NCBI GenBank assembly: GCA_024679065.1
Contig: JAGIQG010000173.1
Span: forward strand, 1-63,168
Direction: 5' to 3'
DNA from: Sphyrna mokarran
Lineage: Eukaryota
DNA length: 63,168 nucleotides
Below, piece by piece: positions 1 through 63,168 of the stretch (positions within the stretch are counted from its first letter, which is position 1; each line of letters begins with the position of its first letter). Under the pieces are notes generated by a model that did no database searches, had not been told where the DNA came from, and worked only from the letters and a program-made list of their open reading frames with translations. The position numbers and the translations under genes were made by a program.

Positions 1-950
1 CAACAACAAGTGCGAGTTGCAAATAAGAAATTTATAAATAAATATGGATAGGTTCGGTGAGTGAGCCAAAATTTAGCAGATGGAGTTTAATGTGGATAAA
101 TGCGAGGTTATTTATCCATTTTGGTTGAGGGAATAAAAAAGCACTTATTATCCAAATGGAGTGAGGCAACATAATGCTTCAGTGCAGAGGGATCTGGGAG
201 TCCTTGTGCATGAATCACAGGTAGTGGAGCGGATGTTTCCTCTTGTTGGAATTCTAAAATGAGAGGCCGTATTTTAGGTGAAGGGGTGGCAGATTTAAAA
301 CAGAAAGGAAGAGGAATGATTTCACTCAAAGATCTGTGGAATTCTCTGCCTCAGAGTGCAGGACGCTGGAACACTAAATAAATTTAAGGAGCAGATAGAT
401 AGGTTTTTAATAAGTAACAGGATGAAGGCTTATGGGGAATGAGCAGGAAGGTGGAATTGTGGCCAAGATAAAATCAACCATGATTATATTGAATTGTGAA
501 GCAGGCTTGAGGGGCTGAATGGCCTACGCCTGCTCCTAGTTCTTATGATTATCTCCCCCTGCATATCTTGAATGGAAAGCTGGAATATTGTGTACAGTGC
601 TACACTATAGGAAGGATATGAATGCATTGGAGAGAGTGCAGAAGAGGTTCACAAGAATGGTTCCAAGGATGAGGACAGATTGGAGGGGTTGGGACTGTTC
701 TCCTTGGAGAGAAGAAAACTAAGAGGAGATTTGTTAGAAATGTTCAAAATCATGAGGTAGCTGCATAGAATAGATTGAGAGAAACTGTTCCCCCTCGTTA
801 AAGGATCAAGAACATGAAGGCACAGATTTAAGGCAATTTGCAAAAGAAACAAATGTGATGTGAGAAGAAACTTGTTCACACAACAAGTGATTTGGTTTGG
901 AATGCACTGCCTGAAAATGTGGTGGAGGCAGGTTCAATCGAGGCATTCAA
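1..950 (+). mobile_element. Degenerate CR1-type LINE 3' fragments (ORF2 C-terminus and tail)
   Basis: Decayed matches to CR1 ORF2 C-terminal DNA motifs (atggagtttaatgtggataaatgcgaggtt; gagagagtgcagaagaggttcacaagaatg; ggcttgaggggctgaatggcct tail); no open frame. Confidence 0.7.
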
Positions 951-975
951 GAGATCAGAAACAATGTGTAGGATG

Positions 976-1170
976 TCATGGTGGCAAGGTGGTTAGCACT
1001 GCTGCCTCACGGTACCGGGGAACTGGGTTTGACTCCAGCCTGAGGTGACTGCCTGTGTGTAATTGGCATGTTCTCCCCGTGTCTGCATGGGTTTCCTTCA
1101 GGTGATCAGCTTTCCCCCCACATTCCAAAGACATGCAGGTTACATGGATAGACCTTGCTAAACTGCCCCT
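976..1170 (+). mobile_element. tRNA-derived V-SINE (HE1-like), 3' interrupted
   Basis: A/B-box-like head ggtggcaaggtggttagcactgctgcctcac...gggtttgactcc and central domain atgttctccccgtgtctgcatgggtttcc shared with many copies in the window. Confidence 0.75.
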
Positions 1171-1320
1171 TAGAACATAGAACATAGAACATTACAGCAC
1201 AGAACAGGCCCTTCGGCCTTCGATGTTGCACCGACCAATATAAAAAGCAATGCCCCTCCAAACTAAACCATCCCCTTCTCTTCCATATACTTATCAACTA
1301 ACCTCTTAAACGCCACCAAA
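1171..1320 (-). mobile_element. Young CR1 LINE 3' end with (tagaaca)n tail
   Basis: Nearly identical to 54157-54300; tandem tagaaca tail plus acaggcccttcggcc. Confidence 0.7.
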
Positions 1321-3139
1321 ACGTGGCGAAGTCTACACAAAGGACTCGGGTGCTGGGTTTACTGTTCCCTCTCCTTTTACCCAACACCTTCCCCCGCGTG
1401 GGCAAAGCACTCTCCTCTCCTCTCCCTCCGATGAGCTCGCCCGGTACGATGGGCAATAACTAAAAGCCCCCCATTGTCCCCCACAGGTACAGTAGTGTTC
1501 CCTTCCTAAATCACTATGCTTAGTTTTTATTCCTTACCCCCCCCCCCCCCCCAGAGTTTGCACAGGTGCGGTGGAAGCGCCCCCCCGCCTGATTCTAATA
1601 AGCACCACTAAACGTAGCAGACTGTGTAGTTCCACTAGCAGGTATATTTGTGGTTTTTAACTGTAATCGAAGTGGGAGCTACATCTGAGGAATGTTGCAT
1701 ATTGAAACTGAAATTGTGCTAAGGTAGAAATTAAAATTGTTTCCTTTCATTTTTAAATACTATTCAACAGTTATTATTTAAGCTGCTTCATTTTTTTGGA
1801 ATTATATTTTTCGAGAATTCATTTGGGTGATGAAAATTTCTGCTCATCGATTTCAATGACAATGTTATAATTCATAATTTTACACATGACAGAATCTCTG
1901 TGAACATATAATCAGTACAGGAGCTCAGTGTGATTTCACAGCACCAGATTACACTCTGAAATGTGCAGTGCAAATGCTGGAATGTGCTGATCAGACATTA
2001 CATTGAATTATAGAGAATATCCAGTCTGGAAGGAGACTGTTCGGTTTAACTAGTCTGTGCTGATGTCTATATTTCACACAAGACAACTCCCATTCCATCT
2101 CCCTCATTTCAGCCTTTCAGCTCATCTCTCTCATCTCCTTTCTCTCATGTACTCATCATGTTTTCTTTTTAAATTGTAAGAATGAGTTGTCCAGCTAATT
2201 CCTGGGGCACTGAATTTCACATTGTAATCAATCTTTGAGTATAGATGGTGAGTGGCTTGGAGGGGAACTTGCAGGTGATGATGTTCCCATGTATTTGCTG
2301 CCTTTCTCCAAGGTGCTAGAGGTTGCGCATTGGCAGGATGCTGTAAAAGAAGCCTTGGTGAGTGCTTGCAGTGTATCTTGTAGGTGGTATACACAGCTGC
2401 CATGTGAGTCAGTGTTGGAGGGAGTAGATGCTTGTAGAAGGATTGCCAATCAAGCTACTTTGTCTTGGATGGTGTTGAGATTCCTGAGTTGTTGGAGCTG
2501 CACTAGTTCAGAAAATTGGAGCTTATTCAATTGGACACAAGAGTTGTGCCTTGTAGATGCTGGACTTTGGGGAGAAGGGTTAAACAGATCTTTTAAGGAA
2601 AAATTTACCTGATCCAGACACCACGAGGAGATGGAAATGGGAAGTGTTATGATTCTCAGTTGAAACCTTACCCAACTGAAAAGGTGAACATTGAAGACTC
2701 GAGGGACAGATGTCTGTTAGTTGTTTTCAGCAGTGGAAGTGGGAATCAGGGATTGTGCTGGAGGAACAGAAATGATGGTGAAATGAGTCAGCAAATAGGG
2801 AATGGTTATTTAATCACCAGCTCAGGTTACTGAAGCCTGAATATTGGGGGAGAGGAAAGGTGAGAGTATTGCAGAGTTTAAAGTGGAACAGGAGAGCTTT
2901 AAGCTGGTGGAGTCAGTGAAATCTGACCCCGATGTTTATATTTCACACCCCCCGCCCCTCCCACAAACACACCCACAGAGGGACAACTCAAACACAATCA
3001 TTAAATAAAGTGAAAGCAGACAACACATTCACATATAAATGTGCTTGCACACAGGTGCACATGAACTGAAATGTGTGTGCACCCACGCACTTATAGATGT
3101 AAGCGTGCATCTATAACATTGTAGAATCCTATATTGGAA

Positions 3140-3750
3140 AAAAGACCATTCAGATCTTTGAGTCTGCACTGACTCTCTGAGCATCTTATCCAGGCTCTCT
3201 CCCCCACCCTATCCTCACAACCCAATATATTTACCCCACTGATTGCCCTAATCTACATGTTTTGTGACACTAAGTGGCAATTTAGCATGGCTAATCCACC
3301 TAACCAGCACATATTGGGAGTTTGGGTGCTCCAGTCGCCTCCCAGAGGAAACTCACATAGGCACGAGGAGAAGGTGCAAACTCCACATAGACACAGGGGA
3401 GACTGGTGGTTAGCACTGTTGCCTCACAGCAGCAGGGACTGGGTTCAAATCTGGCTTCAGGTGCCTGTTTGCACATTCTCCCCATGTCTGTGTGGGTTTC
3501 CTCTGGTGCTTTGGTTTCCTTCCAGAGTTTGAAGATGTGCGGATTAGATGGATTGACCAGAATCAATTGCCTTAGATTAGCACGGTAAATACATGGGGTT
3601 ACGGGATAGGATATGGGTAGGATTGTTGTTGGTGTAGGCTAGATGGGCTGAATGGCCTCTCTGCTCTGTAGGGATTCTATGATTTATCCGAGGCTGGAAT
3701 CGAACCCGGGTCCCTGGCACTGCGAGGCAGCAGTGCACACACCACACTGT
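3140..3750. mobile_element. Cluster of nested V-SINE copies in both orientations
   Basis: Minus-strand copy about 3140-3390 and 3685-3750 flanking a plus-strand copy about 3400-3680 (tggttagcactgttgcctcacagc...ttctccccatgtctgtgtgggtttcc). Confidence 0.7.
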
Positions 3751-3944
3751 CAATCAGCTGCTCCAGCCGTCAGTGCTGAGGAAGTGAAACGAATCCCCAC
3801 CCTCCTCCCCCCTCACTCACTGCTCTGTCAGCTGGATACTAAAATCCACAGGATTTTAAAACAGGACATTCACATATTCTGATCACTTCATGGACACTTT
3901 TAACACTGCTCTCAGCTGTCTTCATTATTGTAGAATCTTAAACC

Positions 3945-4040
3945 AAAACAAAAAATGCTGGAAAGTCTCAGCAGGTCTGGCAGCACCTGGGAGGAGAGAA
4001 AAGGACTGATGTTTCGAGTCCAAATGATCCTTTGTCAAAT
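3945..4040 (-). mobile_element. Penelope-like element terminal remnant with degenerate hammerhead motif
   Basis: aaaatgctggaaagtctcagcaggtctggcagca...gtttcgagtccaaatgatcctttgtcaaa; same family as 47490-47578. Confidence 0.55.
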
Positions 4041-4204
4041 CTGGCAAGGTAGCCGTCTTCATCCTCATTCATCCTCTCTCCCCATCTGTTAAACATGCAC
4101 TCACTTCACTTTCTGGTGAACACACACTGACTCTCGGCTTCAAGTACCAATTTGTACCAATTCACACTCTCTAACACCTTTAACATTCATTGTTCCCAAT
4201 AAGT

Positions 4205-4455
4205 TTCACTCCCTGAACATCACCCCAGGGATCATCTCCCCCTGCTCCACTCCATCCCCTTTGAATGTCACCCCAGGGATCCTCTTTCCCTGCTCCATTC
4301 CCTCTGACTCCATCCTCCTGAACTCACTGAGCATCATCCCAGGGATCCTCTCTCCTTGCTCCATTCCCTCTGACTCCATCCCCCTGAGCATCATCCCAGG
4401 GATCCTCTCTCCCTGCTCCATTCCCTCTGATAGCTTTCCCCTGAACTCACTGAAC
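4205..4455. repeat. Minisatellite, about 57-66 bp unit, about 4 copies
   Basis: Repeated catcatcccagggatcctctctccctgctccattccctctgactccatcccc(ctgaactcactga). Confidence 0.85.
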
Positions 4456-5319
4456 AGAAGGAGTAATCCCAGAATAACTGTTGGGATTGGAGTCAGGGGA
4501 TGTTTCAGGATTGTGGATTTTTAGTTATCCTTGTGTCAGAACACACACATATCAATAAAACAGGGCATTCTTGCAACCACACTGCAGCTCCTCATGTCTG
4601 TTGTTTAATTGCCCCAGGCTCCTGTGAATTCCTTCAACTACTATATAATGTAGACTTGAATTAATTTATTTTAAAATGGTTTATTTTAAACATATTAACA
4701 TCAGTCTGAAAATTGTAGACTCAGGACTGTCACACAAATGCTCTCAATCTGATGGTGTGGTGGTATTGTCACTGGATTAGTAACCCAGAGTCCGAGGGTA
4801 ATGCTCTGGGGAGCCAGCTTCCAATCACACCACAGCAAACGGTGAAATCTGAATTCAATAAAAATCTATCATTAAAACTCTAGTAATGACCATGAAACCA
4901 TTGCTGTTAAAACACATTTGTTTCACCGATGTTCACTTGTGCCCTTTAGAGAAGGAATTCACATGACTCCAGAATAAGACCAGAGGATGCTGGAAAATCT
5001 CAGCAGTTTTGGTAGTATCTGTAAGTCTTTCATTGTGACTCCAGGTCCACATGGTATGGTTGACTCTGGAATGGCCCAGCAAACAAGCCACTCAGTTCAA
5101 GGGCAGTTAGGGAAAGGCCACAAACAATGAATTAAAAATAATCTTCACAAAATGTTGACCAGTTATTTTTCAGTCTGCAAAGTTAAGCCTTCTGTTTCAC
5201 TCTCAGTCAGGAACAGATCCCAGATTTAAACCAATCTTTGGTTTAACAGCACATTGCCAGCATTCACCACTGTTCTTCCCAACTCTAAACACAGTTATAA
5301 AGGAGTCTTTTGTTCAACC

Positions 5320-5600
5320 CTACAGTGCAGAAGGAGACCATTCATTCCATTGAATCTGCACTCACTACAATCCCACCCAGGCCCTATCCCTGTAATGCCA
5401 TGAATTTATCTTAGCTAGTGCCCCAACACTAAGGGGCAATTTAGCATGGCCAATTCACCCAACCCTCACATCTTTGAACTGTGGGAGGAAACCGGAGCAC
5501 CCGGTGGAAATCCACACGGACACAGGGAGAATGTGCAAACTCCACACAGGCAGTGACCCAAGCTGGGAATTGAAACTGGGTCCCTGGCACTGTGAGGCAG
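5320..5600 (-). mobile_element. V-SINE
   Basis: Reverse complement of SINE consensus (gtgggaggaaaccggagcacccgg...ggtccctggcactgtgaggcagc). Confidence 0.75.
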
Positions 5601-5769
5601 CCCGTACTGAGGAGCTCTGAACCATGGAAGAGAGTGGTTGGGATACAGTTCTTGGCACCTCAAGAACATCCCATATAATTTACCGTGAATGTGATAAACA
5701 GCAGCAAGAACTGCAGAATGCAGCTCCTGAAGACGCATGAACTCACTGAGGTGTCAGTCGATGAGGTAG

Positions 5770-5950
5770 GGCAGCACAGTGGCGGTACAGTAGTTAGTAT
5801 TGCTGCTTCACAGTGCCAGTGACCCGGGTTCAATTCCAGCCTCGGGGACTGTCTTTGTAGAAATTGTCGATTCTCCTGTGTCTGCATGGGTTTCTTTTGG
5901 GTGCTCCTGTTTCCCACAAAAATCAGTAGGTCAGGTGGATTGTCCATGGG
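5770..5950 (+). mobile_element. V-SINE, 3' truncated
   Basis: gcacagtggcggtacagtagttagtattgctgcttcacag...ccgggttcaattcc head plus central domain. Confidence 0.7.
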
Positions 5951-6288
5951 AAAGACAGTTTGGCCTGGTGGGCTAGTGGGAGGAAGGGAAGCAGCAGAAA
6001 CAGCTGATCAGATTGTCTCAAACTGAATGACAAAGAAGCTCCATGAACTCCTCACATGTTGTTGGAGGTGATGATGGAGGAGACAAGGGCAAGGGAGAGA
6101 CCTTCAATAGGAATTGACCCACGTTCGAGACATTAAAAGATTCAACACACTGTGTTAAACACAAATCTGATTGATTTAACATTTATCTAGAATATTAACT
6201 CAGATGGAGTTTATGAACATCAGCAGAAACAGAACCCGATCAACGTGCTTCATTTCTGGATGTAAATAAAGGCAAAACCCCATTTTAG

Positions 6289-7631
6289 TCATTTGTGAAC
6301 TCGCTGGTGGGTCAGCAGGTTGGATGAAGAAACAAATGCCTTTCCACACACAGAGCAGGTGAACGGCCTCTCCCCAGTGTGAGTGCGCCGGTGCACAGTG
6401 AGATGAGATAATTCTTTGAACTTAGTCCCACAGTCAGAGCACTTGAATGGTCTCTCCCCAGTGTGAACACGTTGATGAGACACCAGGTTGCTGGAACTTT
6501 TAAAACGTTTCCTACAGTCTGGGCATTTAAAAGGTCTCTCCCCAGTGTGAGCACGTTGATGACGTACCAGTTCCCCTGAACGTTTATAGCATTTCCCACA
6601 GTCTGGGCATTTAAACGGTTTCTCCTCAGTGTGAGTGCGCTGGTGTGAAGCGAGGGCAGATGATGTCTTGAACCCTGTCCCACACTGAGAGCACGTGAAC
6701 GGTCTCTCATCAGTGTGAACGCGTTGATGGCGCATCAGTTCCCCAGAACTTTTATAGCTCTTCTCACATTCTGAGCATTTAAATGGTCTCTCAGTAGTGT
6801 GAACTTGCTGGTGTTTCAGCAGGGTCGCTAATTGAGTGAATCCTCTTCCGCACTTGGAGCAGATGCAAGGTTTCTCCTGAGTGTGAATTCGTTGGTGTCT
6901 CTGCAGGGTACATGAATGAGCAAATCCCTTCCCACATTGAGAGCAAGTAAATGGCCTCTCCCCAGTGTGAGTACGCTGGTGTTCAGACAGGTTACTCAAC
7001 TGCCTGAATGCAGTGCCACACTGAGAGCATTTGAAAGGTCTCTCATCAGTGTGAGTGCGTTGGTGTCTAGATAGGGCAAAGGATGTCTTGAACCCACTCC
7101 CGCAGTCAGAGCACCTGAAGGGTCTCGCATTAGTGTGAACACGTTGATGGGACAAAAGTTCCCCAGAACTTTTATAGCACTTCCCACAGTCTGAGCATTT
7201 AAAAGGTCTCTCTTCAGTGTGAACTCGCTGGTGCATCAACAAGTTCGACGACCTTGTGAATCTCTTCCCACACTCGGAGCAGATGAATGGCTTCTCCCCG
7301 GTGTGAACTCGTTGTTGTTTCACTGCACGCTCAGAGGAGGCCGATGGCCTCTCCCCACTGTGAACTCGTTGGTGTCTCAGCAAGTTGGTTGACTGAGTGA
7401 AGCCCTTCAGTGAGAGCAGGTGAATGGCTTCTCCCCAGTGTGACAGCGACAATGCTTTTCAAGGTGAGATGGGGATGTGAATCCCTTCCCACAAAGCTTA
7501 CATTTCCACGGTTTCTTCCTGGTGTGACTGCACTTGTGTTTCGACAGGTCAGATGATTGGTTGAAGCCTCGTCCACACACAGAACACACGTACGGTTTCT
7601 CCTCACTGTGAATGGTGCTTTTTTCTTCCAT
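6289..7631 (-). pseudogene. ZNF-1: C2H2 zinc-finger gene with frameshift after the second finger; 12 intact fingers downstream
   Basis: ATG at 7631 (MEEKST...) gives two fingers, then ends at FTCSH* where the usual tgtgggaag is shortened to tgaag (about 7405). The finger frame continues in ORF 6289-7452 with one internally deleted finger ([18 protein letters not shown]) and 12 CxxC..H..H fingers with TGERP-type linkers. Acceptor near 7733. Confidence 0.8.
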
Positions 7632-7967
7632 GTTCAAAATCCGATGATATTCACGTTGTGATAAGTTGTGCAACTGTCAAATCCAGATATGACGTATGGC
7701 TGTGAATTTCTTAACTGCAAGTCCTTTAAAACCTGTGAAATTGATTTAAAACGGAAAGAAGGGAGTGAGAGATAACCCACAAAAACACAAAGGCAGATTA
7801 TGAAATTGAACTGAATGAATTTGGTAATTTATGGGGACGGCACGAAGGAAAAATTCACATGAAAGCAGCTGGGTTTTTGTAAAAACCCAACCTGGTACAT
7901 TAGTTACCTTCAGAGAAAGGAATCTGCCACTCAGTCTGGGTCTGCACAAAACACTAACTTCTAAATG

Positions 7968-8265
7968 AGGGGGCGGCACAGTGGTTGGCATTGCTGCCTC
8001 ACATCACCAGGGACATGGGTTCGATTCCTGGTCACCGTCAGCGTGGAGTTTGCACATTCTCTTTCTGTCTGCATGGGTTTCCTCCGGATCATCCTGTTTC
8101 CTCCCGCAGCTCAGGTGAATTGGCCGTGCTAACCTGCCCCTTCCTGTCAGGGGGGACTAGCTAGGGTAAATGCATGGGGTTAAGGGGGATGGGGCCTGGG
8201 TGGGATTGTGCTGGGTGCAGACTCAATGGGCCGAATGGCCTCTTCCCGCGCTGTGGGGATTCTGT
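7968..8265 (+). mobile_element. Full-length V-SINE in ZNF-1 intron
   Basis: gggcggcacagtggttggcattgctgcctcac head, V-domain, tail atgggccgaatggcctcttcc. Confidence 0.8.
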
Positions 8266-8289
8266 GAAAATCCCAACATTTTCTCCTCC

Positions 8290-8700
8290 TGCTGGCAGGG
8301 AGCACCGCACATGCGCACTGCTCCAGACAGGATGGCGGCCCTTTAGCCACGCTTGTCTCTGCAGAAGCGGAATGGCTCTGGACAAACCCGGGACTGGCCC
8401 AGGAACTTCCTGTTAGGGGTCTGAAGTTCACGCAGTGTTCATAAAACCTTACCGCCCTCTCTTTGCGCCCATCTCTCCCTCAGAGCCGCCGCTTCTTTAC
8501 CCGCCACAGAGACAAGAAACAACAACCTCGTGTCCCGCGCTCTCCCTCTGCGCATGCTCAGCCCACCGGCCCTACTGCGCCTGCGCTTTAGTGATTGCCT
8601 GGATAGGCGGTATTCCTCGGCGCTTTGGACGCTGGGTAAACGCCCCGCCATTGAATGGAAAAATGGTTTGTATTTTGTTGATATCGCGTGCAAGCTGGAG
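8290..8700 (-). promoter_or_regulatory. CpG-island promoter / non-coding first exon of ZNF-1
   Basis: CpG-rich; NRF1-like cgcacatgcgca and tgcgcatgctc, YY1-like gatggcggc, ETS-like acttcctg. Confidence 0.6.
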
Positions 8701-9174
8701 CTGATGGGCCAATAATATCATATAGAGACCTGATTGCACAGACCATTCAGAGAAGGAAATTGGAATTGTTCAGAAATCGAAAGCCACCAAAAGATAGAAA
8801 TAAGAGCAGAAACCCTCTCCTACAGTCACGTGTGAATTCACTGGTATCTCAGTAGCACATGAATATCAGGAATAATGCAATTAATTATGAAGATGTACAA
8901 TGTGAACGGTGCCTGTTAGATAAAGTGCAATGTTCTAACACATTGGAGCAGCTACGATCAATGTTAGGGGAATATTGGATGATAGTGTCACAACAACATT
9001 ATGCTCTGTCTCCTTGTAACCTGTCTCAGAATTTCCTTCAACAACTAGGCCATTAATGTGACCAGAATTAGCATGTATGATCTGCCATAATTACAAGAGG
9101 AAAGTTAGTGACCGCAATTATCCCAGGATTAAATTATATATTGCATACTATCTTCAAATGGGGCTCATAACACA

Positions 9175-9470
9175 ACTTATTTTATTTATTAGTTTCACAA
9201 TTGGGCTTACATTAACATTGCAATGAAGTTCCTGTGAAAATCCCCTCGTCTCCATACTCTGGCATTTGTTCAGGTACGCTGAGGAAGAATTTAGCATGGC
9301 TAATGCATCCAACCAGCATGTTTTTGCACAGTGGCAGGAAACCAGAACACCAGGAAGGAAAACACACAGACACGGGCAGAACATGCATACTCTGCAAAGA
9401 CAGTGCCCCAAGCCAGGAATCAAACCTGGGTTGCTGGCGCTGAAAGGCAGTAGTGCTAACCACTGTGCTG
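9175..9470 (-). mobile_element. V-SINE subfamily with distinct (aataaataaa) tail
   Basis: Same subfamily as 34905-35170 (+) and 37655-37920 (-): ttcacagtaacttcattgcagtgttaatgtaagc tail. Confidence 0.7.
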
Positions 9471-9814
9471 TTCTTGGAATCTCAATTTCAGAAATTCATT
9501 TTATGGCATTGATTGACTGAAAGTTGTGCATATAGTGAAATCTAAATAATATACAGAAACAAGCAAAACGCAGCTACTTTCTACACATTAACTTTCCACA
9601 CTTCTCTTAATCAGTGGGATATTTTGAGGATTACTTCACGAGCTGTTAAAATGAGCAAACATGGGTATTTACTTAATAATATGTGGGTATCGCTGGCAAA
9701 AGCAACACTTCAAAATGGTGGTGAGCCATCTTTTTGATCAGTTGCAGTCCATATGGTATCAGTGCACCATCGACTTCTCTTTGAGAGGTAATCCACAGTG
9801 CTAACCACTGTTCG

Positions 9815-10500
9815 GAGGACCAGCCGCTCACGAGCGGTGCTCCAGCCACACCCCCTCTTCCTATTGGTCCGGAGCGGCTGTCAATCACCGCCCGGGCATT
9901 GTGACGTGGAGCATGCGCAGTGCCGCTGGGAGCGCGGGATTGAGGCGGTGGAAATTCTCATCGCATCAGAAACCGGCGGGTGGGGAATGAGGGAGGGACG
10001 GAGCCCGGCGGGTGGGGAATGAGGGAGGGACGGAGCCCGGCGGGTGGGGAATGAGGGAAGGACGGAGCCCGGCGGGTGGGGAATGAGGGAGGGACGGAGC
10101 CCGGCGGGTGGGGAATGAGGGAGGGACGGAGCCCGGCGGGTGGGGAATGACGGAGGGAGGGAGCCCGGCGGGTGAGCTGGAGGCTTCAATAACACGCCGT
10201 ATCGGCGCCGAGCCCCGACTACAAAGCTCGGATGCGGGCTGTGAACTGGGGAATTCAGTTCGGCCTTTTCCCCGAGACAGGCGCAGATTTCCCGCTCCCA
10301 TCTTCATCGGGATACCGTGCGGATCAGCGCATGCGCACTGCACTGAAGATGGCCCCCGCCCCTCATTCAGTCTGATTGGTTGGAGGACCAGCCGCTCCCG
10401 CTAGGTCCTCCAGTCCCGCCGCCTCTTCCTATTGGTCCGGATCTACTGTCAATCACCGCGGGGCATTGTGAGATGAGCAGGGAGGGTTCGAAATCACCCG
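9815..10500 (+). promoter_or_regulatory. CpG-island promoter of ZNF-2 with duplicated cassette
   Basis: Two copies of ggaggaccagccgctc...ctcttcctattggtccgg...ctgtcaatcaccgc...gggcattgtga (about 9815-9905 and 10382-10471); CCAAT boxes, NRF1 gcgcatgcgc, YY1-like aagatggc. Confidence 0.7.
9973..10173. repeat. 32-bp G-rich minisatellite, about 6.3 copies
   Basis: Unit ccggcgggtggggaatgagggagggacggagc starting at 9973, 10005, 10037, 10069, 10101, 10133, 10165. Confidence 0.95.
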
Positions 10501-11150
10501 CTGGAGGCCCCAGCACCCCCCAATAAGACCCATTGGTTTTATTGTCAGTCTGCAGACAGGAGCTGGAGAACTGAACCCAGACAGAGGAGAGGGAGGGAGA
10601 AAACTGGGAGGGGAGGAAAGAAATAGATGGGGTTAGATTTCAGCCCATGGAGCAGGGAGATCGAGTGGGATATGGATTTAAGATTTGAGGGGCAAGAGAG
10701 GGAAAAAAAATGTCCCAGAGAAACTGGAATTGTCTAATTAGAATTTCTATCCCATATTTAGTTAGCATTTTCCTGAATTTCTTTTGCAGTGTGCTATAAG
10801 GGGAGAATTTGCAGACAAAAATCTCAAACCAAAATCACATCAAGATTTAACAGAATCACTTGATTTATCTGGATCTGAATATGATCAGTCTTACACTGTG
10901 GAAGAAAGAGAATATTTGTTCTGTCTGTGGGAAAAGATTTCAAATGTAAGTGTGACTGGAAAAGTACCGACAAACACACACACAAGTGAAAGTGTTCTAG
11001 TGAACTGACTGTGGAAAGAGCTTTAACAAGTTATACAGCCTGAAAAATAATCACATCATTCACAGCAAGGAGAAACCATACAAGTGTTCTGTGTGTGGAT
11101 GAGGCTTCAGCTGATCATCCAACTTGGAGAGAGGCAAGAACACCAACACC

Positions 11151-12089
11151 ATGGAGAAACCGTGGAAATGTGAGAGCTTTGGGAAGGGATTCAATTCTCC
11201 TTCCCAGCTGGAATATCATCAACACAGTCATACTGACCCCAGCATCACACAGAGGCCACTGAAATGTGGAGATTGTGGTAAGATGATCAGATCCCCATCA
11301 GACCTGGAAATTCATCGACGCAGTCACACGGGGGAGAGACCATTCACCTGCTTCAAGTGTGGCAAGGGATTTGCTCAGACATCCACCTTGCTGAGACACC
11401 AGCGAATTCACAATGGGGCGAGGCCATTTACCTGCTCTCATTGTGGGATGGGATTCACACAATTATCTCACCTCACTGTACACCAACAAGTTCACACTGG
11501 GGAAAGACCATTTATCTGCTCTGTGTGTGGGAAGGGATTTACCAGTTTAAGTAACCTCACTTCTCATCAGCTTGTTCACACTGACAAGAAACTTTTCAAA
11601 TGTTCAGACTGTGGTAAGAGCTTCAAAAGCACAAGGAACCTACAGAGACACGAATACATTCACTCTAGTCAGAGCCCATTCTCCTGTTCTGTGTGCGGTA
11701 AGGGATTCACTCGGTCATTCAGTCTGCTGCGACACCAGCGAGTTCATACCGAGGAGAGACTGTTCCCATGCACTAAATGTGGAAAGAGATTCACTCGGTC
11801 ATGCACCTTGCAGAGACATCAACAAATTCACACTGTGCAGAATCCATTCACCTGTTTCATCTGTGGGAAGGGATTCACTCAGTCATCTGTCCTCCTGAAA
11901 CACCAACAGGTTCATACCACAGCAAGGCCTTTCATCTGCTCTGAGTGTGGGATGGGATTCATTCGGTCATGCCAACTGCTAAGACATCAGCGAATTCACA
12001 GTGGAGAGAGGCCATTCATCTGCTGCCAGTGTGGGAAGGGATTTACTCAGTCCTATCACCTACTGAGACACCAGCGAGTTCATGAGTGA
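11151..12089 (+). CDS. ZNF-2: KRAB-less C2H2 zinc-finger protein, 10 intact fingers plus 1 degenerate
   Basis: ATG 11151 MEKPWKC..., continuous finger array to stop at 12089; acceptor cttttgcag at 10789. Confidence 0.85.
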   Translation: MEKPWKCESFGKGFNSPSQLEYHQHSHTDPSITQRPLKCGDCGKMIRSPSDLEIHRRSHTGERPFTCFKCGKGFAQTSTLLRHQRIHNGARPFTCSHCGMGFTQLSHLTVHQQVHTGERPFICSVCGKGFTSLSNLTSHQLVHTDKKLFKCSDCGKSFKSTRNLQRHEYIHSSQSPFSCSVCGKGFTRSFSLLRHQRVHTEERLFPCTKCGKRFTRSCTLQRHQQIHTVQNPFTCFICGKGFTQSSVLLKHQQVHTTARPFICSECGMGFIRSCQLLRHQRIHSGERPFICCQCGKGFTQSYHLLRHQRVHE

Positions 12090-12991
12090 CAGCAGGGTTG
12101 GATTCTGATATTATAGTTCCTCTTTATCGCATCCGGGACTGGATTATGTCCATTCTGACAGGGCTCATTCTTTTTCTGATGTAAATAATTTCTGTGACCG
12201 GACTGGAGTTTAATGTTTTATGTGAGAAGCCATACAGCGTTTTGATACTGTTGGGTAAAAGTTTAAAATTTTGAAGTTTATTTACTGTTGATTTCCTCAA
12301 AGATAAGAGACTAATTGAAGTCCTTATTGTGATATCAAGTTGAGGAAAGATACATATGAACAAGTAACCGGGATGTAAAGCAGCATGTGACTGAAGTGTT
12401 CATGGGAGCACTTTGGGAACAATGAGCATAATTCTATCAATTTTAAAATAGTTATGGAAAAGGCTAGGTCTGGTTCCCAAGTTAAAGTTCTAAATTGGGG
12501 CAAGGCCAATTTTGTTGATATTTAACAGGAACTTTCAAAGTTGATTGGGGGAGGCTATTCACAGGTTCAGGATTGTCTGGCATGTGTGAGATTTTCAAAA
12601 GTGAGATAGCGAGAGTTCAGAGCCAGCATATTCCTGTTACAGTTAAGGACAAGCTGGCAGGAATAAGTAACATTGAATGACCAGAGATATTGAGAGTCTG
12701 GTTAATAGAAACAAAGCATACGTCAGGTATTGATAGCTGGTGTCAAGTGAATCTCATGAAGTATATAGGGGAGTGTAGGACTACACTTAAAAGGGGGCAA
12801 AAAAGGGAACATAGCTTTGGCAGATAAGGTAAAAAAAAATCCAAAGAGATTCTATAAGTATATTAACAGGAAAAGCGTAACGAGAGAGAGAATAGACCCC
12901 TTAAAGATCAACAAAATCATCTATGCGTGAAGCCACAAGAGTAAAGTTTTGCAACACCAATTTTAAATCCAACCAATTTATTTGATAGTAA

Positions 12992-13035
12992 ATCCGCGAG
13001 CTTTCGACACTATGTTGTGCCTTCATCAGGCAAAT
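12992..13035 (-). ncRNA. Minimal type I hammerhead ribozyme motif
   Basis: auuugc-CUGAUGA-a-GGCAC(aacaua)GUGUC-GAAA-GCUC-gcggau: stem I 6 bp (2 G-U), stem II 5 bp, palindromic AGCU stem III, CUC cleavage triplet. Confidence 0.8.
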
Positions 13036-13245
13036 GCAGTGTTCTGATCTGCAGAGGCACTCATATCCACACAGTTACAGATTGCTGATTAGAATGCGAA
13101 TCCTTACATCTAACCTGCTATTCAAGTGTTAAAGTGGCTAACAATGTGTGTGAAGGGAATCCTGAGCATTGGTTAGAGAATTGTGTATTTTCTCCAGACA
13201 GCACAGTAAGTGAGGTTTTTTGCTAACCCAGGCAAGTTACGGGGG

Positions 13246-13880
13246 TTACAGATAGTGTGTCATGAAGCCAAGATCCCTGTTCAGACCGTCCTCATGTGTG
13301 CGGAGCTTGGCTATCAGTCTCTGCTCAGCGACTCTGCGCTGTCGTGTATCACGAAAGCCCCCTTGAAGAACATTTACCCGCAGGTCGGAGGCCGAATGCC
13401 CATGACTGCTGAAGTGTTCACCCACAGGAAGGGAACTGTTTTGCCTGGTGATTGTTGAGCGATGCTCATTCATCCGCTGTCGTAGTGTCTGCATGGTCTC
13501 CCCAATGTACCATGCTTCGGGACATCCTTTCTTGCAACGTATTAGGTAGACAACGTTGGCCGAGTTGCAAGAGTATGTACCGTGTACCTGGTGAATGGTA
13601 TCCTCACGTTTGATTATGTCGTCCATGTCTATGATCTGGCATGTCTTGCAGAGGTTGTTGTGGCAGGGTTGTGTGGTATTGTGGTCACCGTTCTCCTGAA
13701 GGTTGGGTAGTTTGCTGCGAACAATGATCTGTTTAAGGTTGTGCGGTTGTCTGAAAGCAAGAAGTGGGGGGGTGGGGATGGCCCTAGCGAGATGTTCATT
13801 GTCATCGATGACATGTTGAAGACTCCGGAGAAGATGTCGTAGCTTCTCCGCTCCGGGGAAGTACTGGACAACAAAGGTAG
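13246..13880 (-). CDS. Penelope-like ORF C-terminus: thumb/linker plus GIY-YIG endonuclease (partial)
   Basis: PCHNNLCKTC linker, VVYLIRCKKGCPEAWYIGETMQTLRQRMNEH (GIY-YIG pattern), EQRLIAKLRTHEDGLNRD; open frame but no RT core. Confidence 0.88.
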
Positions 13881-14564
13881 AGTCGAAAGCTCGCGGATTT
13901 ACTATCAAATAAATTGGTTGGATTTAAAATTGGTGTTGCAAAACTTTACTGAGTTTACCCCAGTCCAACGCCGGCATCTCTACCTCATGAAGCCACAAGA
14001 GACAGGTAAGATCCTAATGGAATCCTACAAATGAGCTCCAGACTTTAAGAAAAATGTGAAATTCTTAGAGAGGGTGCAGAGATTTACAAGAATGGCACCT
14101 CGCAACATTTAAAAAGCACCTGGATCAACACTTGACAAGTCAGAACATTTAAAACTATGGGCCAGGTGCTGGTAAATGGGATTAGGTGGGAGTTCAGGTG
14201 TTTCTGGTATGTAGGGGCAGATTCAAAGGGCTGAAGGGCCTCTTCTGCACTGTACGATTTCATGATGAGGCAATTCAGTTAGTTGGAGAGACTGGAGCAG
14301 CTGAAATTTATCTCCTTATATCAGTCAGACATTTGGGTCTAGAATGGGGCCATTCGGTCCACTGATTCAATGCTGGCCTTTTGCATATCAAACCTTTGCC
14401 CCGTTCTATATATTGACAGATCCATGCTCACTGCTTCCTGCTCTGGACACAGAGAGCTGAAAATCTCCATGCAGGCTGCCAGACAGATATCTGTCTATCT
14501 GACTGGACTGACAATGTATGGAATGGACAGACTGGGGGACAATGTTCTATAATGTTCTCTGTTC

Positions 14565-15040
14565 TATAATGGGTGGGGTGGGGCGGGGCTCCCGGGTCTG
14601 CGCGTGAACCCGGAGACGTCACCGCGGAGCAGAGTGATTGCTATTGGCTGATTCAGGCAGAGCTCTATTGTGCCGTCACAATGACTCAGAGGGGCGTTCC
14701 CAGCACACACTGTCCCATTGGCAGCGATATCACTGGTTACAGAAGCAAAACACTGCGGATTGGACACCAGCTCAGCGCGGCCGGCGGTCAAAACCCCGCC
14801 CACCTCCACGTGGGCTTGGGTTCCGCCCCCTGATTGTCGACAGGCGGCAGATTGACCAATGGCAACGCGTGGAGGACCGGATGGGCGCTGATCCTCCAGC
14901 CAATCAGGGTCCGGGCCTTGTATGAATGGCTCCATGAAGCTTTGTTCATTGTTATTGCTGCTGCTGCTGCTCTCTTTCTGAATGAAGCTTGAGCTTCAGA
15001 CAGACTCAAACTTCCTTCAGTCTCCAACATCTGTGAGTAA
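14565..15040 (+). promoter_or_regulatory. CpG promoter and non-coding first exon of ZNF-3
   Basis: GC boxes, gacgtcac CRE-like site, paired CCAAT boxes; exon ends ...ctccaacatct|gtgagtaaaacac (donor near 15033), as also at 25730. Confidence 0.7.
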
Positions 15041-15084
15041 AACACTTTCTCCCCCTTTCCATTTTCTTTTCTAATTCATAAAAT

Positions 15085-15340
15085 GGAATCCCTACAGTGC
15101 AGAAGGAGGCCATTCGGCTCATCATACTGATCACAATCACATCCAGGCCTTATTCCAGTAACGCTACATATTTAGCTTGCTAATCCATCTGACACTAAGG
15201 GACAATTTAACATGGCCAATCTGCCTTTGGATTGTGGGAGGAAACTGGAGCAGCTGGAAGAAACCCGCGTGGACATGGGGAGAATGTACAAACTTCACGC
15301 AGACAGTCACCCAAGCTGGGTCCCTTGTTTTGTGAGGAGC
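15085..15340 (-). mobile_element. V-SINE in ZNF-3 intron
   Basis: gaatccctacagtgcagaaggaggccattcgg tail and ggagaatgtacaaacttcac domain. Confidence 0.7.
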
Positions 15341-16077
15341 GCTAAATTCTGGACTTCAGTTTTCAACGTCTAGGTCACCACTTGCTGCCAAAATAAAAAT
15401 CCTACTCATATTCTTCATGTATCTGTAACCAGGTAATACAATGTATTGCACACATTATCAGTGCGCTCATTTATGTTCAAATGTAAAACTTTAATGTGGC
15501 TGTCAGCTTGAAGATTTTTAGCTCTCTGTGTACAGGACAGGCAATCAGCAACTTTAGGAGAATTGGGATGGTGAATATTAGATACAGCAGAGTGGGAATG
15601 GAGGGAAAATGTTTGGGATGGAGACTTCCAGCTTTTGGGGAAAGAAAGAGGAAAGAATATTCAATAAAATCTAGAATTGGCTTCTAAATTTCTATTCTGA
15701 ACTGACAGAAATAACTTTTGTCAACTTGTTTTACAGGATATTGAAAGAGGAATTACAGGCTGAAATCTCAAACACTACATCTAGATCTGACAGAATCATA
15801 TTCCCTGGAACATGAGCCTTTGGATCTAGAAAGAGAAATGATTGTCCGGTCTGTTGATTTGAAAAGATTTCAAATTTCGATGTGATTCAGAAGGAACCAA
15901 CACACTGTCACAGTCGAGTGAGAATGTTCCATTGCATTTACTAAAGAGCTTTAACCAGTTACACAGCCTGAATAACTATCTCACCATTCACAGCAGAGAG
16001 AGACTATACATATGTTCTATGTGTGGACGAGGCTACAACTGATTGTCCACCAAGAAAGAGGCAAGGACACCTGCATC

Positions 16078-16743
16078 ATGGAGAAACCATGGAAATGTGC
16101 AGACTGTGGGAAGAGATACAAAGCCCCATCTCTGCTGGAAGCTCATCGGCGTAGCCACACTGGGGAGAGGCCGTTCACCTGCTCTCAGTGTGAGAAGGGA
16201 TTCACTCAGTTATCCAGCCTGCGGACACACGAGCGAGTTCACACTGGGGAGAGGCCGTACATCTGCTCTCAGTGTGGAAAGGGATTCATTTGGCCATCTG
16301 ACCTGCGGACACACCAGCGAGCTCACACAGGGGAGAGGCCATTCACCTGCCCTCAGTGTGGAAAGGAATTCACTTGGTCATCTGACCTGCGGGTACATCA
16401 GCGAGTTCACACTGGGGAGAGACCATTCATCTGCTCCCAGTGTGGGAAGGGATTCACTCGGTCATCTCACCTGCAGTCACACCAGCGAGTTCACACTGGG
16501 GAGAGGCCATACACTTGCTTTCAGTGTGGGAAGGGATTTACTCAGTCATGTGACTTGAAGAGACACCAGCAATTTCATTCTGGCGAGAGACCGTTCACCT
16601 GCTCTCAGTGTGGGAAAGGATTTACTCAGTCATCTGACTTGCAGAGACACCAGCAAGTTCACACTGAGGACAGGCCATTCAGCTTTGGGAATGGATTCAG
16701 AGCTTCATCTCAGCTGTTGAGACACCAGCAAGTTCATGAGTGA
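16078..16743 (+). CDS. ZNF-3: C2H2 zinc-finger protein, 7 intact fingers plus a broken last finger
   Basis: MEKPWKCADC... from ATG 16078 (in-frame upstream ATG at 16012); TGERP linkers; acceptor ttttacag near 15736. Confidence 0.85.
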   Translation: MEKPWKCADCGKRYKAPSLLEAHRRSHTGERPFTCSQCEKGFTQLSSLRTHERVHTGERPYICSQCGKGFIWPSDLRTHQRAHTGERPFTCPQCGKEFTWSSDLRVHQRVHTGERPFICSQCGKGFTRSSHLQSHQRVHTGERPYTCFQCGKGFTQSCDLKRHQQFHSGERPFTCSQCGKGFTQSSDLQRHQQVHTEDRPFSFGNGFRASSQLLRHQQVHE

Positions 16744-18228
16744 TGCCAGAAGTGGGATTCTGCTGTTAATGTTTCTGCTCTCAGTTACATCCAGGACTCT
16801 ATTTTGTTCATTCTCACAGTTGATCAATGGGGAGGATCAGAGGGTTTCTTTCTGCTGGACTGGCTGGTCTCATCACTTTGCCTCCAGTGGGATAATGCTC
16901 TTTGAGTCTTGTTATGAATATCTGGTTTCAAATTTCAGAAGGGTCATAGACTGACAGGGTGTTAGGAAGTTCAGAGATAGTTGGGCAGAAAGGCCTGTTT
17001 CCATAGAGTCCATGACTCTATGGATACGATGAGGATAGAGGAATATGGGCCAAATGCAGGCAATTGTGATTAACTTACTGGTTTTAAAAAAAGAGGGTGG
17101 CATGGACAAGTTTGGCCAAAGGACCTGTTTCTATGCTGTAAAATTCAATGGCTGTAGTCAGCATTTCTGTTTGAAAACTCTCCCAAAATGCCCATCCGAT
17201 TTCCTTTGTAATTGTTTATTGTCTCCACTTCGTAGGCACCTAGTTCCAGGTCATTACTATTTGCTGCATCAAAATATTCTCCTTCATATCTCCCCCGCAT
17301 GTTTGACCCAAAACCTTAAATTTGTGACCACCCTCGTCCTTGTTCCATCAGCTAATGGGAACAGTTTTTTTTTGTCCCGCTTGTCTCAACTTGTCAGAAT
17401 CTTGTCCACCTCTATCAAATCTCCCCTCAACCTCCTTTGCTCCAAGGGAAACAACCTCAGCCTAACATTGTTAATAAAGAATAAACTAACAATAAGTTAA
17501 TACGTGAAATCAAATGGGAATGTTTAATTTCTTTTATAAAAATATTGTGAATATATTGTTCTGGACAATAAAGGAATTGAAAATAACTCACCTTGGGTGT
17601 GGTTGAATAGAATATATCAATCTGGTATCCATCTGTGGTCTAGTGAAATGTGTAGCTGGAAATCCCTCCCTAACAGCACTGTGGATATACTTACACCTCA
17701 GGCATTGTGGCAGTTCAGAAAGGCAGTGTTGGGGTTGACCATGGCCGAGGCAGCTACATACAGCCACATATTCTGTTACAATTGAATGAGTGCAGATTGA
17801 ATGTGAAGCATTATGGGACTGGACTGTCTTGACCACATTCCTGTGACTGCTCAGTTTTTGCAATTACAGACCATTAAAGCTGCTTAGCAGGGCCCTGACA
17901 GAGGACCTGGTGAGAATATTTACTCGGAATGAGTTGGAATTAAACTTATCCTAAGACCGGCTGGTGTTCAGCGGCTGAGACACCTGAATCTGTAAAAAGG
18001 GGGGGTCTGACCAATCTGTCGATGAACATTAAGCAGCACCTTCAGGAGCAATGAGAGGGTGTATAATGAGTACAACAGAGTGGGAAAAGGGGGAGAGAGA
18101 GTGACAGATGGAGATTCACAGCTTTGAAAGAAAGAGTGAGGAAATATTGTCCCATAGAAGCCATAATTTTGTGTTCTGATTTTCCGTCCAGGAATGACAG
18201 TGATGACTGTTGTCAATTTCTTTTACAG

Positions 18229-19125
18229 GATTTCTGGAAGTGAGAATTTTCAGTAAGAAATCTCAAACCAAACTTCACATCAAGGTCTCATAGAGTTACT
18301 CAACTAATCAAGTCCTGATAGTCATTGGCCTTTGAGTCAAGAAGGAGAAATGTTTTTCTCTTGTATCTGCTTCAAAATATTTTGAACATCAGTGTGACTG
18401 GAAAAGCACCAAGACACAAACAAACAATGAGAGAGTACCAGTGGACTGACTATGGAAAGAGCTTTAATCAATTACGCAGCCTGAAACTACATCACAGCAT
18501 TCACAATGAGGAAAAACTGTATGTGTTCTGTTTTTGGACAAGGCTTCAACTGAGGCCATTCACCTGCTCTGACTGTGGGAAAGGATTCACTCATTTAAAC
18601 AACCTACAGATGCACCAGTGAGTTCACAGTGGAGAGAAGCCATTCACCTGCTTGCTGTGTGGGAAGGGTTTCACTCACTCATGGAATCTGTTGACACACC
18701 GGCGACTTCATACTGGAGAGAGACCATTCACCTGCTCTGAGTGTGGGAAGGAATTCAGTAGCTTATGCAGCTTGCAGACACATCAGTGGGCTCACACTGG
18801 GGACAGACCTTTCAACTGCTCTGAGTGTAGCAGAGTTGTCCCACCTGCTGGCACACCAGCAAGTTCACAGTGGAGAGAGGCCATTCACCTACTCTGAATG
18901 TGGGAAGGGATTCATTGAATCAATCATCCTGCAGATGCACCAGCGAGTTCACACTGGAGAGAGGCCGTTCACATGCACTGAATGTGGGAAGGCATTCACT
19001 CAATCATCTAACTTGATGACACATCAACGGGTTCACAGTGGGGAGGGACCATTCATCTGCTCCTTGTGTGGAAAGAGATTCACTCAGTTATCCCACCTGC
19101 AGACACACCAGTGAGTTCTCAATTG
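18229..19125 (+). pseudogene. ZNF-4: C2H2 zinc-finger pseudogene
   Basis: Finger repeats split over three ORFs (18325-18621, 18652-18897, 18743-19114), with CGA>TGA stops at 18619 and 19112 and a frameshifting deletion near 18835. Confidence 0.85.
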
Positions 19126-20034
19126 ATTACAGAGAATGGATTCTGCCATTGTTCCTGCTATTAATCACTTCTAGGACTCAGCCATGTATATTTTGACAGG
19201 TGGCCAAGTGGGAGTATCAGAATGTTTCTTTCTGGTGGACTGGCTGATCTTGGAACTTTGCTTCCAATGGTTTGATATTCTTAGAGTATTGCAAAACGCT
19301 AATTTGATTTTTCATCTGAATCACAGAATGAAAGGGTGTTTGGGAGGTCAAAGACATATAGTTTGCATTTCTATTTGGAACACCCAAAGCATGCCATGTT
19401 GCCATGGAGATGGGCTGTGGTGTTTAAAAGGTTCTTTTGTTTAATTCAGCTTAATTCAGCTTCAGTTCCTCATTAAAGGAAAGTTCAAAGATTTGAGGAG
19501 AAAGTTAGCTTGGGTGGATTGGGAAGCTATGTTAAAAGATATGATAGAGGATAGGCAATACCTAACATTTCAGGAATTAATACATGATTTACAAGTGTGC
19601 TTTCCTTCAAAGACAAAAATCCAGCAGAAGTAGTGATACAACTGTGGCTGTCAAGAGAAGTAAATATTTGCATTAATCAAAGGAAAAGGCTCACAATGTG
19701 ACCAAAAAACAGAAGCCTGAGATTTGGATCTTTTGAGAATTTGGCATAAAGGAATTGATAAAGAAAACAATGAGAATGAACTGGTAAAAAGCATAAAAAC
19801 TGATTGTAAAAACATGCTGCGTGAAAAGAAAGACCAATGTGTTTTCATTACTACAGAATTGATAATAGCGAATGAGGAAATGGCTGAGAAAAGAACAGTC
19901 TATAGGTCGTATGGCCTGAAAATATTAACTGTACTTTTTCCTCAACATACGCTGCCAGATCTGCTGAATTTGTCCAGCATTTCTTATTTATTATTAAACA
20001 AATGTTTAATCTTCATCAAGGATGATATAGAAAG

Positions 20035-20360
20035 TGTGTGTGTGTGCACACACGTGTGCTCTCCAGTCACACTGACATTTAAACTATTTGAAGAAGTTTC
20101 AAATGCAGATGAAATTCAGGTACCAGTAACTGAGTGATGTCAGATTTTGGATGTGATCTTTGTTGGGATTTCACTCTGTAAATCCTCCCCTCCTGATAGA
20201 CTTTGAAAGGTTTGACAAAGACTAGATGTATCCCTGTTGATATAATATTTGTGGCGACCAAATACCTTGAAACAAATAAATAGAAAGAGGTAGAAAATAA
20301 ACATCTGTTTTACTCGTCGATGTTGAAGACAGAAGCAACATTGAGTCTGTCTGCAGCTCA
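20035..20360 (-). pseudogene. Truncated remnant of a minus-strand ZNF gene (first exon plus start of terminal exon, no fingers)
   Basis: Reverse complement shows gcagacagactcaatg...caacatcgacgagtaaaaca (exon-1 module, donor mutated), ggaggatttacagagtgaaatcccaacaaagatcacatc and tcagtgtgactggagagcac (terminal-exon starts of paralogs). Confidence 0.6.
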
Positions 20361-20369
20361 ATCGTCATT

Positions 20370-20920
20370 CACACAAAGCTCGCGCTTTGATTGGCTGGAA
20401 GACTGTCCTTCCGGTCCGCCAGCTCTTCCCATTGGTCAACACATTAGCATGAAGTTGGGGGTGGGCGTACATGCGCAGTCCCGGCCCAGGGGGAGGGGGA
20501 GATCACCGAGCGGCTTCTCGCTCTGCCCGGAGCCGCCAGCCGCTTGTCTGGAAACCTTGGCTCGAGGAGGGGCAGGGGGAGGGGAACAATGGGTGGGGGC
20601 GGAGCTCCCCGAGGGGAACAATGGGTGGGGGCGGGGCTCCCGGAGAGGAACAATGGGTGGGGGCGGGGCTCCCGGAGGAGAACAATAGGTGGGGGCGGGG
20701 CTCCCGGAGGAGAACAATGGGTGGGGGAGGGGCTCTCGGATACACACACCCGGCCCTGCGCACTGGAACCCGAGGACGTCGCCACGAATCAGTCTGATTC
20801 CTATTGGCTCATTCAGGCGGAGCTCTATTTCCATTGTGACGTCACATCCAGGAAGTTGGCCGATGAGCTTCCGAGTGAAACTTCCGCCTCTGTGCAACAT
20901 CTGGGAGGAAATCAATGTTT
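20370..20920. promoter_or_regulatory. Bidirectional-looking CpG promoter upstream of ZNF-5
   Basis: Left-facing CCAAT-pair cassette (20385-20440) and right-facing cassette (gacgtcgcc...ctattggctcattcagg...tgacgtca...aaacttccgcc, 20770-20910). Confidence 0.65.
20580..20738. repeat. About 32-33-bp G-rich minisatellite, about 5 copies
   Basis: Unit gaacaatgggtgggggcggggctcccggagga. Confidence 0.9.
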
Positions 20921-21322
20921 CCCCTTTTCCATTTCTTTCCTAATTCTGGGGGAATTACAGCAACTGAAGGGTAAGGAAGTGAATCCAGGAAGGCTGCAGA
21001 CTCTGGTAAGGAAACAGACGAACATCCGAATTAGGAGCAGGACTAAGTCCAGGTATCTTTTCCTTTTTCTCTCAAAGACATCCTCTAGCTCTTTGTTTGA
21101 TACATTTATTTGCCTGTTAATAGGATGGTCTCCTATCTAATGTTTACAATTAAAACGTTTTCCCAAGAGAGGATGACGTTTAAAGGAAAAGTAAATCAAC
21201 TGAGGACAGAGATAGTGTGGTCATAGGGTATATACACAATCACTTATGATGCTCTAAAGTTCATTATAATTACTTCTTGTCTTGAAATATATAGCAGCAT
21301 TGCTGTTTTATATTTCCAGCCA

Positions 21323-21550
21323 TGATGTAAAGATGCCGGCGTTGGACTGGAGTAGTAAGAACTCAGTAAGAATCTAGCAACACCAATTTTAAATCCAACC
21401 GATTTATTTGATAGTAAATTTGCGAGCTTTCGACACTCTGTGTCTTCGGCATTTGCCTGACGAAGACACAGAGTGTCGAAAGCTTGCAAATTTACTATCA
21501 AATAAATAGGTTGGATTTAAAATTGGTGTTGCTAGATTCTTACTGAGTTC
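21323..21550. mobile_element. Fold-back Penelope-derived mini-element with 13-bp TSD
   Basis: TSD atatttccagcca at 21310-21322 and 21551-21563; near-perfect inverted arms about 21359-21448 and 21461-21550; same terminal sequence and tail as 12942-13987. Confidence 0.9.
21451..21491 (+). ncRNA. Minimal type I hammerhead ribozyme motif
   Basis: auuugc-CUGACGA-a-GACAC(aga)GUGUC-GAAA-GCUU-gcaaau: perfect 6-bp stem I and 5-bp stem II. Confidence 0.8.
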
Positions 21551-22922
21551 ATATTTCCAGCCACAGAGACACTGTGGCACAAAATGAATGTATTTGGCAA
21601 CTTAAATCCAGACCAACTCTGCAGAGAAAGTCAGTCAATTCCATACCCCTCTATATCCACATTTCCCTGAAAGTTTATTTCCTTCAAGTGTTCATCAAAT
21701 TTCATTTTGAAATCTCTGATCATCTCCAGTTATACCACTCTCATCAGAGGAAGTTCCAGGGCCTAAAAAAAAATTGTTCCTCATTAATCCTATCTCTTCA
21801 ATCACATAAGAGTGCTGTACATTACACACATTTATTATCCATTAAGTATGCAAATATATAATAGATAAATGGGCCATTTAGAACATCATATTTGTACCAG
21901 ACCCTCAAAATGAGCATTATGATTGAGTGCTATTGTCCTGTATTTTTTCTCTAGCTGGGAAATACAGAGAATTATAGTAAATTGAATTTGTGCTATGAAT
22001 TCTAAAGGAGAAACTGCTCGTGATTTTGTGAAAGCTGATTTTATTGAAAGTAAGAAGGATCCCACTATTCAACACTATTTGTCTGTCAATCTCTGATTCA
22101 TTTATGTTGCTTCTATTTTGATTTTTACAATGAAACATTTTAAAAGGTGAATTCTCACTCATTTTATCCTTGGAATTGTCTGGAAATAGTGCTTATAATA
22201 TCAGTTGGCTTGGGACGTAACAACAGAGATATACCTAATGTTTAGGTATATTTAGGTGTATCTATATTTCAGTAAAATAATTTATTTATTATTTCCATTC
22301 TTGCAATCTAATACTGCAGGTGTATTATACATTTCCAGTCATAAACTTGACAGTCAGAAGGAACTTGAATCCATGATGACTTTCTGCAGATCAATCCAGT
22401 CAACCCCATTCCACTCTACATCTCCATTAGCGCAACATGTTTATTTCTTTTGTGTGCCGAACCAATCTCATTTTGAAACCATTTGTTTCCTGTTCTATCA
22501 TCTTCATAGACATTGAGTTCCATAGAAACATAGAAAATAGGATTAGGAATAGGCCATTTGCCCCTTCAAGCCTGCTCTTCCATTCATTATGATAATAGCC
22601 CAACCCTCCAGATCCTTTGATAGCTTTCGTCTTTTAACTTTGTGTCTCTCTCTATAGATAAAATAATGTTTGGCAGTTGCTTGAGGAGAAAATGAGGTTT
22701 TTTTTCTGTTCTAAATCAATGTCACACCCTTTTAGGATTTGCAGTTGGTAAACAGAAATCAAACGCAATCTCAGAACTGATTGAGTAATCTGAATATCAT
22801 TGTATTTTGAATATAGAGAAAAAAAGCACAGTGGAGAGAATCTTTACACATGTTCTGTGTGTGGACAAGACTTCACCCAATCATCTGGCCTTTCAGAATA
22901 TAATTGCAGTAACAACAAGGAG

Positions 22923-23507
22923 ATGGCATGGAAATGTGAGGATTGTGGGAAGGGGTTTGATTACCCATCCCACCTGGAAACTCATCGACGCATTCACACT
23001 GGAGAGAGACCGTTCACCTGCTCTCAATGTGGGAAGGGATTCACTACCTCGTCCCATCTACTGAAACACCAGCGAATTCACACAGGGGAGAGACCGTTCA
23101 CATGTTCTGTGTGTGGGAAGGAATTCAATCAGTCATCTAACTTAGCGATACACGAGCGAATTCATACTGAGGAGAGGCCATTCACCTGTTGTCAGTGTGG
23201 GAAGGGATTCACTCAGTCATCCACGCTGCTAAATCACCAACGAGTTCACACTGGGGAGAGGCCATTCACCTGCTCCCAGTGTGGGAAGGGATTCACTACT
23301 TCATCCATGCTGCTGAAGCACCAGCGAATTCACACTGGGGAGAGGCCATTCACCTGCTTCGTGTGTGGAAAGGGATTCATTACCTCATGCACGATGCTAA
23401 ATCACCTGCGAACTCACACTGGGGAGAGGCCATTCACTTGCTCCCAGTGTGGGAAGGAATACATTACTTCATCCAGGCTGCTAAAACACCAGCAAATTCA
23501 CAAGTAA
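22923..23507 (+). CDS. ZNF-5: C2H2 zinc-finger protein, 7 intact fingers
   Basis: Open finger array in ORF 22800-23507; first ATG at 22923 (MAWKCEDC...); true start uncertain. Confidence 0.8.
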
Positions 23508-23859
23508 CTATTGTGATTGGATTTTGTTGTTAATCATATTCAGACTTAACCATGTTTGTTTGTGTCTGTTTCTGCTGAATTGAAAAATAACTCCAGCTCT
23601 GTTATAGATGTCAATATAATTGGCTTAGAAGGGAAGAATTTGGGGTCAGGACATTCACAAAACATTTGATCAGGATTGGATGGAGCCATACAATTTATTG
23701 TAATGGGAACAACAGAGAATTTTAAACATGGAAGGAAACAATATCGTTGACAACCACAGTCACATTAGGGAGCAACCGTGGAAACTGACTTTCAAAAGAA
23801 ATTCTGTTACCCATCAGAGGAATCACAAAAGGCTGTATAGTGTACAGAAAGTAATTTGG

Positions 23860-24475
23860 AATGTTACCATAATGTTATTGTTTATTGTGAGGGGAATTGA
23901 ATACAAAAGACAGATTATGCATCAGCTATACAGAACACTGGATGTTTGGAATATTATTGATGAATCGGTCTCCATATTTAAAGAAGAATGTAAATATGCT
24001 AGAAGCAGTTCAGAGAAGGTCCACAAAACTAATAATGGAAATGAGAGGGTTATCTTATGAGGAAAGATTGAATAGCCTGGGCTTGTATCTGCTGGAGCTT
24101 AAAAGAGTAAGAGGCGACTTGATTAAAATCTTTTTCAGTTCCTAAGGTATTTTCACTGGATAGATTTAGAGAGAATGTTTTCTCATGTGAGCGAATCTAA
24201 TACAGAAATCATTATTAAAAATAAATGTTGCCCAGTTGACACAAAGATGAGCAATAAATGTTTTCTCTCAAATGACAGAGTGTCTTTGGAACTCTCTTCC
24301 TCAAAAGGCACTGGAAGCAGAGACTTTGAATATTTTGAAGGCAGAGCTGGATAGATTCTTCATTAACAGGGAATAAAAGGAATGTGGATTTGAGGTTACA
24401 ATCAGATCAACCAGGGTCTTATTGAGTGGTGGAGCAGGCTAGAGGAGCTAAGTAGCCTACTCTTGCTGTTACTTT
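23860..24475 (+). mobile_element. Degenerate CR1 3' fragment
   Basis: LEAVQRRSTKLI..RGLSYEERLNSLGLYLLE..RGDLIK motif. Confidence 0.75.
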
Positions 24476-24982
24476 ATGTCTTATTTGTGTGTACAGTTAT
24501 TACTGAATTGCTGTTAATAAACAACAGCATAGTTATAAATGCTAATATTAAGTCAAATAAAGCAACTGTGTTAGGCATAAAAAATGTTGAACTTTTTTAA
24601 TATCTCAAACACAAAAGTCTCTCTTCCTCCTGTCTTCTTCATCTTTACCTCCAACAATAAGTGTGAGGAGCTCATGGAGCTTCTTTGTTATTAAGATTGA
24701 GACAATTTGATCGCTGTCTCCACTGCTCCCCTCCCAACCTTCCACTAGCCCATCAAGCTAAACTGTCTCCAATGACCCTCCCTTGCTGTAACCCTGAATT
24801 TGATTCTTTGTTTTGATTCTCTCCTATTGCTCTTTGTATCCTCTGAGTTTATCTTTTCCAGCAATCCCACCTCCTCCCTCAACCTTACTCCCACTACACT
24901 GCTCATTACCCAATTTCACCATGTTTACTGATATTGTTTATGGCTGTTTCCCTTCAGGTACTGTTCCTGTGTCCTTCACACC

Positions 24983-25171
24983 TGATGTGGAGATGCTGGC
25001 ATTGGATTGAGGTAAACACAGTGAGAAGTCTCATAATACCAGGTTAAAGTCTAACAGGTTTATTTGGTAGCAAATGGTACTGATGAAGGAGCAGCACTCT
25101 GAAAGCTAGTGGTGCTTGCTACCAAATAAACCTATTGGACTTTAACCTGGTGTTGTGAGACTTCTTACTGT
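24983..25171. mobile_element. Fold-back Penelope-derived mini-element (second family) with damaged hammerhead core
   Basis: Tail tgatgtggagatgctggcattgga; inverted arms about 25018-25073 and 25116-25171; loop CUGAUGA-a-GGAG(cagca)CUCU-GAAA-GCUA at 25080-25108. Confidence 0.75.
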
Positions 25172-25469
25172 CTTTCAGATCTGCGATCATCACCAGCCCT
25201 TTTCCCCAATGAAACCAACCCTTAACTCCCAACATCCTTGTAAACTCCTACCCCAATCTCCAACCATCTTTTCCTCTATAACTTGTTTGTTACTTCCCAA
25301 ATCCATACCCTTCTTTCTTGAAACTCCATGTTTCAACCTTCCAATAGGATTTCTGTCTCTGCCAGGGTGCAGTCACAGCTCTGTCTCATTGCCCTTCTCA
25401 TTCTGTCTGCAATAAGCCAGATCCACCAGTATTTGTAAACAATTCCCTCAGTTACTTTAGTTTAAACTG

Positions 25470-25740
25470 AATAATGCCGCCGCATTCCCACAATCCTCGG
25501 CGCTGGGGAAACCGCTCTATTCGCCGCGCTAGTCGGCGGCCCGGAATGCAAATATCCGGGGGAGAGAAGGTGCGCATGTGCAGAGGTGGTCTATTATGTC
25601 GCATGAGATGTTGACCAATGAGAATAGTTGGAGGACCGGAAGCCCTCTGGTTCTCCAGCCAATCAGAGCGTGGGCTTTGTGTGACTGCAGATTGAGATTC
25701 AGACTCAAACTTCCTCCTGTCGAATATCTGTGAGTAAAAC
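25470..25740 (+). promoter_or_regulatory. CpG promoter and first exon of ZNF-6
   Basis: ZNF143-like ttcccacaatcc, NRF1-like gcgcatgtgc, CCAAT pair, exon end atct|gtgagtaaaacac at 25730. Confidence 0.7.
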
Positions 25741-26464
25741 ACTTTCTTTTCTCCTCCTTTCCATTTCTTTTCCCGTTCTGGGGAAATTGCGGATTTGCAA
25801 AAACTGAAGGGAAAGGAAGTGAATCCAGGGAGGGTGCAGATTCTGGAAAGGTTGTCAAGGTCGCTCTTTTAAAGACATTAACATCCTTGAGTTCCCTCAG
25901 CTTAATACATTTATTTGTCTGGCTAAAAGGATGGTCTATTTTCCTAATATTCGCAATTAAAGAGTTAGCTAACATTAAAGATACAGTAAATTAATGTAGG
26001 ATAGGGATATGTCTAGTGTTGATCTCTGATGTGTATTAGATGCAGGGTAAGAATGGCGGGAGAGAGTAAAGAATTTTCTATGAAAACTAGAATTGTCTTT
26101 TCTGAATTTCTAATTGCACAGACAGTAATGAATTTTGGAACTCGTTTTACAGAATAACAGAATAGGACTTCTCAAAACAAATATTTGTGGTGATTTGACA
26201 GATTAACTTGATGAATCGGGACATGAACAACATTGGCCTTTGGAATCTATAAGAGAAATATTTCTGTGCCTGTCTGCTTCAAGAGATTTCAACCATAAAT
26301 GTATTGGAAAACATGGAGATACAGACACAAATGAGTGTTCAAGTGCGCTGAATATGGAATAAAACTTCAATCAGTTACACAGCTTGAAAAGACATCACTA
26401 GTCACTGTTCCAGCCTTTTATGTGCGGACAAGGCTTCAACTCTCTGTCAAACTGGGAGAGACAC

Positions 26465-27643
26465 ATGGAGAAACCGTGGAAATGTGGAGACTGTGGTAAA
26501 GGATTCAGTTTCCCATACCAGCTGGAAACTCATCGACGTGGTCACACTGGAGAGAAGCCATTCACTTGCTTGGAGTGTGGGAAGGGATTCGCTCATTCGT
26601 CCTCCCTGCAGACACACAAACGAGTTCACACAGGGGAGAGGCCATTCATCTGCCCTGAGTGCAGGAAAGGATTCACAAGTTCATCCCACTTGCAGACACA
26701 CAAGAGAGTTCACAGTGGGGAGAAGCCATTCACCTGCTCTGATTGTGGGAAGGGATTCAGTGATTCATCCAACCTGCTGATGCACCAACGAGTTCACACC
26801 AGGGAGAGACGGTTCACCTGCTCGGAGTGCAGGAAGGAATTCACTCAGTTATCCCACCTACAGTCACACGAGCGCATTCACACCGGGGAGAGACCATTCA
26901 GCTGCTCCGAGTGTGGGAAGGCATTCAGTGATTCATCTAACCTGCTGAGGCACCAGAGAGTTCACACTGGGGAGAGGCCGTTTGCCTGCTCCGAATGTGG
27001 GAAAGGATTTACTGATTCATCCAACCTGCTGATGCACCAGAAGGTTCATACCAGGGAGAGACCATTCCCCTGCTCAACGTGTGGGAAGAGATTCTTTGAC
27101 TCATTCAGTCTGCTGATGCACCAACGAGTTCACACTGGGGAGAAACCATTCACCTGCTCTACCTGTGGGAAGGGATTTAGTCGCTCATCCCATCTGTTGA
27201 TGCACCAGCGAGTTCACACTGGGGAGAGGCCATTCGCCTGCTCCGAGTGTGGGAAGGGATTCGCTGATTCATCCCATCTGCTGACACATCAGCGAGTTCA
27301 CACTGGGGAAAGACCATTGACATGTCCTGAGTGTGGGAAGGGTTTCCCTGATGGATCCAATCTGCAGAAACACCGACGATTGCACACTGGGCAGAGACCA
27401 TTCACCTGCTCCCATTGTGGGAAAGCATTCACTCAGTCATCCCACCTGCGGACACACCAGCGGGTTCACACCGGGGAGAGACCGTTCACCTGCTCTCAGT
27501 GTGGGAAAAGATTCAGTAATTCATCCAACCTGCAGGCACACCAGCGAATTCACACTGGAGAGAGACCGTTTACCTGCTGTGTGTGTGGGAAGGGATTCAT
27601 TCAGTCGTCACAGCTGCTGAGACACCAGCAAGTTCACAAGTGA
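26465..27643 (+). CDS. ZNF-6: C2H2 zinc-finger protein, 14 intact fingers
   Basis: [10 protein letters not shown]... from ATG 26465 (in-frame ATG at 26420), uninterrupted to stop at 27643. Confidence 0.9.
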
Positions 27644-28409
27644 TTACAGAGATTGGATTCTGCTGTTAATCACATCGAGGAGTGAACGATGTTCATTCTG
27701 ACTGTTGGGTGAATTGGGAGGGTCAGAGGGTTTCTTTCTCCTGGACTGGCCCGTCTCACAACTTTGCCTCCAGTGGGCTGGTGCTGTTTGAGTGTACATT
27801 CCACTGAAATGATCCATAAAAGTTGAAGATGACATTTATTCTATCCTACACAGTAAACAATGTTTTTCCTACCACTACAGGTAGATCTAAAATAAATACA
27901 TTTGTCTCTGTTCCATTGAGGTTACAGCACAGGGCCAGGCCAATCGGCTCAATCGGTCTGTGTCAGTATTTATGTTCCACGTGAGCCTCCACCTCCCCCA
28001 CCTTCATCTCCCCCCATCAGCATATCCTTCTATTCCTGCCTCCCTGAAGTACGTATCCAGCTTCCCCTTCGCTGTACTCATGCTGTTCACCTCAACCACT
28101 CACTGTGGTAGTGAGATCCACATTCTCACCATTCTCTGGGTAAAGAGCTTTCTATTAAATCCCTATTGGATTATTGAACCCCTTCATAATCTTAAAGACT
28201 TCCATCAGGTCACCTTTCAGTCTTCCCTTTAGTAAAAAGCAGCCCATCATTCGAAATGTGTCAAATTTAGACTTAACCTTTAACAGTGACTTTGATGTGG
28301 GGACATTGTGGACAACAAGAAAAAAATGCATTTTTATAGCACCTCTCACATCCACAGGGTGTCAGATGAACATATGAAGCAGGAACCTATTCGGCCATTC
28401 AAGATGATC

Positions 28410-28895
28410 AATACTAAGGAAATTTGGCATGTCAGCCATGACTTCTACCAACTTTTACAGATGCACCATAGGAAGCATTCTTTCTGGTTGTATCACAGCT
28501 TGGTATGGCTCCTGCTCTGCCCAAAACCACAAAGAACTACAAAAAGGTCATGAATGTAGCCCAATCTATCACGCAATAGATGGATTGGGGTACATTCCTC
28601 CCATCCATTGACTCTGTCTACACTGCCTTGGTAAAGCAGCCAGGCACCCCTGACATTCTCTCTTCCACCTTCTTCAGTCAGGAAAAACATACAAAAGTCT
28701 GAGGTTATGCACCAACCAACTCAAGAACAACTTCTTCCCTGCTGCTGTCAGACTTTTGACTGGACTTATCTTGCATTAAGTTGGTCTTTCTCTGCTGTGA
28801 CTATAACACTACATTCTGCACTCTCTTGTTTCTTTGTGAACGGTATGTTTCATACAACACGCAAGAAACAATATTTTTTTACTGTATATTATTGC
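28410..28895 (+). mobile_element. Non-LTR retrotransposon 3' fragment (Rex1/Babar-like)
   Basis: TNFYRCTIGSILSGCITAWYG motif; aacttcttccctgctgctgtcagac end; related to 49200-51380. Confidence 0.6.
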
Positions 28896-29029
28896 AGACA
28901 ATAATAAATCAAATGGCTGATCTGATTGAAACCTCAACTCCACAATTCCTCTGATAACCTTACAGAACCTTATTTATCTGGAATCTATCTAACTCTGTCC
29001 TGAAGCATTATACACTGATTGAAGTTTTT

Positions 29030-30300
29030 TTTTAAGCAACACAGCACGGGAAACAGGCCCTTCGGCCCAACGAGCCCGCGCCACCGTAATACCAAATCAT
29101 TATCCTATTTTAATAGTCCTATATAATAATATATATATTAATCCTAATTTGGAAAATTTTCACCATAGGGACAATTTGTTACCCAATCAGCCTAAGAGCG
29201 AATTTTTGGGTTGTGGGAGGAAACCGGAGTGCCCGGAGAAAACCCACGCAACCACGGGGAGAACGCGCAAACTCCCGCAGACACCGGCCCAATTCCAAGT
29301 GTCTGCACAGCCACATCGATAGTCTCTGAGCTGTCATGGTGCCCTTCAGGTGGTCCACATAAAGCACTCATATACGACATGAGGTACCAGGCAACCCATG
29401 AATCAACATCCAAGAGCTGTACCCGCACCACCTGCCGAATGCGTGCTCAAATTATGGACCGAATTACCTGTGGAAAAAAGCCGTAGTTAAACAGTCCTAA
29501 TATATCCCTCTATCTGCATACCGCTCATGTGGCTGTCCAAGAGACCCTTAAACAGCCCCAGCGTGCCTGCTCCCACCACCTTACTCGGCAGTGCATTCCA
29601 CACCCCCACTACCCTTTGTGTGAAAAACTGCCCTCTAATATTCGTCCTATACATAGCCCCCCTCACCCTATGGCCATGACCTCTCGTCCTATCCATTTCT
29701 AAAGGTGGAAAAAGTTTACCTCCATTTACTCTATCTATACCCCTTATAATCTTATACACCTCTATGAGATCCCCTCTAAGCCGACGTCTTTCAAGGGAAA
29801 ACAACCCCAGTCTATCTAATCGTTCCTCATAAGACAGTCCTTCCATACCAGGCAGCATCCTGGTAAACCTCCTCTGCACTCTCTCCAAGGACTCCACATC
29901 CTTCCGATAGTACGGAGACCAGAACTGGGCGCAGTATTCCAAGTGAGGCCTAACCAAAGTTCTATACAACTGCAACATCAAACTCCTACTCTTGTATTCT
30001 ATACCCTTTTCTATGAAAGCTAACATACTATACGCCTTCTTTGTCACCTTCTCCACCTGTGAGGACACCTTCAGAGACTTGTGAACCTGCACCCCCAAGT
30101 CTCTCTGCGTCTCTATGCTCCTTATAGTTTTACCTTTTATCCTATAATTCTCTTCTACATTTTTCCGGCCAAAATGCATCACCTCGCATTTTTCCGGATT
30201 AAATTCCATTTGCCATCTATCTGCCCAATCTACCAACCTGTCTATGTCCTGTTGTATTGCCTGATACTGCTCTTCTGTACCCGCCAATCCAAGCATCTTG
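29030..30300 (-). mobile_element. Young 5'-truncated CR1 LINE; open ORF2 C-terminus and long 3' UTR containing a V-SINE domain
   Basis: ORF 29487-30300 with WQMEFNPEKCEVMHFG, LYRTLVRPHLEYCAQFWSP, RRLRGDLIEVYK and no stops; tail gggccgaagggcctgtttcc near 29050. Confidence 0.9.
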
Positions 30301-31699
30301 GATTGTTCTATGAATTGTAGTGACTGTTGGAATGGAGGAAACTGCAGGCCTAGGTAATCAAATTGAGTTTTATAAACAACCATTTCCATACCATATTCAT
30401 CGCTATAAGGTCAAGGAAACCATTTTAAAATAAAATATGTGGCTTCCAACAATCTAGTCACCTTCTGTCAGTTGTTTTATTCACTACAAGTTGATTTAAT
30501 ATTAACGGTCAGTCATGAAGCGTATGATTATTCAGTAATGAACCTTGATTAAGGTATTGTTAGTGACTCAATGTAAGAGACAAATTATATCATAAAGGCT
30601 AGAGCTTTATTTTAAAATTTTAACACTGAATAACCTGAAATGTTTCCAGAAACTGCAGAGCTGGCAGAAATTGTTTAAAGAAAGAAAACATTTTATAAAT
30701 TTTATATGCTACAGGGTATTATATTCTTCCAAAGTCCAGCTGGAAAATAATTGTTCATTGTTCAGTCTGGTCAGGATTAGTAAGAAAGAAAGCTGTTGTC
30801 TTTTAACAAACTGTGTTTTTGCACCAGTCTATCTTGCAGTAACCAAGTTTATTAGTTAAAAATCACTGTATTAATTAATTAGCAGTCAGTAACAAATAAC
30901 TGGAGAGTAGTGAGAGTTAATTGAGTTTAATAAATCAATTTTTTTTGTTTATCTATTAGTGTCATAAGTCGACTTATAGTAAAAAACTGAGTTTTATTTG
31001 CTGTCAAAATGTATCATTTGAATTGCTGTGTATGTAATGAATGTGCAATGAAGATAAATGTACTGGGAAGAAAGACTTTCAAGCTTTGATTTATCTCAGA
31101 ATTTGAAATTGTCTGAATACCTGATTGTATAGAATCAGACAATGGATTATGAAACTGTGCAATTGTATTATTGTCTAAGTTAATAAGAAAAGGTGGTGTG
31201 AGTAATTGGGAATCCAGTTTAATTAATCTGGTAACCAAATTCACCAAGCATCATGTCACAATCAGCCCAACTCTAGTATCACTTTGGGAATAAAGTAGAA
31301 ATTCCCAACATCTTTCTTGCCAGCCAACTACTGAATATTCATGAGGTCAAGTTCCAGGTAAATTATAGTCAAAGAAGGAACCAGATTTCTGAGGTTGAAA
31401 TCCACAAGAACTCCTGTCAAAGAATGAGCCAGAGAGGGTTAACCTTCGACAGACTGATCACCCACATCAAGTTGTAAAAGCCAAAGTTTGAAGTAAATGT
31501 TTCTTGTTGGATAAACTTATTTTTCAAATTTACTCAATGGAGAATCCTGCTGCTGCCTTACTTGATTAAAATATTCTTCGTTTCTAGGTGAATTTATTAA
31601 ATGGCAAGTTGGGGGTGGCTGAATTCAATTAAGATTCAGATATTAAGATCAGGTAACATAAATCTGAAATTTAAAAACTTGCATTTAGCATCGTTCAGG

Positions 31700-32090
31700 A
31701 CCACAGGGTGTTTACAGCCATGAAGTATGTTTGAAGGATGGTCACTGTCGTAATGCAAGAAATGTGGCAGCTAAAGTGTACACAGCAAGATCCCAAAAAC
31801 AGCAACATGATAATGAGCAGATGATCTGTTTTTAGTGATGTTGATTGATAAATATTGGCCAGAACTCCGAGGATAGCCCCTCCTTCAAAACCATATCTGT
31901 GGTAACTTCTATGTCCACCTGAAGATGCAGATGGGATGCCTGGGTTGGCATCACATTCTAAAGACAGCAGCTCCAATTGTGCAGCACTCCCTCAGTGCTG
32001 GAGCTTTGAATGTTGGCTTCGTGTCAATGGACTGGGATTTGAAAGAACAATCTTCTGATTCAGAGCGGAGAGTTTGATTCTCTGAGCTGT
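31700..32090. mobile_element. Ancient Deu-domain-like SINE remnant
   Basis: gtccacctga...aaagacagcagctcc...tgcagcactccctcagtgctg resembles the Deu domain as recalled; not verified by search. Confidence 0.45.
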
Positions 32091-32407
32091 GACTGATACA
32101 GTGGACAATAGAAAGGACTGAATGGGAAATGAGCGTCCATGATGAGAAAGGAAGAACAACTGGAAACTTAAACCTGCTGTTTCACTCAGTCAGAAACAGA
32201 TCCCAGTTTTACACCAATCTCTGACAGCATCTTTCATGTTGTTCTTCCTTGCTCTAAATACAGTTGTAGAGGAGTTTCTGCTCCACGTCCAGGAGCTCTT
32301 GGAATAGAGTGGCAGGGACACATTTCTTACACACCTCAGGATTAACCAACACATTAAGGACTAAATGTGATTAGCAGTAGAAATAACAGAAGAGCTCACC
32401 TCTGCAG

Positions 32408-33330
32408 TCACTTGTGAACTCGCTGGTGTGTCAGAAGGTTAGAAGATTGAGTGAGCTCCTTCCCACGCATGGAGCAGGTGAATGGTCTCTCCTCAGTGTG
32501 AGTCGCTGATGTTTCAATAGATGAGATGAACAAGTAAATCTCTTCCCTCACTCGGAGCAGGTGAATGGCCTCTCTCCGCTGTGAACTCTCCGGTGTGTCA
32601 GCAGTGCGGCTGATCGAGTGAATGCCTTCCCACATTCTGAGCAGGTGAATGGCCTCTCTCCGCTGTGAACTCTCCGTGTCAGCAGTGCGGCTGATCGAGT
32701 GAATCCCTTCCCACATTCTGAGCAGGTGAATGGCCTCTCTCCACTGTGAACTCTCCGGTGTGTCAGCAATGCGGCTGATTGAGTGAATCCCCTCCCACAT
32801 TCTGAGCAGGTGAATGGCCTCTCTCCAGTGTGAGTGCGTCGATGCCTCAGCAGATTATTACTGTTTTTAAAACTGTCCTCACAGTCAGGACATTTAAAAG
32901 TTCTCACATTGGAGTGAGTGCGCTGGTGTCTGAACAGGTTGGATGAATTAATGAACCCCTTCCCACACACGGAGCAGGTGAACGGCCTCTCCCTAGTGTG
33001 AGTGCGCTGGTGTACAGTGAATTCAGATGATTTCCTGAACCCAGTCCCGCAATAAGGACACTTGGATGGTCTCTGGGCAGTGTGAACACGTTGATGGGAC
33101 ATCAGGTCTCCAGAACCTTTATAGCACTTCCCGTAGTCTGGACATTTAAAAGGTCTCAGGTCAGTGTGAACTGGCTGGTGTTGCAGCAGGTTGGATGACT
33201 CTCTGAATCCCTTCCCACACGTGGAGCAGGTGAATGGTCTCTCCCCAGTGTGAGTGCCCTGATGAATTTCCAGCTGGGATGGCCATTTGAATCTCTTCCC
33301 ACAGTCCTCACATTTCCATGGTTTCTCCAT
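32408..33330 (-). pseudogene. ZNF-7: C2H2 zinc-finger gene with premature stop and damaged fingers (may encode a truncated protein)
   Basis: ATG 33330 [10 protein letters not shown]...; about 9 fingers, one with C>Y and one missing a His (LLTRRVH); stop at 32548-32550 within FTCSE*, then two frameshifted degenerate fingers ending HQRVHK* at 32408. Confidence 0.75.
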
Positions 33331-33919
33331 GATGCTGATATCCTTGTGTCTCTCCAGTTTGCTACACACATGTACGGTTTCTCCAGGCTGTGAATGTTGC
33401 TGTATTTTTTCAGGCTGTGTAACTGGTTAAAGTTCTTACCACAGTCAGTTCACTGGAACATTTTCTCTTGTGTGTCTTGGTGCTTTTCCAGTCACACTGA
33501 TGTTTGAAATCTTTCCCACAGACACAACAAATATTTTTCCTTCTACATTGATATTCAGGTCCTGATGAATGGACTGACTCTGTGAGATCTCAATGTGATG
33601 TTTGATTGAAGTTTCCCACCTGTCAATCCTCCCATCCTAGTCCCCTGTAAAAGGAGTTTACAGAAGTTATCAGTGTAAATACAGGTTAGAAATTCAGAAC
33701 AGACAATTCTAGTTTGGATGAAACATTCTTTCCTTTCTTGTTCCCTCCAATAATATAGTCCAAACGAATTGAAAGACAAAAATCAACAACCGAGCCTCAG
33801 CAAAACCGAAGGGAACCTTCCTAACTAAATCAGAAAGTTCTGACCAGTGTCTCTGAAAGGTTTGATGTGGATACGGACACTAGGACCCAGTTAAAAACAG
33901 AAATCCTGAAGCCTCTGTT

Positions 33920-34245
33920 GTGTCACAATGGGCGTGACCAAGACGCCGGCGCATGCGCTCTGCCCTCCGCTGACCTATGATGGCGGCTGGTGACCGGAGT
34001 CTTCGCCCCGGGAGAACAAACCGGAGCTGAAACGCGGAACCTGCAGCTCCGTATTCGCGGTTTGAGGCTCCCAGCAGGTATTTAGAAACACTCTCCGTTC
34101 ACCCGCCGACTCTACCGGCCCCGCGCGTTTCCACATCTTTACCGGCTGCGGATGAGACAAAAGGATCCGCTGTCAGCTTCGCCATCACTAACACTGCGCA
34201 TGCTCCATTACCGTGTCGGTACTGCGCCTGCGCACTGTCCCCCTA
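33920..34245. promoter_or_regulatory. CpG-island promoter upstream of ZNF-7 (possibly bidirectional)
   Basis: CpG-rich; NRF1-like gcgcatgcgc, tgcgcatgct and tgcgcctgcgca; YY1-like gatggcggc. Confidence 0.65.
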
Positions 34246-34254
34246 TGGTGTAGA

Positions 34255-34800
34255 TAGAGAACAAAGAACAGGAACAGAGCCTTCAGCCCACAGACCTGCT
34301 CCCATCACATTGTCCTAGCTAAACAACTGCTTATATCTCTCTATACCCGTCTGTTCATGTGTCTATCCAGAAAGGTTTTAAATGTTGCTAATGTATCTCC
34401 TCAACCACCTCACTTGCTAGTGCATTCCAAGCCCCCACCACCCTCTGTGTAAAAAAAACTTTCCCCGCACATCTCCACTGAACCTTCACCACCACCCCTA
34501 CCGACTTTGAATTGTGCCCACTTGTGACTGTCATTTCTGCCCAGGGAAAAAGCTTCCAACTGTTATCTTATCTATGCACCCTTGTAATGTGATAAACTTC
34601 TGTCAGGTCACCCCATGGCCTCTGTCTTTCCAGTTTATTCAATCTTTCGTCATAGCTAATGCACTCCATACCATGCAACACCCTGGTAAACATTTTCTGT
34701 ACTCCCTCCAAAGCCACCACGTCCTTTTGATAGAGTGCCAAAAAGAATTGTGATCTAAACAATGTTTTATGTAACTGTAACAATTTGCCAACTTTCATAC
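34255..34800 (-). mobile_element. CR1 3' fragment
   Basis: YQKDVVALEGVQKMFTRVL..ISYDERLNKL motif; aacaaagaac tail. Confidence 0.7.
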
Positions 34801-36296
34801 TAAACATTCACCACCGTGGGGAATGTTGGGCAAAATCACCACCTTTGAAAGTCCCAAATAGTTAAGTCACTGTTTTTGCTTTGATGTGAAAATTAAGATG
34901 GGACGGTGGTTAGCACCAGGGACCCAGATTCGATTTCCAGCCTTATGGAGTCAGTGTGGAGTTTGCACATTCTCTCCCTGTGTGCATGGGTTCCCTCTGG
35001 GTGCCCTGGTTTCTTCCCACAATCCACAAGACATGCTGGTTAGGTGCATTGGCCATGCTAAATTCTCCGTCAGTGTACCCTAACAGGCATCAGAGTGTGG
35101 TAACTATGGGGTTTTCACAGTAATTTCATTGCAGTGAATGTAAACCTACTTGTGATGCTAATAAATAAATAGACTATAGTCTTTCACTAACAGGACCAGC
35201 AGCAAACTTTCCCCATCCCCAGGTACCTGTGGGCAAGGTGATGTTTGACCATCTTGAACCGTTGCAATCCATGTGGTGAAGGTATTTCCACAAAGCATTA
35301 GGTAAGAATTATAGGTTATTCACCCAGTGATGATGAAAAAATGGTGATACATCTCAATAATAACAATCTGTATTTATATGTCTTCCATGTCATAGACTCT
35401 CCCAGGCCATTTCAAGGAATTGTTATCCACTAAATGCTTTGCAGGTCAGTGAGCTCGGGGGTGATAATTGAATAAACCTTGATGTGAGTAAGCACATGGC
35501 CAGCAGAGATTTGGATGACTTCAAGACTTCAGGGAGATTGAATGTAGGAGGCCGGGAATGCATTCGGATAGTTAAATCTGGAGTTATTGAAGGAATGGAG
35601 GAGAGTTCCAGCTGTAAATGAGCAGAATCAAGGACAGGGTCAGGTGATGTGATTGAGCCGGAAATTGGTAGTCTTGATGATTATGCAGATATGAGGTCAG
35701 GAGCTCAGTTTAGAGTGAAAATGGTTATTGAGGCTGGGAACAGTCCGGTTCAGTCTCAGACAGTTGTCAGGGAGAAGGATGGAGTCAGTAGTTTGGGAAT
35801 GGAATTTGCAGTGAAGGCTGAAGAGAAATGGTTTTCTTCTTCCCATAGTTAAATGGAGCACATCGCTGTCCATTCAATACTGGATATCAGACAGGGCAGG
35901 ACAGTGTGCAAGTTGGAGGGGAATTTGGACTTTGTGATGTTTGCATACATCTGGTCCTCCTTGGTGTGGAAGTTGAAGGTTTGGAGAATTTTGTTAAAGT
36001 TTTGAGTAATCATAGTAAGAAATCATCCTCCTTTGTCCCTGCCTCTTTCATCTCTCTCTCCTCCCGTAGAGGCCAGAGTCTTGTGTAGGCCCAGACTGGG
36101 TGGAAAGTTCCCTTCCCTGAAGGACATGAGTGAAGCATTTGGGTTTTTATGACAATCTTGGAGCTTCCACAGTCACTTTTTTCTAGTATTGGCCACATAG
36201 ATTACCAGATTCATTCAGCTCAATTTCATAACCTGTCTTTGTGTTTTTGTGCGCTCTCTCTCACTCCGTTTTCTCTGTTTTAAATTAATCTTATGA

Positions 36297-36815
36297 GGTA
36301 TTGAAAGAGGAGGATATGTAATCAGGAAACTCAAGCCAAACATTCACATCAAGATCTGATGGAGTTGTCCAAATTATGGGATTTTGAACATTGAGGAAAA
36401 AGCACTGTTCAGCGTGGGGAAAAACATGTTTTATGTGTGGATGAGGCTTCAACCAATCATCTAATCTGTCGAGACACAATCACACTGGGGAAAACTGTGG
36501 AAACATAAGGACTGTGAGAAAGGCTTCAGTTACCCATCTAAACTGGAAACTCAGTGACGCAGTCACACAAGAGAGAGGCCATGAACCGGCTCTGAGTGTG
36601 AAATGGGATTCAATAAGTCGAACAATCTGTTGAAACACCAGCAGGTTCACTCAGAGGAGAGGCCATGAGGGAAATGATTCACTCAGTCATCATTACCCAT
36701 GACACAACAGCGAGTTCACACTGTCGAGAAACCTTTTAAATGTCCAGACTGTGGGAAGTGCTATAAAAGTTCCCAGGAATTGATGTTCCATCAACGTGTT
36801 CACACTGAAGAGAGT
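36297..36815 (+). pseudogene. ZNF-8: heavily decayed zinc-finger pseudogene fragment
   Basis: Finger-coding DNA (cagcgagttcacact, aaatgtccagactgtgggaagtgctataaaag) with multiple stops and frameshifts; same terminal-exon start as ZNF-9. Confidence 0.8.
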
Positions 36816-38176
36816 CTGGAATTAGGGGAGAGCACAGATCATGGAGAATTGTGTGAGTGAAGGATATTACAGAGAGAGGAGTGGTCGCAGTTATGGAGAA
36901 ATTTGGAAACAAGAACGGGAGTTTTAAAATGTTAGTGGTTCTTAAACAGGAACTTTTGTAGGTCAGTGAGGAAAGGGATGATGAATGAACAAGTCTTGAG
37001 CACAGACAGCAGAGTTTTGGATGACCTCAGGATTGCAGGGAAGCTGAATGTGGGAGGCCAGCAAAGAGTGCACTGGGATAGTTAAGTTCAGAGGGAATAA
37101 AGGAATTTCTGAACAAGATGATTTGAGACTCAGGCGATGTTACTGAGATGGAAATAGGCATTCTGGGTGATGATGAGGATATGTAACTGGAAGCTCAGTT
37201 TGGGATCAGACAGGACACTGAGGTTGTGAGAAGTCTGGTTCAGCCTCAGACAGTTGCCAGGGAGAGGGAGTGAAGTTCATTGTGAGGACTGAAGACAACG
37301 GCTTTGTTCTTAATATTCAATTGGAAGAAGTTTCTGTTCATCCAGTACTGGATGTCAGACATGTCAGGATAGTGCGTGAGTTGAAAAGGAACTTGGAAAT
37401 GATGGTATTCCCATACGCCTGCTTTGTTGTTCCATCTAGGTGGTGGAGGTTGTGGGAGTTTGAAATATTTGAAATTCCTTTTTTTCCTGTGCTGCCCAAT
37501 TCTGTCTCACCCTCTCTTATTCTTCTCTCTGCCTCTTCCCCCCTCGATTTCTTCTCTCAGATTGTCCAGAGTCTTGTGTTGCCCTTGATCAAGTAGCAAG
37601 TTTCCTTCCCTGAAGAGCATTAGTGAATAGTTCAGTTTTTTTAAAGTTAAAAGTTTATTTATTAGTCACAATTAGGCTTACATTAACACTGCAATGAAGT
37701 TACTGTGAAATTCCTCTAGTCGCCTCATTCTGGCACCTGTTCGGGTCAATGCACCTGTCAATGCACATGTCTTTCAGACTGTGGAGGAAACTGGAGCACC
37801 CAAAAGAAACCCACGCAAACTCTGGGAGAACGTGCAAACACCACATAGACAGTGACCCAAGCCGGGATTGAACCCAGGTCTCTGATGCTGTGAGGCATCA
37901 TTGCTAACCACAGTGCCACCCACTCACAATCCAGTAGTTTCCACACTCACTTTTTCCTACGACCAGCCCCACAAATTACCAGATTCATTCAGCTTAATTT
38001 CACAATCTGCCTTTGTGTTTCTGTGAGTTCTCTCTCACTGCCTTTTTTCTATTTCAATCCATTTCACAGGGTTTTAGAAGAGGAGGATTTTCAGTCAGGA
38101 AACAGAAAGCGAACATCACATCAGGATCTGATGGAGTCGCCCAGTGTACCCATTGTATCATTATTGGATTTTGAAC

Positions 38177-39451
38177 ATGGAAGAAAAAGGCATCGATCGC
38201 ATTGGGCAGAATCTGTACACGTGTTCTGTGCATGAATCATCTGACCTCACGAACCACAAGTGCAGTCACACTGAAGAGGAGCTGCTGAAATGTGGGGACT
38301 GTGAGGAAGGATTCCATTCCCCATCTGACCTGGAAATTCACCAGCGAGTTCACACTGGGGAGAGGCCGTTCACCTGCTCTGTGTGTGGGAAAGGATTCAC
38401 TCAGTCATTCAACCTCCTGAGACACCAGCAAGTCCACACCAGAGAGAGACCATTCACCTGCTCCAAATGTGGGAAGGGATTCACTCAGTCCTCCAATCTG
38501 CTGGTACATCAGAGAGTTCACACCGGGGAGAGGCCATTCACCTGCTCTCAGTGCGGGAAGGGATTCATTCACACAAGCAACCTGCTGTCACACCAGCAAG
38601 TTCACACTGACAAGAGACCTTTTAAATGTCCAGCATGTGGGAAGTGCTTTAAAAGTTCCAGGGAACTGACGCGCCATCAGCAGGTTCACACTGAGGAAAG
38701 ACCTTTTTACTGTTCAGAATGTGGAAAGAGCTATAAAAGTTCCTGGGAACTGATGTACCACCAACGTGTTCACACTGAGGAGAGACCGTTCAGGTGCTCT
38801 CACTGCGGGACTGGGTTCAGGCAATCATCTCAGCTCACTGTACACCAGAGAATTCACACTGGGAAAAGGCCATTCACCTGCGTGCAGTGTGGGAAGGGAT
38901 TTAGTCGGTCATCCCAACTCATGGTGCACCAGCGGGTTCACTCCGGAGAGAGACCTTTCAAGTGCCCAGACTGTGGGAATTACTATAAAAGTTCTGGAGA
39001 GCTGAAATCCCATCAGCATGTTCACACTGACGAGAGACCGTTCAGATGCTCTCACTGTGCAATTGGATTCAGGCAATCGTCCCACCTCACTGAACACCAG
39101 CGAATTCACACTGGGGAGAGACCGTTCACCTGCTCCAGTTGTGGGAAGGGATTCACTCAGTCCTCCCAACTCAGGGCTCACCAGCGGGTTCACACTGAGG
39201 AGAGACCTTTCACATGCCCAGACTGTGGGAAGTGCTACAAACGATCTGGAGACCTGAGGTCCCACCAACGTGTTCACACTGACGAGAGACCGTTCAGGTG
39301 TTCTCAATGTGGGACTGGGTTCAGTCGATCGTCGATACTAATTGAACACCAGCGAGTTCACACTGGGGAGAAACCATTCACCTGCTCCCAGTGCGGGAAG
39401 GGATTCACTCGGAAATCCAACCTGCTGACGCATCAGCGAGTTCATAAGTGA
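38177..39451 (+). CDS. ZNF-9: C2H2 zinc-finger protein, 14 intact fingers
   Basis: ATG 38177 MEEKGID..., open to stop at 39451; acceptor tttcacag near 38068. Confidence 0.9.
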
Positions 39452-40879
39452 AGATAGAACTTAGACTTTGCTGTAATCAGACCCAGGACTGAACAACATT
39501 CATTGGGATCCTGTTCTGCTGGTGTTCATAAACTGCAGCTCTGTAATAGGTGTTAATGTTCCGGATAAAATTAAACCATATCAGTTTTGCGTCAAACAAA
39601 ATGTGGCAAATGTTTTTAATATTTCTTAACACAAGTTAGTTGCTTTTGAAGTGAGCTTCCTCTAGTTAAGAAACAACATTTACGTTAGGAACTTGTTTCC
39701 TTTTTTTTACACAGCTTGAATAGATATGATCCCATTTTTTAAGAGCAATATGCAATGGGAGAGTTTGGGAAGTCCCTTCAGCCCTCGTCATTTAACTATC
39801 AAGTTGATTTGGACTAAATGCATCATCTGTAAGGTTGTATTTGTATTATATTCATAGCCCATTCACCAAGTCACAGCTCATACTGAGCCAAAGGATCTAC
39901 CATTTTACAGCCATAGAGGTGTCACACCATGCCAAATAGATGAACATTTATCACAGGTTTTCCACAAAGTGAGGTGAGGGAATGAAGCTGATATAATTTT
40001 AAAGTAGTTTATGAAGAGGCAGCAGTTTAATTATCATGTGTAAATAAAATAGATCAACAGAAATATGAGCTGTGAAAGGTGAACAGAGAATATTACAGCA
40101 CAGGAACAGGCCTTTGGCCCACTTAGCCTGTGCTGACAAATGATGCCTTCCTGAACTAAAGATCTTTTGCCTTGAAGCGGTCCATGTCCCTCTATTCCCC
40201 GCCTGTTCATGAATCTGTCAAAATGCCTCTTAAACATGCTTCTTCTACCACCTCTGGTAGCACATTCCAGGCATTTACCATCCTCTGTGTAAATCTCCAA
40301 AAATCTTGATTTTTAATGATTTGGTTAATTGTCTCAGATAGAGATAGAATGAGACAATTCAATGCATCCCTCCTATCTGATCCTGGGCAAGCTTTCTATT
40401 CATTGTGTAACCTTTCAGTTCCAAATAAGTTTAACCCAGGCCACAATGGACTCGTTGTTAATCATCTCATCAGGTCATACATTTCTTCTTATGGAAATTG
40501 CAGTATGCAATTATATAGAATTATAAGAATAAACCAGTCTTTTAATATAACTATTATTGTTGGGGTTACAAGGATAAGGTTATGGGGATCGTGCATAGGT
40601 GGGATTGCTGTCAGTGCAGACTCAATGGGCTGAATGGCATTTTTCTGCACTGTAGAGACTCTATAATTCTATTCTATGAAGTAAGTTAACAAGATCAATG
40701 AAGACATTTTGAAACTACATTTAACTGAAAAACTATTAATGGATCATTAAATTTTCAATGATAATTAACTGAAGCTCACTTTTTTTTGATAATTTCTGAC
40801 CGATGACTAATTAATATAGTTCACTGATTAATACAAATGGTTAATCATTGGACACAAAATGCTGTTTTCAGGATCATTG

Positions 40880-41175
40880 AATTCTTGCAGTGAAAAGGAG
40901 GCCATGGTCCATTGAGCCTGCACTGACAACAATCACACCTGTGCCCTTTCCCTGTAACTCCACATATTTACTCTGCTAATCTGCCTGACACTAAGGAGCA
41001 AATTACCATGGCCAATCAACCTAACCCGCACATATTGGGCTGTGGGAGGAAACCGGAAACCCACATTGGCACAGGGAGAATGTGCAAACTACATAGATGG
41101 TCGCGCAAGATGAGAATTAAACATAGATCCTTGGCATTATGAGGCAGTAATGATAACCAATGTGCTACTGTATCA
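40880..41175 (-). mobile_element. V-SINE
   Basis: gtgggaggaaaccggaaacccac...cagggagaatgtgcaaact domain. Confidence 0.7.
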
Positions 41176-41364
41176 CCCCAAAAGTAAAGTTTACTTAAAG
41201 AAACATAAAATATAACTTGTCTGAATATGAACAATTCTGAAACTTACTACCTAGTCACACTAGATGTCTGTAAGGATCTTCCCATGCATTCTTCGACATC
41301 TTTGGCAGTGGCCAGTGATCAGGGATGATCAGGGTTGCATCCCTGATTGGAACTAGGGATGGGC

Positions 41365-41890
41365 AATCAGGGTACAGGGAAAGGGCCTGGGTAAAGGTGC
41401 TCTGTTGATTAGTGGGGTCAGTATGTCAGGGTACCGGGTTAGGGCCTGGAGAATAGTACTGTATTAATTAATGGGGTCTCTATGTCAAAATACAGGGATA
41501 CAGCCTGGGTAAAGGTACCTTCCTGATTAGTGGGGTCAGTATGTCAGGGTACCGGGTTAGGACCTGAGGAATGGAACTGTATTAGTTAATGAGGTCTCTA
41601 AGTCAAGATACAGGGATACAACCTGGGTAAAGTTACTCTCCTGATTAGTGAGGTCAGTATGTGAAGGCAGATGAATGGGACCGGGGCAAAGGTGCTCTGA
41701 TTCGTGGGGTCAGTATTTTAGGGTCAGGGATAGGGCCCGGGGAAAGGTGCTCTGTTGATTTGTGGGATCAGCATATCACTGTACAGGGGTAGTGTCTGGG
41801 TAAATGTTGTCTGTTATTTAGTGGGGTCAGTATGTCAGGGTACAGGGCAAAGGCCCTGGGTAAGGGTGCTCTGCGGATCAGTGGGGTCAG
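41365..41890. repeat. About 59-bp tandem repeat, about 9 copies, partly dimeric
   Basis: Unit like tcagggtacagggatagggcctgggtaaaggtgctctgttgattagtggggtcagtatg; alternating A/B variants over 41410-41660. Confidence 0.85.
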
Positions 41891-41981
41891 CTGCCTGATG
41901 AAGACGAAAGTCGAAAGCTTGCAGATTTACTATCAAATAAATCGGTTGGATTTAAAATTGGTGTTGCCAGACTGTTACTGA
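41891..41981 (+). mobile_element. Solo Penelope terminal fragment beginning with an intact hammerhead motif (41891-41924)
   Basis: cugc-CUGAUGA-a-GAC(gaaa)GUC-GAAA-GCUU-gcag followed by atttactatcaaataaatcggttggatttaaaattggtgttgc. Confidence 0.8.
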
Positions 41982-42826
41982 ATTTATTTTCCCACCCATT
42001 TTTATATCAGTAAATAGTCACTCTCTGCAGAAGGCGACAGTGATGTTTGGTAAATGATCAGAGAGCGCCCTCCTGTGGACAATACAATTATATTGGGAAC
42101 AGACGCGGAAACAAGAGCCCAGATATGTACAGACTGAGAAATATAAAGACTCAGAAATATCTATACAGCTACAACATGGACACGAGGAAATATCCGCTCC
42201 ACATCCACGCTGTAATACCCCTTATCGTTTTAAAGGTTTCAATGCAGTTATCTCTGAATCTTCGAAACTCAAGTGAATACAAACCCAACATCAATATTCT
42301 TTCCGCTGATACAGATAACCTACAAGTCCCTGGGTGCTATTATAGCAATCATTCTTTGAACGTTTTTTAACGCATTACTATCTTTCTTTAGATAAGGAGA
42401 TAAATATTGTACACAATACTCCAGGTGTGGACTCAGCAATGCCTTTTTCAATGGAAACACATCCTTCCTATTTTATAATAGGCTCCCTCGTCGTAAATGA
42501 TAAAATTTTATGACGTTTTCAATTACTATTCCTGCACCTTAGCCCCTTTCTATTCGTGCCCTAGGACAGCCTAATCTCTCTGTACCTCCGAATTTTGTAA
42601 CCTTTCACCGTTTAAATATGAAGCGTATTTTATATTCATCCTGCCAAAATGGACATTTTCACATTTGACCGCATTACAGTCAATTTGACGGGGCGTTGCC
42701 CATTTATTTAACCATTTATGTCCCTTTATCGTATCCTCACATGCACTTCATTTATTTTTCTACCCATCTTTGTGTTATCCGCAGATTTTGCATCTGTATC
42801 TGCTCTGTACATTTTACATGTATTTT

Positions 42827-43050
42827 AACAATGAATCAAGTTCTCCTTGATTACTGCTCTGTAATATGTCTCTCTGTAATCTAACAACTAATCCAGTTCT
42901 CCTCGATTACTCCTCTGTAACATATCATTGTGTATTCCAACAATTAAAGCAGTTCTTCTACATTACTGGTGTCTATCATTTCACTCTGTAATTGAATAAT
43001 TCATTCTGTTCTCTTGGATTATGGCTCCCCAACATATCCATGTGTTATGG
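42827..43050. repeat. Diverged 56-bp tandem repeat, 4 copies
   Basis: Units start at 42827, 42883, 42939, 42995 (aacaa...gttctcct.gattact.ctctgtaa). Confidence 0.75.
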
Positions 43051-43052
43051 AG

Positions 43053-43080
43053 CACACGCCTGCTAGTGAGCACAAAAACA
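43053..43080 (+). other. Orphan 12-spacer RSS-like motif
   Basis: cacacgc (43053-59), 12-bp spacer ctgctagtgagc, acaaaaaca (43072-80). Confidence 0.4.
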
Positions 43081-43090
43081 CGGTGAGGGA

Positions 43091-43104
43091 TCGCCCTCTG
43101 GTGG
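43091..43104 (-). promoter_or_regulatory. CTCF-binding motif
   Basis: Reverse complement ccaccagagggcga closely matches the CTCF core; upstream ggcaatttacc resembles the CTCF upstream module. Confidence 0.65.
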
Positions 43105-43973
43105 TGATGTGTGGTAAATTGCCTCTTCTGGGAAGATCAGTGAATTCTCAGATTACTGAAGGATCTTGTTGCAGAATTTTGTTGCTGTATTTTTTCTTGT
43201 TCTCATGATTTTTATTACAATATACTTAAATTTAGGAGGATCGATGCTCGGAGCTAATAAGAACTTCAATCTGAATCCTCATCAATTGATTGCTTTAGCT
43301 GTTTTGAATGTTTCAGGCCTTTCTGTTAAACTATATTCGTGTTACAAAATTTGAAATCAGAGCAATACTGATAAGATTAGAATTCTTAATATAGGTCTCT
43401 CACACATCAGAAGGACGTAAATTTGACTCCAATCTCACATTTATCTTAAAGATTGTCGGATTTTAATGTATTTGCTTCAATTTTAAAATATCCTCAGTGT
43501 TGTCATTATGATATTTTGGCTAACATATCAGCTGTCCTCTAATGGGCCTTGGGAATTTATTGAAATGGGAGGCTGAGAGAAATTGCATATTCTAAATTCT
43601 GCACGTTCCTGGAAAACGGTTGAGGGAGACAGAAGCTTTGAGACATAGAGAGAAGAGACAGGCACTCGTCGCCAAAATATTGAGAGTGCAGGATGGACAT
43701 GGAGGCGAACAGAGAACCAGAGGCGCAAGGAATACAAGCAGAGGCAGACGGAGAAACTGTCAGATAAAGTCATTGGGCTGCAACCAATGTTATTCGGTGA
43801 TCAATTCTTGACAACACTGCGCAACAAGCCAATCCGGTCACTGGGTAACGCCTTTTAGTCTCCCAATAAACGAGGACCGCCCATGATATAAAATTACTTC
43901 TTCACATCAGAGTACAAGAGCTGACAGAATTTTACAATTCTGCTGATTTTTGTGGAATTCTTAAACAGGAAAC

Positions 43974-44382
43974 ATGTTCTTCCAATTTTCTTTACTAATA
44001 TTGTTGGTCTTCCTGTCCAGTAAGTTTAAGTTTATATTTTTGCTGTTTGTTCTCAGCGTTCTCCATCAGACATTTAAGAGATTCTGTTATTTGTTGCAGG
44101 AACCAATGGCAAAGATGAAGTGTTCCAAGATCCCCCTGAACTAACGGTTAAAGAAGGACAGACCGTAACATTGTCCTGCAATTACTCGACAGCTGTTATT
44201 CCGACTCTGCTCTGGTACATTCAGTCTCACGGGGAAGCTCCGAATTATTTATTGACAGTAGGCACTAAAGATTCTCCGGATAGATTTTCTGCCGTTTCGC
44301 ACAAAGGAAACAAAACGGTCCTTTTAACTATCGCCGGAACGCTTCTCTCTGACAGCGCCGTGTATTTCTGTGCCATGAAGCC
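43974..44382 (+). CDS. TRAV: TCR alpha/delta-type V segment V1 (leader 43974-44019, V exon 44100-44382)
   Basis: 46-bp leader MFFQFSLLILLVFLS, gtaagt/tgcag phase-1 intron, TLSC..WYIQ..DSAVYFCAMKP; RSS cacactg-24-acaaaaacc at 44383-44422. Confidence 0.9.
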
Positions 44383-44994
44383 CACACTGGTGCAGAGATA
44401 TGGCGAACCCCGGACAAAAACCCCAGTCTGGGAGTTCCAGTTAGTGATCAGCAGAGGGCGCGCCCCACTGATAAACAGAAGCAATTCCTGTGAGAGTTCA
44501 GGCCGTTACTAAAATAACACAACATTCAACATGAAGGGCCGTGCTGTGTTGCTCTTTGCTCTTTGTTCTTTGTTGTTATGAATAGGTGAGCAGCAACAGA
44601 GAAATTGTATTAGGTACGTTGTAACTATCGTGTATAGTACGTGTACGTGTATACTGCAAAATAATTTCGCACATCAATTTATTATGCCCTCACTCACGTT
44701 TTGTATTTTCATGATATTTTCCGGTCTATTTGAATTAATGAGCAAAACATTCTCAATCTCTACTCTCTGAGTCCCATTTATCACAACCGGTGCATAGTTT
44801 CTATATGATTAGAACATGTTGTTTGTTGAGATACAGTTTGTAGAAAACGAATACATTTCCCAATTTGTTGATTACACTCCTTAGTTAAATCGATGATTAT
44901 TTTCCTTTCGACTGAGTGTTTTCTGACAGAATTGACAGCCCCGTGTTTTCGACTTAAAATAACCAGGCTGTAACCATAATCCCAAATGACGAAA

Positions 44995-45720
44995 GGCCGG
45001 GGTAAGGCCTCTCGAGTCTGCTCTCTCATTCAATGGAATCATGGATGTCCCAATATTCCTCACGTAGACTTTACTGCTCTTTCCCCATAACTCTTGATTC
45101 GCTCACTGATCAAAAATCTATTTATCTCATCCTTAAATATAAACAATGACTTTACCTTCACGGTTCTCTGCAACAATGAGTTCCAAAGATTTACAATCCT
45201 CCGTATGAAGAAATTGTTCCTCATCTCAGTTTTCAGTTGGCGCCCATTTGTTCTGAGACTTTGTCCTCTGGTTCTAAACTCTTCCATTAGGGAAAATATC
45301 TTCTCAGCATTTAGCTTGTCAAGTTCCTCAGTAATCCTATATATTTCAGTTAAATCACCTCTCACTCTCTAAATGGCAATGGGTAGAGTGCAATCCTGTT
45401 TAACCTTTTCTCATAAATCAATCCTTCCACAACGGGGATCATCCTCGTTAACTTTCTCTGAGCTACCTCCAATGAAATAATATATCTCCTTAAATAAGAG
45501 GCCCAAAACTGGTTACGGTATTCCACATGTGTTCTCATCAGTATCATGAATGGGCTGTCATATGAGAAGCGGTTTAGTAACTTGGGCTCATACTCGCTGG
45601 AGTACAGAAGAATGAGGGGGATTTGATTGAGGCATATAGAACACTCAATTAGATTGGTAAAGGCAATGTTAACCAAGTGTTCCCCTTTCTAGAACAGCCT
45701 AGGACAAGAGGTCATTGTTG
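44995..45720. mobile_element. CR1 fragments in both orientations
   Basis: RGDLTEIYRI..RIVNLWNSL and LEVAQRKLTRMIP..YEKRLNR motifs (minus); short plus-strand piece about 45550-45720. Confidence 0.7.
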
Positions 45721-46486
45721 TAGATAACGGAATTGTTGGAATCAGTCTTGGTTCCAAAAGTGGAACAGATTTTAATGTTGTATATTGTATTGCTTTTGTC
45801 TGCAGGAGAGAGCAGATGGATTAAGTTCATTATCGGACGCATTTCTTCATTGAGGAATATTTGATTGAAGGAACAAATGCGGAAGCAGAAACATCATTTT
45901 AACACCGATATCAAACTTATTAATATTTTAAAGATATTCTTATATGTTTTCAATGTTGCCAGTACTGTTATGTTACAAATATTCGATAAATGGATCAGTT
46001 CGTGTTCAACAATTTGAAATTATGGAACGTTATTTTAGACTAACATCTTCTTGGCACACCGCAATTGGCCACAGTGGAATAAAACTTCAGCAAGAATGAA
46101 AGAGTAAATGCACTGCAATCGTTGGAAAGTAGAATAAAAGAGAATTGCAAGCTCTCCCGCAATAAAAGACCTATAACCGGAAGAAGGGAACAGCTGTTCT
46201 CATTTGTAATTATTTGGTGAAAGGCAACTTGTCGAGGTCCAAGTGAAGAATTACACCCTGCATTTACCAGCATACACCAGCAGAGAGCAGTGTGAGGGGT
46301 GAGGAATATTTAAGATGAGCGGGTCAGGTGGGTGCTCAGAGGTTGTGTGAGCTGGTGTCAGTGTGGGGGGTTAAAGGAGAACCCGCCTATTGTCAGTTCA
46401 ACCTAAACACTGAACTGAACTGAACCCGAATAAAGTATTTGGCTCCCGGTTAATTCTCATCTTCAGGTTTTGCGCGATAATTGAGA

Positions 46487-46819
46487 ATGTTCTGGATTTG
46501 CATCGACTTTCTCCTATTTTTATCTCTAACCCGTACGGGGGTGACCGGAGAAGCTGAAGTGATGCAATTCCCTCCGCGGATGGTTGTCAGTGAAGCGCGA
46601 AACGTATCCCATAACTGCACCATCTCCATTGCTTTTAGCATCCTGCGTTGGTACAGACAGCTCCCGGATCAGTCACCCCAGCATCTGGTGATGGCCACAA
46701 GAGGAACCGATCAACCCGGGAGGATCACTGCCTCAATCGCTGAAGGCAACAAACTCAGCGTCCTGACTGTGAGAGACGTACAGGTTTCAGACACTGCGAC
46801 CTATCTCTGCGCTGTGAGG
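46487..46819 (+). CDS. TRAV: TCR alpha/delta-type V segment V2, leader and V in one exon
   Basis: MFWICIDFLLFLSLTRTGVTG runs in frame into EAEVMQ..HNC..WYRQ..DTATYLCAVR; consensus RSS cacagtg-23-acaaaaacc at 46820-46858. Confidence 0.85.
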
Positions 46820-47489
46820 CACAGTGTGTTAAACACAGGGAGGTCCCGGACAAAAACCCTGCACTGTCTCCAAAACCCGCTCCACCGTGCCTGGAGCATC
46901 AGCATTTTAAAAAGCGCGGTATTAAATTCCAATGGTAAAGGGAATGAGAGCAAAATATTTCTTAAATTTAAAAAAAATTTAAAAAGGTTAAAATGAAGAG
47001 CGTTGGAAATGTATTCAAAGAAAATGGAAGAGATTGCATGGAAATCAGAATGAGCGAAATTCAAAACGAAAAGGCGCTTTGGTTTATTAATTTATAAAGC
47101 ACAAAATTTAGGAAACAATGCAAAGAGAAGGACAAAGTCAAAACCAGCGAATGTGTTGTGACTTTTTGGCAGGATGAAACACACGGAGCTTATTAACTAA
47201 ACGGTGAGAGATTGCAGAGTTCCTAGATTCAGAGGGATTGCGTGTCCTAGTGTGTGAATCTCAAGTAATCGTACACAGGTACAGAAAGTAATGAGAATAT
47301 TGTTGTCCAGCTCACTTACTGAATGTCTGGTTTGTAACACCAAAGAGACACTTACATTACAAATTCGCCCCTGTACCGTTGAACATAGAACATTACAGCG
47401 CAGTACAGGCCTTTCGGCCCTCGAAGCTGCGACCACCAGTGGAACCAATCTAATGACTGGTGTTGAGGTGTTCTATGAAACCAAAAGAG

Positions 47490-47578
47490 AAAATGCTGGA
47501 AAATCGCAACAGGTCGGGCAGCATCTGTAAGGAGAGAAAAGAGCTGACGTTTCGAGTCCATATGACACTTTGTCAAAG
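47490..47578 (-). mobile_element. Penelope-like terminal remnant with U3-A8 hammerhead variant
   Basis: Minus strand cu-UUGACAA-a-GUGUC(auaug)GACUC-GAAA-CGUC-ag (47544-47578). Confidence 0.55.
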
Positions 47579-47796
47579 GTCCTTCATCAAGTCGCGTTAT
47601 CTCAACCTTGACCCCCTCGCCTGAGATTTGGTGTGATCTTCAAGTTAAATCACCACCAGCCCCTGGACATCTCGGCGATGGTGACTTTACCTTTATTGTT
47701 ACTATCTATCGGTGTGAAAGCGCCCTCTGCTGAGCACTAACTGGAACACTTACTGCGGGGTTTTTGTATGGGACTCGCCGTATCTGTAACACTGTG

Positions 47797-48413
47797 GACT
47801 CCAGGCGCAGAAATAGACCGCACTGTCAGTCATCAGCGTGTTCCCGATCATTAGCTCGGTAATCTTAGCAGTTTTATTAAATGTCGCTGAAAGGCGGTCG
47901 CTGATGTCGGTGTGTTTGAACAGCTTCGCTCCAACAATGTAAAGCATGTACTGTGGAGGCTTCCCGGGACTCTGACTGTACCAGTACACACCAGGGTTAG
48001 AAATGCTTGCCTTCAAGTTGCAGTTTAATGTGACATTACTTCCCTCCTCCACTGTTATTTCAACAACCGGCTTCTCCTGTGTGTCTTGGTGACTCCATTC
48101 TAATATAAAATAATAGAAAAAGTTAAAAAAATCAGTCAGCACCGATTTTAAACAAAATCGTCATTAAAACGATCACTATTATTGGTCAAAAATAACATCT
48201 GGCTTTATAGGAAAGGAAATACATTAACATATCGAAGGTAGGAGCAGGAGGAGGCCATTCGGCATTTGGAGACTGTCCTGCCATTCATGGTGATCATGGT
48301 TGATCACACAACTCGATCCGCTTTGCCCCATATCATTTGATCCCCTTCGCCCCCAAGAGCTACTTACTGAGAAGTGAGATAAAGATGAGAATCGGACTGA
48401 GATAGTTCACCAT
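47797..48413 (-). CDS. TRAV: TCR alpha/delta-type V segment V3 (leader 48413-48368, V exon 48099-47797)
   Basis: Leader MVNYLSPILIFISLL, phase-1 intron, TLNC..YWYSQ..DSAVYFCAWSP; RSS cacagtg-22-acaaaaacc at 47796-47759. Confidence 0.9.
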
Positions 48414-49199
48414 GATGCTTCCTGAGTCTGTAACGCGGCAGTGAGAGAAATCCTCTGTCAGAGACAGAAATACAGATGCCCGTCCCACTGCACTGCTGAT
48501 CCAATCAAGGAGAGGAATGGAGCAGCGACAGCAATCCGTCCAATCACCCAATCGGGACAGAATGAGGGCAGCAAACGGAAGCAGTGGGCGGGGATACGGC
48601 AGACTTATTATTGGATGAAGTTGCGGTGGCTCTTAGCTGCACTCGGAGCTGATGGAGCGGAAATAGTGACGGTTGAATCTACAAAAGTGTCTGACCATCC
48701 TGCACCTGTTCATTGTTCAGGTGTCTAACAATAAGTAGAGCGGCAGGGACACTAAGCAACTAGAATTATAGAATCTCGGAGCGCCAAATGAAGCCATTCC
48801 CTCCTATCTGTGCCTCTTTGAAATAGTTCTCCAAGTCTCCTTTCATCCCTACATTTTTTGCACATACAGGGTTTTTTGTTCAAGATAAATATCATTTCTT
48901 TCTAAATATTTTTGCTTAATATTCTGGGCAATTATAGTCAGTGGGGTTTCCAGCTTTGAAGAACAGGCAGTGCAACAAGTGACCATGATCATTCTATTAC
49001 TGTGTACAGTTTTGGCCTCCTTACTTGAGAAAGGACATACTGACACTGGAGGGAGTGCAGAGCAGATTCACTAAGTTGATTGAAAAGCGGAAAAAAGGGC
49101 TATGGGGATAAGGTAGGGAAGTGGAGTTAGGATGATATGGAGCGAAATTATGAACACTGAGAATGGCGGAGCAGTCTCGAAGGGCTGAATTGATTTGAT

Positions 49200-51380
49200 T
49201 TAAATTATTATTGCAATATGTATTAGTAGACAGTGAAAAGTATTCTTTCCTGTGCGCTGCACAGATAAAGCATACCGTTCATAGGGAAGGAAATGAGAGA
49301 TTGTACACAGAATGTACTGTTACAGCCATAGCTAGGGTGTCGAGAAATATCAACTTAATGCAAGGTAGGTCCATTCAAAAGCCTAATGGCAGCAGGGAAA
49401 ATGCTGTTCTTGAGTCAGTTGGTACGTCACCTCAGACTTTTGTAACTGTTTTTTCGATGGAAGAAGTTGGGAGAGAGAATGTCTTGTGCGTGGGGTCCTT
49501 AGTTATACTGGCTGCTTTACTGAGGCAACGAAAAGTGATAACAGAGTCAATGGATGGGAGGCTGGTTTGCATGATATGTTGGGTTACGGTTAGGCCCTCT
49601 TTCAGTTTCTTGCGGCCTTGGGCAGAGCAGGAGTCATGACCAATCTTTGATGTGGAGATGCCAGTGTTGGACTGGATTAATCTCTGAGTACAACTAGAAA
49701 GAATGCTTTTTATGGTGCATCTGTAAAAGTTGGTGAGATTCGAAGCTGACATCCTTTTCCTGGAATGGACTCAAATAGCACGAGGGGTCACGGGCTTAGG
49801 GTGAGGGGGGTAAGGTATAATTTGGATGCTAGAGGGAGTTTTTTCACACAGAGGGTGGTGGGGGTATGGAATGCGCTGCCAAGTAAAGTTTTGGAGGCAG
49901 GTACTCTGGAGTTATTTAAGAAATACTTAGATGGGCACATGAACAGAATGGGAATGGAGGGGTATAGAAAACTGATTTAAAATAGGGATCATGAGCCTTG
50001 GGAGTCCCTGGGAAGTGTGTAAATAGATGATGATATTGATGTACTTGTTTTTATCCTACAGGTGCTTTGGTCCACCTTGTTGTCTAACGAGGGGCATACA
50101 CGCGATGGGTCGTGAGAGGACTGCTCTTGGATTTTTCGAGAGTATCCTACTGCTTCACGTCGTTAGTGTACGCTTGACCTGGACCATTTGATGGGCAACA
50201 CGACAGCTCAGTGACTATCGCTGTGCTTTGCAGATACATGGATTTGGGCCTGTGTCTGTGGGAGTTTGCGCATTCTCCCCGTGCTTGCGTGGGTTTTCTC
50301 CGGGTGCTCCGGTTTCCTCCCACATCCCAAAGATGTGCTCTTAGGCTAATTGGCAAAACAAATTCTCCCTAAATTGTCTCAAATTTGGTTTTTAATCCAT
50401 AGATCTATAAATATGGACAGGGATCACGGGTAGAGATAGGAACATTGGGGTGGTGGCGTGGGCTCGTTGGGCCGAAGGGCCTGTTTCCCATGCTGTTTTC
50501 TTCTTTGTTCTTTGTCAAATTTACTCAATCTTCTGCGAAAATAATTGATCTTACTTGACTATATTGTCGGCACGGGGCGGGGGAAGGGGGGGGGGCAATG
50601 GCGGGGGTAGGGAGGGGGGTAGGGTAGAACCAGCGCAGATTGTTGGTGATTTGGACAACGGAAAGCCTGAATCTCCCGACCATTTCTACTTCACCCCCAT
50701 TGAAGTAGAGAGGGGCTTGCTCTGTACTATGCTTCCTGACTCCGAATACAATCTCTGTCGTTTTGCTGACATTGAGGGGGAGATTATTGTCACCGCACCA
50801 GTTCACCACATTCTCTATCTCATCCCTGTACTCTGTCTCTTCATTATTTGAGATCTGACCCACTATGCTGGTGTCTCAGCATATTTGAAAATTGCGGGGG
50901 TGAGGGCGGGTGGGGGGGGGGAGGGGAATTTGGCCACACAGTCATAGGTTTGTAAGAAGTATAATAGAGAGTTGAGAACACAACCTTGTGGGGCATCAGT
51001 GTTAAGGAAGAACGTAGAGGAAGTCTGATTCCCTATCTTTACTGATTGTTTTCTGTGGGTTTGAAAGTTCAGGATCCAGCCGCAAAAGGCGGAGCCGAGA
51101 CCCAGGTCACGGTGTTTGGAGATGATTTTCGCAGGAATAGTGGTGTTAAATACCGAGCTATAGTGAATGAATAGGAATCTGTCATAGGTGTTTTGTTATT
51201 TAGATGTTCCAGGCTTGAGGGCAGAGCCAGGGAGATGGCGTCTGCTTGGACCTGTTGTGCCATTCGGCGGACTGTAGTGGACCCAGGCAGTCTGGGAAGC
51301 TGGAATTGATTCGTGCCTTGACTAATCTTTCGAAGCATTTCACAAAAATGGATGTCAGAGCCATCGGGCGATCCCACTGT
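49200..51380 (-). mobile_element. Rex1/Babar-like LINE fragment, interrupted by a CR1 insertion
   Basis: NNEETEYRDEIENVVNWCGDNNLPLNVSKTTE, DAISLAL..LEHL and TNFYRCTIKSILS motifs in decayed frames. Confidence 0.65.
49752..50515 (+). mobile_element. 5'-truncated CR1 with V-SINE domain in 3' UTR
   Basis: TRGHGLRVRG..FFTQRVVGVWNALP..EGY* then UTR with gtttgcgcattctccccgtgcttgcgtgggttttctccgggtgctccggtttcctccca and tail gggccgaagggcctgtttcc. Confidence 0.85.
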
Positions 51381-51389
51381 CCCTAGTCA

Positions 51390-51895
51390 GACTTGGAGTG
51401 CACAGTTCTGGTCGCCTCATTACAAGAAAGATGTGGAAGCTATTGAAAAGGCGCAGAGGAGATTTACAAGGATGTTGTCTGGATTGGGTGGCATGCCTTA
51501 TGAGGATAACTTGAGGGAGCTCGGTCTTTCTTCCCTGGAGAGACGAAGGATGAGAGGTGACTTGATGGAGGTTTATAAGATGTTGAGAGGTATAGATCGG
51601 GTGGATTCTCAGAGGCTATTTCCCAGGGCTGGGGACACAGATTTAAAGTGCTGGGGAATAGGTACAGAGGAGGTGTCGGGGTAAGTTTTCCATTCAGAGG
51701 GTGGTGGGTGAGTGGAATTGGCTGCCGTCGGTAGTGGTGGAGACGAACTCTTTTAAGAGACTTCTGGATGAGTCCATGGAATTTAATGGGATTGAAGGTT
51801 ATAGATAGGCCTAGTAATTAGGGATGTGATCAGCGCAACTTGTGGGCCGAAGGGCCTGTTTGTGCTGTAGTTTTTCTATGTTCTATGTTCTATGA
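51390..51895 (+). mobile_element. CR1 3' fragment with (ttctatg)n tail
   Basis: AQFWSPHYKKDVEAIEKAQRRFTRML..RRMRGDLMEVYKML. Confidence 0.8.
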
Positions 51896-52539
51896 TCGCC
51901 ATTAAGGCACGCTGCTGGCTGTTCTTTGGTATTGTGATGATGGTCGTCTTCTTGAAGTAGATAGAGACCTCAGAATTGTCTACTCTCACTCCTAATTCCT
52001 ATGTTCCCAAAACGGGATGCAATGCCTTATCTTGTCAGCTTGGATATGTTTGCCACTCATGTGCGAACTGTGAAATGAATTCAATTGGATTTTGAATTTC
52101 GTTTATTGAACAAGAAGGAAATGGACGACTTCCCGTTAATAAAACCGTGCTGACTGTTCTTGATTAATCTCTGCCTCTGCAACTGCAGATAACTTCCGTT
52201 TCTCAGAATTGCTTCCAATCTTTTTCTACCACTGATGTCATGCCTGCAGTTTCCTGATTTATCCTTTCCTCTCTTCAGGAATAATGATACCACATTGACT
52301 GTCCTTTAGCCATTATAAACAGACAGGTCATTATAAAATTAGTGATTAATGTGTCATACTGTGCTGTGTGTTGTCTCCAGTACATCATAACCATGACAGT
52401 CAAACACTTCTAGGCATCAAGAAAGTGCTCTGTGATTTATTTTATGTTCATTAAACAACCAGCCAATTCACATCAATAAGTTTTATTCTAAAAATTTAGA
52501 ACAATAAAATTAAGCATACCGGATATCCTGGCAGCTCAA

Positions 52540-53600
52540 ACATAGAAACTAGAAGATAGGAGCAGGATGAGGCCATTTGGCTTTTCAAGCCTGCTGTGCC
52601 ATTCATTAAGATCACGGCTGATCATTTAACTCAATAGTTTAATCCTGTGTTTTCCCCATCACCTTTGACCCCATTCGCCCCAAGTGCTATTTCCAGCCAC
52701 CTCTTAAAAACATTCAATGTTTTGGCATCAATTTTTTCCTATGATAACGAATTTCACAGGCTCACCATTCTTTAGGGGAAGAATTGTCTCCTCATCTCCA
52801 TCCCAAATGGGCAACGCTGAATACTCAAACTGAGGCTTTTGGTTCTAGACCCCTAGACTTCCCCGACACCCTCCCACCATCGGGAATATCCTCTCTGCAT
52901 CTACTCTGTCTATTCCTGTTCGAAATTTTGTAAGTCTCCGTGGGATTTCCTCTCGTTCGTCTTAACTCCAGCGAAAACAATCTTAACCAAGTCAATCTCC
53001 TCAGACATCAGTCCCACCATCTCCGGAATCAGCGTGGCAAACTTTTGCTGCGGTCCCTCGAGAGCAAGAACATCCATCCACAGAAAAGGAGACTAAAACT
53101 GCATACAGTGCTTTAGGTGTAGCCTCACCAAGGCCTTGTATAATTGTAGAAACATATCCCTGCCCCTATACTCGAAACCTCTCGCAAATGAAGACCAACA
53201 TGCTATTTGCCTTCCTTACCGCCTGCTGCACTTGCATGCTTACTTCAGTGACTGATGCACAAGACACCCAGATCCCAATGCACACTCCCCTCTCCCAATT
53301 TACTGCAATTCGGGTTGTAATCTGCCTTCCTGTTTTTGTTTCCAACGTGAATAACTTCACATTTATCCAAATTATACTGTTTATGCAATTGATTAGCATC
53401 CAATCTGTACAGATCATTCTGAAGGATCTCTGCATCCTTGTCGCAGTTCACCTTCTCACCCAACTTGGTACCATCTGCAAACTTTGAGATGTTACATTTT
53501 GTTTCCTCATCCAAATCATTAGTGTATAGAGTTGGGGTCCCAGCATCGGTCCTTGTGGCACCCTACTAGTTACTGCCTACAATTTGAAAAACAATGATCC
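52540..53600 (-). mobile_element. Degenerate CR1 ORF2 3' part
   Basis: ISKFADGTKLG, DKCEVIHVGNKN and QVQQAVRKANSML motifs. Confidence 0.8.
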
Positions 53601-53689
53601 CTATTCGCAATATTTGCCGAGCGCACTGTTATGTTGAGTGAGGCTCTGAGAGTTTTTGTTTAGGTTCAGCCCAGCTCTGTGTCTCTGTG

Positions 53690-55113
53690 GGGCTCAGTGC
53701 GCAGTAATACACCCCGGAGTCTGCCTGCTCCGTTTTAGACACTTTCAACGGGACGGTTCGGGTTGTATCATCGAGCTCCGCTGACAATCGGTCCCCTGGG
53801 AATCTCTCTGCGTTCCCGGTATATTTACTTCTCGTCAGTAGATACTCCATGGATCCGCTGGGATACTGACGGTACGAGAATAGATAATAACCATCAATGC
53901 TTGTAATGGTATAATTACAGAATAACTGAACATCATCTCCTTCACTCACTGTGACTGTAGCCGGTATCTGTGAAACGGAATCTCCTCCACATTGTCCTGT
54001 AAGAGCCAAGAGTAATGAGAAATTAAATGATGTCAGCTCATCTTGTTTAACAGCCGGATACGGCCCGTCACCCTGGCCAATAATTTGAAAAATGAATCAC
54101 AGGATCTAAAAATGAATATATTTCCCGCAACAGGCAGTTTGTAACGGGAACGTGTTATAGAACATAGAACATTACAGCACAGAACAGGCCCTTCGGCCTT
54201 CGATGTTGCGCCGACCAATATAAAAAGCAATGCCCCTCCAAACTAAACCATTCCCTTCTCTTCCATATACTTATCAACTAACCTCTTAAACGCCACCAAA
54301 CTTGGCGCATCTACAACTGCTGCAGGCAGGGCATTCCACTCCTGAACCACCCTTTGGGTAAAGAACCTACCTCTGATATCCGTCCTATAACTATCACCCC
54401 TTAATTTAAAGCTGCGTCCCCTCGTGCTAGCTTACTCCATCCTAGGAAAAAGGCTTCCGTTTGTAGCGGAAATGTGTATTAATTCATGGAACTGACACCA
54501 ATACTGGTGAAAGTGGGAGCTGTACCATTGGGAGTTCTTTCACTGCATGCCTGTGTGAAGTTTGCACGCTCTCCTTGTTGTGTCTACATGTTATGATCCT
54601 AATTGATGTTACTACTGGACAAGTCATATCCCGGGCTGGAATGTGACTCGATAGATCCAAATTTCTGTTTTGTTTAAACATCTTCCAAAGAGATCAGACC
54701 CTCGCCTTCGTCTGACGTTATTTGATGGGGAAACAAAACTGCCTGTGGGTTTAAAGATCTCAGGCTTGACAAAGCTTTTATCCAGATTTCATTGTGTTTG
54801 TCAAAATCTCCCACTGGCTCTAGCGGAGCCTGCAATCCCACATTCAGTCTTCACTCTTATTCACCGAAAGTATTTTGCTTGCTCCCTTGCTGAGACAAGG
54901 TGAATTCTAATTCATATTGGTATATTTTATTTTATATTTTATATATGTATATATAAATAACCAATTTATATATATTTTACCAATTTCTTAATCGAATTGC
55001 TCAACTGAATGCAGTGAATGCTAAATATGTGAAACACAGGGTTTGTAATTTGTGAACCTACCTGTTAATAGAACTCCCGCTGTGAGGAATAAGCACAAAG
55101 TCACAGGAGACAT
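53690..55113 (-). CDS. TRAV: TCR alpha/delta-type V segment V4 (leader 55113-55062, V exon 53996-53690); conserved Trp replaced by Ser
   Basis: Leader MSPVTLCLFLTAGVLLT, gtaggt/tacag intron, LFC..LFSYRQ..DSGVYYCALSP; RSS cacagag-23-acaaaaact at 53689-53651. Confidence 0.85.
54157..54458 (-). mobile_element. Young CR1 3' end inserted in the V4 intron
   Basis: Near-identical to 1171-1320; flanked by imperfect direct repeats gtttgtaacgggaacgtgt / gtttgtagcggaaatgtgt. Confidence 0.75.
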
Positions 55114-56188
55114 GTTTGCAAAGATTTCGAGGCGGATGTGAGCAGAGAGGGTTGAAACCGAAATATTAATCGTCAAGAGCTGGTAAGAAGTTGAGTTCTA
55201 TCTGAACCGTTGTTGATTGGTTCATTGCTGACAGCGTCATTCATTGACATCCAAGCTTAGAGTTCCAATGTCTTGAAATGATCCAATCAGCTTCTTTGGC
55301 TGTCAGGGGTTGGAGAAAGGAAATGAGTGGGTTTGTTTACCACCAGGCGCATTCAAAACGAAGAGAAATTAAACGTATATTCCATACTGAGGAGAATGTA
55401 CGATCAGCAGTTGTTGAAATCAGAAGTGAAACAGGTTGTTTTAAAGTTGTATAGTATAGTGCTTTTTTTCCACCAGGACAGGACAGAAGGACACTGCATT
55501 AAGTTCAGCATTGGCGCGAGTGTCTACACTGGAGAGAACCTGATTGAGGAAGAAATGCATAAAGATAATTTTAACACTGATGAACATATAATTTTTGGAA
55601 TATTTTTATATAAGTTTTCAGTGTTGGTATTCTTGTAGTTATGTAATAAATATTTGATGGATAGACCACTTCCCATTACACAAGTTCTCAAGTTATTGAA
55701 CGATACTTTAGGACTAACATCAGGACCTTCTTGTCACACCCGGACTAGTCACAGTGTGGAATGAAACTTTAGGAAGAACGAGACAGCAAAATGCATTGCA
55801 ATTGTTGGATAGTAGAACAAAAGGAAAATTTTAAGCTCTCCCGCAATAATAGAGCTATAACAAGGAGGAAACAGCTGTTCTTATTTATAACTATCGTATA
55901 AATTGCAACTTGTCGACGAACCAAATCAAGAATTGCACCCTGCAATTACCAGTGCACACCAGCAAAGAGCAAAGTGTGGGTGAGAAATATTTAATCTGGG
56001 CGGGTCAGATGTGTACTCAGAGGCAGTGTGAGCCCGTGTCAGCGTGAAACGCTCAGTATGGGTGGCTAAAGAACAACCCGCCTAATATTGTCAGTTCAAG
56101 CTAAATACAGCACTGAACTGAACCCCAAGAAAATACTTGGCTCCTTGTTAATTTTCATCTGGTTCTCTGTGTTGCATGTGAAATGAGA

Positions 56189-56511
56189 ATGCTCAGGATT
56201 TGCATCGACTTTTTATTGTTTTTCACTCTGACCTGCACGGGGGTGACCGGAGAAGCTGAGTTGCTCCACGGGAGGTTGCCAGTGAGGCGCGAAATGTACT
56301 CATGAACTGCATCACCTCCATTACGTTTGAACTCCTGCGTTGGTACAAACAGCTCACGAATCAGCCGCCCCAGCATCCGGCGATGGCCGCAAGAGGAACC
56401 AATCAACACGAGAGGGTCACTGCTTCGATCGGTGAAGGCAACAAACTCAACTTCCTGACTATGAGAGACGTACAGGTTTCAGACGGTGCCACCTATCTCT
56501 GCGCCATGAGG
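56189..56511 (+). pseudogene. TRAV: TCR V pseudogene V5 (paralog of V2)
   Basis: Same intronless leader (MLRICIDFLLFFTLTCTGVTG); net 10-bp deletion in FR1 shifts the frame; heptamer ttcagtg has lost CAC; spacer 25. Confidence 0.88.
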
Positions 56512-57300
56512 TTCAGTGCAAAAAAAAACACAGGGGGGTCCATACAAAACCCTGCACCGTTTTCAAAACCCGCTCCACAGAAATATTAGCGTTTCAAGAA
56601 GTGCGGTATTAAATTCTAGTGGTAAGAGGAATGAGAGCAAAACATTTCTTGAATGAGAAAGTTCTAAAAAGGTTAAAATGAAGAGAATGGGGAATGTGTT
56701 CGAAAAAAATGGAAGAGATTTCATGCAAATCAGAATGAGTGAAGGACAAAGCGAAAACGTGCAGCGAGAATAGGTACAGAGCACAGACAATTGGGGAACA
56801 ATGCAAAAAGAGGAAGAAAGTCAAAAACAGCGAATGTAATGTGATACATTTTGGCAGGAAGAAACACAAGGAATTTTATTAAGCAAATGATAAGAGATTG
56901 CAAAGGACTTAGATCCAGAGGGCTCTGCGTGTCCTGCTGCATGAATCATAAATGCTCAGATACATGTACAGCAAACCCAGAGAATGGGGGCATTTAAGAG
57001 GTCCGTGGATAGGTTTATGGATGAAAAAGGAATGGTTTAGGTTAGAGGGTCATTGCTTTTTCTTAATTGGTCGGCGCAACATCGCGGGCCGAAGGGCCTG
57101 TTCTCCGCTGTAATGTTCTATGATCTATGTTCTATGTTCTATTGTTGTTTAGCTCAGTTGCTGAATATCTGGTTTGTGATGCAAAGCAGCGCTGATGGCA
57201 CAGTTTCAATACCTGCATCAGCTGAGGTTATTCATGAAGTTGCCGCCATCTCTCCTGAGGTGTGATGTGACCCTCAGGTTAAATCTACTCCAGCCTCTGC

Positions 57301-57425
57301 GGCTGGGGTGAAACCATGATCAAGCGGGTGGTTCGCCCAGGACGAGGCTAACCCATTGCACTTCCGGTGTGCTGACGTCTGCGATGTCTCCAAATGCGGG
57401 ATATTCGACTGCAAAATTTGTGGAG
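57301..57425 (+). pseudogene. RNU1: U1 snRNA-derived copy, truncated at both ends
   Basis: accatgatca..ggtggtt..cccagg.cgaggct..ccattgcact.ccgg.gtgctgac..ctgcgat...ccaaatg.ggga...tcgactgca.aatttgtgg is colinear with U1 stem-loops I-III and the Sm site; the 5' splice-site-pairing end and stem-loop IV are absent. Confidence 0.88.
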
Positions 57426-57529
57426 TTTGTCTTTATTGTCTAACGGCGTGAGCGCGCCCTCTGCTGACACTAACTGGAACTCTTACTCTGGGGTTTTTGT
57501 ATGGGACCTGCTACATCTGTAACAGTGTG

Positions 57530-58139
57530 GGATCTAAGGCACAGAAATACACCGCACTGTCAGTCAACAGCGTGTTGCCGATCATTAGCTGGGTAATCTT
57601 GGTAGTTTTATTTAATGTCGCTGAAAAGCGGTCGCTGATATCGGAATATCTTTGTAGTTTCCCATTCAGAATACGAAGCATGTACTGTGGAGGCTGTCGG
57701 GGACTCTGACTGTACCAGTAGACATACGGGTTGGAATTGCTTGTCTTCAAGATGCAGGTTAATGTGACATTAGTTTCCTCTTCAACTGTTATTTCAGCAA
57801 CCGGCTGCTCCACTGTGTCTTGGTGACTCCATTCTGACATAAAATAAGTATTAAAAATTTTTAAAAAAGTATTTTTCTGAAGAAAATCGCAATTTAAACG
57901 ATCACTAATAAGATACGCCTTTATGGGAAAGGAAATACATGACTATATAGAAGATCGGAGCAGGAAGGGGCCATTCGGCCCTCTGCTCCTGTCCCGCCAT
58001 TCATTGCGATCATGGCTGCCCGTACAACTCAATAACCTGATCCCGATTCCCCCCCCATATCTGTTGATCCCTTTCGCCCCAAGAGCTACTTACTGAGAAG
58101 TGAGATAATGATGAGGATCGGAGTGAAACAGTTCACCAT
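57530..58139 (-). CDS. TRAV: TCR alpha/delta-type V segment V6 (leader 58139-58094, V exon 57833-57530)
   Basis: Leader MVNCFTPILIIISLL, TLTC..YWYSQ..DSAVYFCALDP; RSS cacactg-22-acaaaaacc at 57529-57492. Confidence 0.9.
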
Positions 58140-60159
58140 GATCCTTCCTGAGTCTGCAGCTCTGCAGTGAGAGAAATCCTCTGTCAGAGACAGAAATACA
58201 GATGCCCGTCCCACTGCACTGCTGATCCAACCAATGAGAGGAATGGAGCAGCGACAGCAATCTGTCCAATCACGCAATCGGGTCAGAGTCAGAGTAGCAA
58301 ATGGAAGCTGTGGGCGGAAATAGGCAGACTCAATATTGAGCAAAAGTGTGCGGCGACTCTCAGTTGCAGTCGGGGCGGAAATAGCGATGGTTAAATCTAC
58401 AGAAGTCTCTGACCATTTTGCACCTGCTCAAATCTCTAACAATAAATAGAGCGACTGGGACATGAAGCAACGAAAATTATAGAGTCTTTGAGCGCAGAAT
58501 AAGGCCATTCATTCTATCTATATCTCTTTGGAAGAGTTCTCCAAATCATCATTCATCCCTGCATTTGCCACATTCAGATTCTTTGTTCAGGATACATATA
58601 ATTTCCTTTTAATAATTTATGTTTAATATTCTGCCACCATCTGAAGCAATGTGATTCCAGCTTTGAACAACTGGCAGTGCAACAAGTGAACACGATCATT
58701 CAATGCCTTTTCTTCTCTTACGCTGACATACTTGGATTAGCGAATATTCTACTGATTGAAACAGTTCTGCGTAATCTATTCCATCAATTTAAAAAACCTG
58801 AGTACTAAAATTAAGAAACTCATTTCATTATTTGATAAAAGAAGAGCAAGTCATCTGATCATTGAATGCCGTCATCCGTGGACATTTGCTTTCTCCAATG
58901 TCTTCACCGTCTCACTAAATGGTGATTCCCTGGTTCCTAAATAGTGATAAAACGTAGCTTAAACGTCAAAGAATTTAACTCAGTCCGACCAAATTAAATT
59001 TAGACCTGTCTGAAGATATTCGTGTTTTCGTTTGTAAATGAACGAACCTGAAAACCTCTCAGTGGCCTTCATTGGAAAAAGGATTGAGCAGAGATGAGGA
59101 ATTGCGATGCAGGTGGACTAGACAAACTGCAATTCTTTTTTTCTCTGCAAAGATGAGCTACACTACGGGAAGGACAAAGAGGCACGTTTCAAATACACCA
59201 CAGCCCGAATTGGAATAGGGCTCCTTGTTCTTACAACAACCTGTTCTCTATTCAAACCATTCCCGTGGAGCAGTCTGAGTTGCAGCGGCAAAGCCCTTAT
59301 GTACTTTTATGTTCTTAATTCACCTTTTTTCCATGTTATTATCTGGAGTTAGGGGTAGTAATAGCTAAGGCTTCAATAAATATCCTTAGCAACAGGTACC
59401 GGCTTTCGAACTGAAGCCGAAGTATCTGCCCCAGAGTCACAAACACTATCCATTGTGGCTCAAGGGTTCATCTCTTAATATCTAAGGAGGTATAAGACAG
59501 TCCAAACTGAGGTGCTCAACTTCATATGGTTTTGTTAAAGTAAATCGCATGTGACAGTTTCCTCTGCCAGAACATTGGAAAACACCAGAGTCTACTTTAG
59601 GAGGGGAGAGGGCAATGGAAAGATGAGATTAATTGATTACTCTGCGATTAGTTAAACTTGGAAGGTGGTCATATTTGTCATAGGACCCTTACAGTGCAAA
59701 AGGAGGCCATTCAGCCCATCAAATGTGTACCGACTCTTACCCAGGCCCTATCCCTGCGGTGACTAAAGAGATGGCGGAAGAAGAGGCAATAGTAAGTTTC
59801 AGAAGGGAATGAGAGATAGGTTGAAAGCAGAAAAATGCAGTCACTGTGAGAGATGTGGGGTTTGAAAGATGAATTGAAGAATTCTGTCAATTCTGAATTC
59901 TTCACATCAATTCTGAATTCTGTCAGGCGAAGATACCACGGGCCGAGTGGCCTCATCTCCTGCATTGATACGCTCTGTTTCCATTCTGTTCATGTCCCTG
60001 GCTCTGTTATGTCCCTCCCTTCTCTATCTTTTTCTCAGTCACTTGAACATTGAGCAGGTGCAGAATGGTGACAGATTCCGGAGATTGAAGTCACGCTGTT
60101 TCCGTTCCGGGTGCAGCTGAGGCAGCTGCACACTTCACTCAGTATTTTGTCTACCGCAT

Positions 60160-60329
60160 CCCCGCCCACTTCCGTTTTCTGCGCTCACTCTGAACCTATT
60201 GTGTGATTGGACAGATGACTGCCGCTGCTCCATTCTTCTCATTGGTTGGATCAGCAGCGCAGTGGAACTGTGTATTTCCATCTCTGACAGGATTTCTCTC
60301 ATTACAGAGTTGCAGACTCAGAAAGCATC
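60160..60329 (+). promoter_or_regulatory. V7-family promoter (GC box plus two inverted CCAAT boxes)
   Basis: ccccgcccacttcc, gattgg, cattgg; conserved in inverted form upstream of V3 (48420-48600) and V6 (58140-58320). Confidence 0.6.
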
Positions 60330-60828
60330 ATGGTGAATTATCTCACTCCGATCCTCATCATTATCTCACTTCTCAGTCAGTATTTTCTTCCCAGTAAAAC
60401 TATAAGCTCCTCATGAGTGTCGTAACCCAGATATTTTTTGTTGGTAAAATAATAGTGACAATGATAATTGTATCGTTTAATCTGAGGCTAACTCTGATTG
60501 TCATATTGTTGTTGTTTCTGTTAGAATGGAGCCACCAAGACAAAGTGGAACAACCTTATCCTGTAATAAAGGTTCAAGAAAAAAATGATGTCACACTAAC
60601 CTGTGCTTTGAAGACAAGCGCTCCCAACCCTTATGTGTACTGGTACAGTCAGCAGGCCGGGAAAGCTCCAGTGTACATGTTTCAGCTTATTGGAAAGAAT
60701 GTGCATGGGAATGCCGACCTCAATGATCGGTTTTCTTCCAAATTTGATAAAAAGAACAAGACTAGCGAGCTAACGATCAATAACACAGTGATCTCCGACA
60801 GCGCCGTGTATTTGTGTGCCATGAAGCC
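60330..60828 (+). CDS. TRAV: TCR alpha/delta-type V segment V7 (leader 60330-60375, V exon 60525-60828)
   Basis: Leader MVNYLTPILIIISLL, gtcagt/ttag intron, TLTC..YWYSQ..DSAVYLCAMKP; RSS cacactg-24-acaaaaacc at 60829-60868. Confidence 0.9.
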
Positions 60829-62136
60829 CACACTGCTGCAGAGCTATAGCTAATGTCGTACAAAAACCCTACACTGGCAGTTCCAGTTAGTGCCCAGAAG
60901 GGTGCGCACGCACACACGCGGGTCATTCACTTTCCACAGAGAGAATGACGGAGATTCTTAAAATTGCAACCAAAGATAATTCTCAAAAAAACAGCAACTG
61001 GTATGGTCCTCTTGCAGTTACATTGGTTAATGGTTGGAACTTACATTTGCGATATCGATCTGAGGTACCGCAACATTTTTTTTTCCGTTTTCGATGCCTT
61101 TCTCTATTTACTCCAGAGTGTCCTTGTCTGCAGATTTATGGAAATTGTGTACATTTGCTTTCCCAGTCTTTAACGTAAACATTAAAGCTTTTTCTATTAC
61201 CTTGTACATTAATTCAGAACCTCTCCAATCTGACTGCTCAGCTATTCAGTCCCATTTTCCATTCACATCACTAATAAGGATTTCGCTTTGCATTGAATCA
61301 CACACTAATCCGATACTCTTGGTGCAAGAATCCTTGTCCGCATATGGAATGGACATTCAGTTACCTCTCATATAGAGAGGCAAAGTTATAGAATTTCCAA
61401 TGTGACATTGTTATTGAATTCAACTCCTCGCAGATAAATCCTAGCTGTCACCACACTGCCTATGGTTTTCCTGTGCTGTTCGCACTCTTACCCGTCTCTC
61501 CTGTGCTGTTTTCTTGGATATTTCATTGGAGATATTAATCTTTGTTGCTTTTCCCTGTTTGGTACTGATTGGATTAGCAGTCCAATGGGAGACAAGCTAT
61601 ATTTCTACTCTGAAAGATTTCACAGAGTGCAGAATTGCAAATTGAGAGAACAGCATATGGAAGTATCTTAGATCATTCACTATTCTATCACTTCTTATGA
61701 TGTAGATGTTTTGACTAAAAAAGTCATCCTCCCCTGCACTATAACTGCTATCCAAAAGATGATTAATAACAAACTGATTTTTATGCTGCTGTGAGGATGG
61801 ATATCGTCATTCTCCATGTCAGAACAGAGCCATCAGGCCTCAAGGGACCGGTCGGTTCCTGAAATGATAGTTGAAGAGGAAAGTCTTGCCCTGTTGTGGG
61901 ATGACTAAATTCACTTGTTCTTTTCGTGGGATGAATTGCAGATAAAGGAACTGTGAGGTCATTGGTTGAACGGAAGAACGTGGAAGATTGAAGTCGATTG
62001 AATCTCATCTGATGACGTTTTCAACAGTAAACCAATCAACAGGGAGCCGGATATAACTCAACCTTTTCCCAACTCTTGACCGAAACAAATTCAGCTTCAA
62101 CCCATTCTGGTCAAATCCGCCGCCAGTTCTGCAAAC

Positions 62137-63053
62137 ATGTGTCTTGTTACTCTGTACTTATTCCTCACAGCAGCAGCTCTGTTAATCGGTAAGTTCACAA
62201 GTTGCTCACTTTGTGTTACACATCATTACCGCACACTATATTCTGTCGGGCGGTTCTCTCAATGGAAGCGGGGGGAAGTGGCTGATCAGGGAATGGATTG
62301 ATCACAACATCGAAAAGTTATTTGAATCTCGCTGGTCTCAACACTGAACACTGCTGCGATTTGGCACATTTCCCCGAGGGATTAATAGAGAATCAATTCT
62401 CTTCAGATTCAAGCTCCTCTGACACCAGTGAACCCCTTTGGCAACCATCACCTTTCAAACAGACAGACCGTGAGCAGTTTCCAGTTACAGGGACTGAAGA
62501 CGAGAAACTGATCTCGTTAGAAAGAAGAGAATGTTTATGGTGGAAGTTTACTTAATCGCCACAAACGTCTTCCCATTCCATCCACTGAACTGTGAAAAAT
62601 ATTTTTCTATTTTCTATTTTGTTCTATTCTAATGTTCTATTTTGCTGTCTGATTTCTCTCTGAGGTTATTTTTGCCGATAACGGGCAAAATCTGGGAAAA
62701 CTGGGTGAAATTGCAATGTTTAATTTCATATTTCTTTGGATTCTTACAGGACATTCCCGGGGAGATTCTGTTTCACAAACGGCGGCTGCAGTCACCGTCA
62801 CTCAAGGAAATGATGTTAGACTGCCCTGCAATTACACAACTACGAGCAACATCTTTTATCTATTCTGGTACCGTCACTATCCCAGCGGAGCCATGGAATA
62901 TCTGCTGCAGACAAATAAATACACCGGGAATACAGGGAGGCCTTCAGGGGACCGTTTTTTAGCGGAGCTCAATGATACAACCCGTACCGTCCCGTTGAAA
63001 GTGTCTAAAACAGAGCTGGCAGACTCCGGGGTGTATTACTGTGCACTGAGACC
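62137..63053 (+). CDS. TRAV: TCR alpha/delta-type V segment V8 (leader 62137-62188, V exon 62750-63053)
   Basis: Leader MCLVTLYLFLTAAALLI, gtaagt/tacag intron, RLPC..LFWYRH..DSGVYYCALRP; RSS cacagag-23-acaaaaact at 63054-63092. Confidence 0.92.
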
Positions 63054-63168
63054 CACAGAGACACAGAGCTGGGCTGAACCTGCACAAAAACTGTCAGAGC
63101 CTCGCTCAATGTAACACAATTCTATGACGCACGCTGCGCCTATAACTCTGCAGATGGAAACACCCACT

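What the first reader, a model, noticed from the sequence alone, without database searches (positions are those of the whole stretch)
44383..60907. RSS-linked CTCF cassette at fixed spacing behind four shark TCR V genes
Seen: V1, V3, V6 and V7 each carry gttccagttagtg followed by a CTCF-core-like 14-mer 24-25 bp beyond the RSS nonamer, always co-oriented with the V. The copies are tcagcagagggcgc (44448-44461 +; 47720-47733 -; 57454-57467 -) and ccagaagggtgcgc (60894-60907 +). V1 is from a different V family, and flanks diverge just past the motif. Known: CTCF elements directly downstream of proximal mouse Igh VH RSSs promote RAG-scanning access during cohesin loop extrusion, whereas mammalian Tcra/d V elements lie mostly near promoters. 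Inference: an RSS-CTCF module for loop-extrusion-guided V(D)J recombination exists in a cartilaginous-fish TCR locus, which would suggest deep ancestry or convergence.
Basis: partly seen in the sequence, partly recalled or inferred. Interest (0 to 1): 0.8.

Follow-up and report, generated by a model that had tools for sequence, protein, structure and literature searches.

The report
CTCF-like site behind shark TCR V signals
Four of the eight T-cell-receptor V gene segments in this cartilaginous-fish window carry, at a fixed distance behind their recombination signal, a strongly conserved 27-28-base element that looks like a two-part binding site for the chromatin-looping protein CTCF, an arrangement so far described mainly for mouse antibody heavy-chain V genes.

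Summary
GTTCCAGTTAGTG occurs exactly four times in 63 kb. Each copy starts 11 nt after the nonamer of a V 23-type RSS, on the V strand, and is followed after 0-1 nt by TCAGCAGAGGGCGC (V1, V3, V6) or CCAGAAGGGTGCGC (V7), at the stated coordinates.

Across the four V units the 13-mer is the longest invariant run. It is longer than the nonamer run, while V1 and V3 exons are only 54% identical in DNA and the flanks are unalignable. This indicates selection rather than chance or recent copying, although V3 and V6 are duplicates, so there are three lineages.

The core matches the CTCF consensus at 13 of 14 positions (V7 12 of 14). AGTTCC lies 8-9 nt upstream, where the CTCF upstream motif belongs. 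Read depth shows the cassette is not part of the abundant repeats beside it. A Heterodontus francisci V gene model reads through an RSS into a compatible cassette.

The CTCF reading is well supported by sequence, but occupancy and any role in RAG scanning are untested. The invariant linker, the decayed V7 core, the four cassette-less Vs and the mixed V orientations all count against a simple story. Other first-stage notes of this scan report the same module elsewhere in this genome; I did not check them.

The parts
44078..44380 (+). V1 exon: TCR alpha/delta-type V with an intact reading frame, in a family of its own
   Evidence: tblastn and translation. It is 41-47% aa identical to V3, V6 and V7. 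The nearest named proteins are elasmobranch.
44383..44422 (+). V1 RSS: CACACTG, 24-nt spacer, ACAAAAACC
44434..44461 (+). V1 cassette: 13-mer at 44434-44446, 1 nt, then CTCF-like core TCAGCAGAGGGCGC at 44448-44461
47798..48124 (-). V3 exon, of the V3/V6/V7 family
47759..47796 (-). V3 RSS: CACAGTG, 22-nt spacer, ACAAAAACC
47720..47747 (-). V3 cassette: 13-mer at 47747-47735, 1 nt, core at 47733-47720
57532..57858 (-). V6 exon, a duplicate of V3 (84% nt identity over 300 nt)
   Evidence: D1
57492..57529 (-). V6 RSS: CACACTG, 22-nt spacer, ACAAAAACC
57454..57480 (-). V6 cassette: 13-mer at 57480-57468 directly followed by the core at 57467-57454 (linker 1 nt shorter)
60500..60826 (+). V7 exon, of the V3/V6/V7 family (about 52% aa identity to V3 and V6)
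60829..60868 (+). V7 RSS: CACACTG, 24-nt spacer, ACAAAAACC
60880..60907 (+). V7 cassette: intact 13-mer with a degenerate core CCAGAAGGGTGCGC (12 of 14 to the consensus; T at an otherwise near-invariant G)
46490..46858 (+). V2 exon and RSS with no cassette (comparison)
53651..54018 (-). V4 exon and RSS with no cassette (comparison)
56198..56550 (+). V5: a V2-like pseudogene with a frameshift and a degenerate heptamer, no cassette
62725..63092 (+). V8 exon and RSS with no cassette (comparison)
43091..43104 (-). CTCF-like core CCACCAGAGGGCGA at the outer edge of the V array, divergent with the V1 cassette
47381..47665 (.). very abundant repeat 55 nt beyond the V3 cassette; it bounds the conserved block
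   Evidence: summed depth of 3x10^5 to 1.4x10^6 in its two main bins against about 100 beside them; copies in the window (D11, I13)
44466..44704 (.). abundant repeat starting just after the V1 cassette (start approximate)
   Evidence: bin depth of 5x10^4, but only 196 at 44463-44465 in run X1; contigs join 44573 to 47381

Best explanation
The cassette is a two-part CTCF-binding element: an upstream module (A/T)GTTCC, an 8-9-nt linker and the core TCAGCAGAGGGCGC. It is inherited as part of the 'V exon - 23-RSS - cassette' unit of one clade of TCR alpha/delta-type V segments (V1 plus V3/V6/V7) and is kept by purifying selection. With this polarity, bound CTCF would turn its N-terminal, cohesin-arresting side away from the V and its RSS. 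Cohesin extruding chromatin from the side downstream of the V would then stall right next to the RSS. That would hold the V-RSS at a loop base or recombination centre and raise its chance of being used, as proximal mouse VH CBEs do. Shown here: position, spacing, strand, conservation well above the flanks, the motif match, and that the cassette is not an abundant repeat. Inferred: CTCF binding (about 0.65), and a role in V(D)J recombination rather than mere insulation (about 0.4).
For: There are four exact 13-mers, all 11 nt after a V nonamer and on the V strand. The composite pattern has about 0 matches expected by chance. In the four-way alignment of 710 nt per V unit the 13-mer is the longest invariant run, at 13 nt; the nonamer run is 10. 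Invariant columns by segment: V exon 38%, spacer 38%, 11-nt gap 18%, 13-mer 100%, core 10 of 15, next 50 nt 9%, further out 5-7%. V1 and V3 exons agree at 155 of 289 nt, but their cassettes agree at 27 of 28. The core matches CCASYAGRKGGCRS (a consensus I recalled) at 13 of 14 positions in three copies. The window holds 6 such sites at up to 1 mismatch against 0.59 expected; 3 are cassettes and 1 sits at the edge of the array. The core differs by 1 nt from the 13-nt centre of the validated mouse alpha-globin HS+66 site printed in PMC11417384. The CTCF upstream motif is given as 'CTGCAGTTCC / CAGCTGTTCC', bound by ZF9-11 across a linker of about 8 bp (7-10) (PMC12885311), or as a 9-mer at a 5 or 6 bp spacing (bioRxiv 10.64898/2026.01.05.696797). 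The cassettes have GCAGTTCC (V7), GAGTTCC (V1, V6) or GTGTTCC (V3), 8-9 nt before the core. The two-part motif is conserved down to lamprey (PMC5504073). Skate TAD borders carry oriented CTCF motifs (PMC10115646). The cassette is not repeat-borne: depth at 44463-44465 is 196 in X1, against about 55 for single-copy contigs and 5x10^4 for the adjacent repeat. In run X10, from another coded organism, a 1,232-nt contig aligns from 44067 to 44463 and stops 2 nt past the core, although 94 nt of the contig remain. The read-through tail of Heterodontus francisci protein P0027, TKTHTESSTLCSAEGA, is codon-compatible with ACAAAAAC, 11 nt, GTTCC, 9 nt and TCAGCAGAGGGCGC. Its two inferred changes both fall in the linker. 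Only 2 of 151 proteins are compatible with any cassette pattern, and both matches are in post-RSS tails.
Against: There are no occupancy data; no ChIP or ATAC run appeared among the 24 runs listed. The official PWM (JASPAR MA0139) was not available, so motif strength rests on an IUPAC consensus and on one published site. The linker AGTTAG is invariant in 4 of 4 copies although CTCF ZF8 is said not to read bases, so part of the conservation is unexplained. V7 keeps the 13-mer but has 4 core changes, including a T at a strongly conserved G. The same variant core is compatible with the ENA protein P0016. The Chiloscyllium P0049 tail keeps GTTCCAG but not the core. Together these hint that the 13-mer, not the core, may be the primary constrained part. 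Only the 3' half of the 10-nt upstream consensus is matched. Four of the 8 Vs lack the cassette (3 with intact reading frames, 1 pseudogene). The cassettes face both ways (+, -, -, +), so they cannot all point to one J-C region, unlike Igh and TCR beta. V3 and V6 are duplicates, and V1 and V7 share 84% over their last 116 nt against 59% over the exon, so exchange between Vs has happened and there are at most three independent lineages. CpG retention near the RSS is no higher for Vs with the cassette than for those without.
Confidence: 0.5

Rival explanations
1. The primary functional element is the 13-mer GTTCCAGTTAGTG, bound by another sequence-specific factor. Its complement holds TAACTG, which fits the Myb-type consensus YAACKG as I recall it, next to a GGAA. 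The CTCF-like core would then be secondary or a co-binding partner.
For: The 13-mer is invariant in 4 of 4 copies, including the 5-6 linker positions that CTCF should not read. V7 and the related ENA protein P0016 keep it with a degenerate core. The Chiloscyllium P0049 tail is compatible with GTTCCAG but not with the core.
Against: No tool here scores transcription-factor motifs, and the Myb and ETS resemblance is recalled and short. In Heterodontus P0027 the two inferred changes fall inside the 13-mer's linker while AGTTCC and the core are kept, which is the pattern expected for a two-part CTCF site. Three cores are identical over 14 nt, which a passive neighbour would not be at this divergence.
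Confidence: 0.2
2. The cassette is a real CTCF site, but it works as a local insulator or boundary between V transcription units, or against the neighbouring zinc-finger gene cluster and repeats. It would have no direct role in RAG scanning or V choice.
For: The cassettes face both directions, and V1(+) with V3(-) form a convergent pair 3.3 kb apart. A reverse CTCF-like core at 43091-43104 and the forward V1 cassette form a divergent pair exactly where the array meets a C2H2 zinc-finger gene cluster, the arrangement described at skate boundaries. Sites with the upstream motif are reported to be the strong insulators.
Against: The fixed 11-nt distance to the nonamer and the strict tie to V orientation (4 of 4) suggest coupling to the RSS rather than to the gene's promoter or to domain borders. 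The mouse RSS-linked CBEs do affect V usage.
Confidence: 0.15
3. The cassette has no present function. It is a leftover carried along by V duplication and patchy gene conversion, possibly an ancient repeat fragment.
For: V3 and V6 are copies within a 9.7-kb duplication. V1 and V7 share an unusually similar 116-nt 3' end (D5). The homology of the V4/V8 pair also ends about 23 nt after the nonamer without any cassette, so short post-RSS homology tracts are common here.
Against: The 11-nt gap and the RSS spacer between the nonamer and the cassette are diverged: 4 of 11 and 15 of 22 nt agree for V1 against V3, while the cassette agrees at 27 of 28. Conversion would have to hit the same 28 nt repeatedly. 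V3 and V6 are 84-86% identical around the cassette but 27 of 27 within it. Depth shows it is not an abundant repeat. It recurs in a V of a named shark at 57-61% aa identity.
Confidence: 0.07

Closest known systems
RSS-associated CTCF-binding elements of D-proximal mouse Igh VH segments (for example the VH81X and VH2-2 CBEs; families 7183, Q52, S107 and others)
   Same: A CTCF-type motif lies directly 3' of the V RSS, within 100 bp. It is specific to certain V families, co-oriented with the V, and absent from at least some pseudogenes (passages read in PMC5859386, PMC7930373 and bioRxiv 10.1101/2020.01.01.891473).
   Different: This is a TCR alpha/delta-type V array of a cartilaginous fish, not Igh. 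Vs and cassettes lie in both chromosomal orientations. There is an invariant 13-mer and a fixed 11-nt distance to the nonamer. Binding and effect are untested here, whereas they have been shown by mutation in the mouse.
Two-part CTCF sites, core plus upstream (U / M2 / motif-2) module read by ZF9-11, such as the IL3 insulator sites and alpha-globin HS-38 and HS+66
   Same: The core is preceded by ...GTTCC at a linker of about 8 bp, with two spacing classes differing by 1 nt. The cassettes have linkers of 8 nt (V6) or 9 nt (V1, V3, V7).
   Different: Only the 3' 5-8 of the 10 upstream positions match. The linker is invariant here, although it is described as not base-specific.
CTCF sites of the mouse Tcra-Tcrd V region
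   Same: Same kind of locus. Most sites point toward J-C, but both orientations occur (129 of 144 toward J-C).
   Different: The mouse sites are described as mostly upstream of V promoters or intergenic, not RSS-linked.
Mouse Igk V-region CTCF sites
   Same: A V array with deletional and inversional Vs and with CTCF sites in both orientations.
   Different: In Igk no correlation is reported between CTCF orientation and V orientation. Here orientation is tied to the V in 4 of 4 cases.
V8E, a conserved downstream element of PAIR-associated mouse VH8 genes
   Same: A family-specific conserved sequence downstream of V segments, proposed to regulate recombination (abstract only, PMC10390877).
   Different: It is described as a putative enhancer-type element, not a CTCF motif at fixed RSS spacing. 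I did not read its text.

Membership tests
RSS-proximal V-segment CTCF-binding element (mouse Igh type) | CTCF core motif | tested here: met
   13 of 14 positions match the recalled consensus CCASYAGRKGGCRS in V1, V3 and V6, and 12 of 14 in V7. There is 1 nt difference from the centre of the published HS+66 site. The JASPAR PWM was not available.
RSS-proximal V-segment CTCF-binding element (mouse Igh type) | Lies within about 100 bp 3' of a V RSS | tested here: met
   The core starts 24-25 nt after the nonamer in 4 of 4 copies.
RSS-proximal V-segment CTCF-binding element (mouse Igh type) | Motif points toward the D-J-C end (convergent with downstream anchors) | tested here: inconclusive
   It is co-oriented with the V in 4 of 4 copies. 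However, the Vs lie on both strands (+, -, -, +) and no J or C segment is in the window, so at most half can point to any one J-C region.
RSS-proximal V-segment CTCF-binding element (mouse Igh type) | CTCF and cohesin occupancy in lymphocyte precursors | not testable with these tools
   The 24 runs listed had no library description, and none was identifiable as ChIP or ATAC.
RSS-proximal V-segment CTCF-binding element (mouse Igh type) | Promotes use of the linked V; absent from non-recombining pseudogenes | tested here: inconclusive
   All 4 cassette-bearing Vs have intact exons and the one clear pseudogene (V5) lacks the cassette, but 3 intact Vs (V2, V4, V8) lack it too. There are no usage data.
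Two-part CTCF site (core plus upstream motif) | Upstream motif resembling CTGCAGTTCC / CAGCTGTTCC | tested here: inconclusive
   GTTCC is invariant. Counting back from the 3' end, 8 of 10 positions match in V7 and 6-7 of 10 in V1, V3 and V6, by eye against the consensus quoted.
Two-part CTCF site (core plus upstream motif) | Linker of about 8 bp (7-10), with two spacing classes 1 nt apart | tested here: met
   There are 9, 9, 8 and 9 nt between TTCC and the 14-mer core. By my reading of the sequence printed, HS+66 has 8.
Repeat-borne CTCF site (SINE B2-like expansion) | The motif is part of an abundant dispersed repeat | tested here: not met
   There is no copy outside V flanks in 63 kb. Depth across the end of the cassette is about 3-4 times single-copy, while the adjacent repeats reach 10^4 to 10^6.

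The most novel reading that the evidence does not exclude
An oriented CTCF site welded to the V 23-RSS is an ancestral part of the jawed-vertebrate TCR alpha/delta V unit and is not a mouse Igh peculiarity. On this reading it survives in sharks as this cassette. It also survives, in diverged form, in teleosts and a lizard, whose V gene models read through the RSS into peptides compatible with a forward CTCF core (7 forward against 0 reverse hits in post-RSS tails). Loop-extrusion-guided presentation of V RSSs to RAG would then predate the split of cartilaginous and bony vertebrates, and mammalian Tcra would have secondarily moved its sites to promoters.
Probability: 0.2. Interest if true: 0.8.

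Novelty: new member of a known kind. Interest (0 to 1): 0.55.

Why it matters
RSS-linked CTCF elements are the best-understood cis-elements by which cohesin loop extrusion presents V segments to RAG, but they are known from mouse Igh, with only two cases reported in Tcrb. A conserved, oriented, RSS-welded CTCF-type cassette in a cartilaginous-fish TCR V array would show that this wiring exists at the base of the jawed vertebrates and in a T-cell receptor locus. It also supplies defined 28-nt targets for CUT&RUN, Hi-C and repertoire studies in shark thymus. Because Vs with and without the cassette sit side by side, and in both orientations, the array is a natural experiment on whether such sites promote deletional and inversional joining alike. 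My three literature searches combining CTCF with shark or cartilaginous-fish antigen-receptor terms found no description of it. That covers only the open-access library searched, and supplements were closed.

Tried and rejected
**Chance.** Rejected by the shuffles.

**Abundant-repeat origin.** Rejected by depth and by the absence of copies away from Vs.

**Recent copying only.** Rejected for V1 against V3, V6 and V7 by the diverged spacer and gap, but accepted for V3 and V6.

**CpG retention as a proxy for germline protection.** There are 2-4 CpG in the 60 nt after the nonamer for the four Vs with the cassette and 3-4 for the three without it that I checked. The mean for 60-nt windows is 1.65. 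The test is uninformative.

**RNA gene.** Rfam found only a U1-like hit beside V6, and there are no tRNAs.

**DNA from other species.**
- The word-index protein search gave 1 hit, no candidate (V1 exon plus read-through tail, residues 85-124) and 2 hits among 14 candidates.
- An exact scan of JGI metagenome contigs for the cassette gave 0 hits.

As a substitute I read the post-RSS tails of gene models among the 151 proteins held. This is protein-level inference only.

**Sequencing runs.** No run was identifiable as ChIP, ATAC or RNA. All four laid runs are contigs, so there is no level, strand or end information. The 'other letters' table showed 40 of 994 rows, none inside a cassette, which proves nothing.

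**PWM scoring.** I did not build one from sequences printed in papers.

**Locus context.** The position of J and C, and hence deletional against inversional status, is not in the window.

**Earlier notes of the scan.** They gave titles only and are unchecked. A search by sequence was blank.

**Supplements.** Supplements of PMC5859386 (site lists) and PMC12885311 (conservation tables) were not seen and may bear on spacing and orientation.

Full report
**What is in the window**

Translated searches with the window's own V exons find eight V-like exons, all between 44 and 63 kb:
- V1, 44078-44380 (+)
- V2, 46490-46819 (+)
- V3, 48124-47798 (-)
- V4, 54018-53692 (-)
- V5, 56198-56511 (+), with a frameshift and a degenerate heptamer
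- V6, 57858-57532 (-)
- V7, 60500-60826 (+)
- V8, 62725-63051 (+)

There is also one 28-aa fragment at 61801-61884. The first 44 kb hold C2H2 zinc-finger ORFs and retroelement ORFs.

A profile of V1, V3, V6 and V7 found 3,862 proteins at E <= 0.001. Of the 20 hits whose names I looked up, the chondrichthyan ones (Heterodontus francisci, Scyliorhinus torazame 'T cell receptor alpha chain ... like', Leucoraja, Mobula, Chiloscyllium, Callorhinchus) include the best BLASTP matches of V1, V3, V6 and V7, at about 50-70% identity. An unnamed ENA protein reaches 81% to V7. 'Cartilaginous-fish TCR alpha/delta-type V array' is therefore supported. I did not try to determine the organism.

The families are {V3, V6, V7}, V1 alone (41-47% aa identity to the former), {V4, V8} and {V2, V5}.

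**The observation**

Each copy sits on the strand of a V and 11 nt after the nonamer ACAAAAACC of that V's 22- or 24-nt-spacer RSS. The core therefore starts 24-25 nt after the nonamer. The composite patterns have essentially no chance expectation. V2, V4, V5 and V8 have nothing similar.

**Is it more conserved than its surroundings?**

Yes. In a MAFFT alignment running from 310 nt before to 400 nt after the heptamer of the four V units, the 13-mer is the longest invariant run (13 nt). The nonamer plus one base gives 10, and a WY codon block gives 8. The fraction of invariant columns is:

| Segment | Invariant columns |
|---|---|
| V exon | 38% |
| Heptamer | 6 of 7 |
| Spacer | 38% |
| Nonamer | 9 of 9 |
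| 11-nt gap | 18% |
| 13-mer | 13 of 13 |
| Core (plus the optional base) | 10 of 15 |
| Next 50 nt | 9% |
| Further out | 5-7% |

V1 and V3 share 155 of 289 exon positions but 27 of 28 cassette positions.

There are caveats. V2+V3 and V5+V6 are the two copies of a ~9.7-kb duplication with 78-90% identity in blocks, so V3 and V6 are one lineage. Even so, their cassettes are 27 of 27 against 84-86% around them. V1 and V7 share 84% over their last 116 nt against 59% over the exon, so some exchange of 3' ends between families is likely.

**Why the homology stops**

Laying contigs of four public runs on 44000-48200 shows very abundant repeats right next to two cassettes.
- One starts just after 44465. 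Depth is 196 at 44463-44465 in run X1, where single-copy contigs have about 55, while the bin mean is about 5x10^4.
- One lies at 47381-47665, with depth up to 1.4x10^6.
- Contigs join 44573 to 47381, so these are pieces of one element family.
- Behind V6, a U1-like sequence (Rfam 71.7 bits, threshold 69.5) ends 10 nt from the core.

The sharp boundary therefore reflects independent insertions that spared the RSS-cassette block. The cassette itself is not part of an abundant repeat.

The V4/V8 pair also loses homology about 23 nt after the nonamer without having any cassette. A sharp boundary alone would therefore prove little. The cross-family invariance is the real evidence.

**Is it a CTCF site?**

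Three cores match the consensus CCASYAGRKGGCRS, which I recalled from memory, at 13 of 14 positions. V7 matches at 12 of 14, with T at a G that is normally strongly conserved. At up to 1 mismatch the window has 6 sites against 0.59 expected: three are cassettes, one is at 43091-43104(-) at the outer edge of the array, and one is 200 nt upstream of V2. The core differs at one position from the centre of the validated alpha-globin HS+66 site printed in PMC11417384.

Upstream of the core the copies read GAGTTCC, GTGTTCC, GAGTTCC and GCAGTTCC. Then follow 9, 9, 8 and 9 nt before the 14-mer. The passages I read describe the following:
- an upstream CTCF motif 'resembling CAGCTGTTCC' or 'CTGCAGTTCC-like', read by ZF9-11 across a linker of about 8 bp (7-10) that ZF8 bridges without base contacts (PMC12885311);
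- a 9-mer at a spacing of 5 or 6 bp from the core motif as that paper delimits it (bioRxiv 10.64898/2026.01.05.696797);
- conservation of the two-part motif from human to lamprey (PMC5504073);
- oriented CTCF motifs at TAD borders in the little skate (PMC10115646).

The cassette thus fits a two-part CTCF site in its 3' upstream half, its spacing and its core.

What does not fit is the invariance of the linker AGTTAG, and the fact that V7 has an untouched 13-mer with a decayed core. The related ENA protein P0016 has a tail that is codon-compatible with V7's whole cassette.

**Evidence from elsewhere**

Two indirect lines exist.

(a) In run X10, which carries a different coded organism label from the main holder X1, three contigs are informative:
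- A 1,232-nt contig aligns over 44067-44463 (V1 exon, RSS and cassette; 70 other letters and 10 gaps) and stops 2 nt after the core, although 94 nt of contig remain.
- A 246-nt contig aligns over 44397-44530 and on to 44698.
- A 301-nt contig covers 47710-47977.

I could not see the letters inside the cassette.

(b) Many public V gene models read through the RSS. The tail of Heterodontus francisci XP_067869992.1 (P0027, 57-61% aa identity to V3 and V6) is TKTHTESSTLCSAEGA. It is codon-compatible with ACAAAAAC, 11 nt, GTTCC, 9 nt and TCAGCAGAGGGCGC. The two residues that differ from the window's translation both lie in the linker. Of 151 proteins, only P0027 and P0016 are compatible with any cassette pattern, and both matches are in the post-RSS tail. 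Whether P0027 is an ortholog in another species or a paralog in the window's own species I cannot say.

Other first-stage notes of this scan report the same RSS-plus-CTCF module on at least six other pieces of this genome. Those notes are unchecked.

**How it most likely works**

By the passage, the N-terminal (ZF3) side of CTCF lies downstream of the CCACCAG... strand. In the cassette that side faces away from the V and its RSS. Cohesin arriving from downstream of the V would be arrested next to the RSS.

That is the geometry inferred for mouse VH CBEs. These point toward D-J-C, sit just 3' of the RSS, and promote use of their V during RAG scanning. That 'pointing toward D-J-C' means 'motif on the V coding strand' is my inference.

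Here, however, the cassettes point +, -, -, +. No J or C segment is in view, so at most half can face one recombination centre. Either the inverted Vs use another mode (short-range diffusion or inversional joining), or the sites mainly insulate neighbouring units. The V1 cassette and the reverse site at 43091 form a divergent pair at the border with the zinc-finger cluster.

I put CTCF binding at about 0.65 and a recombination role at about 0.4.

**Comparison and novelty**

The closest known system is the RSS-linked, family-specific CBE of mouse Igh. TCR beta has two such sites near an RSS. Mouse TCR alpha/delta sites are described as mostly promoter-proximal.

Three searches combining CTCF with shark, skate or cartilaginous-fish terms and antigen-receptor terms found no report of such an element. 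This covers an open-access library only.

I therefore class it as a new member of a known kind, predicted from sequence.

**A wider lead**

Among 79 read-through tails with a nonamer-compatible peptide, 5 are compatible with an exact forward 12-mer CTCF core and 0 with the reverse complement. Counting all tails by eye, there are 7 forward hits in 6 proteins:
- Poecilia P0001
- Danionella P0004
- the flatfishes P0081 and P0135
- the unnamed P0133
- the lizard Phrynocephalus P0025, whose tail FLPQTQQRA fits TTCC, 10 nt and YCAGCAGAGGGC

The other 6 forward hits and all 7 reverse hits lie in coding parts. These hits are from related genes and are protein-level inferences only, so they are a lead and not a finding.

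Noticed in passing
window 57291-57443 (+): There is a U1 spliceosomal RNA match (Rfam RF00003, 71.7 bits against a threshold of 69.5, full model length). It ends 10 nt from the V6 cassette and is absent from the duplicated V3 copy. It is probably a U1 gene or pseudogene inserted after the duplication.
   Followed up: partly
window 46136-48997 and 55820-58704: A segmental duplication of about 9.7 kb carries a convergent V pair (V2+ / V3-), copied as V5+ / V6-. Blocks are 78-90% identical. The stretch between the two convergent RSSs has been remodelled independently in each copy, by a repeat in one and a U1-like sequence in the other. V4(-) and V8(+) form an 87% inverted repeat.
   Followed up: partly
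window 47381-47665; about 44466-44704; also 54160-54217 and 57049-57125: An extremely abundant dispersed repeat is present, with summed contig depth up to 1.4x10^6 in three runs of different coded organisms. Contigs joining 44573 to 47381 show that the two stretches belong to one element family. It was not classified.
   Followed up: partly
window 43091-43104 (-), also 42065-42078 (-): CTCF-like cores (CCACCAGAGGGCGA with 1 mismatch, and CCACAGGAGGGCGC with 2) lie on the minus strand at the outer edge of the V array, next to the zinc-finger gene cluster. The first forms a divergent pair with the V1 cassette. Another first-stage note proposes an orphan 12-RSS beside it; I did not test that.
   Followed up: partly
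proteins P0001, P0004, P0025, P0081, P0133, P0135 (public V gene models; no locus): Read-through tails of teleost and lizard TCR-alpha-like V gene models are compatible with a forward CTCF core shortly after the RSS nonamer. There are 7 forward and 0 reverse hits in tails. This suggests RSS-linked CTCF motifs may be widespread in non-mammalian TCR V genes.
   Followed up: partly
window 1-40000: A cluster of at least eight long C2H2 zinc-finger ORFs lies on both strands (for example 6289-7452, 11124-12089, 16012-16743, 26420-27643 and 38144-39451), interspersed with retroelement ORFs (29487-30389 and 13246-13908). It directly abuts the V array.
   Followed up: no
window 46277-46290 (+): A CTCF-like core, CCAGCAGAGAGCAG (1 mismatch), lies about 200 nt upstream of the V2 exon and is co-oriented with it. 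No match within 2 mismatches was listed in the duplicated V5 copy.
   Followed up: no
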